Assembly: GCA_046155605.1 (NCBI GenBank) | Contig: JBJXFQ010000011.1 | Coordinates: 6,842-70,841, forward strand | Reading direction: 5' to 3' | Source of the DNA: Phycisphaerales bacterium | GTDB taxonomy: Bacteria; Planctomycetota; Phycisphaerae; Phycisphaerales; UBA1924 | Length of the DNA stretch: 64,000 bases | Part shown: one piece after another, positions 1 through 64,000 of the stretch | How positions within the stretch are numbered: the first letter of the stretch is position 1 | How the letters are laid out: each line of letters opens with the position of its first letter | Made by a program: the position numbers and the translations under genes | The notes under the pieces: generated by a model | Told to the model about the DNA's origin: nothing | Database searches by the model: none | Seen by the model: only the letters and a program-made list of their open reading frames with translations

Positions 1-1
1 T

Positions 2-841
2 GCGTCAAGACTCGGCCCCGAGGCGGCGAGTCTGGCGGCGGAACTCGCGCGGCCGGAGGAAGTGCTAACGCTCCGCCCGATGACCCCGCCGCTACACCTG
101 AGTTATTCCGCGGTGCGGGATTATCTGTTGTGCGGGCGCTGCTATTACCTCAAGCGAGTGCTGGGGTGTCCGGAGGAACCCTCCGAGCGGCAGGATGTCG
201 GGAACTCCGTCCACGCCGCGCTGAGACGGTACTTTCAGGCGTGGCGCGAGGCGGAGGCAGAGGGGCGAGCGCCGCCGACGGTGGAGCAACTGGTTCGAAT
301 GGGTAGGGAGGAGTATGAAGGGGCGCTTGGGCCGGCGCGAGCGTTGGAGCCGGGCACCTGGCGCACGATCGAGGCGATGCTGCGGCAGGGGGCGGCGATG
401 CACGGCGCGGCGGACCAGATTCTTGAGTTGGAATGGTCGGTGACGTTTCCGTACGAGCACGCGGGGGTCTCGCATCGGTTCACGGCGAAGTTTGACCGGG
501 CGGACCTGGCGGGTGACGGCGGGCACCGGATCATCGATTACAAGACCGGTGCTGAAACGAAGAAACTGCTGGAGCCGAAGGCGGACGACCTGCAACTGGG
601 CGTATACGCGCTGGCGATGCGGCATCAGCAGGGCGTGCCGATGGAGGATCGCTCGACGCCGGCGCTGGGCGTGGCGGAGTATTGGCACCTGCCGACGGGT
701 CGGCGCGGCGTGCTGGACATGGCGTCGGTGGCGTATGACAGGGTGCGGGAGGAGATCGGCAGAGCGATCGACGGGATGCTGGCGGGACGATTCGAGCGGG
801 GCGACAAGTGTGAGGGTGGGCTCTGCGAGTGGCTGGGGTGA
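2..841 (+). CDS. PD-(D/E)XK (RecB/AddB/Cas4-like) nuclease domain protein, probably 5' partial
   Basis: The reading frame has no stop between nt 2 and the first listed start at 62, so the CDS may continue upstream of the window. It has an IIDYKTG motif typical of the PD-(D/E)XK core. It also has N-terminal CxxC (LLCGRCYY) and C-terminal KCEGGLCEW cysteines, as in Fe-S nuclease domains. Confidence 0.55.
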   Translation, partial: ASRLGPEAASLAAELARPEEVLTLRPMTPPLHLSYSAVRDYLLCGRCYYLKRVLGCPEEPSERQDVGNSVHAALRRYFQAWREAEAEGRAPPTVEQLVRMGREEYEGALGPARALEPGTWRTIEAMLRQGAAMHGAADQILELEWSVTFPYEHAGVSHRFTAKFDRADLAGDGGHRIIDYKTGAETKKLLEPKADDLQLGVYALAMRHQQGVPMEDRSTPALGVAEYWHLPTGRRGVLDMASVAYDRVREEIGRAIDGMLAGRFERGDKCEGGLCEWLG

Positions 842-939
842 GATTGAACTACTGAGGGCTTGAATAGCAAACGAGCAAGCAACATCAAATCACTATGTGA
901 CGCGAGACATGCGTCTTTGCAATTGGCACACGGGCGGGA

Positions 940-2715
940 TTACTTTCGAATCTCGACGGGCTCGATCTCGAAGATGAGCATAGCGTCGGGCGGGATGATC
1001 TTTTTGCCGCCGGCTGAGAAGCCGCGGCTGCCGTAGGCGAGTTCGGGCGGGACGATGAGCCGGCGCTTGCCCCCGATTCGCATGCCGGGATAGCCCTCGA
1101 TCCAACCCTTGATGACCCCGCCGCGGAGCGAGAACGAGAGCGGCTCGTTACGGTCATAGGAGGAGTCGAACTTCGTCCCGTCGGCAAGCATGCCCTTGTA
1201 ATGAGCGCGGAGGTCGGCGAAGGGAGGGATGACCGCGCCAGTGCCGATGCGGAGGTCCTCGATGATGAGTCCCGAGTCGGTCTCACGGCGTTCGAGAACG
1301 GCCTCGACGGTAGGGAGTCGGCGAACCTTGATGTTGCGGAAGCGGACCTCGTCGCCGTGATCTTGCAGCGCGATGTGGCCGGCGGGACGAGTGAGAAAGT
1401 CGGGATATTTGGTCCACTTGCTCTGGGCCAGGGCGGTCTTGAACTCGGGCGAGGCAGTGTCGGCATCCACGACTTTGAAGCCGTTCAGCCAGTGCTCGAT
1501 GCGCGTGCCCTTGCAGACGATGCGAACGGAGTTCCACTCACCGGCGGGTCGGGCGGTGTCGAAGGCGAGCGGGACGACGTCGTAGAGCGTGCCGGAGCGG
1601 GTCTTGCCCTTGTTCGAGTCGGCGTGGGCGACATCATCGAGCACCTGCAACTCCGCGCCGGTCTCCCAGCAGTAGTCGTGGTCCTCGGTGGAGCGGTAAA
1701 TAATGCCGCTGTTGCCGCCCTTCGCGACGTTGAAGTCGATGGCGAGTTCGAAGTCTGCGTATTGCTCGGCGGTGACGATGTCGCCGCCGCCCTCGCCGGG
1801 CTTGCGCCAGAGCGTGCCCGCATCGACGGCCCATCCGCCGGCGGGGAATGCGGGCTTTTTGTAGCCGCGCCAGTTGGCGACGGTGGTGCCGTCAAAGATG
1901 AGGGTCCAGCCCGCGGCGCGCTCGGCGTCGGAGAGCGCGTTGTGGGCGCGCGAGTCGGACCACGCCGCGGGAAGCGTGACCGCGCCCGTGGCGGCCCACT
2001 CGGCACCGCGGCAGATCAGCGTCTTGAACTGCGGATCGCTGATCGAGGGCTTGGAGTCGTTCGCGTTGACCCAGACATGGCCCAGAGGCGTGGCGAAGAC
2101 GCGGCCCTGGCCGTATTGCATCGTGAAGGCCATGGGCTCGATCTTGCCGGTGCCGCCGGTGTCGGTCGCGGAGAAGGCGGTGGCGAGGACCTCGATGGGT
2201 ACGTTCTGGACGTTGACCAGTTTGTGGTAGAGTTCGTCGGGGTGGGCGCGGAGGTCGGCGAGGCCGGTGGTAATGGGATGGGCCTTGTTGGTGAAGGTGA
2301 TGTCGAAGGCGTGAAACTTGCCGTGGGCCGAGCCCTCGCGCCACATGAGCCCGAGCAGTTTCTCATATTCAGGCCAGTCGGCGAAGGAGTTATTGGCGGA
2401 GTGGATGGCCACGACGCCGGCACCCTCGCGGACGGCGTTCAGGAAGTTCGCGTCGCCCGCGTCGCCCCAGCGCCTCGAGTTCTTGTAATCGTTGTAATCG
2501 AGGACAAAGAGCCGGTATCGCCCGACCGCCACGGCGTCGGCGAGCGTCGTCCACGGTTCGTCGGTGATCGTGACGGCGAAACGGCCGGTGGCCTCGAGCG
2601 TGTCGGCGTGCTGCCGGCTCGTGTATCGCCAGTTGTGGTTGTTGTGGCCCGTGATGAGCAGCGTCGGGATGGGATCAGCAGCGAGGGCGGCGAGCACGAG
2701 CGCGGCGGTGAGCAT
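940..2715 (-). CDS. Secreted ThuA-like / DUF1080 (3-keto-disaccharide hydrolase-like) / FKBP-type peptidyl-prolyl isomerase fusion protein
   Basis: 591-aa ORF with an N-terminal hydrophobic signal. The ThuA-like segment reads LLITGHNNHNW...VVAIHSANNSF. The DUF1080-like segment reads GWTLIFDG..NWRGY...IALQDHGDEVRFRNIKV. The C-terminal FKBP segment reads YKGMLADGTKFDSSYDRNEPLSFSLRGGVIKGW...LIVPPELAYG...IPPDAMLIFEIE. Confidence 0.75.
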   Translation of the reverse strand: MLTAALVLAALAADPIPTLLITGHNNHNWRYTSRQHADTLEATGRFAVTITDEPWTTLADAVAVGRYRLFVLDYNDYKNSRRWGDAGDANFLNAVREGAGVVAIHSANNSFADWPEYEKLLGLMWREGSAHGKFHAFDITFTNKAHPITTGLADLRAHPDELYHKLVNVQNVPIEVLATAFSATDTGGTGKIEPMAFTMQYGQGRVFATPLGHVWVNANDSKPSISDPQFKTLICRGAEWAATGAVTLPAAWSDSRAHNALSDAERAAGWTLIFDGTTVANWRGYKKPAFPAGGWAVDAGTLWRKPGEGGGDIVTAEQYADFELAIDFNVAKGGNSGIIYRSTEDHDYCWETGAELQVLDDVAHADSNKGKTRSGTLYDVVPLAFDTARPAGEWNSVRIVCKGTRIEHWLNGFKVVDADTASPEFKTALAQSKWTKYPDFLTRPAGHIALQDHGDEVRFRNIKVRRLPTVEAVLERRETDSGLIIEDLRIGTGAVIPPFADLRAHYKGMLADGTKFDSSYDRNEPLSFSLRGGVIKGWIEGYPGMRIGGKRRLIVPPELAYGSRGFSAGGKKIIPPDAMLIFEIEPVEIRK

Positions 2716-2813
2716 GGGGCCTCCGAGAAAGTCTCAAAGCAGCACAACTCAAACAAGAACCAAGTCAGTTCACGAGTCAGCGGATCCGGTATGAGTTTCC
2801 TAACGCGGGCGAG

Positions 2814-5800
2814 TTACCAATCCAGTGGTGAGAGCCAGGAACGGGCGAGGTCTTCGACGGCGAGATCGACGGCATGGGGCGAATCGTGCGACGCGCGAAG
2901 CCGCCCTGAAGTATCGAGGAATCCGAGAACCGTCCAGGGCAGACCGACGAGCGCTCGCTCAACAGTCGGAAGGTGATGCGGAGACACTTCGAGCACAAAC
3001 CGGCTCGGTGATTCGGAGAATGCGGCGGCGATCGGATCGAGGTGGACGCGTGAGAGGTCGATGGCTGCGCCCACGCCGGCGGGCGCGCCGATGAGCATCT
3101 CGGCGATGGCGACGAGCAGCCCGCCTTCGGAGACATCGTGGGCCGACAGGGCGTGCCGATGCGCGATGAGCCCGGCGACAACCCGCGCGAGCCTTGGACC
3201 CATCGCAAGGTCGGTGGTCGGGAGCGGCGATGCGTGCGGACAGAGGGCGGATTGATAGATCGATCCGCCGAGTGCGGGTTGGGTCGATCCGACGAGCACC
3301 AGCGCGCTGCCCGGCCGTTTCGCGTCGGAGGTGAGCGCGAGATTCGTGTCGGGGACGATGCCCATGCCCGTGATGAGCAGCGTGGGCGGGATCTCGATCG
3401 TGCGTTCCTGGCCGGTGGCGGGGTCGGTGAACTTGAGTTGGTTGTTGAGCGAGTCTTTGCCGCTGACAAAGGGCGCGCGATAGGCCTTGGCGGCGTCATA
3501 GCAGCCCTCGGAGGCACGGACGAGCGAGGCGAGATTCTGCGGCTTGCCGCAACTGGGCCAGCAGAAGTTGTCGAGGATGGCGATGCGTTCCGGGTCGGCC
3601 CCGAGGCAGATGAGGTTGCGAACGCACTCGTCGATGGCGGCAAGGGCCATGAGGTAGGGGTCGCCGCCGTCGCCGGGGAGCGCCGGGTCGCCGATGCCTG
3701 TTTGCAGACCGCAGGCGAGCGCGATGCCGCGTCCGGAGCCGGGGATTGGCTCGATGACGGCACCGTTGCTCGGCCCGCGCGCACAGGGGCCGACGAGTGG
3801 CTTGATGATCGTGTTGCCCTGCACCTCGTGGTCGTACTGACGGATGATCCAGTGCTTGCTGGCGACGTTGGGGTGAGAGAGGAGAAGAAGAAGGGACGAA
3901 GGGACTGAGGGGCGAAATGACGAAGAGCCCGTGGTGTCGCGTCCGTGGTCCTTCGTCGCTGCATCGCTGCGGCGCGCGCTCGCTCCCCAGACCGCCTCGC
4001 GAGTGGGCTGCGGGATGCCGTCGTGTAGGAAGTCCATCGGCATTCGCCCGACCTCGTGGCCGTGGTAGCGGAGGATGAGATCACGTTTGGGCGTGCCGAA
4101 GACGCCGAGGTCAGCGAGTTCGACGCCCTCCTCGCGGCAGATGCGAGTGAGCGTCGGCAGATTTTCGGGCGGGACGGCGAGGATCATGCGTTCCTGTGCC
4201 TCGCTGATCCAGATCTCGGTGTAGGAGAGGCCGTCGTATTTCAGCGGCGCGCGATCGAGATGCACCTCGGCCCCAAGCGCGGCCCCCATCTCGCCGACCG
4301 CGGAGGAGAAGCCGCCCGCGCCGCAATCCGTGATCCCATTGAAGAGCGGTGAAGATGAAGACGGCATCGAAGCGTCGCCGTCACGAGCGCGAAGGATCGC
4401 GTCGAGCAGCCGCTTCTCTTCGATCGCGTTGCCGATCTGGACGGCGTGGGAGAACTCGTCGGCGTGGCCCTGCTCGAGTTCGGCGGAGGAGAAGGTCGCG
4501 CCGTGGATGCCGTCGCGTCCGGTGCGGCCGCCCAGCGCGATGATGCGGTCGCCCGGCTTGGCGCCGCCGTGGACGAGGTTTCGCGGCAGCAGCCCGACAC
4601 ACCCGCAGAAGACGAGCGGATTGCCGACGTAGCGATCGTCGAAGGCGACCGCGCCGGCGACGGTGGGAATGCCCATGCGGTTGCCGTAGTCGCGGACGCC
4701 GGCGACCACGTCGGTGAGGATGCGGCGCGGATGAAGCGTTCCGGGGGGAAGCGTGGTTTGTGGGGTGGCGACGCAGAAGACATCCGTGCTGGCGATGGGC
4801 TTGGCACCAAGCCCCGTGCCGATGACATCCCGGATGCACCCGCCTGCGCCGGTGGCCGCGCCGCCGTAGGGCTCGAGAGCGGATGGATGGTTGTGGGTCT
4901 CGACCTTGATGCAGACGGCGTGGCGGTCGTCAAACGCGATCACACCGGAGTTGTCCTTGAAGACGCTGAGGGTCCAATCAACGCCGTCGGCGATGAGTTC
5001 GTGGGTGGCGGCGGCGACGGTCGATTTCAGCAAGTTGTTGATCGTGACCGAGCCGTCGCGTTCGACAGTGTGGCCCGGGCGGCCTTCCCACTTGATGGGA
5101 TCCGGCTTGCCGTCTCTTCCTTCGTGCCGGTACCTGATCCTGCTCTTGAGCGTCTTGTGGACGCAGTGCTCGGACCAGGTTTGTGCGAGCGTCTCGAGTT
5201 CGGCATCGGTTGGTTCGCGTTCAAGCCGGCGAAACTCGGCCTGGATGGCTTGCATCTCTTCCAGACTGAGGAACAAATGCCCCTCGCGTGAGAGCCGAGT
5301 CAGACCCGCGTCGTCGAGGCTGCGGATCGGGATGTGGCGAAGGGAAAGGGGCGTCGGCGTGCCGGTCGGCAGCCGATCAGGGTGATACGGCTGAAGGTGG
5401 ATGCGATGGACCACGGGGTTTGCCAGCGACGCCCGCGCGAGCCGATCAGCGTCGTGGGAGGTCAGCCCTGCGAGATCGAACCGCTGGCCGGTGGAGACGG
5501 CGGGGTCGATGCTCAGCAGTTCGCGGAGCGCGGCGCGCACGGATTGGGCGGCCGGGTCCATGACGCCCGGCAGGGGATGGACCTCAACGATCGCAGCACC
5601 CTTCGACGACGCGGCACCCGCCGAAGCGATTTCCGTCACGGGATCAGCCAGCAATCGATGGCAGACGGTCGCGAGTTGGCCCTCGGAAAGGACGGCCTCG
5701 ATCAGATAAACCTTGGCCGTGCGCACGGACGCGGGCCGGAGCCCGAGGCCCTCGGCCCGGCGTGCGACATCGGCGGCGCGGGGGTCCGCGATACCTTCAC

Positions 5801-5840
5801 GGGGACGAACCTCGACGCGGTGGACGGCCATGCCGGGCAT
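2814..5840 (-). CDS. purL: Phosphoribosylformylglycinamidine synthase subunit PurL with N-terminal PurS-like domain (PurS-PurL fusion)
   Basis: 1008-aa ORF. The N-terminal ~80 aa are PurS-like. Typical PurL blocks follow: WSEHCVHKT, ETHNHPSALEPYGGAATGAGGCIRD, and the second half HPNVASKHWIIRQYDHEVQG. Confidence 0.9.
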   Translation of the reverse strand: MPGMAVHRVEVRPREGIADPRAADVARRAEGLGLRPASVRTAKVYLIEAVLSEGQLATVCHRLLADPVTEIASAGAASSKGAAIVEVHPLPGVMDPAAQSVRAALRELLSIDPAVSTGQRFDLAGLTSHDADRLARASLANPVVHRIHLQPYHPDRLPTGTPTPLSLRHIPIRSLDDAGLTRLSREGHLFLSLEEMQAIQAEFRRLEREPTDAELETLAQTWSEHCVHKTLKSRIRYRHEGRDGKPDPIKWEGRPGHTVERDGSVTINNLLKSTVAAATHELIADGVDWTLSVFKDNSGVIAFDDRHAVCIKVETHNHPSALEPYGGAATGAGGCIRDVIGTGLGAKPIASTDVFCVATPQTTLPPGTLHPRRILTDVVAGVRDYGNRMGIPTVAGAVAFDDRYVGNPLVFCGCVGLLPRNLVHGGAKPGDRIIALGGRTGRDGIHGATFSSAELEQGHADEFSHAVQIGNAIEEKRLLDAILRARDGDASMPSSSSPLFNGITDCGAGGFSSAVGEMGAALGAEVHLDRAPLKYDGLSYTEIWISEAQERMILAVPPENLPTLTRICREEGVELADLGVFGTPKRDLILRYHGHEVGRMPMDFLHDGIPQPTREAVWGASARRSDAATKDHGRDTTGSSSFRPSVPSSLLLLLSHPNVASKHWIIRQYDHEVQGNTIIKPLVGPCARGPSNGAVIEPIPGSGRGIALACGLQTGIGDPALPGDGGDPYLMALAAIDECVRNLICLGADPERIAILDNFCWPSCGKPQNLASLVRASEGCYDAAKAYRAPFVSGKDSLNNQLKFTDPATGQERTIEIPPTLLITGMGIVPDTNLALTSDAKRPGSALVLVGSTQPALGGSIYQSALCPHASPLPTTDLAMGPRLARVVAGLIAHRHALSAHDVSEGGLLVAIAEMLIGAPAGVGAAIDLSRVHLDPIAAAFSESPSRFVLEVSPHHLPTVERALVGLPWTVLGFLDTSGRLRASHDSPHAVDLAVEDLARSWLSPLDW
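3875..3914 (-). repeat. Pyrimidine-rich (CTT/CCT/GTCCC) short repeat copy embedded in frame in purL
   Basis: The sense strand reads cgcccctcagtcccttcgtcccttcttcttctcctctc and encodes FRPSVPSSLLLLLS. It resembles the copies at 32983-33069 and 37621-37720. Confidence 0.6.
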
Positions 5841-5881
5841 GATAGTCGGCGGCCAGCACGGGCTTGGGGTAGAGTGGGCGC

Positions 5882-7807
5882 ATGAGCGAAGCGGCCCGGA
5901 CGGCAGAAGCAGCGAAGTTGCTGGAGTTGGCGCGCGGCGGGGAGCCCGACGACCGCCCGCCGACGGGGACCGTGCTTTTCGAGGTTGCGTGGGAGGTCTG
6001 CAACCAGGTCGGGGGGATTTATCAGGTCTTGAAATCGAAGGCCGGGACGATCGTGGACCGCTGGCGCGACCGGTATTGTGTCGTTGGGCCGTATGTGCAG
6101 GCGAAGGCGGCGATCGAGTTTGAGCCGACGCGGGCGACGGGCTGGCTCGGGCGGGTGATCAACTCGCTGCGGGATGAGGGGCTGATCGTCCATCACGGGC
6201 GGTGGCTGGTGCCGGGGAATCCGCGGGCGCTACTGATCGAGCATGTGATGCCCCCGGAGAAACTGGGCGAGGTGAAATACCGCCTGTGGAGGGACCACGG
6301 GATCGAGTGCCCCGGCCAGGATTGGTGGCTGGACGGGGCGGCCTCGTTCGGTGATGCGGTGCGTCGACTGCTGGAATCGATCTGCCACTTCTGGTGCGGG
6401 GCCGGGGCGCAGGCATCGGGGCCGGGCGGGCCGGTGCCGGATCGGCGGGTGGTGGCGCACTTTCACGAGTGGCTGGGCGGGCTGGCGCTGCCGATGGTTC
6501 GCAAGGCGCGGCTGCCCGTGGCGTGCGCGTTCACCACGCACGCGACGCTGCTGGGGAGATATATCGCGTCAGCGGAGGAGAGTTTCTACGACCGCCTGCC
6601 ATGGATGGACCAGGCTGCGGAGGCGGAAAAGTACAACGTCCGCACGCAGCACGCGATGGAGCGCGCGTGCGCGCACGGCGCGCACGCGTTCACGACCGTC
6701 TCGGCGGTGACGGCGGAAGAGTGCACGCACCTGCTGGGGCGCACACCGGATGTCGTCACGCCCAATGGGCTGAACATCCGGCAGTATTACGCGGCCCATC
6801 AGATGCAGAACTGGCACGCGGAGTACAAAGAACGCATCCACCAGTTCGTGATGGGGCACTTTTTCCCGAGTTATGCGTTCGACCTCGACAAGACGCTGTA
6901 TCTCTTCACCAGCGGGCGGTACGAGCCGCGGAACAAGGGGTTCGACCTTTGCATGGAGGCAATGGCGCGGCTCAACGCGGAGTTGCGGGCGCTACGGGAC
7001 AAGGGCGAGGCCACCCCCACGGTCGTGTTCTTTGTCATCACGCAGCGCGCGGCGAGATCGATCAACCCGCTGATCCTCGAGAAGCGCGGCGTGCTCAACG
7101 AACTGCGTCAGGTCTGCCAGAGGATCACCGAGAACCTGGGCGAGAAGCTCTATCGGCACGGTGCCTCGGGCGAGCGCATCCACCTCGACGACCAGGTCGA
7201 TGAATACTGGCGGCTGCGCTACAAGCGGACGCAGTTCGCGCTTCGCACGCACCGCCTGCCGATGGTCTGCACGCACATGATGGAGGACGACGCGAACGAC
7301 CCCGTGCTCAACCACATCCGCCTTCTGGGGCTCCTCAATCGCGCGGAAGACCCGGTGAAAGTGGTGTACCACCCGGAGTTCATCAACCCCGTGAGCCCGC
7401 TCTGGGGGATCGAGTACGAGCAGTTCATCCGCGGGTGCCACCTGGGCGTCTTCCCGAGCCTCTATGAACCATGGGGCTACACCCCGCTTGAGTGCATGGC
7501 GTGCGGGGTGCCGGCGATCAGCAGCGACCTCGCGGGCTTCGGCCGCTACGCGCAAGAGAACATGATGGGCCACGAGGAACTGGGCCTGAGCGTGTTGCGA
7601 CGCCGCGGGCGCTCGTTCCACGATTCGGCGTCGGAACTGACGGGGATGCTGTTGCACTATTGCCGGCAGCCGCGGCGAGATCGGATCGCCGTGCGCAACG
7701 CCGTGGAGCGGGCGAGTTGGCAGTTCGATTGGTCGCGGCTCGCGCCGGCGTATCACAAGGCGCAGGCGCTGGCCGTCGAACGGTTGGGGGCTGAACTGGC
7801 GGGGTGA
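5882..7807 (+). CDS. Glycogen synthase, eukaryote-type GT3 family
   Basis: 641-aa ORF. The N-terminal FEVAWEVCNQVGGIYQVLKSKA block closely matches the signature N-terminal block of animal/fungal glycogen synthases. Size and the C-terminal GVFPSLYEPWGYTPLECMACGVPAISSDLAGFG block fit a GT-B glycosyltransferase. Confidence 0.8.
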   Translation: MSEAARTAEAAKLLELARGGEPDDRPPTGTVLFEVAWEVCNQVGGIYQVLKSKAGTIVDRWRDRYCVVGPYVQAKAAIEFEPTRATGWLGRVINSLRDEGLIVHHGRWLVPGNPRALLIEHVMPPEKLGEVKYRLWRDHGIECPGQDWWLDGAASFGDAVRRLLESICHFWCGAGAQASGPGGPVPDRRVVAHFHEWLGGLALPMVRKARLPVACAFTTHATLLGRYIASAEESFYDRLPWMDQAAEAEKYNVRTQHAMERACAHGAHAFTTVSAVTAEECTHLLGRTPDVVTPNGLNIRQYYAAHQMQNWHAEYKERIHQFVMGHFFPSYAFDLDKTLYLFTSGRYEPRNKGFDLCMEAMARLNAELRALRDKGEATPTVVFFVITQRAARSINPLILEKRGVLNELRQVCQRITENLGEKLYRHGASGERIHLDDQVDEYWRLRYKRTQFALRTHRLPMVCTHMMEDDANDPVLNHIRLLGLLNRAEDPVKVVYHPEFINPVSPLWGIEYEQFIRGCHLGVFPSLYEPWGYTPLECMACGVPAISSDLAGFGRYAQENMMGHEELGLSVLRRRGRSFHDSASELTGMLLHYCRQPRRDRIAVRNAVERASWQFDWSRLAPAYHKAQALAVERLGAELAG

Positions 7808-7819
7808 CTGCGGTATCGA

Positions 7820-8881
7820 TCAACGTGCAGGCTTGGTCCACCAGCACACAGGCACGTCCGCGAGTTCTACGCCGCTCGCCGACAACACGCGGAGTCGTCG
7901 AACGCCATGCACTGGCATCGCAGTCGTCGGCGTCAGCGAGATCTCAACGCGCGCGCCGTCCACGAGTCGCGCCTCCAGCCACGGCGTGGGAGGAATGAGC
8001 CGCAACTCAGCGGGCGTGAGCGTTGTGTCGGCATTGGGTCGAAGGGTGAGGGTGCGGGTCGTCGCGCGCTCGGGACGAAGAAACACGATCCCGCCGGGCT
8101 CGGTGCGATACCGCGCTCGCGTTTCGAGTCGGATCGCCACCCGCACCGACGGCTTCGCCTCCGCGTCGGCGGCCAGTTCGATCCAGCCGTCCATGATCCC
8201 TGGCTGCTCGGGCGCGGGTCCGGTCGCGCGCACGCGGAGCACGCCCAGCGGCAGCGCTGGGTCTTGCACGGGCGCGGCGGTCCACCCCGGCAGCGTGCAG
8301 GCAGCCCACGTCAGTTGCGGCTTCGTCTCTTTCTCCGTCAGGATTCGAACATGCACGTCGAGATGAGCGACGGTCCCCACGACCGCGGGAACGATGGCCG
8401 ATTCCGGCCGCACCACGAACTGCTGATCTGTCTGGTACCGGATCGCGCACACCCCGAGTTCAGTACGACCGACGTTCGCCTCGTTCCTCGCCGCGCGGAA
8501 GGTCACAGTCTGGACTTGCTCACCGGGCACGCTGGCGGGGGCGACGCGCATCGTCAGGACCGCTTGCGCCATCGGCGCGACCGATTCGGCATCAAACGCG
8601 GCATCCAGGCACCCGCAACTCTTGTTGACGATCCTCAGCGCGACCGGCGTGAGAGACGCGTTCTCGAAGGTGATGCGACGCGTCAGCGGCTTGCCGCTCT
8701 GGACTCGCCCCAGATTCTCGGCATCGGCGTTCACGACGCGAAGCCGCGTCAACTCGCCCTTGGGCAGTGCCGCTTGCTCGCCCGAGGGAGGGGGCTGAAG
8801 TCCTTTCGTCGCGCCGACGAGCGACACGACGAGGGCGATCGCCGTCGACGACGCGAGCGTCAGAATGGACGGCGATTTCAT
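7820..8881 (-). CDS. Secreted DUF1573-like (PapD/Ig-like fold) repeat protein
   Basis: 353-aa ORF with a signal peptide (MKSPSILTLASSTAIALVVSLVGA). It has the NKSCGCLDA motif characteristic of DUF1573. Its ATG overlaps the stop of the upstream gene (ATGA at 8878-8881). Confidence 0.6.
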   Translation of the reverse strand: MKSPSILTLASSTAIALVVSLVGATKGLQPPPSGEQAALPKGELTRLRVVNADAENLGRVQSGKPLTRRITFENASLTPVALRIVNKSCGCLDAAFDAESVAPMAQAVLTMRVAPASVPGEQVQTVTFRAARNEANVGRTELGVCAIRYQTDQQFVVRPESAIVPAVVGTVAHLDVHVRILTEKETKPQLTWAACTLPGWTAAPVQDPALPLGVLRVRATGPAPEQPGIMDGWIELAADAEAKPSVRVAIRLETRARYRTEPGGIVFLRPERATTRTLTLRPNADTTLTPAELRLIPPTPWLEARLVDGARVEISLTPTTAMPVHGVRRLRVLSASGVELADVPVCWWTKPAR

Positions 8882-10059
8882 GGACTGCGCTCCGCTCGGA
8901 CTCGATCAAACGAAGCACGGATTCCCGCAGGGGTCGTGCGCTCGGCCGTGAGCCCGTTGAACATGTCCGCATCCGGTGGAAGGCTGCGGAACATCTCATC
9001 GAAGGTCATCGGCTGGTTCACTCGGATGTTCGACGCGACCATGATCTGCGGCGAGAACGTCGTCTCTGAGGGCTCGAACACGGAGAAAGGCCCGATGACG
9101 ATCGATCGGCTCCGGTCGAGCACCTCCACAATCTGGAGCCGGTCGATCCATCGCTTCAGTTCCGGTGTCACGATGTCCGGGGGCAGTCCTTCGAGGCGGC
9201 GAGATAACTCGAAGTCCTTCTGCCGATCGGGTGAAAGCGGCGCATCGACATTCGGGACGATCTTCGAGTACATCGAAGCCTGGATCCCGACTCGCGGCAT
9301 CCAGATGCCGTCGACCTGAACCGCTTCGACCACCACCAGCGTCTCATAGACGTACGAGCCGGGGCGCGTCGCATGCATACGGATCACGCGGGGCATTCCT
9401 CCACGCTCCGGGTCCACGCGAACCTCGACATCGACGACGCCCTCGCTGGCCGCACCAACGCCGATCACCCCGGGCCACGGCTCCTCGGACGTGGGCTCGA
9501 GCGCAACGTGTTGTCGCGCTCGGCCCAATCGCCATGAGAGCGTGGCCGCACGCATGGGATCACCGGGCTCGGCGTAGCGCCCGAGCAGGCGCCAGAGATT
9601 GGCGCCGCCCGAGGAGTAGACGTCCGAGTTAGTCAGCATGCCGCGGTTGGTGGCGGGTGATCGCGTCACGCGGTACGCGCCATCGCCGAAAAAGAGCATC
9701 TCGTACTGCTCAACCTTCGACGGTTGACCCTCGACGTCCGGCGGATCACGAATCAACTTGGTTGCCCGCATGAACCACTCTCGTGTTTCGCTGGCATACA
9801 GCGTCGAACGCTGGAGAAGCATCCATGTGGCGAATGTGGCGAGAGTGCCGCCCCCAGTGTTCGTGCTGGGGCATGAGAACTCCTCCTGGTCCCACGAAAC
9901 GCAACGAACCGACCGTTCGTAGGCCTCCAGCATGCCGAGCACGGTCACGGGAATATTGTCTGGCGTAGTTGGGTCAGCCACTTGCCCTAGAGTGGAGCCG
10001 CAGACGCTCATCACGACTATCGCAGTCCTATAGAGGCGCGATCCGAATCGTGCTCCCAT
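8878..10059 (-). CDS. Hypothetical secreted protein (no domain recognised)
   Basis: 393-aa ORF with an N-terminal hydrophobic segment (AIVVMSVCGSTLGQ). It sits between two co-oriented genes with a 24-nt gap upstream and a 4-nt overlap downstream. G+C is visibly lower than in its surroundings. Confidence 0.5.
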   Translation of the reverse strand: MGARFGSRLYRTAIVVMSVCGSTLGQVADPTTPDNIPVTVLGMLEAYERSVRCVSWDQEEFSCPSTNTGGGTLATFATWMLLQRSTLYASETREWFMRATKLIRDPPDVEGQPSKVEQYEMLFFGDGAYRVTRSPATNRGMLTNSDVYSSGGANLWRLLGRYAEPGDPMRAATLSWRLGRARQHVALEPTSEEPWPGVIGVGAASEGVVDVEVRVDPERGGMPRVIRMHATRPGSYVYETLVVVEAVQVDGIWMPRVGIQASMYSKIVPNVDAPLSPDRQKDFELSRRLEGLPPDIVTPELKRWIDRLQIVEVLDRSRSIVIGPFSVFEPSETTFSPQIMVASNIRVNQPMTFDEMFRSLPPDADMFNGLTAERTTPAGIRASFDRVRAERSP

Positions 10060-10083
10060 GACTATGCTCCACGTTCGCGTGCG

Positions 10084-10563
10084 TTAGAAGCACGACTTGA
10101 AGCTGCAACTCGTGCCTGACGGTGGGTAGGTCGCTGGTGGCGTGCAATAGCAGCCGTTGTTGTCCGGCGAGCCGGGTCCAATCGTGCCGCAGGCACCGGT
10201 GCCTTGCAAACCACATCTGATGAGAGGCAACGTGAGAGTGCATGTGTAGGTCGGGTTGTACTTGCAGAGTGTTGGAGAGATTTCGAGATTCCCTGAGCAG
10301 GCAGTACAGTTCCCGGTGCATCCCGCCGTGCATCCGATGAAGTTCCCACTGCCGTCGATCAACTTGGTGTTCGCCGGGCAGCCGGAGTCATTCGTCACGC
10401 ACTCGTAGTTGTTGACCGCCGCGCCATCACCAGGACCGAGCACGACGCCGACGAAGTCGCCATCGCCGGGTCCGGTGGAAGCAACATGAACGATCCGCTC
10501 CGGGCCAGCGAGCGCAACACTCGACAGAACGAGATTGACGACGATCACAAGCATGCACTTCAT
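10084..10563 (-). CDS. Small secreted cysteine-rich protein (14 Cys in the mature ~135 aa)
   Basis: The internal start MKCMLVIVVNLVLSSVALA-GP is chosen because AAGGAG (10575..10570) lies 6 nt upstream of the ATG at 10563. It has a Sec-type signal peptide. The mature part is rich in C, T, G and N (CTAGCTGNCTACSG, GCYCTPP, SCSFKSCF). Confidence 0.6.
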   Translation of the reverse strand: MKCMLVIVVNLVLSSVALAGPERIVHVASTGPGDGDFVGVVLGPGDGAAVNNYECVTNDSGCPANTKLIDGSGNFIGCTAGCTGNCTACSGNLEISPTLCKYNPTYTCTLTLPLIRCGLQGTGACGTIGPGSPDNNGCYCTPPATYPPSGTSCSFKSCF

Positions 10564-10615
10564 CGCGTACTCCTTTGTTCGTTGGACACGCACAGGTCAC
10601 GCAGTAATCCAGCGC

Positions 10616-10646
10616 ATGCTACCCCCCCCCCCCCCCTTGCTGTCAA
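10616..10646 (-). promoter_or_regulatory. Putative sigma70-type promoter with a G15 tract in the spacer
   Basis: The minus strand reads TTGACA (10646..10641), then gcaa + G15 (10640..10622), then TAGCAT (10621..10616). The spacer is 19 nt. The element lies ~55 nt upstream of the ATG at 10563. Confidence 0.45.
10622..10636. repeat. Homopolymeric C15/G15 tract
   Basis: Direct count in the sequence: a, then 15 c, then ttgc. Confidence 0.95.
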
Positions 10647-10709
10647 GCCCCACAATTCCGGCATAGCTCGACGGCAGACCGGCAGACATTCCCTTTCGCA
10701 AGAAACTGG

Positions 10710-10743
10710 AAAACCGCCCAGCGGATGGTGGTCCACGGGGCGG
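10710..10743 (-). terminator. Possible intrinsic terminator after the dockerin-tailed protein gene
   Basis: The minus strand reads CCGCCC..loop..GGGCGG followed by TTTTCC. It has a 6-bp GC stem, a long loop and a short U tract. Confidence 0.3.
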
Positions 10744-10789
10744 TGCCTCCTGATTGAGGAGTGGGAGAGCGGCGATCGACGCACAAGGC

Positions 10790-12559
10790 TCAGTTGCAGC
10801 CGGCCGCGAACCGGTTCATGAAGCAGGTGAAGTCGTTGACATTGAGCACGGGCGGGACGGTGCTCTGGTCGCAGTTGGCATAGGGGTCACCGGCCGCGAA
10901 CTTATTGAGGAAGCAGGTGAAGTCGTTGACGTTGAGCACGGGCGGCGTGGAACTCTGGTCGCAGTTGGCGTAGCAGGTCGTGGGCTGCTGCGTGGAGGCA
11001 TAGATGGTCCAGCCGAGGCCGAGCGGGCGGCCACTGCCGGCGTCCTGCGCCTGCGTCCAGTTGTTGGTGGCGACGTTGAAGACCATGGCGTCATCGGCAC
11101 CGGGGTTGCGATAGGGCGCGGGAACGGTCATGACGCTGCCGAAGCCAGCCATGCCGACGGTGGCGACTTCGATCCAGATGCGGCCGGGGGGAAGCGGGGG
11201 CATCCACGAGAGATCGACTTGGGCGGAGTTCACCGCGCGGGACGGATCGAGCGGATTGCCCATCACGCGGAATAGGTCGAGGAAGTAGCCGCCGATGAGG
11301 CGATTGGTCGCCATGTCGCCGGCGATGGGAACCCCGCCCGCGCCCGGGCGGCCGTTCCAAAGACGGACGAAAGCGGCCTGAATTGGCGTCCCCACGGGAG
11401 CGCCTGGCTGATAGAAGGGGAGTTCGAGACGCTCGAGTTGCGTGGGCGCGCCGGGGAGCATCACAAAATCATCGGCGACGTGGGCCGTGGTCACGACCGT
11501 GTTCAGGCCCATGGTGGTGTCGGTGAAGAGCGGCTCGGAGATGTTCGCACGATCGGGTCCGATCAGCAGCGTGGTGATGAGGGTGGGCACATCGCCGCCC
11601 GCGCCGCTGACGGCCTTATCGACCTCGCCCGCGCCGTCGAAGGAGAGTTCAACCTCGACGTTGTTGTTCGGATTCGCGCCGAGGTCATAGTCGATCTCGA
11701 TTTCGGGGAGCGGGAACGAGTAGGCCGCCGGCGCGCCGACGGCAGGGATCGGGAGCGCCGCGAAGACGCCCGTGGCGCTCGACTCGGTGACAAACCCCGC
11801 GCTAACGATGATCCGCAGCGTCCCGGCCTGGGTGGTGACGGTGCCCGGCAGGTCGATGGCGAGGAAACTTTCCGACGCCGTGTTGTCGAGCGTGATGCCA
11901 TCCCACGAGGTTTCCCCGCCGCCAACGCGGGACTGTATCGAAAGCAACTTGTAGTTCGAGGTCAGGCCGGTGGTGTGGTCGATGACCGTGGCGAGAATGG
12001 GGTCGGCGACCAGGCCTCGACTTGCCGAGCCGACCGCGGGCAGGGAGTTCTTCCAGTTGCCGGACCAACGGATGTTCCCGCGGCTGTCGAGGTAGCGACC
12101 TCGGGCCGTGACCTGCGCGCCGCTAAAGGCGGTGGCGCGGCCGCTGCCGCGAGGGGGATTCGGAGCGGGACATCCGGCGAGACTCGGATTGGCGTTCCCG
12201 CGGGCCTCGACCCAGCCCTCGACGCCGCCGACGGCCAGGACGGTGACGCCGGCTTCGGCGGTGGCGTCGGCGGCCGAGCCGGGGGCGAGCGAAGAGACGG
12301 TGCGGGTGGTGACGCCCAGGCCGATGGCGACGGACCCGCTCGCTGGGTCATCGTCGATGCAGTTGTTGGTGCGGGCGAAGGAGTGCTCCTTGTGGTTCAG
12401 GAAGACGGCGGGGGCCAGGTTCCCGTGCGTGCGGAGTTTGAAGTTATGGCGGACGCAATAGTCATTGCCCGCGCCTTGCGCGAGGGCGAGACTGGGCAGG
12501 CCAGCGAGGGCCAGGACAAGGGCGGCGGTACGCGGACGGATAGCGGTGGAACGGGCCAT
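10790..12559 (-). CDS. Secreted protein with tandem Cys-containing dockerin-like C-terminal module
   Basis: 589-aa ORF with a signal peptide (TAALVLALAGLPSLALAQG). The C-terminus reads YANCDQSSTPPVLNVNDFTCFLNKFAAGDPYANCDQSTVPPVLNVNDFTCFMNRFAAGCN. This is two copies of a D/N-rich loop plus F-x-C-F helix, like a duplicated dockerin Ca-binding repeat. Confidence 0.7.
   Translation of the reverse strand: MARSTAIRPRTAALVLALAGLPSLALAQGAGNDYCVRHNFKLRTHGNLAPAVFLNHKEHSFARTNNCIDDDPASGSVAIGLGVTTRTVSSLAPGSAADATAEAGVTVLAVGGVEGWVEARGNANPSLAGCPAPNPPRGSGRATAFSGAQVTARGRYLDSRGNIRWSGNWKNSLPAVGSASRGLVADPILATVIDHTTGLTSNYKLLSIQSRVGGGETSWDGITLDNTASESFLAIDLPGTVTTQAGTLRIIVSAGFVTESSATGVFAALPIPAVGAPAAYSFPLPEIEIDYDLGANPNNNVEVELSFDGAGEVDKAVSGAGGDVPTLITTLLIGPDRANISEPLFTDTTMGLNTVVTTAHVADDFVMLPGAPTQLERLELPFYQPGAPVGTPIQAAFVRLWNGRPGAGGVPIAGDMATNRLIGGYFLDLFRVMGNPLDPSRAVNSAQVDLSWMPPLPPGRIWIEVATVGMAGFGSVMTVPAPYRNPGADDAMVFNVATNNWTQAQDAGSGRPLGLGWTIYASTQQPTTCYANCDQSSTPPVLNVNDFTCFLNKFAAGDPYANCDQSTVPPVLNVNDFTCFMNRFAAGCN
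10800..10972. repeat. Tandem 90-nt direct repeat (2 copies) encoding the duplicated dockerin-like segment
   Basis: Copy A (10800-10882) and copy B (10890-10972) align with only scattered mismatches, for example ccggccgcgaac...gaagcaggtgaagtcgttgac(a/g)ttgagcacgggcgg. Confidence 0.9.
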
Positions 12560-12734
12560 GATTCACTCCTGCGTGGGACGTTTTGCCCCAGTTCCGGTGC
12601 GGCCAGACAGAGGCCGCGTGGCTCCGGGGTCGTGTGTGTTCACGGTGGAATGCGAAGGACGGCAGGGGAGTCCGCAGGTGGTTGCGGCGCGGCGAGGGGC
12701 TGATAATCCGGGGGTGTGGCAAAGGGAGCCCGCG

Positions 12735-13316
12735 ATGACCAGCCAGCCAGATCGGGTTGAGACGATGCGGCTGCTCTCGGGCGCGGGCCGCGGCGAGCAG
12801 CACGCGCTGGCCGGGCTGACCGAGCGCGTCTATGCCGAACTGCGCGCGCTGGCGGCCCATTACATCCAAAAGGAGCGCAGCGGTCACACGCTGGAGCCGA
12901 CGGCCCTCGTCCACGAGGTCTTCCTACGGCTGATCGATTCGAAGGGCCTCCAGGCCAACGACCGGCGTCACTTCTTCGCAATCGCCGCGGGGGCAATGCG
13001 TCGGGTTCTGGTCGATCACGCGCGGACGCGAGACGCGGCGAAACGCGGGGGCGGGCGGGCGCGGGTCGCACTCTCGACCCTCAACGCCGCGGCGACCAAC
13101 GCCGAGGCCGATGCCATCGTGCTCGACGAGGCGCTCACGAAACTCGCTAACTTTGACGCGCGGCAGGCGCGGATCGTCGAACTGCGGTTTTTCGGCGGGC
13201 TCACCGTCGAAGAGGTCGCCGACCTGCTCCAGGTCTCGAAGCGCACGATCGAGAGCGAATGGACGATGGCGCGGGCGTGGCTGCACCGCGAACTCTCCGG
13301 CGGAGCGAGCGCGTGA
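12735..13316 (+). CDS. ECF-type RNA polymerase sigma factor (Sig70_X6/TIGR02999-like, kinase-associated type)
   Basis: The start at ATG 12735 is preceded by aaagggag. Motifs include LTERVYAELRALAAHYIQKERSGHTLEPTALVHEVFLRL and a region 4 helix-turn-helix (FFGGLTVEEVADLLQVSKRTIESEW). The stop overlaps the next gene. Confidence 0.85.
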   Translation: MTSQPDRVETMRLLSGAGRGEQHALAGLTERVYAELRALAAHYIQKERSGHTLEPTALVHEVFLRLIDSKGLQANDRRHFFAIAAGAMRRVLVDHARTRDAAKRGGGRARVALSTLNAAATNAEADAIVLDEALTKLANFDARQARIVELRFFGGLTVEEVADLLQVSKRTIESEWTMARAWLHRELSGGASA

Positions 13317-16300
13317 CGCGCGAGCGGTGGGCGCGGGTGAAGGCGGTGTTCGAGGTCGCCCTGGCGGTGCCGGAGATGGAGCGTGCGGCGGCGGTCACGC
13401 GCGAGGCCGGTGATGATGCCGCGCTCGCCGCGGAAGTCGAATCGCTGCTGGCCCATCACGGACGGGCAACCGGATTCATGGAAGTCGGACGGTTGGCGAC
13501 CTTGACCGGCGGCGCATCCGCGCGCCCGGTTTCCACTCAGGCAACGCCAAAGGCGATCGGTGGGTACGCGATCGAGCGCGAGTTGGGCCGCGGCGGGATG
13601 GGCGTCGTCTATCTCGCACGCGATCCAGTGCTGGATCGGCCCGTGGCGATCAAGGTGTTGTCGGAAGCCATGTCGCGCGACGCCGAGGGGCTGATGCGGT
13701 TCGAGCGCGAGGCCCGCATCCTCGCCGCCCTCAACCACCCCAACATCGCGGCGATCCATAGCCTGGGCACCGATGACGGCGGCTCTCGCTTCCTCGTGCT
13801 CGAATACGCGGAAGGCAAATCACTCGGCGAGCGGCTCGGCGAGGGCGCGATGACCGTCGCCGAGGCCGCCGGCGTGCTCGCGCAGGTCGCTCGCGCCGTC
13901 GAGGCCGCTCACGACCGCGGCGTCATCCACCGTGATCTCAAGCCCGACAACATCCGCGTCAGCGCTGACGGCCTCGTCAAGGTGCTGGATTTCGGGCTCG
14001 CCAGGCGATGGGCCACGACGGATCATCCGAGCACGACGACACTGGACAGTTCGGCGGCGCTCCTCGCCACGACGCCCGGCCTCATCATGGGCACGCCCGG
14101 CTACATGAGCCCCGAGCAGGCCCGCGGGCAGGAGGTTGACAAGCGGACCGACATCTTCGCGCTCGGGTGTGTCGCGTATGCGTGCCTGACGGGCCGAGGG
14201 CCATTTTCCAAGGGCTCGATCGGCGATTCGGTGGCGGCGGTGCTCTCGGAAGAGGCGGATTGGAGCCGATTGCCGACTCAGTTGCCCGCCGGGCTGCGCG
14301 CGGTCCTGGAGCGATGCCTGGCGAAGGATCCTGAGCGGCGGCTGCGCGACGCGGGCGAGGTGCGCCGAGAGGCGGAGGCGGCAATCGGCGGCGGACGAAG
14401 CACGGGCGGGTTTGCTGGGCCGTCGCTCTTCGTGCAGGCCTCGCGATTGCCCGCGCCGGCGCCGACCAACCTCCCGCGCCAGATGACGAGCTTTGTCGGT
14501 CGGCACGCCGAGATCGATCGCGTCCGCGAGATGCTCGGCAGCGCGGCCTTGCTCACGCTGTCGGGCGCGGGCGGCTGCGGCAAGACGCGGCTGGCCCTCC
14601 GCATCGGTGAACTGATGGCCGGCGCGTTCACCGGAGGCGTCTGGCTCGTCGAGGTCGCCGGCGTCATGGATTCATCGCTCGTCGCGGCAGCGGCGGCGGC
14701 GGCCCTTGGCGTCAAGGAGCAGGCGGGCCGGCCTGTCGTGCAGTCGCTCGTCGATCGGCTCGAGACCAAGTCGGCCCTGCTGATCCTCGACAACTGCGAG
14801 CACCTGCTCGCGGCCTGCGGGGAACTCGTCGGCACGCTCCTCCGAGCCTGCCCGGACCTCCGCATCATCGCCACCAGCCGCGAGCCGCTGGGTGTCGTCG
14901 GCGAGGCGACCTATCGCGTGCCCTCGCTTGCCGTCCCGCCCGCGCGACACGAACCCGGGGCCGCCGTCGAGCGCTTCGAGGCCGTTGAACTCTTCGTCGA
15001 GCGTGCCCGTGCGGCGCGACCGGGCTTTGAGGTCACACCCGAGACCGCGGCGACCATTGCCGAGGTCTGCCGGCGGCTGGACGGGATCCCGCTGGCGATT
15101 GAGTTGGCCGCGGCGCGTATCCGCGTCCTCTCGCCCGAGCAGATCCACGCCAAACTCCACGACCGCTTCCGGCTGCTTATCGGCGGCAGCCGCACCGCCC
15201 TCGAACGGCACCAGACCCTACGGGCCGCCATCGATTGGAGTTACGACCTGCTGCCCGAGGACGAGCGACAGGTGCTGCGGACGCTCTCGGTCTTTGCCGG
15301 CGGCAGCACGCTCGAATCCGCGGGCGCGGTGTGCGCCGTCGACGAGTTCGGGCTGCTCGACGCGCTGACCCACCTGGCCGACAAATCGCTGGTCATGGTT
15401 GACGACCACGGAGAGCACCCTCGCTATCGCATGCTCGAAACGGTTCGGCAATACGCCCGCGAGAAGTTGCAATCGGCGTCGTCGGCCGAGGTCGAATCCG
15501 CGTGCGAGAAGCACCTGGACTACTTCTGCTCGCTCGTCGAGCGGGCCGAGCCCGAACTCTTCGGCCCGCAGCAGCAGGCCTGGCTCAAGCGGCTTCACGA
15601 TGAGCACGACAACTGCCTGGCGGCGCTCGACTGGTGCGCGGCCTGCGGGGACGCGGGACACCACGAGAAGGCGCTGCGAGTCTGCGGCGCGCTGGCGCGC
15701 TTCTGGAACCTGCGCGGGCACCTGGCCGTCGGCCGGTCCGCCGTCGGGCGCGCGATGGCGGCGGTCACGGATCGCACGGCCCGCGCGAGCCTGGCCAAGA
15801 GCCTCAATGCCGCGGGGGGGCTCGCGTGCGTGGCGGGCGACTATGCCGAAGCACGCGAGCATTGGACGGCCACGCTCGAGATGCAGCGGGCGCTGGGAAA
15901 CTCGCGGGGCGAGGCGGGCGCGCTCAATAACCTCGGGCTCGTCGCCGAGAACCGGGGCGACTATTCCGCGGCGCGGACGCTCTATGAGCGCGCGCTCGAG
16001 ATCAACCGCGGCCTGGGCAACAAGTCGTGGGAGGCCATCAACCTCAATAACCTCGGCAATGTCGCGTGGAACATGCGCGACAACGCCACGGCACGGCAGA
16101 TGTACTCGGCCGCCCTCGCGCTCAATCGCGAACTCGGCAATCGCTCTGATGAGGCGCGGAACCTCAACAACCTGGGGACGGTGGCGCGCGAGGACGGGCA
16201 GGCCGGCGAGGCGAGGGCGCTCTTCCGCGAGGCGATCAAGATCAAGCAGGAACTGGGCGATCGGCAGGGATTGGCGGTGTCGTTCGGGCAACTCGCTCTT

Positions 16301-16675
16301 GCGGCAATCGATGCGGGTGATCGGGCCGGGGCGCGCAAGTTGATCGCCGAGGCACTCACGATCCGCCGCGACATACCGGATCAACTTGGGCTGGCGATGT
16401 CGCTGGCCGAGGCCGCGGGGCTCGCCGTCGCTGAGGGTGCGTGGGCGCTGGCTGCCACCTGGTTCGCGGCTTCTGAGCGCCTCCGCCACAGGCTCGGCGT
16501 GCCGTTGGCGCTGGGTGAACGGGCGCGATACGAGCGCGACCTCTCCGCTCTTCGAAGGGCACTGGACGAGGCGGCGTTCAATGCTGCGTGGTCAGCAGGC
16601 ATCGCCGCGCCAACGGCACGGGCCACCGAACAGGCCGGCGCATGGCTGGCGAAGGGACCGACCGCGGAAGCGTGA
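13313..16675 (+). CDS. Ser/Thr protein kinase fused to a STAND-type (NB-ARC/AAA-like) NTPase and C-terminal TPR repeats
   Basis: The GTG start at 13313 overlaps the sigma stop (GTGA). Kinase motifs are VAIKVL, HRDLKPDNI, DFGLAR and GTPGYMSPE. A Walker A-like motif LSGAGGCGKTRLA and LILDNCEH follow. The C-terminus has many TPR-like repeats (ALNNLG.., AINLNNLGNVA.., ARNLNNLGTVA). Confidence 0.85.
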   Translation: MTRERWARVKAVFEVALAVPEMERAAAVTREAGDDAALAAEVESLLAHHGRATGFMEVGRLATLTGGASARPVSTQATPKAIGGYAIERELGRGGMGVVYLARDPVLDRPVAIKVLSEAMSRDAEGLMRFEREARILAALNHPNIAAIHSLGTDDGGSRFLVLEYAEGKSLGERLGEGAMTVAEAAGVLAQVARAVEAAHDRGVIHRDLKPDNIRVSADGLVKVLDFGLARRWATTDHPSTTTLDSSAALLATTPGLIMGTPGYMSPEQARGQEVDKRTDIFALGCVAYACLTGRGPFSKGSIGDSVAAVLSEEADWSRLPTQLPAGLRAVLERCLAKDPERRLRDAGEVRREAEAAIGGGRSTGGFAGPSLFVQASRLPAPAPTNLPRQMTSFVGRHAEIDRVREMLGSAALLTLSGAGGCGKTRLALRIGELMAGAFTGGVWLVEVAGVMDSSLVAAAAAAALGVKEQAGRPVVQSLVDRLETKSALLILDNCEHLLAACGELVGTLLRACPDLRIIATSREPLGVVGEATYRVPSLAVPPARHEPGAAVERFEAVELFVERARAARPGFEVTPETAATIAEVCRRLDGIPLAIELAAARIRVLSPEQIHAKLHDRFRLLIGGSRTALERHQTLRAAIDWSYDLLPEDERQVLRTLSVFAGGSTLESAGAVCAVDEFGLLDALTHLADKSLVMVDDHGEHPRYRMLETVRQYAREKLQSASSAEVESACEKHLDYFCSLVERAEPELFGPQQQAWLKRLHDEHDNCLAALDWCAACGDAGHHEKALRVCGALARFWNLRGHLAVGRSAVGRAMAAVTDRTARASLAKSLNAAGGLACVAGDYAEAREHWTATLEMQRALGNSRGEAGALNNLGLVAENRGDYSAARTLYERALEINRGLGNKSWEAINLNNLGNVAWNMRDNATARQMYSAALALNRELGNRSDEARNLNNLGTVAREDGQAGEARALFREAIKIKQELGDRQGLAVSFGQLALAAIDAGDRAGARKLIAEALTIRRDIPDQLGLAMSLAEAAGLAVAEGAWALAATWFAASERLRHRLGVPLALGERARYERDLSALRRALDEAAFNAAWSAGIAAPTARATEQAGAWLAKGPTAEA

Positions 16676-16682
16676 CTCGGGC

Positions 16683-16964
16683 TTATTCCGCGCCGCCGCG
16701 CTGGACCTTGCCCTGCCGCTCGAGTTCTTTGGTCTTCGCCTCCATCTTCTGGAGGTCGGCCTGCTGCTCGGCGGTCAACGCTGGAGGCGGCTTGGCCGTG
16801 GCGGACTCGAACAGCCCGTTGTACCACGCGAAGACCACGCCCGCGACGACCAGCAGCACGATGGCGACCGCGAGTTTCGCCCCGTTGTTGCCGCCGCCGG
16901 ACTGCTTCTTCTGCTTCGTCCCGATGTTGTCAAATCCACGACCATCAGTCAGCGAACCGGCCAT
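16683..16964 (-). CDS. Small single-pass membrane protein, hypothetical
   Basis: 93-aa ORF with one clear TM segment (LAVAIVLLVVAGVVFAW) and a charged C-terminal helix. It lies immediately downstream of the co-oriented ABC-2 permease gene. Confidence 0.45.
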   Translation of the reverse strand: MAGSLTDGRGFDNIGTKQKKQSGGGNNGAKLAVAIVLLVVAGVVFAWYNGLFESATAKPPPALTAEQQADLQKMEAKTKELERQGKVQRGGAE

Positions 16965-17021
16965 GAGATACTCCCGAAACTGTGCGAGCAGAGTGCCCGC
17001 CTGGAAAATGATAGGGCGCGA

Positions 17022-18374
17022 TCAGCCCACGTCGCGCGTCTGGAACAAAACCACCCCGAGCGACAGGAACGCGACGATGTAGCCCAGCCCGTAGAGCGAG
17101 ACTTTCAGCATGTGTGACGCCGGAACGGGCTGATTCTGCGAGATCGCGTCGACGAACCAGAAATCGTGGAAGTTCGGCAGCACGGCCCAGGCGACGAGGG
17201 CCGGGACATTGGCTCGCGTGGGCGCGAGGAAGACATAATCGTCCGCGGCGGGGGCGCGATCAACGCGAAGGGCCGTCGGGCCGGCACGCCGAACCGTCAC
17301 ACCCTCGGGCTGCACCTCGGTGATCACCAGCCCGGCATCCGGCGAGCCCAGGATCGCGCCGTCTTTGCTTAGGTCACCCCCGAAAGGCGGAAAGTTCTCG
17401 ACGGCCATCGGGAAACCGTTGGGCGCCGATGAGAAATAAAAGGCGTCTCCAACGTGGATCGTCCGCTTGGGCGGCACGCGAAACGCGACCGCGTAGGTGT
17501 CGCCCGCCGTCGTCAGTGGCGTCTTCGTGTCGCCCATGGCCGTCGCTGACTTCACCCGCGCGACGTGCTCGTTGGTGAAGACGTGGCGACCCAGGGCCTG
17601 ATTGGTCAGCAGGCCGAACAGGAAACTCCCAGCGCAGACCACGATCGTCATTACCTGCCCCAGCCGGGTCGAGACGGCCGTGGCCAGCGACGTGAGCACC
17701 AGCAGGGCGATCCCCACCGCCGTGCAGGCAAACACGATCTGCGGCTTGAGGTCGACCACGGGCGACTGCCACTCCCACTTCTTATTGAGCACCAGCACCA
17801 ACCCGTAGGCGACGATCATCGCCGGCAGCAGGATCACCATGCTCGTCTGCGTGAAGTACCACCCGTAGAAGAAGTTGGTCCAGAGCGCGAGGCCCAGCGC
17901 GATCGCCACGGCGATGAACGTAAAGAGCAGCACCGGCCCGTCGAGGTCGTCGCTGGCGTTGCTCATCACCCCGTGCCGGACGGCTAGGAGCAGAAAGATG
18001 ACCATGAGCCCAATGGCGATGCCGATCGAACCCGCCACGCCGATGTATTTGCCGACGATGAGCACGGGCCTCGGGATCGGCTTGGAGACGACGGTGAGCA
18101 CGGTTTTGTTCTCGATCTCGCGCGAGACGACGGCGGTAGCCAGGAACGCCGACAGCAGCATCCCGCAGACGAAGACCGACGAGAGGCCGAGGTCGAGCAG
18201 GAGTTTGTTGTCGGCGGAGACCTCGGAGGTGTCGGAGTACCCCATCGAGAATCCGGTGCTCCAGGTCAGGAAGACCTGGATAATGCCGCACACCAGCACG
18301 AGCACGAAAAAGATGGGCTGGCGGATGCTCTCGACGAAGGCGTTGCGGGCGATGGTGAGGGTTTGTGAGAGCAT
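17022..18374 (-). CDS. ABC-2 family (NosY/COG1277-like) transporter permease with a large extracytoplasmic insert
   Basis: 450-aa polytopic ORF. The block SREIENKTVLTVVSKPIPRPVLIVGKYIG is typical of NosY-like ABC-2 permeases. Confidence 0.7.
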   Translation of the reverse strand: MLSQTLTIARNAFVESIRQPIFFVLVLVCGIIQVFLTWSTGFSMGYSDTSEVSADNKLLLDLGLSSVFVCGMLLSAFLATAVVSREIENKTVLTVVSKPIPRPVLIVGKYIGVAGSIGIAIGLMVIFLLLAVRHGVMSNASDDLDGPVLLFTFIAVAIALGLALWTNFFYGWYFTQTSMVILLPAMIVAYGLVLVLNKKWEWQSPVVDLKPQIVFACTAVGIALLVLTSLATAVSTRLGQVMTIVVCAGSFLFGLLTNQALGRHVFTNEHVARVKSATAMGDTKTPLTTAGDTYAVAFRVPPKRTIHVGDAFYFSSAPNGFPMAVENFPPFGGDLSKDGAILGSPDAGLVITEVQPEGVTVRRAGPTALRVDRAPAADDYVFLAPTRANVPALVAWAVLPNFHDFWFVDAISQNQPVPASHMLKVSLYGLGYIVAFLSLGVVLFQTRDVG

Positions 18375-18647
18375 GGGTGTTCGGTGAGAGGCAGGGTCGG
18401 GCCGGAGCCGGGACGGAAAGAGGGAATGGGAACAGCAAGAAAGAGGTTTGCGGCGAAAGATTTTTTCCTGGCCGCTACGAACATACTCGCCCCGGCCTCG
18501 TACTTCAACGTTGAGCCCGTGCTCCCGGTTCGCGCCGAATCGGGACGATCGTCGGTCTGGCGTTCGTCGGCGGGCAAAGCGGAAGAGGGAAGGGAGCGGT
18601 CTGGACAGACCAGACCGGCGCGGTCACAATAGTGCCCCCGCGGCCTG

Positions 18648-20741
18648 ATGGCCTCGGCAGGTGGAGCGCGGATGAAGCCCGACTATCTCAGTTACCAGCG
18701 TGCAGCAAGCCGAAGCCTCCTTGGACTATCGATCCAGATCGTCCTGGGTGTGATCGTGTTGGTCTACGGCGTGCTGGGCCGGGACCACGCGGCCATCACC
18801 GCGGCGTTGTTCATGCTCATCGGCGTGCCGATCTGGCTGACGCTCGCGGTCGTCTTCGACCAGCACCGCCGCGAGCGGATCGAGGCCGTCGAGGCCGAGG
18901 CCTTTGCGGCGTCCGATGCGGCGAGTTCCTCGGTCTTTGAGGATCGCGCGGACGAGTTGCGCGTCGCCGCCAAGCGGCTGCGGTTCATGCACAGGTGGCT
19001 CGTGCCCTCCGCGAGCCTGGTGGTCGGCGTGCTGATGGTCGGCGTCGGGCTCTGGCGGTTTGGGGCCGGTCGGGCGCTCATAGAGAACTTCCAGGCTCCG
19101 CGCCTTCGCGGCTGGTCTATCGCCATCGGGCTGGGCGTGGCGTTCGTCGGGTTCCTCTTCGCCCGCTACATGTCGGGCATGGCCAAGCAGAAGGCGTGGT
19201 CGAGCCTTCGAGCCGGAGCGGCTCATGCCGTCGGCACCGCGCTCGCCGGGCTAGCCATGGCCGTGGGCCAACTCGTCGATGTCGCCGGGCCAGATGTGAT
19301 CCTCAAGACGCTGCTTGTGGTCTTCCCCGTGGCGATGGGCGCGCTGGGGGCCGAGGTCTTCCTCAACTTCATCCTCGACGTCTATCGCCCGCGCAAGGCC
19401 GGCGAATATCCAAGGCCCGCCTTCGAGTCCCGCGTGCTGGGCTTTGTCGCCGCGCCGGACCGTATCGCCGAATCCATCGGCGAGGCGATCAACTACCAGT
19501 TCGGCTACGACGTCTCGTCGAGTTGGTTCTACAAACTGTTCAGCCGCGTTTTCCTGCGTCTGCTCGTTCCCGTCGCGCTCGTGGTCATGTGGAGCATGTC
19601 GTCGCTGGCGGTGATCCGTCCGCATGAGCGCGGGCTCGTGCTCCGCTGGGGTGCCTTCAGCCGCGAGGTCGGACCGGGCCTCAACTTCAAATGGCCTTGG
19701 CCGATGGAGACCGTTGAGATCCCCGCCTATGTCAAGCGCGACGCGGCGGGCAAGATCGAGATGCGCACCCGAACGGTCACGGGCGTGCGCACGCTGAACA
19801 TCGGAAGCCTCCCGCCCGCGCAGGACAAGCCGATCCTGTGGACCAACGAGCACGCGACCGAGGAGACGTTTTTCCTGGTGCAGCCCGCGCCCGAGGCGCA
19901 GGCCACCGGCGCGCTGGCGACGCTCGCCGTCGAGGTGCCGCTGCAGTACGAGATCGCGGACGTTCGGGCGTACGAGGAGATGGCCCCGCCGGCGATGCGC
20001 GATGACATCCTGAAATCGGTGGCGCAGCGCGCCTTGATGCTGTATCTGTCGTCGGTGCCCATCGGGGACCTGCTCTCGGGCCAGCGCGCCGACCTGCAGG
20101 CCGGGCTGCGCGAAAGGATCGAGGCCGCGTTCGCTTCGCTCAACCCCGATGCCGCCGGCAAGCCCCGCGGCGCGGGCGTCCGCGTGCTCTTTGTGGGGAT
20201 CGGCGGCGTCCACCCGCCCAAGGACACGGCGCGGTCCTTCGAGCAGGTCGTCGGGTCGCAGCAGAAGTACCAGGGCCGGATCAAAAAGGCCGAGGGCGAT
20301 GCGATCCAGACGCTGACCGAGGCGGCGGGAAGCGTTGAAGTTGCCCGGCAAATCGTCGCCGAACTCGACGCGCTCGAAGCGCTCCCCCCGCTCGCCGACG
20401 GCAAGCCTAACCCCTCGCTTATCCAGCAGCGACAGGCCGTGAGCAAACTCGTCGAAAAGGCAGGCGGCAAGGCCGCGGGGATCATTCTCGAGGCCAGCGC
20501 CGATCGCTGGAAGCGACACATGGGCGAGCGATCCCGGCTCGCCGCCTACCAGGGCCAACTCGGCGCCTATCTCGCCTCGCCCGCCGTCTATCGCGCGGGG
20601 CTCTACCTCGACGCGGTGCGAGTGGCCATGGAGAACGCCCGGGTGTACATCACGGATACGTCGACGCGGATGCAACACCGCCTCGAGTTTCAGGATCGTG
20701 ACAATGTGAGTGAGGTCCTGGGCAGCCAGGATAAGCCGTAG
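18648..20741 (+). CDS. Polytopic membrane protein with C-terminal SPFH/band 7 (HflK-like) domain
   Basis: 697-aa ORF. The N-terminal ~300 aa contain several TM segments. An SPFH start block follows: LAVIRPHERGLVLRWGAFSREVGPGLNFKWPWPMETVE. An alternative start is MKPDYL at 18672. Confidence 0.7.
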   Translation: MASAGGARMKPDYLSYQRAASRSLLGLSIQIVLGVIVLVYGVLGRDHAAITAALFMLIGVPIWLTLAVVFDQHRRERIEAVEAEAFAASDAASSSVFEDRADELRVAAKRLRFMHRWLVPSASLVVGVLMVGVGLWRFGAGRALIENFQAPRLRGWSIAIGLGVAFVGFLFARYMSGMAKQKAWSSLRAGAAHAVGTALAGLAMAVGQLVDVAGPDVILKTLLVVFPVAMGALGAEVFLNFILDVYRPRKAGEYPRPAFESRVLGFVAAPDRIAESIGEAINYQFGYDVSSSWFYKLFSRVFLRLLVPVALVVMWSMSSLAVIRPHERGLVLRWGAFSREVGPGLNFKWPWPMETVEIPAYVKRDAAGKIEMRTRTVTGVRTLNIGSLPPAQDKPILWTNEHATEETFFLVQPAPEAQATGALATLAVEVPLQYEIADVRAYEEMAPPAMRDDILKSVAQRALMLYLSSVPIGDLLSGQRADLQAGLRERIEAAFASLNPDAAGKPRGAGVRVLFVGIGGVHPPKDTARSFEQVVGSQQKYQGRIKKAEGDAIQTLTEAAGSVEVARQIVAELDALEALPPLADGKPNPSLIQQRQAVSKLVEKAGGKAAGIILEASADRWKRHMGERSRLAAYQGQLGAYLASPAVYRAGLYLDAVRVAMENARVYITDTSTRMQHRLEFQDRDNVSEVLGSQDKP

Positions 20742-20754
20742 GAGCCGACCCAAG

Positions 20755-21879
20755 ATGCGACGAGCCATCATTCTGGCGGTAAGCCTGGTCTTTGCGATCG
20801 CCATCCTGGCGAGATGGATGACCTACACCGTCCGCTTCACCGAGAACGCCGTGCTGACGACCTTCGGCAGCGCGGGGCCGGAAGCCAAAAAGGACACGCC
20901 GGGCCTGCGCCTCAAATGGCCCGACCCGATCCAAAGCGTCACCAAGTACGACACACGCTCGCGGTTCCTCCAGACCAAGTCGGAGACGCAGCAGACCGCC
21001 GACAGCCGCCAGTTGGTCGTCGAGGCCTACTGCGCGTACAAGGTCGCCGATCCGCTGCGGTTCTTCCAGCGCTTCAGCAACGAGGGTCCGACCGCCGCCG
21101 ATCACTTCCGCAAGGCCGAGGACGTGCTGCGCGGCGCCCTTCGTGCCGCGATGGCGGAGATCAGCAAGTATCGCATGACGGACCTCTTCTCCTCGAAGGC
21201 GGGTGCCTCCAAACTGCCCGAACTCGAGGCCCGCGTGCTCGCCACGCTCCGCGCATCGGGCGGCGGGGGCAACGGGCTCGACGCCTGGGGCATCGTCGTC
21301 GAGGACGTCGGCATCAACCGCATCGTCATGCCCGAGGAGACCACCCGCGAGGTCTTCGCCAGCATGAAGGAAGACCGCAGCCGCCTCATCAAGGAACTCG
21401 AGAGCAAGGGCGAGAGCCAGGCTCAGACCATCGTCAATACCGCCCGCACCAACGCGATCCGCATCGAGGAGTTTGCCAAGAGTTACGCCTCCGAAATTCG
21501 GCGCAAGGGCGACGAAGAGGCCCAGCAGTACGTCAAGCAGATGAACGAGAACCCGGAGTTGGCCGTGTTCCTGCGAAACGTCGAGTTCATCCGCCAATCA
21601 TGGTCGAAGCGCATGACGCTGGTGCTGAACACCGGCATGCCCGGCTTCGAACTCTTCTCGCCCTCCGCCATCCGCCGCGCCGCCCCGGGCCAGGTTCCCG
21701 GCGTTGACGGCCTCATGGGGGTCGCTTCCGAGGAGCAAGAACTCAAACGCAGCGAGAACCAGCGCCGCCTCGAGCAGGAGCAGGAGCGCCTCAAGACCCG
21801 CACCGGCGACGAAGAACCCGCACCAGGCAAATCTGGCACCGCCCAGCCCCCCACGCGCACGCCAGGAGCCGGACAGTGA
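20755..21879 (+). CDS. SPFH/band 7 domain protein (HflC-like)
   Basis: The ATG at 20755 is preceded by taggag. It has an N-terminal TM (IILAVSLVFAIAILA) and the block YTVRFTENAVLTTFG...PGLRLKWPDPIQSV. The C-terminus is a charged coiled region. Confidence 0.75.
   Translation: MRRAIILAVSLVFAIAILARWMTYTVRFTENAVLTTFGSAGPEAKKDTPGLRLKWPDPIQSVTKYDTRSRFLQTKSETQQTADSRQLVVEAYCAYKVADPLRFFQRFSNEGPTAADHFRKAEDVLRGALRAAMAEISKYRMTDLFSSKAGASKLPELEARVLATLRASGGGGNGLDAWGIVVEDVGINRIVMPEETTREVFASMKEDRSRLIKELESKGESQAQTIVNTARTNAIRIEEFAKSYASEIRRKGDEEAQQYVKQMNENPELAVFLRNVEFIRQSWSKRMTLVLNTGMPGFELFSPSAIRRAAPGQVPGVDGLMGVASEEQELKRSENQRRLEQEQERLKTRTGDEEPAPGKSGTAQPPTRTPGAGQ
21739..21810. repeat. 72-nt dispersed repeat, copy 1 (3' end of the second SPFH gene)
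   Basis: 69 of 72 nt are identical to 23202-23273. It encodes ELKRSENQRRLEQEQERLKTRTGD. Confidence 0.9.
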
Positions 21880-23294
21880 CGCCGCCCGAAGGGCCGGGCC
21901 GAGGACCAGGCCGCGGGGCCGGCTCAAAGCGAGACGCCTCGGTCAATCTGCGCACGCCGGGCGGCGGGGACGAGATGCCGGGGCTTGATCCGGCGAATCA
22001 GTCGCTCGCCGACGCGCTCCGACTCGTCTTCGTTCTCCTCCAGTTCTCCATGCTCGTCCTCTTCGCGCTCTTCGCGTTCTCCGGGTTCCAAACCGTCCGC
22101 GAGACCGAGAGCGGCGTCCGCCTCCTCTTCGGCCGCGTCACCGGCGAACGCCTCGACCCCGGCCCGCACCTCTCCTTCCCTTACCCCATGGGCGAACTCA
22201 TCCGTGTCGACACAGGGCTCGTCGCCCTCGAGGTCGATGAGGCTTTCTGGCCCGCCATCACCGAGGACCAGAAGCGGCTCACGCTCCAGCAGGTCATCCA
22301 ACAGAACAACAAACTCTCGCTCAAGCCCGGCGAGGACGGATCGCTCATCACCGGTGACGAGGCCATCGCCCACGCCAAGTGGCGCGTGCAATACGTCCGC
22401 CGCGATCCGCGCAAGTTCGTCCAGAACGTGCTCCCCGAGGCCGAACTCGACATCGTCCGCGCCGCCGTCGAGCGTGGCGTGGTCCAGGCCGTTGCGCAGA
22501 TTCCCCTTGACGATCTCCTGAAGCAATCGCCGGGCGAGACGGGCTCGGTGGCGTCGCGAGCGCGGGCGATCGCGCAGCAGTCGCTCGACCGCATCGACTC
22601 GGGCATCTCGATCGAGGGTCTGACGCTGCTCGACCGCACGCCTCCGTTCTTTGTCTACGCCGATTTCTCCGGCGTGCAATCGGCTCAGCAGAAGGCCAGC
22701 CAGCGACTGACCGACGCCGAATCGACGGCCCGCAACACGCTCAACGCCATGGCCGGCGATGCCAGCATTCCGCTGATCGCCCAGATCGACCGCTACGAGA
22801 CGGCGCTCGCGACCAACGACGCGGCCGCGCAAACCCAGGCGATGGACGCGATCCAGGCGCTCTTCGAGGGTCGCCCCACCAGCACCTCGGGCGAGCCTCT
22901 CGCCACCGGCGCCTCGGGCACCGTCACCGCGATCACCAACGAGGCCCGGCAGTACCGATCCAGCGTCGTCTCGCAGCGACGGGCGGAACTCGACTCGTTC
23001 CACGCCAAACTGGCGCAGTTCAAGTCCAACCCTGGGCTGGTGATCCAGCGCGAATGGGCCGACGCCATGGCCGAGTTCCTCTCCCGCGACATCGTCGAGG
23101 TCTTTGCGCTACCGCCCGGCCGCGCCGACGACATCACCGAGTTGTGGCTCAACCGCGACCCGGCGTGGGTCAAGGCAGTCGAATCCGCCCGCAAGGAGCG
23201 CGAACTTAAGCGCAGCGAGAACCAGCGCCGCCTCGAGCAGGAGCAGGAGCGCTTCAAGACCCGCACCGGCGACGTCGAACTGAAGGACCGGTAG
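21876..23294 (+). CDS. SPFH/band 7 domain protein (third paralog)
   Basis: The GTG at 21876 overlaps the upstream stop (GTGA); an alternative ATG is at 21975. It has a TM segment (LVFVLLQFSMLVLFALFAF) and the block FQTVRETESGVRLLFGRV...PGPHLSFPYPMGE. Confidence 0.65.
   Translation: MTPPEGPGRGPGRGAGSKRDASVNLRTPGGGDEMPGLDPANQSLADALRLVFVLLQFSMLVLFALFAFSGFQTVRETESGVRLLFGRVTGERLDPGPHLSFPYPMGELIRVDTGLVALEVDEAFWPAITEDQKRLTLQQVIQQNNKLSLKPGEDGSLITGDEAIAHAKWRVQYVRRDPRKFVQNVLPEAELDIVRAAVERGVVQAVAQIPLDDLLKQSPGETGSVASRARAIAQQSLDRIDSGISIEGLTLLDRTPPFFVYADFSGVQSAQQKASQRLTDAESTARNTLNAMAGDASIPLIAQIDRYETALATNDAAAQTQAMDAIQALFEGRPTSTSGEPLATGASGTVTAITNEARQYRSSVVSQRRAELDSFHAKLAQFKSNPGLVIQREWADAMAEFLSRDIVEVFALPPGRADDITELWLNRDPAWVKAVESARKERELKRSENQRRLEQEQERFKTRTGDVELKDR
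23202..23273. repeat. 72-nt dispersed repeat, copy 2 (3' end of the third SPFH gene)
   Basis: 69 of 72 nt are identical to 21739-21810. It encodes ELKRSENQRRLEQEQERFKTRTGD. Confidence 0.9.
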
Positions 23295-24554
23295 ATGGCC
23301 AGCACCCGCGCATCATCAGTCGGTCGCGTCGGCGCTCGCCAGGGCACCCCGCCCGGCGCGCCCGTCGTCGCCTGCCAAGGCCTCACCAAGGTCTTCAAGG
23401 ACTTCTGGCTCCGCCAGCGCGCCCGCGCCGTCGATAATCTCACCTTCGAGATCCACCCGCACGAGATCTTCGGCCTCCTCGGTCCCAACGGCTCGGGCAA
23501 AAGCACCACCATCAAGATCATCCTCGGGCTGCTGCGCCCCACGTCCGGGCGCGTCGCCGTCTTCGGCCTCCCGCCCACCGATGTCGGCATGAAGCGCCGC
23601 ATCGGGTACCTCCCCGAGGAGTCCTATCTCTACCCCTTCCTCGACGCCCGCGAGACCCTCGAGTATTACGCCAAACTCTTCGAGATCGACCGCCGAACCC
23701 GCGAACGCCGCATCGACGAACTGCTCGACATGGTGGGCCTGACCGCCGCCCAGTTCCGCCTCGTCCGCGAATACTCCAAGGGCATGCAGCGACGCATCGG
23801 CATCGCCCAGGCCCTCATCAACGACCCCGATTTCCTCATCCTCGATGAGCCGACCACCGGCCTCGATCCCATCGGCACCCGCCAGATCAAAGACCTCATC
23901 ATCGAACTCGGCCGCCGCGGCAAGACCGTGCTCCTTTCGAGCCACCTCCTCGCCGATGTCGAGGACTGCGTGCATCGCATGGTGATCCTCTATGGCGGGC
24001 GGCAGCGTGCCGAGGGCCGCTGCGAGGACCTGCTGGTGTCTCGCAACATGACGTCGATCGAGACGGACGTTCTCGACGACGCGACGATCGCCGAGGTCGA
24101 TCGGGTCATCCGCGCGCGCACGGGCGGGGCCGTGATCCGCGTCTCCAACCCGCGCCAGTCGCTCGAGGCACTCTTCCTCGATATCGTTGAGAAGGCCCGG
24201 GCGGAGCGTGTCGAGACCTCGGGCGCGCAGGCGGGCGGCGTCACCGCTTCCTTCCTTCGTGCCAAGCCCGACGAGGGCCGCGACGTGATCGATCGCCTCT
24301 CTCGCGAGGAGGCACCGGCAGCCGCGCCCGCCGCGACGAGCGAGCCCGCGCGACAGGCCGGACCCGATGCGAGCCTCATCGATCTGCTCGCCAAGGACGA
24401 AGCACCCGCGCCACCCCCGCGTCCGGCCAGGCCGGTTGACACCTCCGAGGTCGATCGCTCCGTCATCGGCTCGCTGCTCGATAGCAGGGGTGCCGACGAT
24501 GCCAGGAGTTCCGCCGACGCGGGCAACGGGCCGCCCGTGGAGCCCAAGCGTTGA
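23295..24554 (+). CDS. ABC transporter ATP-binding protein with ~110-aa low-complexity C-terminal extension
   Basis: Motifs are Walker A GPNGSGKST, signature YSKGMQRRIGIAQAL and Walker B FLILDEPTTGLD. The ATG directly follows the upstream stop (tagATG). Confidence 0.9.
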   Translation: MASTRASSVGRVGARQGTPPGAPVVACQGLTKVFKDFWLRQRARAVDNLTFEIHPHEIFGLLGPNGSGKSTTIKIILGLLRPTSGRVAVFGLPPTDVGMKRRIGYLPEESYLYPFLDARETLEYYAKLFEIDRRTRERRIDELLDMVGLTAAQFRLVREYSKGMQRRIGIAQALINDPDFLILDEPTTGLDPIGTRQIKDLIIELGRRGKTVLLSSHLLADVEDCVHRMVILYGGRQRAEGRCEDLLVSRNMTSIETDVLDDATIAEVDRVIRARTGGAVIRVSNPRQSLEALFLDIVEKARAERVETSGAQAGGVTASFLRAKPDEGRDVIDRLSREEAPAAAPAATSEPARQAGPDASLIDLLAKDEAPAPPPRPARPVDTSEVDRSVIGSLLDSRGADDARSSADAGNGPPVEPKR

Positions 24555-26491
24555 GACCGCGAGACGTGCTGGCGCGACTGGGGCGGTGGCAGCGGTCCAA
24601 GCCGTTCAAGATCATCGCTTCCATCGTCGTTCTGGCCCTCGCCATAGCCGCCATCGGCGTCGTGATGGTCCAAGCCCAGCAGACGCCCGACTTCGATATC
24701 GCCGAGCCCGATCCCACGTCGACCCCGCTCACCCCGGAAGAGCGTGCCGAGTTCGATGCCGTCCGTGACATCGCCAAGCAGATCGCCAACGCAAGCAACG
24801 ATCCCATCAGCGTCTCGCTGGGCATCGGCATCATCGCCGTCGTCGCCATCGTCACGGTCTGGCTCGGGCTGGGCCTGACCTATCTCGCGCTAGGCATCGT
24901 CGCGTTCGGCATCGCCTGGCCCATGTCGTTGCTGGGCTGGACGGCCCTGTCGCGCCTTGTGATCGGCGTGCTCATTCTCGCCGCCGCGTTCGGCACGCTC
25001 ATGGAAGCCCTCAAGGCGCTGCTCTCGGGCGCGGGTCCCGTCCTCGCCATCGCGCGCAACATGCTCGCCGAGGCCATCCGGATGAAGGTCGCCCTCGTCT
25101 TCATCGTCGTCCTCATTCTCGGCCTCGCGTACCTCCCGGAATCGCTCTCGCTCGAATCCCCGCTCCGCTACCGCGTGCAGAGTTTCCTTCAATACGGCAC
25201 GGGCGGCTCGTTCTGGCTCATCGCCCTCCTCACCCTCTTTCTCACGATCGCCTCCGTCGCATTCGAGCAGCGCGACAAGCAGATCTGGCAGACCGCCACC
25301 AAACCCGTCTCCGCGTGGCAATACATCCTCGGCAAGTGGGTCGGCATGGTCGGGCTCAATGCCGTCCTGCTGCTCGTCTGTTGCGCCGGCGTCTTCCTCT
25401 TCACCGAGTACCTCCGCCGACAGCCCGCCCAGGGCGAGGTCTCGCGCATGATGACCGGCGCGGGCGAACTCGCGATCAGCGAGGACCGCCGCCTGCTCGA
25501 GACCCAGGTGCTCACCGCCCGCGTCACCGTCGAGCCCGCGCCGCCGTTTCTCAAGACCGACCCGGCCTTTCAGGAGGGCGTCAAGGCGTATATCGAGAAC
25601 GCCCGCAAGAGCGAGCCCACCTTCGCCGTCGATCCCGGCATGCGCGAGGTCGTCGAGTCGGACCTCTACAAGAGCGCCGTCGGAGCGGCACGCGTCGTCG
25701 AGGTCGGACAACGCGCCGCGTTTCAGTTCTACGGCCTCGAGCACGCCAAGCGCCACAGCCGCATGCTCACTCTCCGTTACAAAATCGACGCCGGAAGCAA
25801 CGAGCCCCAGACCACGTTTCGCGTCACGTTCATCTTTGGCGGCACCCGACTCCCCACGCAGGTCGTCGGCCTTGGCACCATGCAGACCCTGACCATCCCC
25901 ACTCCGCAGGTCATCGACGAGCAGGGCCACGTCGAACTCGCGGTCTTCAACGGCGAACTTGTGGACCTTGCCGACCCGCCGGGTGCCATCGCCATCCGCC
26001 CGAATGAATCGACCATGGCGTTCTCGAAGGACGGCCTTGAAATCTCCTATTCGCGAGGCAGTTTCGCCGGCAACTTCGCCCGCGTCGTCGGCGTCCTCTG
26101 GTTGAAACTGGCTTTCCTCTCGATGCTTGGGATCGCCTGCGCCACGTTCCTTTCGTTCCCCGTTGCCTGCCTGGTCGCCTTCGCGATTTTCTTCGCGGCA
26201 GAGGGTGGGTCGTTCCTCACCATGTCGCTCGAGTATTACGACGCCGCGCCGCAAGGCAAGGAGGTCGAGCCGCATCGGGTCGTGATCCGCGCGATCGGGC
26301 TGGTCGTCGCCTGGGCGCTCCGCCCCTATGCCGAACTTCAGCCCACGGCAAGGCTTGTGGACGGCAAACTGCTCGACTGGCTGAAGATCGGGTATGCGAC
26401 GGGCATGGTCGCGGCCTGGACGGCCGTGCTCTACCTCGCGGGCGTCCTGATTTTCCGCCGGCGCGAACTCGCCACCTACTCGGGGCACTAG
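24551..26491 (+). CDS. Large ABC-2 family (NosY-like) permease with extracytoplasmic domain
   Basis: 646-aa polytopic ORF. The block FEQRDKQIWQTATKPVSAWQYILGKWVG parallels the 17022-18374 permease. The TTG start overlaps the ATPase stop (TTGA), so the start is uncertain. Confidence 0.7.
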   Translation: MRPRDVLARLGRWQRSKPFKIIASIVVLALAIAAIGVVMVQAQQTPDFDIAEPDPTSTPLTPEERAEFDAVRDIAKQIANASNDPISVSLGIGIIAVVAIVTVWLGLGLTYLALGIVAFGIAWPMSLLGWTALSRLVIGVLILAAAFGTLMEALKALLSGAGPVLAIARNMLAEAIRMKVALVFIVVLILGLAYLPESLSLESPLRYRVQSFLQYGTGGSFWLIALLTLFLTIASVAFEQRDKQIWQTATKPVSAWQYILGKWVGMVGLNAVLLLVCCAGVFLFTEYLRRQPAQGEVSRMMTGAGELAISEDRRLLETQVLTARVTVEPAPPFLKTDPAFQEGVKAYIENARKSEPTFAVDPGMREVVESDLYKSAVGAARVVEVGQRAAFQFYGLEHAKRHSRMLTLRYKIDAGSNEPQTTFRVTFIFGGTRLPTQVVGLGTMQTLTIPTPQVIDEQGHVELAVFNGELVDLADPPGAIAIRPNESTMAFSKDGLEISYSRGSFAGNFARVVGVLWLKLAFLSMLGIACATFLSFPVACLVAFAIFFAAEGGSFLTMSLEYYDAAPQGKEVEPHRVVIRAIGLVVAWALRPYAELQPTARLVDGKLLDWLKIGYATGMVAAWTAVLYLAGVLIFRRRELATYSGH

Positions 26492-26500
26492 GAACAACGG

Positions 26501-28465
26501 ATGCAGCGCAACACCATCATCCAGATCGTCGCGCTCGCGGTCGCGCTCGTCGCGCTGGCGGGCTCGGGCGTTCTGGCCGTCCAGATTTCGGCCTCCGCGG
26601 GACGCAACCGCCTCTCGTACACCGATTCCGCGATCGAGGGCCAGCCCCCGCAGGTCGCGGCGGGCATCGCGATGGGTGCCTTTCGCGGGCTCTTCGTCAA
26701 CATGCTCTGGATCCGCGCCAACCAGATGAAGGAAGACGGCCGTTTCCACGAGGCCATCGACCTTGCCAAGGCCATCACCACCCTCCAACCGCGCTTCCCG
26801 CAGGTCTGGGTCTTTCACGCCTGGAACATGGCGTACAACATCTCTGTCCAGACCAAGACTAACGCCGAACGCTGGACATGGGTCGAGGCCGGGATCAATC
26901 TCCTCCGCGACAAGGCGATCCCCGCCAACCCGAACGACATGCTGATCCACAAGGAACTGGCCTGGATTTTCATCCACAAGGTCGGTGCCTATATGGACGA
27001 TTCCAACCTCTATTACAAGCGGCAGATCGCCGCGGAATGGTCGCTCATCCTGGGTCCGCCGCCAAAGCCGGATCCCAAGGATCGCAGTTTCGAGGGCTGG
27101 ACGGGCCGCTACGCCGCGTGGCTTGAACCGATCTCCCGCGCCCCCGATTCGCTTGACGACGTCATCGCCGCCGAGCCAACGGTGCAGGCGCTCATCGATC
27201 GGCTGACAGAAGCCGAGATCGGCATCAAGCCCGGGCTGGCGCGAAACTACACGATCACCAAGACCGTCATGGAATCCGCCGAACGCGGGCTCTTCGAGAA
27301 AAAACTCGTCGAGCCCAAGTATCAGGTCATGTTCAAACTCGTGGCCGATCCGGAGATGACCAAGGCCTGGGACGCGCTGATCCCCCACCTCCGCAAGCGC
27401 ATGCTCGTGGAGGACTACCACATGGAGCCGGATCGCATGATCCGCTACACCCGCGAGTTCGGCCCCATCGACTGGCGACACTTCGCCGCCCACGGGCTCT
27501 ACTGGGCGACCCGCGGGTTCGAGAACGCGCTCCTCCGCTACACAGCGGCCAACCGCAAGGACTTCGACTTCATCAACGGCGGACGCATGGTCATCCACGC
27601 CATCCAGGACCTCTGGCGGTCCGGCGACGTTCACTTTGACCTCATGGGGTGGATCAAGGACCCGGACAGCCCGCGTACCGCGCTCTACGCCGCCCCCCAC
27701 GTGCTCTTCATCGAGTCATACGGCGCGCGGCTCGAGAAGTACGTCAACATGAGTTGGGCCGACAAAAAGAGCCGCGTCTACAGCATGTATTCCGCCGGCT
27801 ACGAGAACTTCACCAAGGACGCGATCCGCTTCCTCTATCGCCAGGGCAACCGCCAGCGGGCCGAGAAACTCAAGGACGAACTGGGCGTCTGGACGGGCCA
27901 GAACCTGACCGACCCGGATCGCATCTCGCTCTTCAAACTCTCGCTCGACGACTTCGTTAAAAAGGAACTCGAAGAGCAACTCACGCGGCCCTCCGTCGCC
28001 CGCGAAGAGGTCGTCGGCGCGCTGCAGGCCGCCTATGTCAACGGCCTGCTCGCCCGCGATCCTGACGCGTTTACGACCAACCTCGAATACGCCAAGAGCA
28101 TCCACGCCTTTTTCTTCTCGCGCCAGTCCTACCGCAACCTGCTCGACCCGAGCACCGTCCGCATGGAGCAGATCGACTCAAACTTCGCGGTCGTCGCGGG
28201 CCAGGCCTTCGCCGTGCTGGCGTCCAACCTCGACCTCACCGACGCCGAGACGCTCTTTGACCAAGCCCCCGCCGACCTCAAGCGGTGGGCATATGACATC
28301 ATCCGCGAGATCTTCAAGGTCGGCATGGATGCATCGGTCGCCGACGGCGGCAAGCCGTTCGACCGCGCCTTCCCCGAGCCCGAGGGCATGGCCGCCCACC
28401 GCGCGATGCTCGTCCGGCTCGAGGCCGAGCGCAAGGCCGCCATGCCGGGCGTCGAGCGGCAGTAA
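26501..28465 (+). CDS. Membrane-anchored helical-repeat protein, hypothetical (last gene of the SPFH/ABC cluster)
   Basis: 654-aa ORF with an N-terminal TM (IIQIVALAVALVALAGSGVLAV). The rest is predicted alpha-helical by composition, and no enzyme motif was recognised. It lies 10 nt downstream of the permease gene. Confidence 0.55.
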   Translation: MQRNTIIQIVALAVALVALAGSGVLAVQISASAGRNRLSYTDSAIEGQPPQVAAGIAMGAFRGLFVNMLWIRANQMKEDGRFHEAIDLAKAITTLQPRFPQVWVFHAWNMAYNISVQTKTNAERWTWVEAGINLLRDKAIPANPNDMLIHKELAWIFIHKVGAYMDDSNLYYKRQIAAEWSLILGPPPKPDPKDRSFEGWTGRYAAWLEPISRAPDSLDDVIAAEPTVQALIDRLTEAEIGIKPGLARNYTITKTVMESAERGLFEKKLVEPKYQVMFKLVADPEMTKAWDALIPHLRKRMLVEDYHMEPDRMIRYTREFGPIDWRHFAAHGLYWATRGFENALLRYTAANRKDFDFINGGRMVIHAIQDLWRSGDVHFDLMGWIKDPDSPRTALYAAPHVLFIESYGARLEKYVNMSWADKKSRVYSMYSAGYENFTKDAIRFLYRQGNRQRAEKLKDELGVWTGQNLTDPDRISLFKLSLDDFVKKELEEQLTRPSVAREEVVGALQAAYVNGLLARDPDAFTTNLEYAKSIHAFFFSRQSYRNLLDPSTVRMEQIDSNFAVVAGQAFAVLASNLDLTDAETLFDQAPADLKRWAYDIIREIFKVGMDASVADGGKPFDRAFPEPEGMAAHRAMLVRLEAERKAAMPGVERQ

Positions 28466-28538
28466 GCCTCGCGGCGTCATTCTTCACTTCTCACTTCTCT
28501 TCCTTGCCGCGCCGCTGCTTCATTGCATTTCGCGCTGC

Positions 28539-29498
28539 TCACCCGCACAGTCGCTCCTTCGCCTCCCGATACCGCGACAGCGTCTGCTCCACGATCCGAT
28601 CCGGCAGCGCCGGCCCGGGCGGCTCTTTCCGCCAACGCCCCGCGTCCACCAATCCCTGCAAGTATTCCCGCAGAAACTGCTTGTCGAAACTCGGCTGCGC
28701 GCGCCCAGGCTCATACTGATCCACGGGCCAGAACCGCGAACTGTCGGGCGTGAGCGCCTCGTCGATGAGCACCGGCTCGCCGCGATCATCAAGCCCAAAC
28801 TCGAACTTCGTGTCCGCGATGATGATGCCGCGCGCCAGCGCGTGCTCCGCCGCCGCACCATAGATGGCGAGCGACATGTCACGCAACCTTTCCAGCAGCC
28901 CGCCCCCCACTGCCGCCGCCGCGGCCTCGAACGACACGTTCTCGTCGTGCCCCTCCGCCGCCTTGGTCGCCGGCGTGAAGATCGGCGACGGCAGCCGCTC
29001 GCACCGCCGCAGACCCTTCGGCAGCGCCACCCCGCACACCGCGCCGGTCGTCTGATAGTCAGCCCATCCAGACCCCTCTAAGTACCCACGCACGACGCAC
29101 TCGATCGGCACCACCCGGCACGCCCGCGCGATCGTCACCCGCCCGCGCAACAACTCCGCCCGCGTCGTCCCTTCCCCCGCGAAAGCCGCCGCCGGTATGT
29201 CATCGACTCGCGTCGAGATCAGGTGCGTCCGCGCCAACCCCTGCCGTTCGATGAATCCGAACCACCACGACGCGATCTCCGTGAGCAGTTTGCCCTTCCC
29301 CGGCACGGGCGTTGGCATCACCACGTCAAACGCCGAGATCCGATCCGTCGCCACGATCAAGAGCCGTGGGTCACCACGATCCCCCGGCAACTCGTACACG
29401 TCCCGCACCTTCCCTTGCCGTCGGCCCGGGAGGTTGAGATTTGAGGCAAAGAGCGGCGATTCGGTCATGCCGCCATCGTACCGGCGAGTGCCCGTCAC
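28539..29498 (-). CDS. purC: Phosphoribosylaminoimidazole-succinocarboxamide (SAICAR) synthase
   Basis: 319-aa ORF. Blocks are GKVRDVYEL, LIVATDRISAFD, FADTKFEFG-like (IIADTKFEFGL) and TPDSSRFW. Confidence 0.9.
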   Translation of the reverse strand: MTGTRRYDGGMTESPLFASNLNLPGRRQGKVRDVYELPGDRGDPRLLIVATDRISAFDVVMPTPVPGKGKLLTEIASWWFGFIERQGLARTHLISTRVDDIPAAAFAGEGTTRAELLRGRVTIARACRVVPIECVVRGYLEGSGWADYQTTGAVCGVALPKGLRRCERLPSPIFTPATKAAEGHDENVSFEAAAAAVGGGLLERLRDMSLAIYGAAAEHALARGIIIADTKFEFGLDDRGEPVLIDEALTPDSSRFWPVDQYEPGRAQPSFDKQFLREYLQGLVDAGRWRKEPPGPALPDRIVEQTLSRYREAKERLCG

Positions 29499-29583
29499 GC
29501 GACTTCACCCGCGCACGCGGCACGGGCAAGGGCCACCTAGCATCCCGGCCCGCCGACCGCGGGTCTGGAGGCTCGCCCGGCGT

Positions 29584-31173
29584 ATGTGGAGCTTTGCCGT
29601 CTGGGATCAGGACGGACCCGCGAAGGATTGGCCAATCGAGCAGGCCTATCTCGTCGGTGCCGATGAGTTGCCTGCACAGGCCGAGATCGCCCTCCGCGAC
29701 GGGTGCATCGTCTGTGAGAAGGCGTCGCCCGAGGCCGCCGGCCTCTGCGTGCTCTTCCCCGTGGGCGATGCCCGGCTCTACCTCCGCACCTGTGTGCTCC
29801 CTTCCCGTGCCGAGGCGTATGTCCTCTCGCTCGAACTCGCGCGGCATCGCATCATGCTCTTTCTCAACAAACTCGAGCAATGGAGCCTCTTCGAACTCCC
29901 GGCCGACGATCCCATCATGGCCCTCTTCGAGCGGGCCCGGCTCGAGTTCACGGCGGCGCTCGTCGCCCTCCGTCACGACGGCCCCGCCGCCGCAGACGCT
30001 ACGTCCCGCCGCGCGCTCGGCCTCGCCGTCGAAGCCGGCGAACGCCTCACGCTTCTGCAGGCCGATCGACAGGTGAAGACTCGTCTCGACCGCTCCCTCT
30101 ACGACGACGCGCTCGAACGCGCGGGCGACGCAGCCGGGCCAGATCGCTCGCTCCCGGAGAACGCCGCCAAGAACCCCGACGGCGTGGGCCTCGTGCTCCC
30201 GCAGCCAGCGCTCCTGGGCGTGGCCGTCGCCCCCGGCGGCTTCGGCGAGTCGCTCACCCGAGTGGCCGGCTCGCTCGATTTCGTCACCGTGCCCATGCGC
30301 TGGATCGACATGGAACCCACCGAGGGACGCTACGCCTTCGCCAAGACCGATCGCTGGATCGAGTGGGCCGTGCGCCAGGCCAAGGTCGGAGTCGTGGCCG
30401 GCCCGTTGATCGATTTCCGCGAGTTGTGTGTCCCGGAGTGGCTCTATATCTGGGAGCACGACTACGAGACGCTCCGCGAACTGGTCTATGAGCACGTCAA
30501 GACGTTGGTCACCCGATACCGCCGCACGATCTCTCGCTGGACCGTCTGCTCGGGCCTGCACGTCAATGAGAGTTTCGCGCTGACCCTCGAGCGCATGATG
30601 GACCTCACTCGGCTCTGCTCGCTGCTGGTGAAAAAACTCCATCCCGCGGGCAAGGTGCAGGTCGAGATGAGCCGTCCCTGGGGCGAGTATCACGCGAAGA
30701 ACAAGCGCTCGATGCCACCCAAGATGTACGCCGACGCCGTCGCACAGGCCGGCGTCGTCGTTGATGCCTTCGCGCTTCGAATCCAGATGGGCGACCCGAG
30801 CCAGGGCCGGCTCACCCGCGACCTGATGGCCCTCTCCGAACTCCTCGACCGCTACGCCGAACTCGATCGGCCCATTGCCGTCACAGCCATCGGCGTCCCG
30901 AGCCAGCCGATCACCCCCGCGAGCGGGACAGATCCGTCGCTCGCTGGCGTCTGGGGCGGCGGCTGGTCGCCCGAGACCCAGGCCCGTTGGCTCAAAGAGG
31001 CCGTCGCCATCGCTGCCTCCAAGCCCTATGTCGTGAGCGTGTGCTGGCAAGAACTCTACGACTCGCCCGAGGCCGACATGCCCGCGGGCGGGCTGCTCAC
31101 CGATGCCGGCGCGGCCAAGCCCGCCGCCAACGCCCTCATCGACCTCCGCCGCTCCCTCATGCTCAAACGGTAA
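29584..31173 (+). CDS. Hypothetical protein with C-terminal TIM-barrel glycoside-hydrolase-like (GH10/clan GH-A-like) domain
   Basis: The start is set at ATG 29584 because upstream codons overlap purC on the other strand. The C-terminal half reads PMRWIDMEPTEGRYAFAKTDRWIEWA...WTVCSGLHVNES, resembling the GH10 W..E...G.Y.F and NE blocks. The assignment is tentative. Confidence 0.4.
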   Translation: MWSFAVWDQDGPAKDWPIEQAYLVGADELPAQAEIALRDGCIVCEKASPEAAGLCVLFPVGDARLYLRTCVLPSRAEAYVLSLELARHRIMLFLNKLEQWSLFELPADDPIMALFERARLEFTAALVALRHDGPAAADATSRRALGLAVEAGERLTLLQADRQVKTRLDRSLYDDALERAGDAAGPDRSLPENAAKNPDGVGLVLPQPALLGVAVAPGGFGESLTRVAGSLDFVTVPMRWIDMEPTEGRYAFAKTDRWIEWAVRQAKVGVVAGPLIDFRELCVPEWLYIWEHDYETLRELVYEHVKTLVTRYRRTISRWTVCSGLHVNESFALTLERMMDLTRLCSLLVKKLHPAGKVQVEMSRPWGEYHAKNKRSMPPKMYADAVAQAGVVVDAFALRIQMGDPSQGRLTRDLMALSELLDRYAELDRPIAVTAIGVPSQPITPASGTDPSLAGVWGGGWSPETQARWLKEAVAIAASKPYVVSVCWQELYDSPEADMPAGGLLTDAGAAKPAANALIDLRRSLMLKR

Positions 31174-31182
31174 ACTGCACGC

Positions 31183-31656
31183 GTGCCACAGAACTGGACG
31201 CACAGCGCGGCCAAATGGGCGGCGGTCGCCGTCCTCGGCACGGCCTCCGTCGCCGGCGTCGCCTATTCCATCGCTTCCGGGCGCACGTCGATCTCTCGCA
31301 TCGACAGCAACCCCGCGCTCGTCATTCCCGCCGAACGATCTGAAACGCGCCCGACCTTTGCACCCCGTCCCAAAGCCTCGACTATTGCCGCCAAGTCCGC
31401 GCCGGGCACTCCAGCGCTCGGCGCGAGCGACATCGCACAGCCGCCTCCCGCTCCCACCGATCCACGCATCAATATCAACGTCGCCACGGCCGCGGAGTTG
31501 GAACTCCTCCCCGGCATCGGGCCGGCCCTCGCCAAACGCGTCATCGACTTCCGCGATGCCTCCGGCCCGTTCAAGACCATCGACGACCTCGACAAGGTCA
31601 GCGGCATCGGGCCGAAGATCATGCAGCGACTCCGACCGCTCGTCCGCGTCGAGTAG
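31183..31656 (+). CDS. comEA: ComEA-like helix-hairpin-helix DNA-binding protein
   Basis: It has an N-terminal TM. The C-terminus INVATAAELELLPGIGPALAKRVIDFRDASGPFKTIDDLDKVSGIGPKIMQRL is a classic tandem HhH ComEA domain. Confidence 0.8.
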   Translation: MPQNWTHSAAKWAAVAVLGTASVAGVAYSIASGRTSISRIDSNPALVIPAERSETRPTFAPRPKASTIAAKSAPGTPALGASDIAQPPPAPTDPRININVATAAELELLPGIGPALAKRVIDFRDASGPFKTIDDLDKVSGIGPKIMQRLRPLVRVE

Positions 31657-31784
31657 CCATCGACGCTACGACCCTTCTCGAGCCGAACGTCTTGGGCCGA
31701 ACGCGCAATCGGTCGATCGCTGATCGTGGCGCATACCCGAATCGCCGATACCATGCGTCGTTCACCGGCCACGACCAGCGCCCG

Positions 31785-34700
31785 ATGGAGCCGCGTCGGT
31801 GCCGGCGCGCGCCGAGGGTTTCCGTGGACCTCATCCGCACCATCGCCGACCTCCCCGCGGTCCAATCGCTCACCGACGCACTCGGCAAGCGCGCCCACGT
31901 CGTCGCCACCGGTGCCTGCGGCTCGTCGACCCACCTCGTCGCCGCCGCGCTCGCTTTCAATCGACCTGTCCTGCTCGTCCTCGCGCACGTCGATGACGCC
32001 GACGCCGCCGCCGATGAACTGGCCGACCGGCGCGTTGTCCGGCTTCCCGGCCTCGAGGTTCTGCCGGGTGAGTCCAACGTCAGTGCCGAACTTTTCGCCG
32101 AGCGGCTCGCAGCCGTACGCGCCGTCATCGCCTGGCGCGAGAGCGACCCCGGCGTCATCATCGCCCCCATTCAGGCGCTCATGCAGGCCGTCCCCAGCCC
32201 CGGGCAACTCGACCGCCTCGCGCGCACCATCAACCGCGGGAGCGCCCTCTCGATGGCCGGGCTCACCCACTGGCTCGTCAGCGCCGGATACGCCCGCACC
32301 GACGCCGCTGACGAACCGGGTGATTTCAGCGTTCGCGGCGGCATCGTCGACATCTTCCCCGCCGGCGGTCGCGCCACCGTCATCGGCGGCCAGCCCATGA
32401 CCATCGCCTCCCCCGTTCGCCTCGATTTCTTCGGCGACACGGTTGAACGCATCCACGAGGTCGATCCCGACACCATGGGCTCCTCCCGCGAACTCGAAGA
32501 AGTCGAGATCATCGCCGCGGTCGACGGCGCGACTCAGCCCGACGACGGCATGGTCAGTTTCATCTCGCTCCTGCCGCGAGGCTTCGCCGCCATCATCGCC
32601 GAGACGCTCGAAGTCACCGAGCAGGCCCGCGGCTATTACGAACGTGTCAGCGACTCTCGCGGCATCTTCGGTCCGCCCGCCGTCTTCAAGGAGATCAAGG
32701 ACCGCGCCGCCGGCCTCGCCGAGATCAACCAGTTTTCAGCCGGCGCAGCCAGCGCCGACACCCGCCTCGAACTCCCCTTCCAGCAACTCCCGCCCTTCAA
32801 CCAGGACGCGGGCGAGGCCGTGCGCGAACTCGGCACGTTCGTTGCCGAGTCACAGGTAGCGGTGCTCTGCCAGAACCCCGGCGAGTTGCAGCGATTCCAG
32901 GAGTTGCTCGCCGAGTTCGCACCAGTTGCCGCGCCTCGGATCGAATCACAAGTCAGGTACCTCCACCGCGGCTTTGTTGTGGCTTCCTCCTCTTCTTCTT
33001 CTTCTTCCACCTCGTCCCCTCGTCCCTCCGTCCCTTCGTCCCCTCTTGCGTCCCTCTCCCTCGTCCCCTACCACGAACTCCTCCACCGCTATCACACCCG
33101 CCGCCGCGCCGTTCGCCTCCGTGCCGCCCGCGCCATCGACACCTTTCTCGATTTCGAGCCGGGTGACTATGTCGTCCATGCCGACCACGGCATCGCGCGA
33201 TACGTCGGCCTGAAACAGATGAAGCCCGGCCGCGCGCCGAGCGCACGACCAGGCGACGACGGCGATTTCGCCCCGGGTACCCCTCCTCTCCGGGGCCGAT
33301 CCTCCCCCTCCGCCGCGGCCTCACAACTCGATCCTCAGGAGTACCTCACGCTCGAGTTCGCCGGCCGCGCCAAACTCCACGTCCCCGCTTCCAACATCGA
33401 TCAGATCCAGAAGTACATCGGCGGCTTCAAGGGCAAACCGCAACTCTCGACCCTCGGCGGGCAGCGCTGGAAATCCCAGAAGGACCGCGTCGCCGAGAGC
33501 GTCAAGGACCTCGCCGCCGAGATGCTCCGCGTCCGCGCCGCGCGCGAGCACATGCCCGGCATCCGTTACCCCGCTGACACCGCGTGGCAAAGGGAGTTCG
33601 AGGCTGAGTTCCCCTACGAGCCCACCGACGACCAGAACGCCGCACTCGCCGAGATCAAACGCGATATGCAGTCTGATCGCCCGATGGACCGGCTCATCTG
33701 CGGCGACGTCGGCTTCGGCAAGACCGAACTCGCCATCCGCGCCTCCTTCAAGGCCGTCGAGTTCGGCAAGCAGGTCGCGGTGCTCGTGCCGACCACCGTC
33801 CTCGCCGAGCAGCACGAACGAACCTTCAAGGCCCGCTTCGCGGATTATCCGTTCCGCGTCGAGTCGGTCTCGCGCTTCAAAACCACCGCGGAGGCCAACC
33901 ACGTCCTCGCCGCCCTTCGCAAAGGACACGTTGACATCATCATCGGCACCCATCGCCTGCTCTCCAACGACGTCACCTTCGCCGACCTCGGACTCGTCGT
34001 CGTTGACGAAGAACAACGATTCGGCGTCGAACACAAGGAGCGCCTCCTCCGCCTCCGCATGACCGTGGACGTCCTCACCCTCTCCGCCACGCCCATCCCG
34101 CGCACGCTCCACATGTCCATGCTCGGCCTGCGCGACATCTCGAGCCTCACCACCGCCCCGCTCGACCGCCGCGCCATCGTCACCGAGGTCATCCCGTACA
34201 ACGAGCGCCGCCTGTCGCAGGCCATCGCCCGCGAACTGACCCGCGACGGGCAGGTCTACTTCGTCCACAACCGCGTTCACAACATCAAATCCGTCGCCGA
34301 CCAGGTCCAGAAACTCGCCCCCGACGCCCGCATCGTCATCGGCCACGGCCAGATGGCCCCCGCCGAACTCGAGGACGCCATGCTCCGCTTCATGCGCCGC
34401 GAGGCCGACATCCTCGTCTCCACCACCATCATCGAGTCCGGCATCGACATCGCCACCGCCAACACCATGGTCATCAACGACGCCGATCGCTTCGGACTCG
34501 CCGACCTGCACCAACTGCGCGGGCGCGTCGGACGCTCGAAGAACCGCGCCTATTGCTACATGCTCCTCCCGCACGATCGCCCGCTCCGCGAGGTCGCGCA
34601 GAAGCGGCTCAAGGCCATCGAGCAATACTCCATGCTTGGCGCGGGCTTCAAGATCGCCATGCGAGACCTCGAAATCCGCGGCGCGGGCAACCTCCTCGGC

Positions 34701-35336
34701 GCCGAGCAGTCGGGCCACATCGCCGCCGTCGGCTACGAGATGTATTGCCGCCTGCTCGACCAGGCGACGCGAGAACTGAAGGACGAGGCCCCGCCCGCGA
34801 CCGCGAGCGCCGCCGCGATCGACATCGGCATCACCGGCGCCATCCCCAAGACCTACATCCCCTCCGATCAGCGCCGCCTCGTGGCCTATCGCCGCATCGC
34901 CACCGCAGCGACGCTGCCCGACCTCCTGAAGGTCGCCGACGACTTCAGGGCCGCGTACGGCGAGATCCCCGCGGCCGTCGCTCGCTTGCTGGACCTCGCC
35001 GAACTGCGCGTCCTCGCGGCGGGACTGGGCATCAAGACCGTCTCGATCCGCGGGCAAGACATCCTCTTCCGCTCCGATCGCCCCGACGCCGTCGCCGAGC
35101 GGCTGAACTCACGCGCCGTCAAACCAAAGGAAGCAAGCCCCGCCCGACTCACGCTCGCCATGGCTAAGGCCCGCGCTACCGGCACGCACGAGCAAGCCGC
35201 CGCGATACCCGCCGCCGTCCGCGTCCTGCCACCACCCACTGGCGAGCGGCTCCACGAAATCTACCTCCGCCTCGCGCCCAACTCCTTCGAGCCGCAAACG
35301 CTCCTCGCCGTGCTGCGCCGGAGACTCTCTCCATAA
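31785..35336 (+). CDS. mfd: Transcription-repair coupling factor Mfd
   Basis: Motifs are helicase motif I GDVGFGKTE, motif II DEEQRFGV, the Mfd RID/TRG region and a C-terminal D7-like domain. The start is uncertain: the ORF opens at 31692, and MEPRR at 31785 or a later GTG are possible. Confidence 0.9.
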   Translation: MEPRRCRRAPRVSVDLIRTIADLPAVQSLTDALGKRAHVVATGACGSSTHLVAAALAFNRPVLLVLAHVDDADAAADELADRRVVRLPGLEVLPGESNVSAELFAERLAAVRAVIAWRESDPGVIIAPIQALMQAVPSPGQLDRLARTINRGSALSMAGLTHWLVSAGYARTDAADEPGDFSVRGGIVDIFPAGGRATVIGGQPMTIASPVRLDFFGDTVERIHEVDPDTMGSSRELEEVEIIAAVDGATQPDDGMVSFISLLPRGFAAIIAETLEVTEQARGYYERVSDSRGIFGPPAVFKEIKDRAAGLAEINQFSAGAASADTRLELPFQQLPPFNQDAGEAVRELGTFVAESQVAVLCQNPGELQRFQELLAEFAPVAAPRIESQVRYLHRGFVVASSSSSSSSTSSPRPSVPSSPLASLSLVPYHELLHRYHTRRRAVRLRAARAIDTFLDFEPGDYVVHADHGIARYVGLKQMKPGRAPSARPGDDGDFAPGTPPLRGRSSPSAAASQLDPQEYLTLEFAGRAKLHVPASNIDQIQKYIGGFKGKPQLSTLGGQRWKSQKDRVAESVKDLAAEMLRVRAAREHMPGIRYPADTAWQREFEAEFPYEPTDDQNAALAEIKRDMQSDRPMDRLICGDVGFGKTELAIRASFKAVEFGKQVAVLVPTTVLAEQHERTFKARFADYPFRVESVSRFKTTAEANHVLAALRKGHVDIIIGTHRLLSNDVTFADLGLVVVDEEQRFGVEHKERLLRLRMTVDVLTLSATPIPRTLHMSMLGLRDISSLTTAPLDRRAIVTEVIPYNERRLSQAIARELTRDGQVYFVHNRVHNIKSVADQVQKLAPDARIVIGHGQMAPAELEDAMLRFMRREADILVSTTIIESGIDIATANTMVINDADRFGLADLHQLRGRVGRSKNRAYCYMLLPHDRPLREVAQKRLKAIEQYSMLGAGFKIAMRDLEIRGAGNLLGAEQSGHIAAVGYEMYCRLLDQATRELKDEAPPATASAAAIDIGITGAIPKTYIPSDQRRLVAYRRIATAATLPDLLKVADDFRAAYGEIPAAVARLLDLAELRVLAAGLGIKTVSIRGQDILFRSDRPDAVAERLNSRAVKPKEASPARLTLAMAKARATGTHEQAAAIPAAVRVLPPPTGERLHEIYLRLAPNSFEPQTLLAVLRRRLSP
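32983..33069 (+). repeat. Pyrimidine-rich short repeat copy embedded in frame in mfd
   Basis: The sequence cttcctcctcttcttcttcttcttccacctcgtcccctcgtccctccgtcccttcgtcccctcttgcgtccctctccctcgtcccc encodes SSSSSSSSTSSPRPSVPSSPLASLSLVP. It shares the core cttccacc..cgtccctccgtccc with 37676-37715. Confidence 0.65.
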
Positions 35337-35425
35337 TGCCTCGATCCGCGCGCCTTCATCGACTCATGCCTCGATGCCGTGTGCCTTGGTGCCTTCTTCT
35401 GCTTCATCCCTTCTTCGCCGGGTGC

Positions 35426-35454
35426 CATCAGTCAACCGTTTCGGTTGACTGATG
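35426..35454. repeat. Perfect 12-bp stem hairpin (catcagtcaacc-gtttc-ggttgactgatg), member of a 2-copy element
   Basis: The inverted repeat was verified base by base. It is preceded by ggtgc. A degenerate second copy lies at 38069-38101. Neither strand has a U tract. Confidence 0.9.
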
Positions 35455-35539
35455 TGTGAGCGCTCGTCGCACCGGTCGGTCTCGCCGAGCCTCGCTCGGG
35501 TGCTGGCGCGCCAGCGCCAGGGACACGCTTGCGCTTGAG

Positions 35540-35590
35540 CCGATCGCGCGCGCGATCGGTACTCATTCGTCCGACCGCTGGCGCGGTCGG
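35540..35590. other. GC-rich palindrome (ccgatcgcgcgcgcgatcgg) plus 8-bp-stem hairpin (ccgaccgc-tggc-gcggtcgg) in a convergent intergenic region
   Basis: Both were verified by reverse-complementing the sequence. They lie just downstream of the minus-strand zinc-ribbon operon stop at 35610. They are possible factor-dependent or U-tract-less terminators. Confidence 0.5.
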
Positions 35591-35609
35591 CTCAACAACT
35601 CGCCTCGTT

Positions 35610-36107
35610 TCACGGCTGCCCCGCCGAATCCGGGTCCGGAATCGGCCGAAACTCCTCCCCGCACTCAGGACACACCGCATCAATCGGCGTCGCGCGACGG
35701 TCATACCCGCAGTTCCAGCACTCTCCCTCCTCCGGCGAACGCCACCACCTCGCTGCGACCACGCACCCGATCTGAACCGCGAAGCCGATCGCCACGAGCA
35801 TCAAGCCGCTCATGCCTAGCGGCTGCCACTCGCCATAGAGCGCCCGCATCGTCGATACATAGCACCATGGCATCCCACCGCCGAGCGTCAGCATCGCGTG
35901 CATCATCGTTCGCTCGCGCGTCCATGGCCCTAAGCCCGTCACCGCGGCCGCAAAGCCCAACGCCGGCGAAACCACAAATGCCCACGGCCACAGCTTGTCC
36001 ATCGAGACCATGAACGACAGAACCAGTACCGCAACGCCGAATGCGAAGTGCAGCGTCGCCAGTAGATAAAACAAACGCAGCCGACGGCGGTTCACGGCCT
36101 CGTTCAC
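35610..36107 (-). CDS. Polytopic membrane protein with C-terminal zinc ribbon (CxxCGY-x-CPECG)
   Basis: The GTG at 36107 overlaps the upstream stop (GTGA), giving a ~165-aa product that matches its 168-aa neighbour. It has four hydrophobic segments. The C-terminus reads CWNCGYDRRATPIDAVCPECG. Confidence 0.6.
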   Translation of the reverse strand: MNEAVNRRRLRLFYLLATLHFAFGVAVLVLSFMVSMDKLWPWAFVVSPALGFAAAVTGLGPWTRERTMMHAMLTLGGGMPWCYVSTMRALYGEWQPLGMSGLMLVAIGFAVQIGCVVAARWWRSPEEGECWNCGYDRRATPIDAVCPECGEEFRPIPDPDSAGQP

Positions 36108-36610
36108 TCCTGTGGCGGCACGTTCGGCATGCTCGCCTCCATCGATCGCTGCTCCTCGCCGCATTCCGGGCATCGGCTCCCAGCGAGCAGGCTTTCCAAC
36201 TCGTAGCCGCACTTCAAACATGGCATTCGTGCCAAGGTGCTCTCTTGCCGGATTCGCTTCGCGACCATCACGCCGCCGAGCGCGAATCCATAGCCGCCGA
36301 ACGCAAAGGGCAGCACTGTCAACACCGGCCCCTCAAAGACCGCATCAAGGTGGAGCAGCGCCATCAGGTACCACGGCAATGCCGACGCCGTGCCGAGCAC
36401 GAGAACCACAACCCAACTCCGCGATCGACCAATCGCCTTTGCGATCACCGCGAATGTAAACACCAAGACGGCTTGCACAGCCGATGGCCACACGCGAGTC
36501 CACATCGGTGGTTCGGGCGGTTGATAGGAGGTCAGCATCGCGGCCATACAGCCGAACGCCCAGAACCCGACGATGCCCGCGAACAGCCATAGCGCCAGGT
36601 TGCGTCTCAC
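36104..36610 (-). CDS. Polytopic membrane protein with C-terminal zinc ribbon (CxxCGY-x-CPECG), paralog
   Basis: 168 aa. The GTG start overlaps the stop of the 311-aa gene (GTGA). It has four hydrophobic segments. The C-terminus reads CLKCGYELESLLAGSRCPECG. Confidence 0.6.
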   Translation of the reverse strand: MRRNLALWLFAGIVGFWAFGCMAAMLTSYQPPEPPMWTRVWPSAVQAVLVFTFAVIAKAIGRSRSWVVVLVLGTASALPWYLMALLHLDAVFEGPVLTVLPFAFGGYGFALGGVMVAKRIRQESTLARMPCLKCGYELESLLAGSRCPECGEEQRSMEASMPNVPPQE

Positions 36611-37542
36611 ATCAACCCCAGCGCCTTCATCTCGCCCACCGGCTCATCGAACGAGCACGACCCGTAACTCAAACTCAGCACCTCGCGCGCCTTGGCGATC
36701 TGGGCCGTCTCCGCGAACAGCCCCTTCCACCGCACGCCCTCATCGGTGAACTTAAACGTGCTCGCGTCGCGCTCCTCCAGCACCTCCGCCGCCCGCCGCG
36801 CGTCAATTCGCTGCGCCTGCACAAACGCCGACGCCACGAAGAGGTTCAGAAATCCGTGCATCGTCCCCCGCGGGCACCCCGGCTCATACGTCAGCGGATA
36901 CTCCGCGCGGATCGGGTGGTGCAGCCCCGCCGTCGCCTTGAACGGCACCTCCGCCCCCGCGCACGCGACGATGAACGCCGCCACTTGCTCGGGCGCGGGG
37001 AACGCCTCTGCCGTCACGCCGCCGGTCCTGATCTTCGCTCCCGCCGCGTGCCCCGCGAGCGCTGCGACCATTCCCCGGCAATCGCCGCTCACCCCGAACT
37101 CAAAGAACGGAAAGACCTCGTCGGGGATCAGCTCGATCGCGTCATCAATCTGCGCCGGCCCGGTCACCTTCATCTCGATCGCGTCCACCGCCGCCAGCCC
37201 GTGGTCCTCGCGCTCATGGTGAGAGTTAAACCCCGCGATCGCCTCCAAATCCTTCTCGAGCGCTCCATCAATGATCGCCGACACCCGCCACGGCTCCGTC
37301 ACCTCCGCCTGCTCACGATACCCGCTCGTGGCAAACGTGCCGGGCATCATCGCCGCCGCCGCCTTCGAGAGCTCCGCGAGCCGAGACGCCGGACAGATGA
37401 ATCGCGCGAGCACCCACGAATCCTCGCCGCGCTGCGAGCGCGCGAAGGCCTCCGCCGCCGGACCCATCGCCAGTTTCGCGGGCGGAAACAGGCCCGCGTA
37501 GTCGATGAGCGAAGCCATGAGCGTGCGGATGGCCTGAGTCAT
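36607..37542 (-). CDS. Conserved-looking soluble protein of unknown function (311 aa)
   Basis: The long ORF has balanced composition. Blocks are LIDYAGLFPPA, GAKIRTGG and FKATAGLHHPIR. I recognise no domain with confidence. It is the first gene of a three-gene GTGA-coupled operon. Confidence 0.6.
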   Translation of the reverse strand: MTQAIRTLMASLIDYAGLFPPAKLAMGPAAEAFARSQRGEDSWVLARFICPASRLAELSKAAAAMMPGTFATSGYREQAEVTEPWRVSAIIDGALEKDLEAIAGFNSHHEREDHGLAAVDAIEMKVTGPAQIDDAIELIPDEVFPFFEFGVSGDCRGMVAALAGHAAGAKIRTGGVTAEAFPAPEQVAAFIVACAGAEVPFKATAGLHHPIRAEYPLTYEPGCPRGTMHGFLNLFVASAFVQAQRIDARRAAEVLEERDASTFKFTDEGVRWKGLFAETAQIAKAREVLSLSYGSCSFDEPVGEMKALGLM

Positions 37543-37620
37543 GCCGCAAGCGTATCAGCGGCCCAGGCTGCCGAGGTGGCACCGGTCTCCAGACCGGTGA
37601 CTTCCAACCCTACCCCGGCT

Positions 37621-37720
37621 TTACTTTCCTTCTCCTTGCCTTTGTTGCTTCGCTCTGCCGCTTGCCTTCTTCTTCGCTTCCTCTTCCACCCCGTCCCTCC
37701 GTCCCCTAGTCCCTTCTTCC
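37621..37720 (+). repeat. Pyrimidine-rich short repeat copy, intergenic (upstream of a small zinc-ribbon gene)
   Basis: The sequence is ttactttccttctccttgcc...cttgccttcttcttcgcttcctcttccaccccgtccctccgtcccctagtcccttcttcc. Its right half matches the mfd and purL copies. Its left half resembles 28481-28520. Confidence 0.65.
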
Positions 37721-37731
37721 TACACTCCCGA

Positions 37732-38040
37732 ATGCCCGACGGCCCGGACGATCGCCGCCCCATGCTCCGGCCCAAGCCCCTCTCCGGGCCCGTGGAGGAC
37801 CACATGTCCCGCGACGATGACCACGATCCCGACGGCCCCTCTGAGGCCGACCTCAAACGCTTCGGCGATGTCACCGTCAAGTGCAAAGAGTGCGGCACCG
37901 AACTTTTCGACGACGTCTCCCAGTGCTGGAAATGCGGCCGTCCCGTCGGACTCGCCGAAGACTCCCGCGGCCTTCCCACCTGGGCCGTCGTCGCCGCCTT
38001 CATCCTCATCGCCGCCCTCGTCCTCGTCTTCGTCTTCTAA
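37732..38040 (+). CDS. Small zinc-ribbon protein with C-terminal TM anchor
   Basis: These are the last 102 codons of the listed 518-aa ORF, starting at ATG 37732. It has CKECGTELFDDVSQCWKCG (CxxC-x11-CxxC) followed by WAVVAAFILIAALVLVFVF. Confidence 0.55.
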   Translation: MPDGPDDRRPMLRPKPLSGPVEDHMSRDDDHDPDGPSEADLKRFGDVTVKCKECGTELFDDVSQCWKCGRPVGLAEDSRGLPTWAVVAAFILIAALVLVFVF

Positions 38041-38068
38041 AGAGCCGCGAGCGTCAGCGAGCGGGCCA

Positions 38069-38101
38069 GGTGCCATCACCCAACCGACTCGGCTGACCAT
38101 G
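38069..38101. repeat. Degenerate second copy of the ggtgccatca...hairpin element
   Basis: ggtgccatcacccaaccgactcggctgaccatg compares with ggtgccatcagtcaaccgtttcggttgactgatg at 35421-35454. The stem is partly decayed. It is flanked by ttcttcgtgcttcttcc. Confidence 0.5.
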
Positions 38102-38214
38102 TTCTTCGTGCTTCTTCCGTGCGGCTGCATCGCCGCTCGCACCACTCAACCGCCCCCTATTCCCGATGCACTCTCGCGCCCGCCCTACCCTTCTTGCAAT
38201 CCCGGGAGCCGGTC

Positions 38215-38973
38215 ATGCTGCTCGCCCTCCTCCTCATCGTCCTTTCCCAGCCTCTGAGCGGTCCCGCCGTCCGCCCCGCCCCCGCTCGCCCCTCCATCGT
38301 CGAGATCGACTTCACCGGCAAACTCCGCCGACCCGAGACCACCCCCGAGCGGGCCGCTCTCGCCCTCCTCTCACTCGACGATCCGACGCGCGCTGCCATC
38401 AACTCGCTCCTTTCCGAACGCGAGGCACGCCTCGACGCCTTTGTCACCGATCACCTCCTTCTCCTTGGCCGCTTCGACACCGCCATCAAGGGCGGCTCGC
38501 AGCGCGAGGCCGTTCTCCTCGGCCTGGCGCTCATCCAAGGCCTCCAGCCCGTCTTGCAACTCGGCCCGCCGCGCGACGCCATCACCGCAGCCCTTCCCGC
38601 GCCCGCACGCGCGAACTTCCTCGCCTTGCTGCGCAACTACGACTCCGCCCTCGTTCGCGAGGCCCGCGCCGCACGCAACGACGCACCCCGCGCCCTCGTC
38701 CTCTTCGGCGAACGCCTCCGCGCCTTGGGCGAAGAGATCGGCCGATCGTTCCAACGCCAACTCGCCGCCGGCACGCTCTTCGCCGACGCCCTCCTCGCCG
38801 GCGTCAACCTCTCCCCCGACCAGGCCCGCACCTTCCGCGACATGAAACTCGACCTCCTCGAACGTCTCAACGGCCATGCGACCGAAGAAGACCAGCGCGA
38901 CCTCGTCGTCGGCATCCTCGCCCGCCTCTCCGAGTCCCAGCGCGCCATCGTCATCCCGCGAATCCCGCGATAG
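38215..38973 (+). CDS. Secreted all-helical protein, hypothetical (paralog of 59629-60516)
   Basis: The ATG at 38215 is preceded by gggag. It has a signal-like N-terminus (MLLALLLIVLSQPLSG). The segment IVEIDFTGKLRRPETTPERAALALLSLDDPTRAAINSLLSEREARLDAF aligns by eye with ERDFAGKVKRLDTPPEEASLALLDLDEATRAATTRILNERAAIMDGI in the 59629-60516 protein. Confidence 0.55.
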   Translation: MLLALLLIVLSQPLSGPAVRPAPARPSIVEIDFTGKLRRPETTPERAALALLSLDDPTRAAINSLLSEREARLDAFVTDHLLLLGRFDTAIKGGSQREAVLLGLALIQGLQPVLQLGPPRDAITAALPAPARANFLALLRNYDSALVREARAARNDAPRALVLFGERLRALGEEIGRSFQRQLAAGTLFADALLAGVNLSPDQARTFRDMKLDLLERLNGHATEEDQRDLVVGILARLSESQRAIVIPRIPR

Positions 38974-39143
38974 CCGCCACCCCGTTGCATCTTCAGTTGC
39001 TCGTTTCGTGTGCCCTTGTTTCTCTTCGCGCCGTCTGTGACGCTCCGGCGAATCTGCTTCAAGAGAGCGCCGCTTCGCATCACGCGCTCAACAGCCCCAC
39101 ACACAGGGGTTCAGCCGGATCCAACAACCCTCGCCGCCGGCTC

Positions 39144-39755
39144 TCAGCCGACCGACGCCCCGCACTCGGGGCACTTGGCAAACCCCGCGAGTTGATAGCC
39201 GCACTTTGTGCATTCGCCCGCCCGCCGCCGCATTGATTCGCGTGCGACGAGAACCAGGAACGACGGCAGCACGATCAGCGCCGCCGCGCTCACGCCAACG
39301 AGGAGCGGATTGAGTATGACTCCTCCCCATCGCAGCTTGATTGCCTGACTGGGCTCAGGCCCCTTGAGCGCTGGATCCTCCCAGTCCCACCAGAACTCGC
39401 TCTGCTCGATCACGGGAAGCGGCCAGCCCGCAACCTGCGATTGCAGCGCGAAGCCATTTCTTTGGGGTTCAGCGTTTGGAACAGAAGAGTGAACTTGGTA
39501 GTACCGGTATCCGAACGACCGTTCATCGCACCACTGCGTCGGCGGCGGCCACGCGTCGCGATGAGGAGTCCGAACCGGCCACCCGCGCGCCGCGGCTGCC
39601 GGCCCAAACACGTTCGTGCCGATATTCCGACGCGCACGCGGCGACCGCATCACCGTCACCGCAAACGCCACATTCACCACCGCCGCAAGCAACACGAGCA
39701 GCAGCGTGAGGATCACGGCCTGCTTCACACGCGATCTCGTGATTCCCATTGCCAT
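39144..39755 (-). CDS. Membrane protein with C-terminal zinc ribbon (CxxCGY-x-CPECG), third family member
   Basis: 203 aa with an N-terminal TM, a ~110-aa extracytoplasmic Trp-rich segment and a second TM. The C-terminus reads CTKCGYQLAGFAKCPECG. Confidence 0.6.
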   Translation of the reverse strand: MAMGITRSRVKQAVILTLLLVLLAAVVNVAFAVTVMRSPRARRNIGTNVFGPAAAARGWPVRTPHRDAWPPPTQWCDERSFGYRYYQVHSSVPNAEPQRNGFALQSQVAGWPLPVIEQSEFWWDWEDPALKGPEPSQAIKLRWGGVILNPLLVGVSAAALIVLPSFLVLVARESMRRRAGECTKCGYQLAGFAKCPECGASVG

Positions 39756-39783
39756 CGCAACATCATATCAAACTTGACGCGCG

Positions 39784-39793
39784 CCCCCCCCCC
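39784..39793. repeat. Homopolymeric C10/G10 tract
   Basis: Direct count: gcg, then 10 c, then agc. It lies 29-38 nt upstream of the minus-strand start at 39755. Confidence 0.95.
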
Positions 39794-40021
39794 AGCAACC
39801 GCCCTTTGCGGCGTCATCTTCCGCCGAGAATCTCCCCCGCCGCCTCTCGAATCGCCTTCCACGCCGCGCCAACATGCCGCTCTGCGAACACGTCTCACCG
39901 CCAGCGCCGAACTCGCCCGCTGGGCTACACCACGATCGGCTGGGCGCGATCTGCATGTTGTGATATCCTTCCACGATGGACCACTTCTGCCTCAAAGGCT
40001 CTGATGTGAAGGGTCTCACCC

Positions 40022-42331
40022 ATGCAACTGCGATCGTTCGTCCCGTCGCCACTGGTGTTCGTCCTCTCCCTCTTGGCGCTCGGTGTCGGCGCGCGCGCTC
40101 AATGCGATGAACAGTGGTTCGGCAGCGGCTCGCTCTCGGGCACGAACGGCATCGTCAGGGACGTTGTGAACTGGGATCCCGACGGCAACGGTCCGACGCC
40201 CGAGTGGCTCGTCGTCGGCGGGGGCTTCACCGTCGCCGGTGACACCTACACCGGCGGCCTCGCCGCGTGGGACGGCACACGCTGGCGTCGCGTCGGCGGC
40301 GTGACAGCCGCGGACATCCGGGAGGTCTTTGTCTTCGGGAGCGATCTCGTGGTTGTCGGCTCGCTCGCCGCCTCGTCCGGCGCAACTTACGGCGGGACGT
40401 TGCGGTGGGACGGCCAGGCCTGGCGCGAGATGAACGCCGGCTCGTCTCAGGCCGTCTCCGCGCTCACCGTCCACAACGGTCGCCTCACCGGCTTCGGACG
40501 CTTCGCGGACACCGGCGGATCGACGTTCCTGTCCCCCGCCCAGTGGGACGGCAACGCATGGGTTCCCCTCGGCGGGCCACTCGGCAGCCCAACCATTGGC
40601 ACGGTGCTCGCGCTCACCGAGTTTGGCGGCAACCTCGTCGCCGCGGGGATCTTCTCTTCCATCGGTGGCGTCAACGCGATCAACATCGCCCAGTGGGACG
40701 GCACCGTCTGGCGGCCCATGGGCAGGGGGCTGAGCGGTTCCTTTGACGATATTCCACACGTCCGCTCCCTCATGCCCTTCGAGGGCGGCCTCATCGCCGC
40801 CGGCGTTTTCATCCAGAGTGGATCCCAGACTCTCCAGAACATCGCGCGGTGGGACGGGTCCAACTGGAGCCCTCTCGCGGAAGGCTTCCTTCCCCCGGTG
40901 ACCGCGCTCGGTGTCGTTGGTGGTCTGTTACACGCGACCGGCCGGGGGACCGTCAACCACAAAGGAGTCTACCGCTTCTCGCGTTGGAACGGCCAGTCCT
41001 GGCAAGACCTGAGCACCATCGATTCGTTGTGCATGACCCCGTACGCCGGCTCCCTCGCGCTCGGTTGCTTCTTCACGCAGCCGACCAACGCCGGTCTCGC
41101 CCTTCGCGTCGCGCTCTGGGACGGCTCGTCATTCCACACGCTCGGGTCTCTCTCGACCGACAACCTCATCTTCACCCTGCGCGAGTACCGCGGCGAGCTG
41201 GTCGCGGGCGGCGCGTTCGATCGAATCGGCGGGCAGCCGATCCGCAGGATCGCACGCACCGACGGCCAGACCTGGCGCGAGCTCGACTCGGGGGTCAGCA
41301 GCAACGTCCGCGTCCTGCACGAGTTCCGAGGCGATCTCATCGTCGGCGGGGACTTCTACTTCGCCGGCGGTCTGCCCGGCTCCAACTCCATCGCCGCCTG
41401 GGACGGCACGGCTTGGCGCACGCTCGGGGTCGGCTTCTCACGAGTCGGCGCTCCTGCCGTCGTGCAGGCCCTGGTCGAGTTCCAGAGCGAACTCATCGCC
41501 GCCGGAACCTTCAGTTCCTCGGGCGGGCAACCCCTGTTCAACATCGCTCGCTGGGACGGCACCTCGTGGCGTCCGCTCGGCTCCGGAATCACTGGACAGG
41601 GCGTCGCCGCGCTCGCCGTCTACAACGGGCTGCTCATCGCCGGCGGCACCTTCACCTCCGCCGGCGGGGTGCCCGCCGACGACCTCGCCTGCTGGGACGG
41701 CGTGCAGTGGCGGGCCGTGACGCCCTCGGCCCTCTCCGGCGTCAATGCCCTCGCCGTCTTTGACGGCGACCTCATCGTCGCGGGCAACCTGCCTGTGCTG
41801 CCTCCGCCCGACGCCACCACGGGCCTGGCACGCTGGAACGGCGTCGCGTGGAGCGCCCTCGGCGCTCCTTCCAGCACCACCATCCTCACCCTCGCTTCAA
41901 CACCAGGGCGGCTCTACGTCGGGGGCTCCTCGTTCACCATCGGGGGCACCACCTTCGGCCAGATCGCCCAATGGGACGGCTCACACTGGGACTCCCTGGA
42001 CTCGGGCGTCGCCGGTGACGGCGGATTCGGAAACACCTACGCCGTGGTTTGGTCCATCACCACCCACGGCGGCCGCCTCTACGTCGGTGGACGGTTCACG
42101 ACCGCCGGCCAGGCCGTGAGTGTCAACATCGCCTGGCGCGAGTGCCCGTGCTACGCCAACTGCAACAACTCGGTCTCTCCGACCCTCGGCATCGACGATT
42201 ACTGGTGCTTCCTTCAGGCCTTCGCCGGCGGGCACGCCTACGCCAACTGCGACGGCTCATCCGTGCCGCCCTGGATCAACGTCGCCGACTTCGTCTGCTT
42301 CACCAATCGATTCGCGCAGGGCTGCCCATAG
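40022..42331 (+). CDS. Secreted ~13-repeat (WDG-x-x-W) beta-propeller-like protein with Cys-containing dockerin-like C-terminal module
   Basis: 769 aa with a signal peptide (VFVLSLLALGVGARAQC). It has about 13 repeats of ~48-50 aa carrying (A)(R/Q)WDG(T/S)xW(R)xLG. The C-terminus reads YANCNNSVSPTLGIDDYWCFLQAFAGGHAYANCDGSSVPPWINVADFVCFTNRFAQGCP. Confidence 0.7.
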   Translation: MQLRSFVPSPLVFVLSLLALGVGARAQCDEQWFGSGSLSGTNGIVRDVVNWDPDGNGPTPEWLVVGGGFTVAGDTYTGGLAAWDGTRWRRVGGVTAADIREVFVFGSDLVVVGSLAASSGATYGGTLRWDGQAWREMNAGSSQAVSALTVHNGRLTGFGRFADTGGSTFLSPAQWDGNAWVPLGGPLGSPTIGTVLALTEFGGNLVAAGIFSSIGGVNAINIAQWDGTVWRPMGRGLSGSFDDIPHVRSLMPFEGGLIAAGVFIQSGSQTLQNIARWDGSNWSPLAEGFLPPVTALGVVGGLLHATGRGTVNHKGVYRFSRWNGQSWQDLSTIDSLCMTPYAGSLALGCFFTQPTNAGLALRVALWDGSSFHTLGSLSTDNLIFTLREYRGELVAGGAFDRIGGQPIRRIARTDGQTWRELDSGVSSNVRVLHEFRGDLIVGGDFYFAGGLPGSNSIAAWDGTAWRTLGVGFSRVGAPAVVQALVEFQSELIAAGTFSSSGGQPLFNIARWDGTSWRPLGSGITGQGVAALAVYNGLLIAGGTFTSAGGVPADDLACWDGVQWRAVTPSALSGVNALAVFDGDLIVAGNLPVLPPPDATTGLARWNGVAWSALGAPSSTTILTLASTPGRLYVGGSSFTIGGTTFGQIAQWDGSHWDSLDSGVAGDGGFGNTYAVVWSITTHGGRLYVGGRFTTAGQAVSVNIAWRECPCYANCNNSVSPTLGIDDYWCFLQAFAGGHAYANCDGSSVPPWINVADFVCFTNRFAQGCP

Positions 42332-42357
42332 CCGCGGCGCGGCATCGTCCCGGTCGC

Positions 42358-43887
42358 TCAACGCTCCAGCGCGAACGCGGCCGCCTCACGGATCGCCTCC
42401 CACGCCGCCCGCACGTGCCGCTCCTCCGTCAGCGTCGCGCCGATCGCCATCCGCAGCACCACGCGCGTGCCCCCGGCCCCGTCCGGCACCGCCGTGTGCG
42501 TCAGCAGCATCCGCCCCGAAGAGTTGAGCGCCTCCATCAGCCGCCGATTCGCCTCGTCGCTCCCGCGCAGCCGGAAGCACACGAGGTTCATCGTCCTCGC
42601 CGCCGCCACCTCGAACCGCGCGTCCGCCCGCACCCATTCCTCCAGCAGCGCCGCCAGCCGCAGGTGCTCGCGCACATAGGCCCGCAGTCCCTCCGCCCCG
42701 TAGCACCGCAGCACCAGCCACAACTTCAGCGCCCGGAACCGCCGCCCCAACGCCACCTGCCAGTCGCGATAGTCGATCACCGTCCCCGCGTCCGTCGCTG
42801 CGTTCCGAAGGTACTCGGGAGTGATCGAGAGCGCCCCGGTCAGAGCGGCTCGATCCGCTGTCCAGAAGCAGTCGCAATCGAAGTTCGTCAGCAGCCACTT
42901 GTGCGGGTTGAAGCAGATTGAGTCCGCCTCTTCGACGCCGCGCAGCATCCAGCGGTTCTCCTCGCACACGCACGCCGCGCCAGCGTGCGCCGCATCCACA
43001 TGCAGCCAAGGGAGCGCGGCGCGCTCATCCGCCCCTCGGCTCGATCCTGCCGGCGCGCACGCCGATCGAATCACCTCGGCGACCTTCCCCACCGGGTCGA
43101 TCGCCGTCGTTCCCGTCGTGCCCACCGTCGCCGCCACAAAGCACGGCACGCGCCCCGCCGCCACGTCTTCCCGCAGCGCCACCTCCAGCGCGCCGACATC
43201 CATCGCCAGCGCCGCGTCCGTCCCGATCAGCCGCACCTGCCTCCGATCCTCCGGCCCCGCCGCCAGCCCCGCGATCATCGCCGCCTTCACAATCGACGAG
43301 TGCGCCTGCTCGCTCGCGTAGACGGTGAGGCGCGACAACTCGACGCCCCGCCCCCACCCCGACCGCCGCCGCGCCGCCGCCAGCGCCACGAGCGCGCTCT
43401 CGCTCGCCGTCCCTTGGATGCACCCCCCGCCCGACCCTGACGCCGACAGAAACCGCGCCGGCAGCCCGATCAACTCCCCCATCCAGTCCATCACCCGCGT
43501 CTCGACCTCCGTCGCCGCGGGGCTCGTGGACCACAGCATCCCATTCACGTTCAGCCCCGCCGAGAGCATCTCCCCCACGATCGCCGGGTACGACGCGTTC
43601 GACGGAAAATACCCGAAAAAGTTCGGCGACTGCCAGTGCGTCAGCCCCGGGACAATCACGTCGTCCAGATCACGCATGAATGCTTCGAACGAGTCCGCGA
43701 CGCCGCCTCCTTCGCGCTCGCCCCATCCTCGCTCCGGCACCGCCATCGGCAGTTTCGCCGCCACCTCCCCCGGCCGAGCCGGCGACCGCACCGGCAGCCC
43801 CTCCACACGCTCGTAGTAGTCCGCGATCCAATCGACCACGCGATGCGCCTGCGCGCGAAACTCATCCGCCGTTGGGTGCCGTGTCAT
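42358..43887 (-). CDS. Pyridoxal-dependent (group II) aromatic-L-amino-acid/tyrosine decarboxylase-like enzyme
   Basis: 509 aa. Blocks are HWQSPNFFGYFPSN, CIQGTASES and the PLP-lysine motif FNPHKWLLTNFDC. Confidence 0.9.
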   Translation of the reverse strand: MTRHPTADEFRAQAHRVVDWIADYYERVEGLPVRSPARPGEVAAKLPMAVPERGWGEREGGGVADSFEAFMRDLDDVIVPGLTHWQSPNFFGYFPSNASYPAIVGEMLSAGLNVNGMLWSTSPAATEVETRVMDWMGELIGLPARFLSASGSGGGCIQGTASESALVALAAARRRSGWGRGVELSRLTVYASEQAHSSIVKAAMIAGLAAGPEDRRQVRLIGTDAALAMDVGALEVALREDVAAGRVPCFVAATVGTTGTTAIDPVGKVAEVIRSACAPAGSSRGADERAALPWLHVDAAHAGAACVCEENRWMLRGVEEADSICFNPHKWLLTNFDCDCFWTADRAALTGALSITPEYLRNAATDAGTVIDYRDWQVALGRRFRALKLWLVLRCYGAEGLRAYVREHLRLAALLEEWVRADARFEVAAARTMNLVCFRLRGSDEANRRLMEALNSSGRMLLTHTAVPDGAGGTRVVLRMAIGATLTEERHVRAAWEAIREAAAFALER

Positions 43888-43995
43888 GGCGCGAGAGTAT
43901 CAAGTCGTACTCGCGCGATCTCCGCACATGAAACGCTGCGGGCTCTCTCTGTGTATAACTCCTGCTCACTCACCCGAGGGGGAAGGAGATTGCTC

Positions 43996-44364
43996 ATGCA
44001 CACGATCGTTCGGCTCTCGTTGGGAACATTCGCCGCTGCTTCGCTCGCCTGCGCCAGCGGCTGCCTCGTCAACACTCATTCCTCCACAACCTACTCCGGT
44101 CGCCACATCAGCCGCGAGACCGTCAAGCAGATCACGCCCGGCACAACCAAAAGAGACTTCATCGTCGCCACGCTCGGCGAACCCAACTCCAAATCCACGC
44201 TCGATGACGGCGCGGAAGTGTGGAAGTACGAGTACCGCAAGTCCACCCGGAGCGCCGCTGCCGTCTTCCTCATCGTTGATGCCGACAAGAGCGTCGAAAC
44301 CACCGGTGCCACCTACGTCATCATCGGAACCGACGGCGTGGTTCAAAAAGTCTGGCAGGAGTAG
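43996..44364 (+). CDS. Small lipoprotein, BamE/SmpA-OmlA-like
   Basis: The ATG at 43996 is preceded by ggaaggag. It has a lipobox-like LACASGC. The mature part (ITPGTTKRDFIVATLGEPNS...WKYEY) resembles the SmpA/OmlA fold signature. Confidence 0.55.
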   Translation: MHTIVRLSLGTFAAASLACASGCLVNTHSSTTYSGRHISRETVKQITPGTTKRDFIVATLGEPNSKSTLDDGAEVWKYEYRKSTRSAAAVFLIVDADKSVETTGATYVIIGTDGVVQKVWQE

Positions 44365-44379
44365 GCCGCTTCGAGTTCG

Positions 44380-45228
44380 CTACTCGCTCCGATATGCCTC
44401 TTCCGGCGCAACCTCCGTCTCCGCCCGCCCGCCCTTCTTCCTCACTCCTGTGAGCACGAGAATCCGCCGCCGCGTCGCACGAAGCGGGTCGCCGATCCGA
44501 CGCCACACGCGGATCGAACGCGGCCGATACCGATCGATGTCCCGCTCCTCCGGCTTCAACAGATCCGGCCGGCACCGGATCACATGCTTCATCAGGTGGT
44601 AGTCGTCCATCCGCTGGAACGTCCGCAGCAGTGCCGGCACCGGCCACACCCGCGACCACCAGCCCCGCGGCCAGAAGCAGACCTGGAAATCGATAAGGCA
44701 GGGCGACCCATCGTCCGCCACGATGATGTTCTCACGCTTGTGCAGGTCTACATACGCCACCCCGCGCGCATGCACCCCCTCAATCGTCGCCCGCAACTTG
44801 TCAAAGAAATCGTCGGCGACGCGCTCCCCTCGCCCCAGCGGATGCCCCTCGACATAGGGGTGTGCGACGGCGTTGGGCAGCACTCGGGCCTCACCCGAGG
44901 GCAATCGCTCCGCCACCGCGCCGCACGCGCGCGGGACGTGCTTGAGTTCGGCCAGCAGCGTGAGCAGCCCGTGCTCCCGCCGCGCCAGCCGCCGCCCCAG
45001 CCACGTCATCGGGATCGGACCGATGCGCTGCTGCCGGTTGAACTTGCAGACGACCTTGCCCGCCGGACCCTGGTAGATGCCCGTCGCCGCCCACGAGTCG
45101 TGCTTGAGGCAGTCCACCAACGCGTACTCGTTGTCGTCGATCACGACAAACACTGGCGGTTCGCTGCGCCCCAGCGCGCGAAACACGCGCGGACGGGGCT
45201 TGGTCGAGGGAGCCGCGGCGTGCGCCAT
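44380..45228 (-). CDS. Protein-kinase-like fold protein (lipopolysaccharide/Kdo kinase or RIO-like family)
   Basis: It has VVCKFNR (ATP lysine), a DLHKRENIIV catalytic-loop-like motif and LIDFQ (DFG-like). The start is set at MAHAAAP (45228) to leave room for the divergent promoter. The ORF itself is open to 45336. Confidence 0.55.
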   Translation of the reverse strand: MAHAAAPSTKPRPRVFRALGRSEPPVFVVIDDNEYALVDCLKHDSWAATGIYQGPAGKVVCKFNRQQRIGPIPMTWLGRRLARREHGLLTLLAELKHVPRACGAVAERLPSGEARVLPNAVAHPYVEGHPLGRGERVADDFFDKLRATIEGVHARGVAYVDLHKRENIIVADDGSPCLIDFQVCFWPRGWWSRVWPVPALLRTFQRMDDYHLMKHVIRCRPDLLKPEERDIDRYRPRSIRVWRRIGDPLRATRRRILVLTGVRKKGGRAETEVAPEEAYRSE

Positions 45229-45334
45229 GGTCCACAGCGTAGCGGGCGGCCCGGGGTCCCGTGATGGCCCGACGGCGCGATCGCCCCGGCCTCGCCGCTC
45301 GTACAGTTGCCGGTCGCTGAACACGGAGGATCCC

Positions 45335-46762
45335 ATGCTGTTTCGACTAATCTATGACGACCACCTCGCTCAGGCCGCGTACCTCATCGGGTGCCAGAAG
45401 ACCGGCGAGGCGATCGTCATCGACCCGGAGCGCGACGTCGATCGCTACCTCGACCTCGCTACTCGCGAGGGCCTGCGACTCGTCGCGGCGACCGAAACGC
45501 ACATCCACGCCGACTTCGTCTCCGGGTGCCGCGAACTCGCGGAACGCGGCGTGAAGGTCTACCTCTCCGGCGAGGGCGGGCCGGATTGGTCGTATCAGTG
45601 GCTAAACAAACGCACCGGCGGCGGGCAGTACGACCACCACCTCCTCCGCGACGGCGACACGATCCACATCGGCAACATCGAGATCAAGGCCGTCCACACG
45701 CCGGGCCACACCCCAGAGCACCTGTCCTTCCTCGTCACCGATCGCGGCGGGGGAGCGGCCGAGCCCATGGGCATCGCCACGGGCGACTTCGTCTTCGTCG
45801 GCGACCTGGGTCGGCCCGACCTGCTCGAATCCGCCGCCGGACACGCGGGAGCCGCGGCACCCTCGGCCCGAACGCTCTTCCGTTCCGTTGCCAAGTTCGG
45901 CGCGCTCCCGGACTACTTGCAGGTGTGGCCAGGACACGGCGCGGGCAGCGCATGCGGGAAGGCGCTGGGCGCGGTCCCGCAATCGACCGTGGGCTACGAG
46001 CGACGCTTCAACCCCGCCATTGCCGCCGCCAGGGCCGAGGGCGCGTTCGTCGACTACATCCTCTCCGGCCAGCCCGAGCCCCCGCGCTACTTCGCGCGGA
46101 TGAAGAAGTGGAACAAGGAGGGCCCGCCCGTGCTCGGCCATGTGCCCACACCGCGCCGCGCGAGCGCGGAAGAACTCGTCAGGCTCGATGCCAAAGCGGT
46201 CGCCATTGTCGATACGCGACCCTGGCGCGAGTTCATGGCCGGACACCTCAAAGGCTCGCTCTACATCCCCTTCGGCACGAGTTTCCCGACCGAGGCCGGG
46301 TCGCTCATCGAGCCCCATGAGCCGATCCACCTCATTATCGACGAATCGCGGCTCGACGAGGGGGTCCGAGACCTCATCCGCGTCGGACTCGATCGCGTCG
46401 AGACGTGGTCCCCGCCCGAGTCGGTCGCCGAAGTCGCCTCCCTCGGCGGCGCGATCGCAACCTCCAAGGAGAGCACGCCCGAAGCGGCCCGCGCGCGGCT
46501 CGGCGCGTTCTTCGTCCTCGACGCCCGCAAGGCCACCGAGCACGCCGAACTCCGCATCGATGGCACTACCCAAGTCTCCCACACTCAGATCGCGTCCAAC
46601 CTCGCGCGCCTCCCCAAGGACCGCCCGATCCTCGTGCATTGCAAATCCGGCGGCCGGTCCGCCCGGGTCTGCGCCTACCTCGATCGACTCGGCTACGACG
46701 CGACCAACCTCGCCGGCGGGATCACCGCCTGGCACAAGGCCGGGCTGCCCGTCAAACCCTGA
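45335..46762 (+). CDS. MBL-fold metallo-hydrolase fused to rhodanese domains (persulfide dioxygenase/sulfurtransferase-like)
   Basis: The ATG at 45335 is preceded by ggagga. Blocks are ETHIHADFVSG, HTPGHTPEH and a C-terminal rhodanese active-site loop HCKSGGRS. Confidence 0.8.
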   Translation: MLFRLIYDDHLAQAAYLIGCQKTGEAIVIDPERDVDRYLDLATREGLRLVAATETHIHADFVSGCRELAERGVKVYLSGEGGPDWSYQWLNKRTGGGQYDHHLLRDGDTIHIGNIEIKAVHTPGHTPEHLSFLVTDRGGGAAEPMGIATGDFVFVGDLGRPDLLESAAGHAGAAAPSARTLFRSVAKFGALPDYLQVWPGHGAGSACGKALGAVPQSTVGYERRFNPAIAAARAEGAFVDYILSGQPEPPRYFARMKKWNKEGPPVLGHVPTPRRASAEELVRLDAKAVAIVDTRPWREFMAGHLKGSLYIPFGTSFPTEAGSLIEPHEPIHLIIDESRLDEGVRDLIRVGLDRVETWSPPESVAEVASLGGAIATSKESTPEAARARLGAFFVLDARKATEHAELRIDGTTQVSHTQIASNLARLPKDRPILVHCKSGGRSARVCAYLDRLGYDATNLAGGITAWHKAGLPVKP

Positions 46763-46763
46763 G

Positions 46764-47113
46764 TCACTGGGCCTCGAGGTCGAACACCAACTCCATCGGC
46801 GACCACCACTGGTCCTGCCGCGCACCCGGCACCCGCCGCTGAAAACCGCGCATCAGCGCGTCCCACGCGGCGCACTTCGCATCGGCGGCATAGGCCTGGT
46901 AGTCGCGCGCGGAATCGAACGAGTCCGGCGCCTCGTAGTACATGAACAGCCGCGTCCCGTGCATGAACAGCCGCATCCGCGTGATCCCGATCGCCCGCAG
47001 CGCCGCCACGACCTCCGGCCAGACGGCGCGATGGTGCTCCTTGTACGCGGCGACAAGCGCGGGATCGTCGATCAGGTCCAAGGCTTGTGCAAAGGCCTTC
47101 ATGCGAGCGTCCA
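46764..47113 (-). CDS. rhaM: L-rhamnose mutarotase
   Basis: This is the C-terminal part of the listed 380-aa ORF. The segment MKAFAQALDLIDDPALVAAYKEHHRAVWPEVVAALRAIGITRMRLFMHGTRLFMYYE fits the RhaM/DUF718 family. The start is 47113 or 47101. Confidence 0.75.
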
Positions 47114-47151
47114 TCCGGCTCGAAAGGCGTCGAGCGCGATCTTCGACTGCT

Positions 47152-47185
47152 GAAAACGATAGCGGGCGACCCGAAGGCCGCCCGC
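47152..47185 (-). terminator. Intrinsic terminator after the PEP-CTERM protein gene
   Basis: The minus strand reads GCGGGCGGCC-UUCG-GGUCGCCCGC, a 10-bp stem with one G-U pair and a UUCG tetraloop. It is followed by UAUCGUUUUC. Confidence 0.55.
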
Positions 47186-47209
47186 CGGAAGTCAGTGTTG
47201 AATCGGGGA

Positions 47210-47863
47210 TCAGGCGCGACGGCGAGCGAAGGCCAGGCCCGCGATCCCGAGGCCCGAGAGGCCCATCCAGGCCGCCGCGGGGAGCGGAATCACCTGCAGG
47301 GTGCCGCCGTTGACGAATGCGTCGCTGTTGCCGGAGATACCGATCGCGCGAACATGCAGACCGAGCCGCAGGTCGCCATTGTTCACAGCATTCACGACGC
47401 TCGTGAAGGTCTTGCCCGCCGCGAGCGTGAAGTCCATCTCGAGCCAGTCGGCGGGGGTGTCCAGGCCGTTGGCGGGGTTGCCCACGGCATCGGCACTGAA
47501 GGCCGAGGTGGCGTTGAAGGCCGGGGAGAGGTTCGCTCCGCCCGGGAGGTTTCCAGGGCTCGCACCGCCGCCCGCGAAGGTGGCACCGAACTGGTTCAGC
47601 GGCGTCATGAGGTTCGACAGGGGTGCCGAGTTGCGGTTGTCGTAGTAGACTTCGCTGACCGAGCAATAGATCGCCGCGGTGTTCGTGAAGCGGAACCGGA
47701 CGACGCTCGACGAGACCTCGCTCAGCACAGCCTTGAACTGAGCCGCGGGGTTCTGCGACGCGTTCGCAGGGTTGACCCGAACAAAGTTGATCTCGACGGG
47801 GGCGGCCTGGACGGCAGAACCCACGGCCAGAACGACAGCGACGGCCTTGTTGATGATGTTCAT
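47210..47863 (-). CDS. PEP-CTERM sorting-domain secreted protein
   Basis: 217 aa with a signal peptide (AVAVVLAVGSAVQA). The C-terminus IPLPAAAWMGLSGLGIAGLAFARRRA has the P-x-P motif + TM + Arg cluster architecture of PEP-CTERM. Confidence 0.7.
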   Translation of the reverse strand: MNIINKAVAVVLAVGSAVQAAPVEINFVRVNPANASQNPAAQFKAVLSEVSSSVVRFRFTNTAAIYCSVSEVYYDNRNSAPLSNLMTPLNQFGATFAGGGASPGNLPGGANLSPAFNATSAFSADAVGNPANGLDTPADWLEMDFTLAAGKTFTSVVNAVNNGDLRLGLHVRAIGISGNSDAFVNGGTLQVIPLPAAAWMGLSGLGIAGLAFARRRA

Positions 47864-47919
47864 GGAGTTCCTCTTTCTTCCCTAACGAAACCAACTCGCG
47901 GCCCATGCCGCTTCAACAT

Positions 47920-47947
47920 AGCATAGCCCAACACGCCGAAACTTCAA
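47920..47947 (-). promoter_or_regulatory. Putative sigma70-type promoter of the PEP-CTERM gene
   Basis: The minus strand has TTGAAG (47947..47942), a 16-nt spacer and TATGCT (47925..47920). It lies ~55 nt upstream of ATG 47863, with a purine-rich SD (gaaagaggaa). Confidence 0.3.
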
Positions 47948-48028
47948 GCACTTGCATCACTTGGCGTCAGAAAAACAAGTACACGGACCTGCACGTTCGC
48001 CAGCATCGTCCGATACCCGCACATCGCG

Positions 48029-48568
48029 TTATCGGGCTCGCCGTCCGACTGTCCCGCCACCGCCCAGCATCGGTGCCAGCGGCAGCAGCACCAGTGCCAT
48101 GACCAGCCCTGCCGGCCCGGTCACTAGGGCCGAGAGTAGCCTCCGCCCCACCTCGGCCAGCGGCCGCCACTCAAAGTCCGGATAGGCGATATGACGCGCC
48201 GTCAAGAGCCCGCTGGCAAAGAGTTGCGCGACGGCCATGCCCATGATCGAGAGCGCGAGCATCGTCAGTGGGTTGCGTCGGATCACCTGTCCGCGTAGCG
48301 CCAGCACAAACTGCCCCGCCACCAAGTAGCCGATCGCCATCGGCCCGGGAACCGCGATCAGCGTCCCGCCATGCGCCCGCAGCGACAGCAGATCGACGCT
48401 CAGCCCCAGCAGCAGGCATGTCCAAAGGGCCGGCCCCGGCGAAGCCGAAAGCGCCACCAGTACTGCCAGCGGCAGCACAAAGCCCGGCTGCCCTGGGATT
48501 GCGCTTGACAGACTCGCCTCCAGGCCCAGGCACAGCCACGCCAGGACCAGCAACAGGGGCACGTTCAC
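48029..48568 (-). CDS. mreD: Rod shape-determining protein MreD
   Basis: 179-aa polytopic ORF directly coupled to mreC (GTG start overlapping the mreC stop, GTGA at 48565-48568). Size, position and hydrophobic profile fit MreD. Confidence 0.65.
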   Translation of the reverse strand: MNVPLLLVLAWLCLGLEASLSSAIPGQPGFVLPLAVLVALSASPGPALWTCLLLGLSVDLLSLRAHGGTLIAVPGPMAIGYLVAGQFVLALRGQVIRRNPLTMLALSIMGMAVAQLFASGLLTARHIAYPDFEWRPLAEVGRRLLSALVTGPAGLVMALVLLPLAPMLGGGGTVGRRAR

Positions 48569-49479
48569 GGCTTGCCCCCATCCGTCGATGCCGGCGTCTC
48601 GTCCCCCGCCTGCCGCAGGATCACCTCGCTGAGCCGATCTAACTCGACGGTCGGCGCGACCGTGATGACGTAACGCCCTGCGACACGATCCGCGGCCTTG
48701 ATCGTCCCGATCACGAGCAGCCGCGCCGCCGCCGGCAACTGGTCATCCTCGACCCGCACCACCTGACCCACCTTGGGCTCCGGCCCACCATGTTCGACCT
48801 GTCCGCGCAGGACGCCGCGACCTTGCGCATAGAGCAGGCACAGAGAGCCCGGCTTCGAATCCTCCAGCATCACGCGCCCGCGGAGGCCGCGCTCGTCCGG
48901 CTTGTCACCCGCTCGGTCGCCCCCTTGGGTGCTCCGCCGATCACTCTGCTTGCTCGTGATCAGCAGGATCATGCTCGTGCGCGGGCCGACTTTCCCAACG
49001 AGCCCGACGAACTGCGCGCCGGTCGTCGTCGCCACCGCGCCCGGCTCGATCCCCGCGCTTCGCCCAGCACGAACCTCGATGATCCCCCCGCCCGAATCCG
49101 CCGTCGGGCCGATTACCGACGCCATCACCTGCCGAACCACCACGCCTTCATACGGCACGCCCTGTTGCAGCACCCGGATCTGATCCCGCAGCCGCCCGTT
49201 CTCCGCTCTTTCCTCGAGCCACAGCGCCTCGAATCGGTCCCGATCGTCCTGAAGCCGTCTCACCAACTCATCGTCACGCGCGGATTCCGGCGGGCGCAAC
49301 CACCGCACCACCCGCGCCACCGGCTGCTTCACCGGTGCCACCACCAGGCCCAGCGAGTCCGCCAGCCCGCCGATCGACCCCAGCCAGCGCGTCGGCGACA
49401 TCGCCAGCACCACGAGGATCGCCACGCTCCCAGGAAGGAGCCAGCGGCGAAGGGGGGGCTGTCGAACCACGCGAGTCAT
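48565..49479 (-). CDS. mreC: Rod shape-determining protein MreC
   Basis: 304 aa with an N-terminal TM and a coiled segment (LWLEERAENGRLRDQIRVLQ). C-terminal beta-rich domains with GxxVxxxxGxVGxV-like blocks follow (GAQFVGLVGKVGPRTSMILLITS). Confidence 0.75.
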   Translation of the reverse strand: MTRVVRQPPLRRWLLPGSVAILVVLAMSPTRWLGSIGGLADSLGLVVAPVKQPVARVVRWLRPPESARDDELVRRLQDDRDRFEALWLEERAENGRLRDQIRVLQQGVPYEGVVVRQVMASVIGPTADSGGGIIEVRAGRSAGIEPGAVATTTGAQFVGLVGKVGPRTSMILLITSKQSDRRSTQGGDRAGDKPDERGLRGRVMLEDSKPGSLCLLYAQGRGVLRGQVEHGGPEPKVGQVVRVEDDQLPAAARLLVIGTIKAADRVAGRYVITVAPTVELDRLSEVILRQAGDETPASTDGGKP

Positions 49480-49569
49480 CTGGCGTGTAGCCTATCGGCC
49501 CGCGGGCTCGCCAGCGATCACGCTCCGCATTCGCCGGCTCACCGCGGCCATCACGCCCGTCGCCTTGCT

Positions 49570-50010
49570 CTAGCGCAACGGTGCCGTCTCAACCCCCCGC
49601 AAATCCGCCAGCCGACGCTCGATCTCTCGCACAACCGTTTCGGCCCGGGCCCGATCCCCGTGAAACCCTGCCTCGGCGCGCACCCGCACGACCTGGCCCA
49701 CCTGCGCTGCACCTGTCGCTGCCGACTCCGGCCGAGTCACCTCCACTCTGATCCGATCGTCATCAACCACCAGCAGCACGAAGGTCTGTCGATCCGGCAA
49801 CACCTCCGACCACTCGACCGCCGCCTCGACTCGCCCCGCCACCGCCCAGACCGCCGCCTCGACGTCATTCCAATCGCCGGCGAAGATCCGATCAATCGCG
49901 CCGTCGCGGCGATCCGGCTTGCCGACATATCCGGCACCGCCACATCCACCCGACATCAACACTACCGCACTAATCCAGCATGTTCGTATCATGTTTGCAT
50001 AATGCCACAT
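49570..50010 (-). CDS. Small putative lipoprotein/secreted protein, hypothetical
   Basis: 146-aa ORF; an alternative start is MIRTCW at 49992. It has a hydrophobic N-terminus ending in SGGCGG. No domain was recognised. Confidence 0.4.
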   Translation of the reverse strand: MWHYANMIRTCWISAVVLMSGGCGGAGYVGKPDRRDGAIDRIFAGDWNDVEAAVWAVAGRVEAAVEWSEVLPDRQTFVLLVVDDDRIRVEVTRPESAATGAAQVGQVVRVRAEAGFHGDRARAETVVREIERRLADLRGVETAPLR

Positions 50011-50024
50011 CGATTGACCCGTTC

Positions 50025-51104
50025 ATGTTACGAACATTTCGCCCACTGCTCTATCGCCCTCGCGCCCTTCGCTCGATAGCATTGGACCTCCTCGCCGTTC
50101 GAGGAATCGGAGCCTTAGGGTTGTCGCAGGCCCAGATTACCGTGCAGGTTCCCATCGGTGCCGACCGCGTCGGCGTCGTTGGCTCGGCGGAGCGTAACCT
50201 CAAAATGCTCCGCGAAGCCCTCGGCGTCAGTGTTACCGCCCGCGACGCCAATGTCCAAGTCATCGGCGACCGCCATGCCGTTGCCGTTGCCCGCGGCGTC
50301 CTCGAACGCCTCGGTCGGGCAGCCGAGCGCGACCAACTCCTTTCCCGAGAACAGGTGCTCGACCTCATCTCTGATGAGACCCAGCGCCAGCGTGGCCAAG
50401 GCTCCGCCGATTCCAACACCCCCGCCGGTCCGCTCCATTGGGATGGCGGCCTCGATGTCTACGCCGCAGGCAGGCCCATCCGACCGAAAACCGCCAACCA
50501 GGAACTCTATCTCGAATCCATCCGCACCCATGACCTCGTCTTCGGCATCGGGCCGGCCGGCACCGGCAAGACCTATCTCGCCGTCGCGGCCGCCGTCCAC
50601 CTCCTCCGCCTCGATCGCGTCAAAAAGGTCATCCTCGCGCGGCCCGCCGTCGAAGCGGGTGAGAAACTCGGCTTCCTCCCCGGGGACCTCGAAGCCAAAG
50701 TCAACCCGTACCTTCGCCCGCTCTTCGACGCCCTCCATGACATGATGGACTACACCACCATCCGCCGTTTCATGGACACCGACGTCGTCGAGGTCGTCCC
50801 GCTCGCCTTCATGCGCGGCCGCACCCTCAATCAGGCCGTCATCATCCTCGACGAGGCCCAGAACACCACCCGCGGCCAGATGCAGATGTTCCTCACCCGA
50901 ATGGGCCACGGCTCCAAGATGATCGTCACCGGCGACGTCACCCAGATCGACCTCCCAGATCCCACCCAGAGCGGACTCATCGATGCCGCTCGTCGCCTCT
51001 CGCGCGTCCCCGGCATCGACTTCACCACCTTCGACCGCGGCGACGTCGTGCGACATCCCCTCGTCCAGCGAATCGTCGACGCCTACGGATCGGACGATCG
51101 CTGA
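50025..51104 (+). CDS. phoH: PhoH-like ATPase
   Basis: It has Walker [21 protein letters not shown] and [11 protein letters not shown]. The start is uncertain and may lie further downstream. The stop overlaps the next ATG (TGATG). Confidence 0.85.
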
Positions 51105-53410
51105 TGCCCCAAGACGCCCCAAAGGCCGGGTTCAGCGGCGTCCGCAGCCGACGCGAGATGTTCCGCAGACCCCCGCGGACGTTCCAAAGCGTCGCCGACT
51201 TCTTCTTCCGATCGCCAACTGTTGGATGGGCCCTGCTCATTGGTGCCGCCTTCGTCCTCACCGGAACCGCCCTCGCCGCCTGGTCCAGGCAGCACGCCCT
51301 CGTCGCCGTCGATCGCGTGATGAACATCACCGCGGTCGTGCGTCGGCCCTTCAGCCTCGAAGATTCCATCCGCACCGAGCAGGCCCGCGAGTTGGCCCGC
51401 GCCCAGACGCCCCGCGTCTATGCCGTCATCCCCGGCAAGATCGAGGCCCTGCGGGCGTCGATCGAAGGCCTGCCCAAGACCCTGGCCGGCGCGATGAACG
51501 CCGCCGACGTCCGCGCCGAGGTCAAAGCCCAGTTCCCGCTCACCGACGAGGCTGTCAGTTCGATCCGCGCCGAAGCCACCGAAGACGGTGCGAGCGCCGC
51601 ATGGGTCGAGCGCACGGGCCTGCTTGCCGCCCTTTTGGCCCGCCAACCCTTCGTCGACGATCAGGCCATGCAGCGTGAACTGCAGGAGAGCCTCGCCCGC
51701 GACATCGAGATCCGCGTGAGTGACGCGCCCTCGATCCGGATCCCGAAGGAAGGCTCGATCGTCAACATCAAGGACGAAGCCCAGTTGGCGCAGGCCGCGA
51801 TGCGCCTCACGCGCGAGGCCGGCTTCGTTGAGCCCGCGCTCTCGGTCGTCGCCGGCCGCCTTCGCCACAACCCGGAACCCACCTTCCAACTCGACGAGGC
51901 CGCCACTACCCGCGCCCGCAACGTCCGCGCCGAAGCCATCTCCCCGGTACGCACCGAAGTCCCCGCGGGTCAGGTCATCTTTAAGCGTGGCGACACGCTC
52001 ACGCCCCAGGCGCTCGAACTCTACCGCCGCGACCTCGACGTCTTCGCCGAGCAGTCCGAGTCGTGGAAGGTCTGGCTCCGCCGCGCCAGCCTCATGGGCG
52101 GCGTCACCGCCATCGCCCTCGCCGTTGCCGGCTATCTCGCCCTCTTCTGCCCGCGCGTCCGCACCAGCCCGCGGCGCATGGCCGGCGTCGCCCTCATGCT
52201 TGTCGGGGGGCTCGCCCTCTCCTGCGTTGGCACCGTCGCCAATCCCGCCCTCCTCACCCTCACCGCCGTCGCCCCCACCGTCCTCGTCTCCGTCATCCTC
52301 GTCATCGCCTATGACCAGCGCGTTGCGCTGGCGCTGGGAACCCTCGAAGGCGTCCTCGTCTGCATCGCCCTCGACCAGCCCATCGGCGTCTACGCCCTCA
52401 TCCTCACCGGCATCAGTTTCGCCGTCTTTCAACTCCGCGAGATCCGCGATCGTCGTGGCATCATCCGCACCGGCCTCTACGCCGCCGCCGCCCTCTCCGT
52501 CGGCACCGTCCTCGTCGCCCTCATTGATCGCCCCATCAGCGACGCCTCACTCCGACAGACCTTCATGGACGCCGCCCTCGCCGGCTGCGGGGGCCTTGGC
52601 ATCGGCGTCCTCACCCTCTCGCTCCTCCCCACCCTCGAACGCGCCTTCGACATCACCACCGGCATGACCCTCGTCGAACTCCGCGACCCCAAGCAGCCCC
52701 TCCTCCGACAACTCCAGCAGCAGGCCCCCGGCACCTACAACCACTCTCTCAATGTCGCCGCCATCGCCGAGGCCGCCGCCGACGCCATCCGCGCCGACTC
52801 TCTTCTTACCTATGTCGGTGCCCTCTACCACGACGTCGGCAAGATGAACAAGCCCGATTACTTCGTCGAGAACCAGACCGGCGGCCCGTCCAAGCACGAC
52901 AAACTCAGCCCCGCCATGAGCCTCCTCGTCATCGTTGGGCACGTCAAGGACGGCCTCGCCATGGCCGAGGAATATAACTTGCCGCGCTCCATCCGCCATT
53001 TCATCGAGGCCCACCACGGCACCACCCTCGTTGAGTTCTTCTACAACCGCGCCCGCCGCCAGGCCGAGTCCGCCCGCACCCCCGAGGCCGAGGCCCCCGA
53101 CGAGGTCGAGTTCCGCTACCCGGGCCCAAAGCCACGAACCAAGGAATGCGCCATTCTGATGCTCGCCGACGCCATCGAGAGCGCCACCCGCACCATGGCC
53201 GAGCCCACACCCAGCCGCATCGACACCCTCGTCCGCGCGATGGCGTCCAAGCGCCTCATGGACGGCCAGTTCGACGACTGCGAACTCACCCTCCGCGAAC
53301 TCCAGACCATCACCGATTCCATCAGCAAGTCCGTCAGCAGCATCTATCACGGCCGCGTCTTGTATCCCAGCACCGCCGGCCTCACCGCCGCCGAAGAGAA
53401 GCGGGCCTGA
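51104..53410 (+). CDS. 7TM-HD membrane phosphohydrolase (7TMR-HDED/HDIG family)
   Basis: 768 aa with an N-terminal extracytoplasmic domain and seven TM segments. The HD domain has HSLNVA, YHDVGK, HVKDG and FIEAHHG. The phoH-adjacent context is conserved in many bacteria. Confidence 0.85.
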
Positions 53411-53426
53411 TCGCCACGCCGCCCGA

Positions 53427-54527
53427 TCACCGCCGCCGACGCATGGCGAAGATCACCCCGCCCAGCACCAACGCCGCCGCCGTTCCCGGCGTCGGGACGC
53501 CCACCCACATGAAGGCGTGCTTCTGTGCGGTGTTGATGTCCTGCGCCCAGCCGCCGACGACGATCCGGCCATCGCCCGCCCAGATGCTCGTTGCCTCGGA
53601 AAGAAAGTAGTTGCTCGGTAGGAACGATTGTAAGTTGATCACGTTGTTGGGCGAGCCGAGCCAGACCAGAGCCACCTGCCCTGCCGAGCCCGACACGCTT
53701 CCCCAGCCCGCATGAAACTCCCCGGTCGTCGCCGTCAGGCGCGAGTAGCCCGCATTGGGCGGGTGCCAGTCCTCGAACGTCCCCGCGCTCCCGCGCCACA
53801 CCGCGGCGTGCTCGAGCGAGGTCGTCGCCTTCGCAAAGCCGACCTGGATGCCCGGCGCCATCCCCGCGATCAGGCTGTAGTACGTCGGGCCGGGATTGAG
53901 GTCGAGCCACGATGACGACCCATCCCACAGCGCCGCGTGTGATGCGGTGCCGCCCCCTGGGAACGGGACATTGACCCAGCCGCCCTGCCGCGTACCGTCC
54001 GTGGCCGTGGCCATGGACGACCCCGTGACGCCGGCCGGATGCAGGTCGATGAACGACGCGGCCGTACCGCGCCACATCACCGCCCGAGTACCGACACCAT
54101 CGCCTGTATACCCGGCCTGTTGATCGCCGCGCATGGACAGGGCGAGAGAAAGCAGTGATGGTGGGGCACCAACTGGGTGAAGCGAAACTGCCGACTGCGA
54201 CGATCCCCGCCACAGTGTCGCGAACCCACGAACATCTCCAACCTGCACATCATCGGCCATTCCCCACACATGGCCGTTATCGCCGACACCGGACGTCAAT
54301 GGCATCCATGACTGGCCGGTGCCTTGCCACAAACCGGGGCGAGTAGTGATTTGAGAAAATGCTGACCCACCTTGCTGGGTACCCCAGACAGCAAGGGTTT
54401 CCGATCGAGTTGCACCAATCGGGTTCAAGGGCGTCGCAGACCATTGCCATTGCGCAACGGCACAACTCGAACAAAAACCTGCCGCAACGGAGATTGCAAC
54501 AAGCCGGTATAACCTACGCATTGACAT
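53427..54527 (-). CDS. HAF-repeat PEP-CTERM secreted protein
   Basis: The start is at MSMRRLYRLVAISVAAG (54527). The repeats are ATLWRGSSQSAVSLHPVG, AVMWRGTAASFIDLHPAG, HAALWDGSSSWLDLNPG, HAAVWRGSAGTFEDWHPP and KHAFMWVG. The C-terminus reads VPTPGTAAALVLGGVIFAMRRRR. Confidence 0.75.
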   Translation of the reverse strand: MSMRRLYRLVAISVAAGFCSSCAVAQWQWSATPLNPIGATRSETLAVWGTQQGGSAFSQITTRPGLWQGTGQSWMPLTSGVGDNGHVWGMADDVQVGDVRGFATLWRGSSQSAVSLHPVGAPPSLLSLALSMRGDQQAGYTGDGVGTRAVMWRGTAASFIDLHPAGVTGSSMATATDGTRQGGWVNVPFPGGGTASHAALWDGSSSWLDLNPGPTYYSLIAGMAPGIQVGFAKATTSLEHAAVWRGSAGTFEDWHPPNAGYSRLTATTGEFHAGWGSVSGSAGQVALVWLGSPNNVINLQSFLPSNYFLSEATSIWAGDGRIVVGGWAQDINTAQKHAFMWVGVPTPGTAAALVLGGVIFAMRRRR

Positions 54528-54548
54528 GCTGTCAATATACTGTATGCT
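54521..54548 (+). promoter_or_regulatory. Putative sigma70-type promoter of the 54573 gene, -35 inside a TTGACA-N3-TGTCAA palindrome
   Basis: It has TTGACA (54521-54526), a 16-nt spacer and TATGCT (54543-54548). An aggaga SD lies at 54561-54566 and the ATG at 54573. Confidence 0.3.
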
Positions 54549-54572
54549 GGCGCTGTTGCAAGGAGAATTTCC

Positions 54573-56207
54573 ATGAAATCTCGGATCCTCGTCGTGCCCG
54601 CGGCGATCGCGTTGACGCAGATGACGAACGCACAAGTCGTCGGCCCGGCGATCCGAGCGCACTCAGCCAACACATCCGCGCGGTCATGTTCGGAGACAGC
54701 GATCATCGCCGCTGGCTCCGCCGTCGCGGTCGCCTACAACGACTATGCAGGGCAAATGCATTATTCGATCAGCACGAAAGCGTTGACAGGCGCAAACCCC
54801 TTCGCGGTCTTCGACGCCAACTTGACCGGAGTAGACTGTAACTCGACCGAGGTTCTGACTCGCGGCGTCGATCCGATGGTTGCGCGTAGCACAAACGGCG
54901 ACTTGTATCTGGGTGGTATGTTTCGCTATCCAATCGGAGGCCTTTCGTCCAGCAACGCTATTGCATTCTCCAGAAAGCCCGCGGGCTCGTCGTCGCTCGA
55001 TCCGGCGATCAACCTCGTCTGCTGGAGCCTCGAGATGGGAAGCGACAAGCCGCTCATGGCTATCGGACCCCGCCCGGGCGGAGCAACAGGCGAACGGCTT
55101 TACGCTGCGCACACACGCGTGAACCAGGGCAACTGTGGCAACTACAACAGCCGGTCGAGCTCGAAATTGCTGCTCGGATCAAGCATTGATGACGTGCCGA
55201 TCGGGTTGGACCTCAACTGCGGTGTCACAACCCTCGGGTGCATGCCCATCGTGCTGCCTTCGGGACCAAGCAAAGGCCGGCTGATCGTCACGATGCTGCC
55301 CGGCCCCACGCTCGGCAATCTGCCGCAGGTGTGGCGATCGGACAATGAGGGTTTGCCCACCGGCGGCGGACAATCATGGCTTCTTAGTTCGACGCCGACA
55401 CAAACTCGGACGCCCGGCGTCGCGGGTTTCGAGGACCTTCTCGCGTTTGACGGACAAGGAGCGAGCGCCGTCGTTCCCGGGAACTTCCGCGTACACAACT
55501 TCTCAGCGCTGGCAAATGACCCCGGAAATTCGAACAGTGTCTACCTCGTTTTCGTGGCCGGCACCCCGAGCGCCGGGGCGTCGAACTTGGACATCATCAT
55601 ATCGAAGAGCGAGGATGCCGGCGCGACCTTCCTCTCGACCAACACCCTCCACATCACCGACTCGCTGCTCGGGCTCGTCACCGGCACCGATCAGATCATG
55701 CCTTGGATCGCGGTGGACGTGTCGGGCGGCATCAACCTGCTCTTCTACTCGGTCAACGAGAACGCCACGACAGACATGGAAAATGTGCCGTACTTTCGTG
55801 TCTACTACGCGAGGTTTCCTTCGTTCAGCGCCACGAGCCCGCCCACGCCGTTCGTTCACGCACTCTCGCCGACCTTCTTGGTCCCGGTTGTCCCCGGCGC
55901 GTCGTGGCCCGATGGGGCGCAGGTCACCGGCGACTACCAGATGATCTGTGCCGACAGTTGCAATGCCTACGTCGCCTATATGAGCGCTGAAACGGGTGCC
56001 GCCGACATCTACGTCCGTAAGATCACCGGCCTGTGCGCCATCGCCGACTCCGATCAGGTCGGTGCAATCACGACGAACGATCCGCCGACCTTCGCCATGC
56101 AGTTCCTCGCCTGCGACCCGCTCGCCGACCTCACAAACAACGGCACCATCGACGCCGCGGACATGCAGCACTTCCTCACCGCCTTCGCCTGCCAGTGCAA
56201 TCCCTAG
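54573..56207 (+). CDS. Secreted BNR/Asp-box (sialidase-like beta-propeller) protein with dockerin-like C-terminal module
   Basis: 544 aa with a signal peptide (ILVVPAAIALTQMTNAQ). It has one clear Asp-box, SEDAGATF (S-x-D-x-G-x-T-F). The C-terminus reads DSDQVGAITTNDPPTFAMQFLACDP + DLTNNGTIDAADMQHFLTAFACQCNP. The fold assignment is tentative. Confidence 0.5.
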   Translation: MKSRILVVPAAIALTQMTNAQVVGPAIRAHSANTSARSCSETAIIAAGSAVAVAYNDYAGQMHYSISTKALTGANPFAVFDANLTGVDCNSTEVLTRGVDPMVARSTNGDLYLGGMFRYPIGGLSSSNAIAFSRKPAGSSSLDPAINLVCWSLEMGSDKPLMAIGPRPGGATGERLYAAHTRVNQGNCGNYNSRSSSKLLLGSSIDDVPIGLDLNCGVTTLGCMPIVLPSGPSKGRLIVTMLPGPTLGNLPQVWRSDNEGLPTGGGQSWLLSSTPTQTRTPGVAGFEDLLAFDGQGASAVVPGNFRVHNFSALANDPGNSNSVYLVFVAGTPSAGASNLDIIISKSEDAGATFLSTNTLHITDSLLGLVTGTDQIMPWIAVDVSGGINLLFYSVNENATTDMENVPYFRVYYARFPSFSATSPPTPFVHALSPTFLVPVVPGASWPDGAQVTGDYQMICADSCNAYVAYMSAETGAADIYVRKITGLCAIADSDQVGAITTNDPPTFAMQFLACDPLADLTNNGTIDAADMQHFLTAFACQCNP

Positions 56208-56229
56208 CCCCCTCGCCGTACACTCCGGC

Positions 56230-57975
56230 ATGACCACTCCCGCCAGCCCGGCCTTCGTCCCAATCCCCCTCAACGCCGCCCGCTGGGAAGAGATCGAACC
56301 GCTCCTCCTCGCCCTGCGCGATCGGCCCGTTCGCACGCCCGCCGACCTCGAACAATGGCTCCTCGACCGCTCCGAACTCGAGGCGGCCTGCCAGGAGGCC
56401 GAGAGCGACCTCTATATCTCGATGACCTGCCACACCGACGACGCCGAGGCCGCGGGCGCGTTCACCCGCTACATCGAGACCATCCCGCCGCGCCTCAAGC
56501 CCGCGATCTTCGCCCTCGACCGGCGTCAGGTTGACCTCTTCAAGCAGTTCAAGCCCGACCCGCGACGCTTCGAGGTCATCGACCGCGACACGCGGGCCGA
56601 GGTCGAACTCTTCCGTCCCGAGAACGTCCCGATCCAGACCGAACTCGAAAAACTCTCGCAGGAATACCAGACCATCAGTGGCGCGATGATGGTCACCTTC
56701 GACGGCCGCGAGCAGACCCTGCCCATGATGGCCCGTTATCAGGAGTCTCCCGAGCGCGCGATCCGCGAATCAGCATGGCGAGCCGTCGCCGAGCGCCGCT
56801 TTCGCGATGCCGACGCCATCGAAACCCTCTTCGATCGAATGATCGCACTCCGTGACCAGATGGCCCGCCAAGCCGGGCTCCCCACCTTCGTCGAATACGC
56901 GTTCAAGAGCCGTCGTCGCTTTGACTACACGCCAGACCAGTGCCGGATCTTTCACGACGCCGTCGCCAAGGCCGTCGTGCCCTTCGTGCGGCGCCAGAAC
57001 GACCGCCGGAAGCGGCAACTCCGCTGCGGCACGCTCCGGCCCTGGGACCTCGCCGTCGATCCCAAGGGCCGACCTCCGCTCAAGCCCTTCACCGGCGGCG
57101 TCGAACTGATGGCGAAGTCCGTGCGCACGTTCGAGCGTCTGGACCCGCGCTTGGCCGCGATGCTCGCCACGCTCGGCGACGGGGCCAACACCAACGGCGC
57201 GGCCGAGGGTGCCTGCCTCGACCTCGACACCCGCAAGGGCAAGGCACCCGGCGGCTATCAGGCCATGCGCGATCGCTCACGCAAGCCGTTCATCTTCATG
57301 AACGCCGCGGGACTGCATCGTGACGTCGAGACAATGGTCCACGAGGCCGGGCACGCGTTCCACTCGCTGTTGTGCCTCGATGAGCCGCTGCTGCACTATC
57401 GCCACGCGCCGCTGGAGTTCTGCGAGGTCGCCAGCATGAGCATGGAACTGCTCACCATGCCGCATTGGAAAGCGACCGACGGGTTCTACCCCGCGCAGAC
57501 CGACGCCGACCGCGCCCGGCGGAAGCAGGTCGAAGGCTCCGTCTCCCTCCTGCCGTGGATCGCCACCATCGACGCCTTCCAGCACTGGCTCTACGCCAAC
57601 CCGACGCACTCGCGCGACGAGCGGGCCGAAGCCTGGCTCGCCATCGACGACCGCTTCGGACCCGATGTCTCATGGACCGGCCTCGAAGCCAACCGCCGCA
57701 CCCTCTGGCATCGCCAGGGACACCTCTTCGCCGTCCCGTTCTATTACATCGAATACGGCATCGCCCAACTGGGCGCGCTCCAGTTGTGGCTTCGTTCGCT
57801 CGAAGATGGCCCCAAGGCCGCGATCGAGTCGTACATGGCCGCCCTCCGACTGGGCGGCTCACGGCCGATCCCTGAACTCTTCGCCGCGGCAGGCATCAAG
57901 TTCGACTTTGGTGCCGAGATCGTCGGCCGCCTCGTCGAGCGAGTCGAACGCGAACTCGACAAACTGCCGGAATAG
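56230..57975 (+). CDS. pepF: M3 family oligoendopeptidase (PepF/M3B-like)
   Basis: The ATG is at 56230. It has the zinc motif HEAGHAFH and a downstream E (EVASMSME). The length of ~580 aa is typical. Confidence 0.85.
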   Translation: MTTPASPAFVPIPLNAARWEEIEPLLLALRDRPVRTPADLEQWLLDRSELEAACQEAESDLYISMTCHTDDAEAAGAFTRYIETIPPRLKPAIFALDRRQVDLFKQFKPDPRRFEVIDRDTRAEVELFRPENVPIQTELEKLSQEYQTISGAMMVTFDGREQTLPMMARYQESPERAIRESAWRAVAERRFRDADAIETLFDRMIALRDQMARQAGLPTFVEYAFKSRRRFDYTPDQCRIFHDAVAKAVVPFVRRQNDRRKRQLRCGTLRPWDLAVDPKGRPPLKPFTGGVELMAKSVRTFERLDPRLAAMLATLGDGANTNGAAEGACLDLDTRKGKAPGGYQAMRDRSRKPFIFMNAAGLHRDVETMVHEAGHAFHSLLCLDEPLLHYRHAPLEFCEVASMSMELLTMPHWKATDGFYPAQTDADRARRKQVEGSVSLLPWIATIDAFQHWLYANPTHSRDERAEAWLAIDDRFGPDVSWTGLEANRRTLWHRQGHLFAVPFYYIEYGIAQLGALQLWLRSLEDGPKAAIESYMAALRLGGSRPIPELFAAAGIKFDFGAEIVGRLVERVERELDKLPE

Positions 57976-58019
57976 CCCGGCGAAGAGGTGGTTCGATCTA
58001 CCGCATCGACTGAGATGGA

Positions 58020-59444
58020 TCAAGGAGTATTCGTCAGCGCGGCCTTGATTTCCCTCAAGAGCGAGTCCAGATCAGCCCCCTTCAACTCGTCAATATTCAG
58101 TTTCTTGATCAGACCCTCAATCTTTGACTTATCCGGCGCTGTTGATCGTCGCAGGGCTGCTTGCAACTGGCTCACAAGATTCTGGCGTTGCTCATCGGTG
58201 TAGACCTGTTTGTCCGGAGTCGCACTGAGATCGTCAAGAAGTCTCTCGATCGCTGGACGGAGGAGTGTTTCGATGCCGCTAACCTCCGCAGCGCTGCTGT
58301 CGATGCCCCGAATTGCCGCGATGTCGCGTTGATAGGTCGAGATGCTTTCGACACGCGTTAGAGCCTCTCTGAGATCGTCGGCACGAGCCTGAATTGTCGC
58401 TTCACGTCCGCGGTTGATGCTCGCCTGAAGCTTTGCGAGCGTGAACATCTCGGTCGCTGCGTCATTGGCACGAGCGTCCTCGCCCGTGCGGATGTTGAGC
58501 ACCATGTAGGTGTGATTTCGGTAGTCGGCGATGACCCTGTCCTTCATGATGCGCAACCGCTTTGTACTGCGGTCGAATGTCAACTCGTCCCACGGAATGG
58601 CACCAAGCCCCGGCCCATTGCCGACGAGCCCGGCCCGGATGTGGTCCCGCTTCACAACCACCAAGTCGCCCGCACAGAGATACGAGTGAGTGCGGTTGTC
58701 GCGGCCGGTGTATGGCTGAAGCACCACATGGTAACTCAGTTCCGTGTCATTCTGTGGACCTTTGAGAAGCGCTGAACCGAGCGAATCCAGCACGGCAAGC
58801 GCCGGAGACGCGGGCGGATACGCCTTTGCACCCAGGCCCGCGAGTGTCTGCATGAGTTCACGCGTACGAGACGCTTCTTCTTCGTCCAACTCGATAATGT
58901 GGATCTCGAGCAGGAGGGGCGACCCTTTCCAGGTGACGGGTCCATACACTGGCAGCCCGCCGCCAAAGTTCAAAAACTGCCCAGGATCGCTCGACGACTT
59001 GCCGCCACTCGTCGCCGGAACCCGCTCCCGCAGTCGCACATCTTCGTTGTAGTACACCACACGACCAGACTCGGTTGCTGTTGGAGAGTAATCGATCCCG
59101 GCACCATCGAGTTCCTTGACGTTCACCACAATCGCAATCTCGCCCCGTGCTTCAGGGTCGCCAAGCAGGAACGGCCTCGCCATCTCCTGAAATGAGGCAA
59201 TGAAAGCGGTGTCGAGTGTGATCGTGATCGACAGACCCTTGTTGATCGCGTTGCCATCGGCTGGGGCATCAATGAACTTGCTCGCGGTTTCCATCGCCTC
59301 CCCACAGCCCGGAACGGCAGCGCAGTTCGGGTCCGGCCTTCGCGTAAGGAGCCGATGATCCGTCGAACCCTCGTTCTTGGAAGCGCAGCCGCCCGCGAGG
59401 AGAAGGGGCAGGGTTGCGCACCCCGCCAAAATCGATGATCGCAT
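58020..59444 (-). CDS. Large orphan lipoprotein, hypothetical
   Basis: 474 aa with a lipobox LLAGGC near the N-terminus. No domain was recognised. Local G+C is clearly lower: hand counts of two 60-nt samples gave 35/60 and 25/60, against 40/60 in an mfd sample. Confidence 0.55.
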   Translation of the reverse strand: MRSSILAGCATLPLLLAGGCASKNEGSTDHRLLTRRPDPNCAAVPGCGEAMETASKFIDAPADGNAINKGLSITITLDTAFIASFQEMARPFLLGDPEARGEIAIVVNVKELDGAGIDYSPTATESGRVVYYNEDVRLRERVPATSGGKSSSDPGQFLNFGGGLPVYGPVTWKGSPLLLEIHIIELDEEEASRTRELMQTLAGLGAKAYPPASPALAVLDSLGSALLKGPQNDTELSYHVVLQPYTGRDNRTHSYLCAGDLVVVKRDHIRAGLVGNGPGLGAIPWDELTFDRSTKRLRIMKDRVIADYRNHTYMVLNIRTGEDARANDAATEMFTLAKLQASINRGREATIQARADDLREALTRVESISTYQRDIAAIRGIDSSAAEVSGIETLLRPAIERLLDDLSATPDKQVYTDEQRQNLVSQLQAALRRSTAPDKSKIEGLIKKLNIDELKGADLDSLLREIKAALTNTP

Positions 59445-59628
59445 GGAATCTCCTTGTCAAAGTCGGACACTCTTCACAAGAAGCGTACCAATTTCAACCC
59501 ATGGCCAGAGAACACACAGCCATGCCTGGCGTGCTTGACCCCCTCCCACCCCATTCAGGGTACATGCCATGATTACATGATCAAGACGGCAATTCCTGCG
59601 CGAAATGCCAGTCGCCGGAGTGCCGAGT

Positions 59629-60516
59629 TCACTTCGCCTTCCCGCTCGACTTCCTCATCCGCGCCGTCTGCCCCTCGCCCCGCGCCGCCGCCAGTTTCGA
59701 GAGCAACACCTTGTTCTGCTCCGGCGTCAGGTGCGCCATGATCGACGTCACAAGTTGCCGCTGCTGCGCTGGCGTCGGCTTGCCCTTGGTCTTCTGCACA
59801 TACTCCTGCGCGAGATTGCGGACCTTCGTCTCCTGCTCGGGCGCGAGTTGCAACTCCTCGATCAGCGCCTCGAAATCGCGCTGCCCCGCGCCGATCAGCC
59901 GCTCGTACGAACGCTTCACCTCGAGCCCCAGATCCGCGAGCCGCTCACGCATGGCCGCCGCGCGCGGCCGCGCCCGCTCCCCCTTCGTCTTCGCTTCCCC
60001 AGCGGCCTCGTCCGTCACCGCCTTGCGATACTCCGTCACCAGCGTCGTGAAGCGGCCACGCATCGCAGGCGGGAGCGCGTCGTGGATCTCATCCACCAGT
60101 TCGCCCCGCGCCCGCAGCGGCTCCAACTTCGCGTTGAACTCTCCCAGCAGCGACACGATCGCCGCGCGATCGCCGCCCTGGCGTGCCGTCACAAACTTCA
60201 GCAGCAGGTCGATGTTGTCGCGGACGATCCCGTCCATGATCGCCGCACGCTCGTTGAGGATGCGCGTCGTCGCGGCCCGAGTCGCCTCATCAAGGTCGAG
60301 CAAGGCGAGCGATGCCTCTTCGGGCGGCGTGTCCAGCCGCTTCACCTTCCCCGCAAAATCTCGCTCGATCAGCGTCGTCGTGCTCCGCTCGCTCACCTTC
60401 GGCCCGGCGAGCGCCGCCCCCTCCGCAGTCGGCGGGCTATCGGACTGTGCCCGCACCGAAACACAACCACTCGCGATCCCCAACGCAACCGCCGACACGC
60501 TTGCAAATCGATGCAT
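59629..60516 (-). CDS. Secreted all-helical protein, hypothetical (paralog of 38215-38973; Spy/CpxP-like flavour)
   Basis: 295 aa with a signal peptide (SAVALGIASGCVSVRAQ). By-eye alignment links it to the 38215-38973 product. The C-terminal LTPEQNKVLLSKL resembles LTxxQ periplasmic chaperone motifs, but weakly. Confidence 0.55.
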   Translation of the reverse strand: MHRFASVSAVALGIASGCVSVRAQSDSPPTAEGAALAGPKVSERSTTTLIERDFAGKVKRLDTPPEEASLALLDLDEATRAATTRILNERAAIMDGIVRDNIDLLLKFVTARQGGDRAAIVSLLGEFNAKLEPLRARGELVDEIHDALPPAMRGRFTTLVTEYRKAVTDEAAGEAKTKGERARPRAAAMRERLADLGLEVKRSYERLIGAGQRDFEALIEELQLAPEQETKVRNLAQEYVQKTKGKPTPAQQRQLVTSIMAHLTPEQNKVLLSKLAAARGEGQTARMRKSSGKAK

Positions 60517-60579
60517 GGGTCACTCCTCGGCCTATTCAACGCCGACCACTCGTCGGCATTGCCCGCGTACTCTTTCGGA

Positions 60580-61146
60580 ATGGAAGCCACGGCATCTCGG
60601 CCCGATCGTTCCCAACTCGCCGCCCAAATCGCAGCCGTCGCCCTTCTCCGCGGCACGTTCACCCTCCGATCGGGTCGGACCAGCAACTACTACCTCGATA
60701 AGTACCTCTTCTCGACCAGGCCCGAAGTCCTCCAACCCCTCGCCGAACTCTTCGCCATCGAGATCGATGCGTTCCAGACACAACTAGGACGGCGGATTGA
60801 TCGCCTCGCCGGCGCCGAACTCGGCGGCATCCCCCTCGTCACCGCCGCCAGCCTTCGCACCGGTCTTCCCTGCATCTTCATCCGCAATCAGAAGAAAGAC
60901 TACGGCACCGCCAAACGCCTCGAAGGCGTCCTCAATCCCGGTGAGGCCGTTGTCATCGTCGAAGACGTTGCCACCACCGGCGGGCAAGCACTCGAAGCCG
61001 CCGCCGTCATCCGTGAGTCCGGAGCCGTGCCGCTCGCCATCATCGCCACCATTGATCGCCAGGAAGGCGCGCGCGAGGCCATCGAACGCGCCGGCATCCT
61101 CTTCGCCGCGCTCTTCACCAAGGCCGACCTCGGCATCAACGAGTAG
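60580..61146 (+). CDS. pyrE: Orotate phosphoribosyltransferase
   Basis: The ATG is at 60580. It has FTLRSGRTSNYYLD and the PRPP-binding motif VVIVEDVATTGG. Confidence 0.9.
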   Translation: MEATASRPDRSQLAAQIAAVALLRGTFTLRSGRTSNYYLDKYLFSTRPEVLQPLAELFAIEIDAFQTQLGRRIDRLAGAELGGIPLVTAASLRTGLPCIFIRNQKKDYGTAKRLEGVLNPGEAVVIVEDVATTGGQALEAAAVIRESGAVPLAIIATIDRQEGAREAIERAGILFAALFTKADLGINE

Positions 61147-61148
61147 CG

Positions 61149-61922
61149 TCACCCCGCGGGCGGCGTGCGCTTCGCCAGGCGGGCCTGCCGCCTCGCCTCG
61201 TGCCGCACAATCTCACCAGTCACGAGATACGTCACGTCCTCGGCGATGTTCTTCATCAAATCGCCGATCCGCTCCAACTCGCGGCCCAGTCGATAGATCA
61301 ACAGCCCGTTGTGGATCGAATGCGGATCCTTCCGCATCAGGTCCTGCGTCTCTTCGAAGAGTTGCTTCTCCAACTCGTCGATGATCTCGTCCTCTTCGAT
61401 GATCTGCCGCGCCAACTCCGCGTCCTCGTCGAGCACCGCCCGCAACAGCGAGTGGCACATCACCGGCACTCGCTGCCCCATGTCCACCAGCGCCGTCGGC
61501 CATTGCGGCATCCGCGTAGCGTCCATCCGCGTCGCGATCTTGGCGATCGACGAGGCGTGATCCCCCACCCGCTCGATGTCCGAGTTCACCTTCAAGATAA
61601 ACGTGATCACCCGGAAATCACGCGCGAACGGCTGCTCCAGCGTCAGCAGCCGATAGCACTCCTGCTCGATCTCAACCTCCTCCTGGTCGATCCGATCGTC
61701 ACGCCGCCGCACTTCCTTCGCCACCGAAATATCGAGTTTCCACAGCGCGTCGAGCGCGGCCTCCAGCATCCCGATCGCCACTGTCGCTTCCTGGATCAGC
61801 CGCCGCTTGAGCCCCACAACGCTGCGGTCAAATCCGTATCGGATCTCCGGGCGGGGAACAGGTGTCGGTGTGGGTGCCGCGTCAGGCTCGTTGGGCATCG
61901 GGCGGGTCCGTTCGGAGCGCAC
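61149..61922 (-). CDS. phoU: Phosphate signalling complex protein PhoU
   Basis: It shows the duplicated PhoU repeat architecture. Blocks are RDDRIDQEEVEIEQECYRLL, NSDIERVGDHASSIAK and LERIGDLMKNIAEDV. Confidence 0.9.
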   Translation of the reverse strand: MRSERTRPMPNEPDAAPTPTPVPRPEIRYGFDRSVVGLKRRLIQEATVAIGMLEAALDALWKLDISVAKEVRRRDDRIDQEEVEIEQECYRLLTLEQPFARDFRVITFILKVNSDIERVGDHASSIAKIATRMDATRMPQWPTALVDMGQRVPVMCHSLLRAVLDEDAELARQIIEEDEIIDELEKQLFEETQDLMRKDPHSIHNGLLIYRLGRELERIGDLMKNIAEDVTYLVTGEIVRHEARRQARLAKRTPPAG

Positions 61923-61952
61923 TCCGCTCCATCGCTATTCTTAGACCCCTCC

Positions 61953-62852
61953 ATGCCCGGCGTGCGACACACCCTCAAACAGTTTCTCATGCGGCTCGGC
62001 CGGCCGGCGCTCGCCGATCTCACCGCCCGTGGCGAGAGCCACGCCCGCGCCGTCGCCGCGATCGAGGAGCAACTCCGGCGCATCGAAGCCACCGTCGATT
62101 CCCTCGCCGGCGCCACGCTCTCACTCGAAAAATACCGCGAAGAACTGGGCTTCTGGCGATGGCTCATCACCACCGAAGAGGGCCGGGCCTCGCTCCCCGC
62201 TCCTTTCGAGGTCGTCTTCGGTGCCTGGCAGCGCGACCGCCTCCGAGAACTCGCACGCTGGCTCGATCTGGCCGAGGGCGACGCCCTCGACCCCGCGCTC
62301 GACCGCTGGTGCGCCGAGCGTTCCGCCATCGAGATCGGTGCCGGACCCTATCCCTGCCTCGCCGCCGCCCCGCGCTGGAGACGCGCCGTCGCCATCGATC
62401 CCATCGCCCGCGGCTACGCCGAGGAAGGCCTCATCCCCGCCTCCGCCGCCCATGTCGTCTATATCGAAGCGCCGGGCGAGCGACTGCCGCTCCCCTCCGC
62501 GTCCGCCGACCTTGTCATCCTTGAAAACGCACTCGACCACGTCTCCGACCCCGCCGCCGTGCTCGTCGAATCGCGTCGCGTGCTCCGTGCCGACGGCCTG
62601 CTCTGGATGCTCGTTGATCTCTCGACCCACACCGACCACATGCACCCGCACGCCTTCGATGAGCGCTCCATCAAGGCGCTGCTCGCACGCTGCGGCTTCC
62701 AGTCCGTCCGCGATCGCGTCTCCGACCACAAGAGCCACCCCCAGGCCTTCGGTGAGTACCGCGGCCTGCTCCGACCGACCCCCGTCGCGATCCCCGCTAT
62801 CGCTTCTCGGGCTACCGCATCCCAGGCGGCTTCGGCAGGCTCATCGCCGTGA
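61953..62852 (+). CDS. Class I SAM-dependent methyltransferase
   Basis: The ATG is at 61953. It has motif I-like IEIGAGPYP, a post-I acidic residue, and LVILENALDHVSDP / RVLRADGLLW blocks typical of Methyltransf_11-like domains. Confidence 0.65.
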   Translation: MPGVRHTLKQFLMRLGRPALADLTARGESHARAVAAIEEQLRRIEATVDSLAGATLSLEKYREELGFWRWLITTEEGRASLPAPFEVVFGAWQRDRLRELARWLDLAEGDALDPALDRWCAERSAIEIGAGPYPCLAAAPRWRRAVAIDPIARGYAEEGLIPASAAHVVYIEAPGERLPLPSASADLVILENALDHVSDPAAVLVESRRVLRADGLLWMLVDLSTHTDHMHPHAFDERSIKALLARCGFQSVRDRVSDHKSHPQAFGEYRGLLRPTPVAIPAIASRATASQAASAGSSP

Positions 62853-63477
62853 GATAATCGCTGCTCCCGCGCATCGACACCTTCTCCGTCACCACCGTCG
62901 CACGCCCCGCTCCTGCCCCCAGCGCCGCATACGCCGCCGATGGCAACTCCTGTGAACGATCCGCTGCGTCCGCCAGCGCTGTCGCCAGGCGATCCGCCCC
63001 CTCCCGAGTCGTCGGCAGCACCTCGTCAGGCCCCGAGATCGCCACGACCATGACCTGCCGCGGGTCCGAGGTGCATGATGCCTTCAGCACCGCATCAACG
63101 AGTTCCCCGCGCCCCACATCCGAGAGCCGACGACCGCCCCACTCCTGCCGACTCCACCGCACGCAAGTGCACCGCCCATCCCGATCCCGGAAAATCCCCA
63201 TGACCAGCGACCGCTCGGGCGACGAGACCTGCTGAATGCCGACCGTCTCGTCCGCCGGCCGAGGAATCAGATCCCGAGTCGTCAGTGGCGTCGGTGCCGC
63301 CGGACGCATGGCGAACAGCACCGCCACCAGCAGGCACGCCGCAGCCGCAGTCGTCAGGCTTGTGAACAGGAACCGCCGCAGCCGCGGCATCAACAGCCGG
63401 CTATCGCCAGCCTCATTCTCAAAGCGCTCGGCCTCAACAGCCATTCGCACCAGACGTTCCAACTCGCGGTCATTCAT
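62812..63477 (-). CDS. Putative anti-sigma factor (single-pass membrane protein)
   Basis: The start MNDRELERLV at 63477 overlaps the sigma stop by 8 nt (ATGAATGA). It has a short cytoplasmic N-terminus, a TM (LTTAAAACLLVAVLFAM) and an extracytoplasmic domain. It sits directly downstream of the ECF sigma gene. Confidence 0.5.
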   Translation of the reverse strand: MNDRELERLVRMAVEAERFENEAGDSRLLMPRLRRFLFTSLTTAAAACLLVAVLFAMRPAAPTPLTTRDLIPRPADETVGIQQVSSPERSLVMGIFRDRDGRCTCVRWSRQEWGGRRLSDVGRGELVDAVLKASCTSDPRQVMVVAISGPDEVLPTTREGADRLATALADAADRSQELPSAAYAALGAGAGRATVVTEKVSMRGSSDYLTAMSLPKPPGMR

Positions 63478-64000
63478 GCGAACCCCCTTGGTCACCTTGT
63501 TCTTGGGCGTTGATCGCGTCGCGCTCGGTCGATTCCCCGCGAATCCCGCGCCGCGCCAAGAGCCGCCTCAGTTTGTCGAGTGCAGCCTTTCGCCGGGCGT
63601 GAGCCGTGCTCGGTGCCACGCCCAGACGCTTCGCCAGGTCGCGGTCGGTCGCACCGTCTGCCGCCGCTCGCAACAGCCAACTCTCGTCCGACGTCAGGCC
63701 TTCCGGATGCGGCTGCAAACATTCCCGGACCGCGTGTACACGCTCGGCAAGCCCCGGCGAATCCACCGGCTCCTCCGCCTCTGCCGCATCGAAATCGTCA
63801 GGTGAATGGCCGGGTATCGCCACCCGCGCACGCATCGTCGTCCGCGCATGCTGAAGCCAAACCTTGGTCGCCACCGCATACACAAACGTTGTGATCGCCG
63901 AGCGCTCCGGGTCATATTGTCGCCGCGACAGCGCGTTCCAAACTCCCATCCACGTCCGCTGCGATAGATCATCCACCAAGTCCGCTCGGTTGCCGAGTCT
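63470..64000 (-). CDS. ECF-type RNA polymerase sigma factor, 5' partial (runs off the window end)
   Basis: The frame stays open to nt 64000 (…RLGNRADLVDDLSQRTW). Region 2 is WMGVWNALSRRQYDPERSAITTFVYAVATKVW. Region 4 is DRDLAKRLGVAPSTAHARRKAALDKLR. Confidence 0.75.
   Translation of the reverse strand, partial: RLGNRADLVDDLSQRTWMGVWNALSRRQYDPERSAITTFVYAVATKVWLQHARTTMRARVAIPGHSPDDFDAAEAEEPVDSPGLAERVHAVRECLQPHPEGLTSDESWLLRAAADGATDRDLAKRLGVAPSTAHARRKAALDKLRRLLARRGIRGESTERDAINAQEQGDQGGSHE

Follow-up and report, generated by a model that had tools for sequence, protein, structure and literature searches.

A candidate phase-variable promoter tract upstream of a secreted-protein operon in an uncultured planctomycete

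The DNA considered here is a 64-kb stretch, referred to as the window, from a metagenome-assembled genome (MAG) of the Phycisphaerales, phylum Planctomycetota, in which a run of 15 guanines on the minus strand lies between a perfect -35 hexamer and a -10 hexamer upstream of a three-gene operon. This G15 run is probably a hypermutable slippage tract in the spacer of a sigma-70-type promoter, acting as a transcriptional switch of the operon of the kind described for porA and tp0126. Replication slippage would add G residues to the spacer or remove them, each gain or loss altering the distance and the rotational phasing of the -35 relative to the -10 element and, through these, the use of the promoter by RNA polymerase. 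The window allele, with its spacer of 19 nt, is predicted to be weak or off, and alleles with G13-G14 would have the optimal spacer of 17-18 nt; a population would thereby hold heritable, reversible on, low and off variants of a surface or secreted module, i.e. a contingency locus. We infer from the sequence that the TTGACA/TAGCAT boxes would form a working promoter, that tract length would control transcription and that switching would be frequent and reversible; the selective agent presumably acts at the cell surface, with phage, grazers or attachment as the candidates. The features of the locus are as follows.

7820-8881, minus strand: gene 3, encoding a 353-aa DUF1573 protein
8878-10059, minus strand: gene 2, encoding a 393-aa protein of an unnamed family with a signal-like N-terminus
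10084-10563, minus strand: gene 1, encoding a 159-aa secreted Cys-rich protein (NCBI tag ACKVW3_02045)
10561-10563, minus strand: ATG of gene 1, read from the sequence
10570-10575, minus strand: Shine-Dalgarno (SD) sequence AAGGAG of gene 1, read from the sequence
10607-10611, minus strand: predicted transcription start, 6-10 nt past the -10, placed by sigma-70-type promoter geometry
10616-10621, minus strand: -10 hexamer TAGCAT (TAnnnT), read from the sequence
10622-10636, minus strand: G15 homopolymer, the proposed slippage tract, read from the sequence
10637-10640, minus strand: GCAA, the part of the spacer without the repeat, read from the sequence
10641-10646, minus strand: -35 hexamer TTGACA, perfect consensus, read from the sequence
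10709-10744, minus strand: terminator of the upstream gene, a hairpin followed by a T-run
10790-12559, minus strand: upstream neighbour, encoding a 589-aa secreted protein with a C-terminal GC-type dockerin domain

The order TTGACA-GCAA-G15-TAGCAT, with a spacer of 19 nt, the homopolymer directly adjoining the -10 hexamer and AAGGAG and the ATG at 10563 downstream, is exactly that given for the minus strand in a first-pass annotation of this DNA, and the three-gene layout which that annotation placed behind the promoter was confirmed by the coordinates (10563-10084, 10059-8878 and 8881-7820). Genes 1 and 2 are 24 nt apart and the start of gene 3 overlaps the stop of gene 2 by 4 nt. The gene 1 protein consists of a signal peptide and a domain with 14 invariant cysteines, and the gene 2 family has 61 representatives in 1.84 billion proteins. 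Searches of Pfam, NCBIfam and PADLOC returned nothing for genes 1 and 2, a PDB profile search with their two proteins gave no match, and AlphaFold2 models of the 393-aa and Cys-rich proteins reached a pLDDT of about 31. Several calls in the deposited annotations differ from our reading: NCBI gives gene 2 of the window (8878-10059) a length of 356 aa, against 393 in relatives; the Cys-rich gene is left uncalled in JACMLW01 (L013 9403-9987); and that of L136 (940-1662) is called as 240 aa, right through the promoter and its G13 tract.

The tract is located in a 226-nt intergenic region, downstream of the terminator of the upstream gene. The hairpin of this terminator is conserved in two relatives (L005 and L007), in which a comparison of intergenic regions also found the AAGGA of gene 1 to be kept, and because the conserved terminator insulates the operon from the gene upstream, the operon needs a promoter of its own. 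A scan with 16-18-nt spacers found no competing canonical promoter in the 226-nt gap, and neither an Rfam match nor a predicted hairpin or other significant fold was found at the tract. Further upstream of the dockerin-protein gene, on the opposite strand, the window encodes an ECF sigma factor (PF07638) and a 1138-aa Ser/Thr kinase with TPR repeats (12738-16675); the pair occupies the same place in L005 and may regulate the neighbouring secreted-protein genes.

That the first-pass annotation called a 15-nt run conspicuous is borne out by a census of the window, which at 66.5% GC contains just two homopolymers of 8 or more bases, the G15 and a C10 at 39784-39793, the third-ranking ones having a length of 7. 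An independent-base model predicts 0.009 G/C runs of at least 15 bases in the window, a first-order Markov model 5.5e-4. The promoter pattern is likewise rare: TTGACA-N15-20-TAnnnT occurs twice, against 0.13 expected, and both copies lie directly upstream of the AAGGAG-ATG of a gene for a signal-peptide protein. The second copy (54521-54548) has a 16-nt spacer and TATGCT as its -10, and the organism of the window appears to use canonical -35/-10 boxes because this second TTGACA-N16-TAnnnT also precedes AAGGAG-ATG. In its wider context, TTGACATGCTGTCAATATACTGTATGCT (window 54521-54573), the perfect -35, 16-nt spacer and TATGCT stand just before the AAGGAG and ATG of a gene for a 544-aa signal-peptide protein, and the stretch holds an inverted repeat, TTGACA/TGTCAA, as a possible operator.

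To our knowledge planctomycete promoters are poorly characterised, and the true transcription start or sigma site might lie elsewhere, for example at a promoter read by an ECF sigma factor such as that of the conserved sigma/kinase pair nearby, which would leave the tract upstream of the promoter or in the 5' UTR rather than in a spacer. We regard this as very unlikely: in five lineages the tract stands between a perfect TTGACA and a TAnnnT amid diverging sequence, the only other perfect TTGACA-N16-TAnnnT of the window is also found just upstream of an SD-ATG, and the enrichment of TAnnnT right after such tracts among the metagenome matches listed (described below) argues for a promoter class.

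The second long homopolymer (window 39774-39793, in the intergenic region 39756-40021) is a C10 on the plus strand and thus a G10 on the minus strand. Read on the minus strand, the G10 stands about where a -35 would be expected for the TGaTATGAT downstream of it, a sequence like an extended -10 that is 12 nt before the ATG (39755) of a gene for a 203-aa membrane protein; on the plus strand the C10 comes after TTGACG-CGCG and faces the gene of a 769-aa GC-type dockerin protein. Among contigs of the same strain, L135 also has G10 and L134 breaks 2 nt past the tract. This tract may be a second switch, resembling that of opc.

The operon is rare, but its gene order recurs in several uncultured lineages. 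A scan of genome contigs with an alignment of the 393-aa protein matched only the JAEUIZ MAG, a first metagenome protein scan was without matches and word-indexed protein searches yielded only three relatives; the further lineages came from an exhaustive profile search. The three-gene synteny is retained in L005, L007, L013, L136, L139 and L141. Upstream of gene 1, four lineages in addition to the window have a readable promoter of the same construction, as listed here; the contigs L139 and L140 both end at the equivalent position, where the tract is unreadable, and L138 is without the upstream region.

L005/L006, MAG JAEUIZ01: TTGACA-AGCGA-G11-TAATCT, spacer 16 nt
L007-L012, six Logan contigs: TTGACA-AGCA-Gn-TAGTCT, spacer 18 to at least 23 nt
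L013, MAG JACMLW01: TTGACA-GCGAG-T11-GG-TAGGAT, spacer 18 nt
L136/L137, one Logan and one JGI assembly, identical: TTGACA-AGT-G13-TACTTT, spacer 16 nt

The TTGACA is identical in all five lineages, the -10 hexamers of the relatives (TAATCT, TAGTCT, TAGGAT and TACTTT) stand at the same place as TAGCAT, and the homopolymer is preceded in the relatives by 3-5 non-repeat bases (AGCGA, AGCA, GCGAG or AGT). Both hexamers and the intervening homopolymer are kept, whereas the remaining intergenic sequence diverges and the 393-aa proteins are only 37-71% identical across the five lineages. L005/L006 is 61% identical in gene 1 and 70% in gene 2; L013 has 37-39% identity in gene 2, and L007 and L005, the latter with its tract of G11, share 95.7% of their nucleotides. 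A homopolymer between recognisable -35 and -10 hexamers, as in porA and tp0126, was found in the window and in four other lineages, and at 15 bases that of the window has the length of a slippable run (about 8 or more). Because the repeat base differs, being G in some lineages and T in L013, the conserved property is, on this comparison, the slippery spacer and not a G-specific motif.

The T11 orthologue also bears on another explanation, namely that the G-run serves as a G-quadruplex or as a binding site for a protein in the promoter, its variation in length being incidental. A three-tetrad G-quadruplex with 1-nt loops needs a minimum of G15, which the window has and the G11 (L005) and G13 (L136/L137) relatives do not, so that such a structure is impossible in them, and the capacity for four G-runs is not conserved (T11 in L013, only G11 in L005). 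Lengths range from 11 to at least 19, and hairpin prediction and Rfam were both negative at the tract. One same-strain contig, L001, starts with CCCCC-AGCAT, which would be compatible with a polymerase stalling on a structured G-template during sequencing; on balance we find a quadruplex or binding site highly improbable, and the idea was rejected on the T11 orthologue.

The spacers seen are 16, 16, 18, 18, 19, 20, 20, 22 and at least 23 nt. They straddle the optimum, as expected for a mixture of on and off alleles if spacing does govern the promoter, and most alleles exceed the optimal length. Position -14 is a G in every promoter with a G tract, and in L013 the extended -10 is complete (TGn); this may reduce the dependence on -35 spacing, in which case the tract would act as a rheostat instead of an on/off switch.

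Variation in tract length among near-identical genomes was found in the sister lineage L007-L012. Its six contigs each come from a different sequencing run, and their 15 possible pairings, aligned over 2.7-6.2 kb, show 0 mismatches; gaps in the tract are the sole differences between them, with n = 16, at least 15, 16, 14, at least 19 and 18; the two lower bounds come from contigs that start inside the tract, and lengths of 14-19 are here those of short-read de Bruijn assemblies and not of reads, so that some error is expected in them. For the strain of the window G15 is the sole length seen. Three same-strain Logan contigs, 100% identical to the window, end at or just past the tract (at 10620, 10610 and 10606). 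Such breaks were considered as a sign of heterogeneity and down-weighted, since the G10 tract, though apparently stable, interrupts contigs as well, and low coverage or failed sequencing can end a contig where no heterogeneity exists.

Contigs ending at the tract begin with poly-C where poly-G is expected (L001 1-5 and L140 1-10), L001 reading CCCCC-AGCAT where the window has GGGGGT-AGCAT. These starts probably derive from opposite-strand reads that stalled on the G template and were called as dark-cycle G's. An invertible element, which the start of L001 had suggested, is the less likely cause; only 5-10 bases are readable, and the left-end poly-C of L140 is alike.

Illumina sequencing handles long runs of G poorly, the tract interrupts several contigs and the poly-C starts of L001 and L140 resemble a dark-cycle artefact, all of which could be taken to mean that the tract itself, or its differences in length, arose in sequencing or assembly. 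This seems hardly credible. Homopolymers stand at the same place in independent NCBI (three MAGs), JGI and Logan assemblies, G13 is agreed by two independent assemblies (L136/L137), and the spread of 14 versus 18 versus at least 19 exceeds typical consensus error; in the contigs L141-L150, described next, lengths of G8, G9 and G10 can be read accurately, and a C8 run serving as control does not vary.

In a further lineage the repeat tract is found inside the gene instead. The contigs L141-L150, from ten runs and 99.9-100% identical, have a promoter without a tract and carry instead a G-run at codons 55-57 of the Cys-rich gene. Six contigs have G9, which gives an intact 183-aa protein, while G8 (L144) and G10 (L146) lead to stops within a few codons and two contigs start within the G-run; a C8 run elsewhere in these contigs never varies. 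Two distinct repeat mechanisms thus target one gene family, which argues for selection acting on its switchability. The in-gene G9 (L141 1411-1447; likewise L142-L148) is flanked by TTGACA-N10 and TAGACC, which may be a coincidence or the vestige of a promoter tract; 163 nt upstream, the L141 gene has an SD, ATG and signal peptide of its own. In both L007-L012 and L141-L150, (near-)identical multi-kb sequences recur in runs with unrelated prefixes (SRR and ERR), which points to clonal populations of wide distribution, or else to one enrichment or culture behind the runs.

It is against this background that the tract has to be weighed as a neutral mutational hotspot, that is, as a real and variable homopolymer with little effect on the operon and no selected role in switching. 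In its favour, the spacers of many alleles (20, 22 and at least 23 nt) lie well away from the optimum of 17 nt, and with G at -14 (TGn in L013) the promoter could be less sensitive to spacing. Long homopolymers that are not maintained decay fast, yet five lineages at 37-71% identity keep one, once with another base; the same gene carries a frameshifting tract in another lineage, and the 64 kb contain just one other run of at least 8 bases. We therefore think a neutral hotspot unlikely, and favour the slippage switch. The boxes and homopolymer in five lineages, variable in length and base, lend support to the slipped-strand reading of the promoter spacer that the first-pass annotation had put forward, and the comparison of orthologous regions, which it had proposed as a check, favours a switch (G11, G13, G14 to at least 19 and T11 in the promoter; G8/9/10 in the gene). 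The assembly artefact of which it had warned is countered by the homopolymers found at the same place in the NCBI, JGI and Logan assemblies.

A pattern scan for TTGACA-N4-5-G(11 or more) in metagenomes found at least 120 loci. Among the matches listed, TAnnnT follows directly after the G-run at 19 of 98 usable loci (14 of 92 when counted as unique), against 1.5% at control offsets, an enrichment at the direct position of about 10-fold (p ~1e-10), and the genes downstream of the listed matches are mostly of signal-peptide, lipoprotein or prepilin-like type. That these loci represent the same operon was ruled out, tblastn being without hits; they are independent loci, and on this enrichment the TTGACA-N4-5-poly-G-TAnnnT architecture is a recurrent class of putative promoter.

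Two groups of these loci can be described individually. The human-gut loci L029, L036, L075 and L082 (also L022 and L040) read AATTTTAATC-TTGACA-ATCA-Gn-TAAACT/TAGACT, with n = 11, 11, 16 and 19 and a variant with n = 12; the gene that follows encodes a lipoprotein (MKLFKKVLAVALVGAMAVSMLTAC...). At about 55-58% GC, the source would seem to be a gut bacterium with a promoter tract of variable length. The contig ERZ1066117.20 (235 kb, 65% GC) carries two such promoters (L074 and L087), namely TTGACA-GGAGC-G14-TAGACT before a prepilin-like gene and TTGACA-GGAGC-G13-TAACTT, and both share an upstream GAAAAnCnCG motif, which hints that genomes with several such switches exist.

Taken further, the locus could be an old, selected contingency locus shared by an uncultured clade of Phycisphaerae, switchable down to 37% identity by a G or T tract in the spacer or by a G tract in the gene, and at the same time one case of a TTGACA-N4-5-poly-G-TAnnnT class widespread in uncultured environmental and gut bacteria; we offer this wider proposal tentatively, as a real possibility about which we remain in some doubt. 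If it holds, bacteria other than pathogens would make general use of stochastic, repeat-based switching of their surface proteins, a strategy that could be read from metagenomes. The signature TTGACA-N4-5-Gn-TAnnnT could then be mined to chart switchable genes in bacteria that cannot be cultured. The tracts also cause errors of annotation and assembly, with reading frames called through promoters, small genes missed and contigs broken.

Repeat-driven phase variation has been worked out almost wholly in host-associated pathogens, and here the same architecture is encountered in an uncultured planctomycete. The mechanism is classical and its occurrence in Planctomycetota would be new: a full-text literature search found no description of repeat-mediated phase variation in this phylum, in agreement with the first-pass annotation, which knew of no such precedent, and the phylum of the source was confirmed. 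The locus would offer a concrete case in which bet-hedging by an environmental planctomycete can be tested, with the Cys-rich/393-aa/DUF1573 module as a pointer to fluctuating selection by phage, grazers or attachment.

Among the known systems, the poly-A of Mycoplasma hyorhinis vlp, the poly-C of Bordetella fim and the TA-repeats of Haemophilus hif are promoter-spacing tracts that switch surface-protein genes. From the PVC group, the only tracts that we know to have been reported are those of Chlamydia, in coding sequences and in promoters. The T11 of L013 parallels the A/T tract of vlp, and vlp, fim and hif differ from the window in their repeats, activators (BvgA for fim) and hosts.

A different use of poly-G is made by the Neisseria genes hmbR, hpuAB and lgtA, which are switched by frameshifts in an intragenic tract (PMC3786947, PMC3447861). 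The G8/G9/G10 alleles at codons 55-57 of L141-L150, in frame or frameshifted, are alike, but the likeness is limited to these relatives, as the G15 of the window is intergenic, 58 nt upstream of the ATG and not inside a reading frame. Homopolymers have likewise been described in Bordetella (PMC1891110). In opc of Neisseria meningitidis, 11 C residues give low and 12 high expression (PMC3447861), so that, as proposed here, a promoter homopolymer sets graded expression; unlike the poly-C of opc, which overlaps the -35, the tract of the window begins 4 nt after an intact TTGACA, and it is the C10 at 39784-39793 that shows the closer likeness to opc.

The closest counterparts are those with a poly-G between the -35 and -10, porA and tp0126, for which the best expression is obtained at 17 nt (PMC7864442). 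In tp0126 of Treponema pallidum, which encodes an OmpW homologue, tract lengths vary within and between isolates, and Treponema reading frames have been mis-annotated through the promoter (PMC7864442), just as the gene of L136 is miscalled. The tp0126 and tpr systems belong to another phylum and other gene families and have shorter tracts (7-11 G), and in tprL the tract overlaps the -10 region. Compared with porA of N. meningitidis, the tract of the window is longer (15, and at least 19 in relatives, versus about 9-11), its host is an uncultured planctomycete, presumably free-living, whereas porA belongs to a host-restricted pathogen, and it would gate a three-gene operon. In porA, a surface protein gene, as in the window, a G tract fills the spacer between the two hexamers; its length sets the transcription of porA and would do the same for the operon.

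Follow-up and report, generated by a model that had tools for sequence, protein, structure and literature searches.

A conserved planctomycete locus combining an HflK/HflC-like SPFH trio with an ABC-2 transporter, and its possible role in transition-metal handling

HflK and HflC of Escherichia coli, whose assemblies with FtsH have been solved (PDB 7VHP, 7WI3, 9CZ1/2), are the closest relatives of known structure of the three SPFH proteins described here. A second point of reference is the hmtA locus of Pseudomonas aeruginosa, PA2439–PA2434, which encodes the SPFH proteins PaFlo5–7 and the P1B ATPase HmtA. Expression of genes PA2434–PA2439 (HflK-family, HflC and HflC-family proteins and HmtA) rises 5.6- to 14-fold when zinc is depleted (PMC4542158), the PA2439 promoter is bound by Zur (PMC8531726) and the encoded proteins increase in zinc-depleted cells (PMC11761036). 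Triple deletion of the trio gave only mild phenotypes, under conditions without metal limitation, and P. aeruginosa has canonical HflK/C besides the trio (PMC13086221). Equivalent four-gene cassettes lie on plasmids of Paraburkholderia sprentiae (pl1WSM5005) and Burkholderia ubonensis (pMSMB2035), with genes for a long HflK, HflC, an SPFH protein and a P-type ATPase in that order; the P. sprentiae cassette adjoins zigA, a zinc ABC importer and PCu(A)C.

We analysed a 64,000-nucleotide genomic stretch (hereafter the window; assembly GCA_046155605.1, contig JBJXFQ010000011.1, positions 6,842–70,841) of an uncultured member of the Phycisphaerales, for which an initial annotation had described six tightly linked forward genes next to a divergent pair. 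All of these open reading frames were present at their coordinates and every forward junction was reproduced. The forward strand carries C (18648–20741), encoding a 697-aa long HflK-like SPFH protein; D (20755–21879), a 374-aa HflC-like SPFH protein; E (21876–23294), a 472-aa HflK-like SPFH protein; F (23295–24554), a 419-aa ABC-2-type (DrrA/GldA-like) ATPase; G (24551–26491), a 646-aa ABC-2 permease; and H (26501–28465), a 654-aa anchored α-solenoid. Each junction is an overlap or a gap of at most 13 nt: C ends at 20741, leaving 13 nt before D; D runs 4 nt into E (21876–21879); E ends at 23294, immediately before F; F likewise runs 4 nt into G (24551–24554); and G ends at 26491, ahead of the H start at 26501. 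B (17022–18374, reverse strand), a 450-aa ABC-2 permease, diverges from C across a 273-nt spacer (18375–18647), so that the seven-gene set B–H spans 17022–28465. In the spacer, a promoter scan returned a putative promoter-like element, TGGACA-17-CACAAT, at 18602–18630, and the sequence contains an inverted repeat, CGGTCTGG-N5-CCAGACCG, at 18597–18617 and a palindrome, TCAACGTTGA, at 18505–18514. All three are kept in a genome of the same genus despite a 94-nt indel between them. The spacer had no match in Rfam and, by eye, no recognisable Zur box; within the window we identified no metal regulator, chaperone or Zur-like box. On the 3′ side of B, again on the reverse strand, lies A (16683–16964), which encodes the 93-aa membrane protein of the initial annotation. 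A single transmembrane (TM) segment was confirmed by hydropathy scan (residues 28–46), but A probably falls outside the conserved module: its homologs are one in the same-genus genome (83% identity) and one 45-bit match in another genome of the family, and domain and family profiles gave no family match.

The assignment of three SPFH proteins and an ABC ATPase held in profile searches. Band_7 matched C, D and E with 58, 74 and 48 bits (cut-off 23.6), and in all three the SPFH/Band_7 domain lies between an N-terminal membrane anchor and a long helical C-terminal region. Hydropathy scans and AlphaFold models give D, E and H one N-terminal anchor each, in E after a tail of ~50 residues, and give C an N-terminal polytopic domain of ~300 residues ahead of Band_7 (residues 322–552). 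C carries the conserved motifs YRPR..GE.PRPAFDSR and NYQFGF and an invariant membrane glutamate, Glu236, which is also found in the proteobacterial homolog. A CDF-like identity of its polytopic domain finds no support, Pfam Cation_efflux matching just 3 of 22 members and PDB giving no hit. A profile of C matched E. coli HflK at 5e-37 and E matched it at 1.5e-9, while D, whose ATG at 20755 is consistent with homolog alignments, gave a full-length alignment with E. coli HflC (residues 2–290 against 2–314). The 3′ ends of D and E share an 87-nt segment (21731–21817 and 23194–23280, forward strand) with 92% identity, encoding ELKRSENQRRLEQEQER(L/F)KTRTGD, which suggests local gene conversion or a common C-terminal contact motif. 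From the homology to E. coli HflK/HflC and the predicted topology, C, D and E most likely form an HflK/HflC-like ring or cage at the periplasmic side of the membrane, in which the three would co-assemble with C as the long HflK-like subunit, contributing the extra polytopic domain and its membrane glutamate.

These proteins could be no more than the lineage's HflC (D) and HflK (E), which together with C would modulate an unlinked FtsH, the ABC transporter being either co-transcribed in a membrane-stress regulon or an FtsH-related client. C, D and E are indeed the only HflK/C-like genes of a genome that encodes FtsH (on contig C142), its other SPFH genes being a flotillin with NfeD (contig C96) and one odd protein. 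The full-length alignment of D with HflC fits such a role, and E and its homologs are nearer, by score, to E. coli HflK than to gene 3 of the proteobacterial cassettes. The initial annotation had stressed that the locus holds neither a protease nor NfeD; none is encoded there, but this is weak evidence, because hflKC of E. coli is likewise unlinked to ftsH. All three proteins, however, fall far below the NCBIfam equivalog cut-offs, C and E with 71.9 and 96.1 bits for HflK (TIGR01933, 159.4) and D with 75.6 bits for HflC (TIGR01932, 134.4). FtsH is near-universal in bacteria, yet planctomycete genomes without the cluster have no match to C at E 1e-5 or better and thus no detectable HflK-like gene. 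The FtsH system also has no counterpart of the polytopic domain of C or of the conserved pump and ABC neighbours, and in P. aeruginosa the canonical HflK/C coexist with the trio (PMC13086221). We consider a plain role in membrane-protein quality control quite unlikely.

The plasmid cassettes point to a different kinship. Reciprocal best matches link C to gene 1 and D to gene 2 of the Paraburkholderia and Burkholderia cassettes, gene 1 being the best cross-phylum match of C, in an alignment that reaches into part of the TM domain; for E, orthology to the third gene is not clear, E and its homologs scoring higher against E. coli HflK. By homology, the C–D–E trio is of the type found in Proteobacteria alongside HmtA-type P1B ATPases (PMC4542158, PMC8531726, PMC13086221). 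A P1B pump also stands beside or inside the cluster in 20 related planctomycete loci. It is encoded between E and F in three (L035, L046 and L050; ~650 aa, TIGR01525 with 505–547 bits) and upstream or downstream of B in 15 more, including the cultured strain ZRK34. Altogether four arrangements occur, a diversity that points to selection on the linkage. The window's contig has no P1B gene; the best ortholog in the genome (contig C67, 10779–13163) stands alone and has CPA in place of CPC. It shares a His-rich N terminus with the in-cluster pumps. The pump lies outside the locus in this genome and in most of its family, and the metal link for this organism rests on its relatives.

F gave 108.7 bits with ABC_tran and retains intact Walker A, signature, Walker B and H-loop motifs, followed by a Pro/Ala-rich C-terminal tail of ~100 residues. 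Both permeases had been called NosY-like, which stands at the level of the Pfam family ABC2_membrane_2 (PF12679) and not beyond it: B scores 40.9 bits, above the cut-off, and G 25.6, just under 27.2. We count G as an ABC-2 permease all the same because it is paralogous to B (29% over 112 aa, E 3e-8) and has a confident helical model (AlphaFold2, pLDDT 87.9, pTM 0.85). With the intact ATPase motifs of F and two permeases of ABC-2 fold, the transporter classifies as type V (ABC-2), and we infer that B and G form a permease heterodimer. In B, the hydropathy map places a soluble insert of ~165 residues (about 257–424) ahead of the last TM segment. G has four extra N-terminal helices before the ABC-2 core, and the big insert noted previously takes the form, in the AlphaFold2 model, of a ~210-residue β-sandwich (about residues 296–504). 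Its best Foldseek matches were the BcsB carbohydrate-binding domain and CBM36/35/4 jelly-rolls (E 1e-3 to 1e-1, ~125–160 columns). The likeness is to carbohydrate-binding modules and not to a metal-binding fold, which counts against a metal reading.

H, annotated as membrane-anchored and helical, proved to be an N-terminal TM helix followed by an all-α solenoid in the hydropathy scan and AlphaFold2 model (pLDDT 86.4, pTM 0.84). Its fold matched generic TPR/HAT repeats only (E 0.02 or worse), its sequence had no match in PDB, and the family had none in Pfam, even with eight diverse homologs included. The family is large (2,371 clusters at 50% identity), is present in 41 of 41 relatives from the order and accompanies the ABC-2 transporter throughout Planctomycetota. 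The widely conserved part is the N-terminal ~190 residues; M313, D324, H327 and H331 are also conserved and constitute a candidate metal site.

The transporter genes lend themselves to a reading in which B, F, G and H export or remodel an envelope glycan or lipid-linked polymer, in the manner of Wzm/Wzt, TarGH or GldAFG-type systems, with the SPFH assembly a mere membrane microdomain and the P1B neighbourhood secondary. Of the exporter subfamilies, those of DrrA, GldA and NodI are nearest to F, which has sub-cut-off scores of 198 bits for TIGR01188 and 193 bits for TIGR03522. The periplasmic jelly-roll of G would suit a carbohydrate ligand, B-F-G-H loci occur alone in genomes without any C-type SPFH gene, and the presence of H in 150 of 201 phylum genomes fits a general envelope function. 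Against this, glycosyltransferase, polymerase or lipid-carrier genes were linked in none of the loci examined, every Gld family cut-off was missed, and the β-sandwich, a generic fold, gave weak Foldseek matches, none better than E 1e-3. Envelope export also leaves unexplained why the trio, with B, travels with a P1B pump in B-C-D-E-P1B loci that lack F, G and H. We regard it as unlikely.

Gene order is conserved far beyond the host genome. The arrangement B|CDEFGH was found in 19 of 20 sampled Phycisphaerales genomes, from six families, the remaining genome having CDEFGH with only B missing; it recurs in several further Planctomycetota families and accounts for 63 of the 119 loci fetched. Adjacency of the trio and the ABC genes holds over at least ten families of the phylum, with rearranged surroundings, and where C and H homologs share a contig in the phylum sample, 20 of 22 pairs read as adjacent. 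That the SPFH and ABC genes are separate systems brought together by chance is very improbable given this adjacency and the translational coupling of E to F and of F to G, even though each sub-module is found without the other. These results support the B–H genes as one conserved unit, in which linkage between trio and ABC genes is frequent, not obligatory. The view of a dedicated SPFH trio hard-wired to an ABC exporter is upheld as to the conserved unit, but the trio itself is of the HmtA-associated type and its linkage is looser than had been proposed.

We propose that the locus specifies an HflK/C-type cage corralling transition-metal transport machinery, a reading to which we give a probability of roughly 40%. 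Its starting points are the observed gene content, conservation, homologies and pump neighbourhood. Because this type of trio has a fixed place in Proteobacteria beside an HmtA-type P1B heavy-metal ATPase, as part of the zinc-starvation (Zur) response, and because that pump adjoins or interrupts the cluster in many planctomycete relatives, acquisition or hand-over of a transition metal (Zn/Cu) is the most likely function. The SPFH trio and the ABC-2 transporter would be two sub-modules of one multi-protein machine in the cytoplasmic membrane. The SPFH assembly would gather the C67-encoded pump and the ABC-2 machine into a single patch of membrane. The ABC-2 part would be either an exporter driven by ATP or, like NosFY in the case of copper, a mechanotransducer towards H and its own periplasmic domains. 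Complex formation, the topology of the cage, the metal and the direction of transport are what we infer here; the B–H module and the pump of its relatives may thus be a caged metal-handling machine. A more specific version, in which a three-paralog HflK/HflC-type cage has transporter clients rather than a protease and encloses B, F, G, H and the P1B pump, is somewhat unlikely. Such a cage would fence off a membrane patch and a periplasmic nanocompartment, where scarce metal would be passed between machines or to client proteins. If true, a bacterial SPFH3 cage would for the first time have a defined set of clients other than a protease, and the Zur-regulated SPFH trio of Pseudomonas would be accounted for as well.

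Compared with E. coli HflK/HflC, the trio shares the SPFH3 type, the N-terminal anchor, the periplasmic SPFH domain and the long helical C terminus; it differs in having three paralogs rather than two, one of them with a 300-aa polytopic domain, in its sub-equivalog scores and in its genomic partners, which are transporters here and hfq-hflX in E. coli. Profile searches placed the locus in none of the gliding (GldAFG), Nos, Lol/MacB or defence systems. F reached 192.7 bits on GldA (cut-off 402.6) and G 18.6 on GldF (288.5), no GldG-like protein is present in the locus and the host is a planctomycete, not a member of Bacteroidota; PADLOC defence models gave generic ATPase similarity for F and no match for the other seven proteins. 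With NosDFY(L) the locus has in common a PF12679 ABC-2 permease and a DrrA-like ATPase. The structure of NosDFY reportedly indicates that such a transporter can be a mechanotransducer for periplasmic metal hand-over, not a pump. Profile searches found no NosD β-helix, NosL or nosZ in the locus, which instead has two different permeases with their own soluble inserts and an α-solenoid, H, as partner; we use NosDFY(L) as a working analogy only. At PA2439–PA2435 in the hmtA locus, as in the plasmid cassettes, the trio order is the same, a long HflK-like protein with a polytopic N terminus, an HflC-like protein and a third SPFH protein, a likeness that for Pseudomonas was drawn through published annotation (PMC4542158) and the plasmid homologs, not by direct protein alignment. 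The P1B ATPase adjacent to the cluster in planctomycete relatives carries CPC and LLHNV motifs, as in HmtA-type cassettes. Unlike in the hmtA locus, the pump is unlinked in the window, and B, F, G and H are additions absent from the plasmid cassettes examined. We found no description of an SPFH and ABC-2 combination in the literature, in line with the initial view that the cluster belongs to no described system. We conclude that the trio is of a type already known from the HmtA locus, whereas its combination with an ABC-2 transporter appears to be undescribed.

Open reading frame mapping placed the eight genes of the locus, A to H, at exactly the positions that the initial annotation had assigned to them. 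The minus strand carries A (16683-16964), encoding a 93-aa membrane protein, and B (17022-18374), an ABC-2 permease. The plus strand carries the SPFH genes C (18648-20741), D (20755-21879) and E (21876-23294), the ABC ATPase gene F (23295-24554), a second ABC-2 permease gene, G (24551-26491), and the solenoid gene H (26501-28465). C and D are separated by 13 nt and G and H by 9 nt, D/E and F/G each overlap by 4 nt, and F follows E directly. Family searches identified genes unrelated to the module on both sides, a kinase-STAND-TPR protein upstream and purC with a GH10-like protein downstream. GC content is even across the locus (0.63-0.70) and thus gives no sign of a recent island. A search of window positions 16000-29500 against Rfam returned no match, and the public sequencing runs are DNA metagenomes only (biofilter, sludge).

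The control region between the divergent genes B and C contains a perfect palindrome, TCAACGTTGA, at 18505-18514. A promoter-like element, TGGACA-17-CACAAT, overlaps the inverted repeat CGGTCTGG-N5-CCAGACCG (together 18597-18630), and an extra copy of CGGTCTGG lies at 18553-18560. Palindrome, inverted repeat and promoter-like element are all retained in a same-genus genome despite an intervening indel of 94 nt. The palindrome and the inverted repeat are candidate operators.

We detected Band_7 in C (residues 322-552), D and E, and ABC_tran in F, as expected from the earlier reading of these genes as three SPFH proteins and an ABC ATPase. The nearest subfamilies of F are DrrA and GldA, yet it scores under their cut-offs. 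ABC2_membrane_2 matches B above its cut-off and G slightly below it, the two permeases being paralogous within the ABC-2 core, and neither H nor A matched any family in these searches. Hydropathy scans indicated a polytopic N-terminus in C, one anchor each in D, E and H, and soluble inserts in B (~165 aa) and G (~225 aa). The N-terminal domain of C (residues 1-300) found no relative when its profile was searched against the PDB, and Pfam Cation_efflux matches it sporadically, in 3 of 22 members; a CDF-like nature of this domain is not supported by these results and plays no part in our reading. An 87-nt segment common to the 3′ ends of D (21731-21817) and E (23194-23280) is 92% identical, the two genes being otherwise divergent, and encodes ELKRSENQRRLEQEQER(L/F)KTRTGD; this identity suggests local gene conversion or a C-terminal contact motif common to both SPFH subunits. 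The same genome has a further unusual SPFH protein of 586 aa on another contig, C38 (locus L053, 3404-5164), with a partial Band_7 match at residues 302-456. Its gene is flanked on one side by that of a di-haem cytochrome c peroxidase and on the other by one for a TPR protein that also has an RNA polymerase alpha C-terminal domain.

Protein H is confidently modelled (41-sequence alignment; pLDDT 86.4, pTM 0.84) and is predicted to comprise a single N-terminal transmembrane helix followed by an all-alpha solenoid. Foldseek comparison of the model with the PDB returned generic TPR/HAT repeats only (E 0.02 or worse), the sequence profile found no relative in the PDB, and no Pfam family matched any of eight diverse homologues. 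As the fold search showed no enzyme-like fold, identification of H with a known chaperone or enzyme was abandoned. Its family comprises 2371 clusters at 50% identity, and conservation is highest in the N-terminal 190 residues and in the motif PxDWRHxxAHxLYW (residues 308-335). M313 and H331 are invariant across 41 homologues, and D324 and H327 almost invariant; together with the motif, these residues could form a metal site. The model of G (pLDDT 87.9) places four additional N-terminal helices ahead of the ABC-2 core and includes a beta-sandwich insert. CBM jelly-rolls and the carbohydrate-binding domain of BcsB were the best matches of this insert, although weak (E 1e-3 to 1e-1). An envelope-polymer exporter working within an SPFH microdomain would suit these matches; set against the metal-pump linkage described below, we regard it as rather unlikely.

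The gene order, whose conservation beyond the source genome the initial annotation had proposed to examine, proved to be stable. An H homologue is present in each of the 41 genomes that were sampled within the order, the named sources being Phycisphaerales. We compared ~19 kb around the H homologue in 20 genomes from six families, using tblastn with all window proteins, and found C-D-E-F-G-H in identical order in 20/20; B adjoins in 19 of them (divergent in 18, co-directional in 1). A has a homologue in the same-genus genome and, beyond it, a single weak match in a different genome of the family. In a phylum-wide sample of 201 genomes, 150 encode H-like proteins, for the most part as the N-terminal 190 residues, and 50 encode C-like proteins, with ~36 of those matches reaching the polytopic domain. 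Where C-like and H-like genes share a contig, 20 of 22 pairs are adjacent, as read from two coordinate tables. Of the best 80 loci in a contig-level profile search (7-sequence alignment), almost all belonged to Phycisphaerales or elsewhere in Planctomycetota, and three were titled only 'uncultured bacterium'.

A census of 119 fetched loci gave the divergent B followed by C to H, as in the window, in 63, and the same arrangement with an adjacent P1B ATPase, a heavy-metal P-type pump of the HmtA type, in 20; most of the remainder are fragments at contig ends and the rest are reduced forms. Reduced loci consist of B-F-G-H, or of F with an H-like gene, without SPFH genes, and six genomes with such loci had no genome-wide match to C at E 1e-5 or better. 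Two metagenomic genomes have B-C-D-E-P1B followed by an AhpC/TlpA-like redoxin (L137, 8871-15775; L138, 9037-16566), and we found no F, G or H in these loci; the B-type membrane protein is thus also found with the SPFH trio alone. That the SPFH and ABC genes are mere neighbours has to be judged both by these separate halves and by the constancy of the whole, and we consider it very improbable. That the two sub-modules persistently stay fused in Planctomycetota and show translational coupling points to their acting as one machine.

The pump occupies several positions relative to the cluster. In three loci (L035, L046 and L050) a ~650-aa gene between E and F encodes a heavy-metal P-type ATPase (TIGR01525, 505-547 bits), for which the Cd/Zn subfamily model scores slightly ahead of the Cu model and no HMA domain was found. 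Other loci from Phycisphaerales and Phycisphaerae, among them that of the cultured strain ZRK34 (CP050848.1; L124), which has P1B, B and C to H, have the pump directly past B in either orientation, at 43-57% identity to the pumps of those three loci. Adjacency of pump and cluster is thus kept in four different arrangements, which argues for selection on their linkage. The planctomycete cluster pumps share with a proteobacterial plasmid pump a His-rich N-terminus, a CPC motif and LLHNV(G/S) in the last helices. In the window's own genome the best pump orthologue (41-43% identity) is unlinked, standing alone between gpsA and an amidohydrolase on contig C67 (10779-13163; L136); its N-terminus is His-rich (MHTHSGGHTHEH) and it has CPA in place of the CPC transmembrane metal motif of its relatives. 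Departure of the gene from the cluster may have been followed by a shift in ion specificity.

A tblastn search of C against plasmids gave three matches, all in Burkholderiaceae. The two that we looked at (L135, 8683-14735; L139, 6194-12206) encode a long HflK, an HflC, an SPFH protein and a P-type ATPase. On Paraburkholderia sprentiae pl1WSM5005 these are a 606-aa 'HflK' that is polytopic at its N-terminus and is the match to C, a 354-aa HflC with a His-rich N-terminus (HGHHQHHHHDH), a 391-aa SPFH protein and a 612-aa cation P-type ATPase, and the row adjoins zigA, a zinc ABC importer and PCu(A)C. On the conjugative plasmid pMSMB2035 of Burkholderia ubonensis the same four genes lie between IS5, IS110 and IS66 elements. 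On these Burkholderiaceae plasmids the cassette looks mobile. C aligned with the plasmid position-1 proteins at 84 and 74 bits over residues 140-559, including the transmembrane helices, compared with 48 bits for E. coli HflK; D scored 66-67 bits against the plasmid HflC-like proteins and 57 bits against E. coli HflC. In the converse search of the window's genome, the plasmid position-1 and position-2 proteins matched C and D only. Position 3 is ambiguous, since E is nearer to E. coli HflK (42 bits) than to the plasmid position-3 proteins, which it does not match. In Pseudomonas aeruginosa a corresponding cluster, comprising PA2439 (HflK family), PA2438 (HflC), PA2437 and HmtA (PA2435), an importer, is upregulated 5.6- to 14-fold when zinc is depleted (PMC4542158). 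The promoter of PA2439 is bound by Zur (PMC8531726), and proteins of the locus increase in zinc-depleted cells (PMC11761036). The trio has been described as PaFlo5-7, with only mild deletion phenotypes in tests that did not include metal limitation (PMC13086221). We linked the window trio to this locus through the plasmid homologues and these papers.

We propose that the locus is a composite of an SPFH trio sub-module, which would have been ancestrally tied to an HmtA-type pump, and an ABC-2 transporter (B, F and G) with H as its solenoid partner. By homology an HflK/C-like assembly of the trio would be expected at the periplasmic face. Because the trio is linked to a P1B pump, transition-metal handling is our best functional guess, and we put the probability of an HflK/C-like trio and ABC-2 machine serving this purpose at roughly 0.42. 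The published NosDFY structure reportedly indicates that transporters of the ABC-2 type can power the hand-over of metal in the periplasm. For roles of bacterial SPFH assemblies (HflK/C, flotillin, stomatin) beyond FtsH regulation, the module offers genetically hard-wired candidate clients: an ABC-2 transporter, a solenoid family with over 2000 sequence clusters and, among relatives, a P1B pump. It also provides a first functional context for H, whose family is without a Pfam entry, and for the long HflK-like protein now named 'protease modulator HflK' in databases.

Among known systems, profile searches for the gliding, Nos and lipoprotein-release modules that the initial annotation had named as examples of characterised systems separated the locus from GldAFG, NosDFY and Lol/MacB alike. 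A PADLOC scan gave generic ATPase matches only, and a defence role was rejected. An HflK/C set that modulates FtsH, with a co-regulated transporter, would accord with the kinship of the trio to HflK and HflC; its SPFH genes fall under both equivalog cut-offs, and we judge this reading unlikely. In our literature searches no account turned up of an ABC-2 transporter combined with an SPFH trio. The nearest described relative of the window SPFH genes is the PaFlo5-7/HmtA locus, itself of unexplained function, and the module ties a planctomycete core operon to this zinc-starvation trio of Pseudomonas and to the apparently mobile plasmid cassettes of Burkholderia, so that one experiment could inform several phyla.
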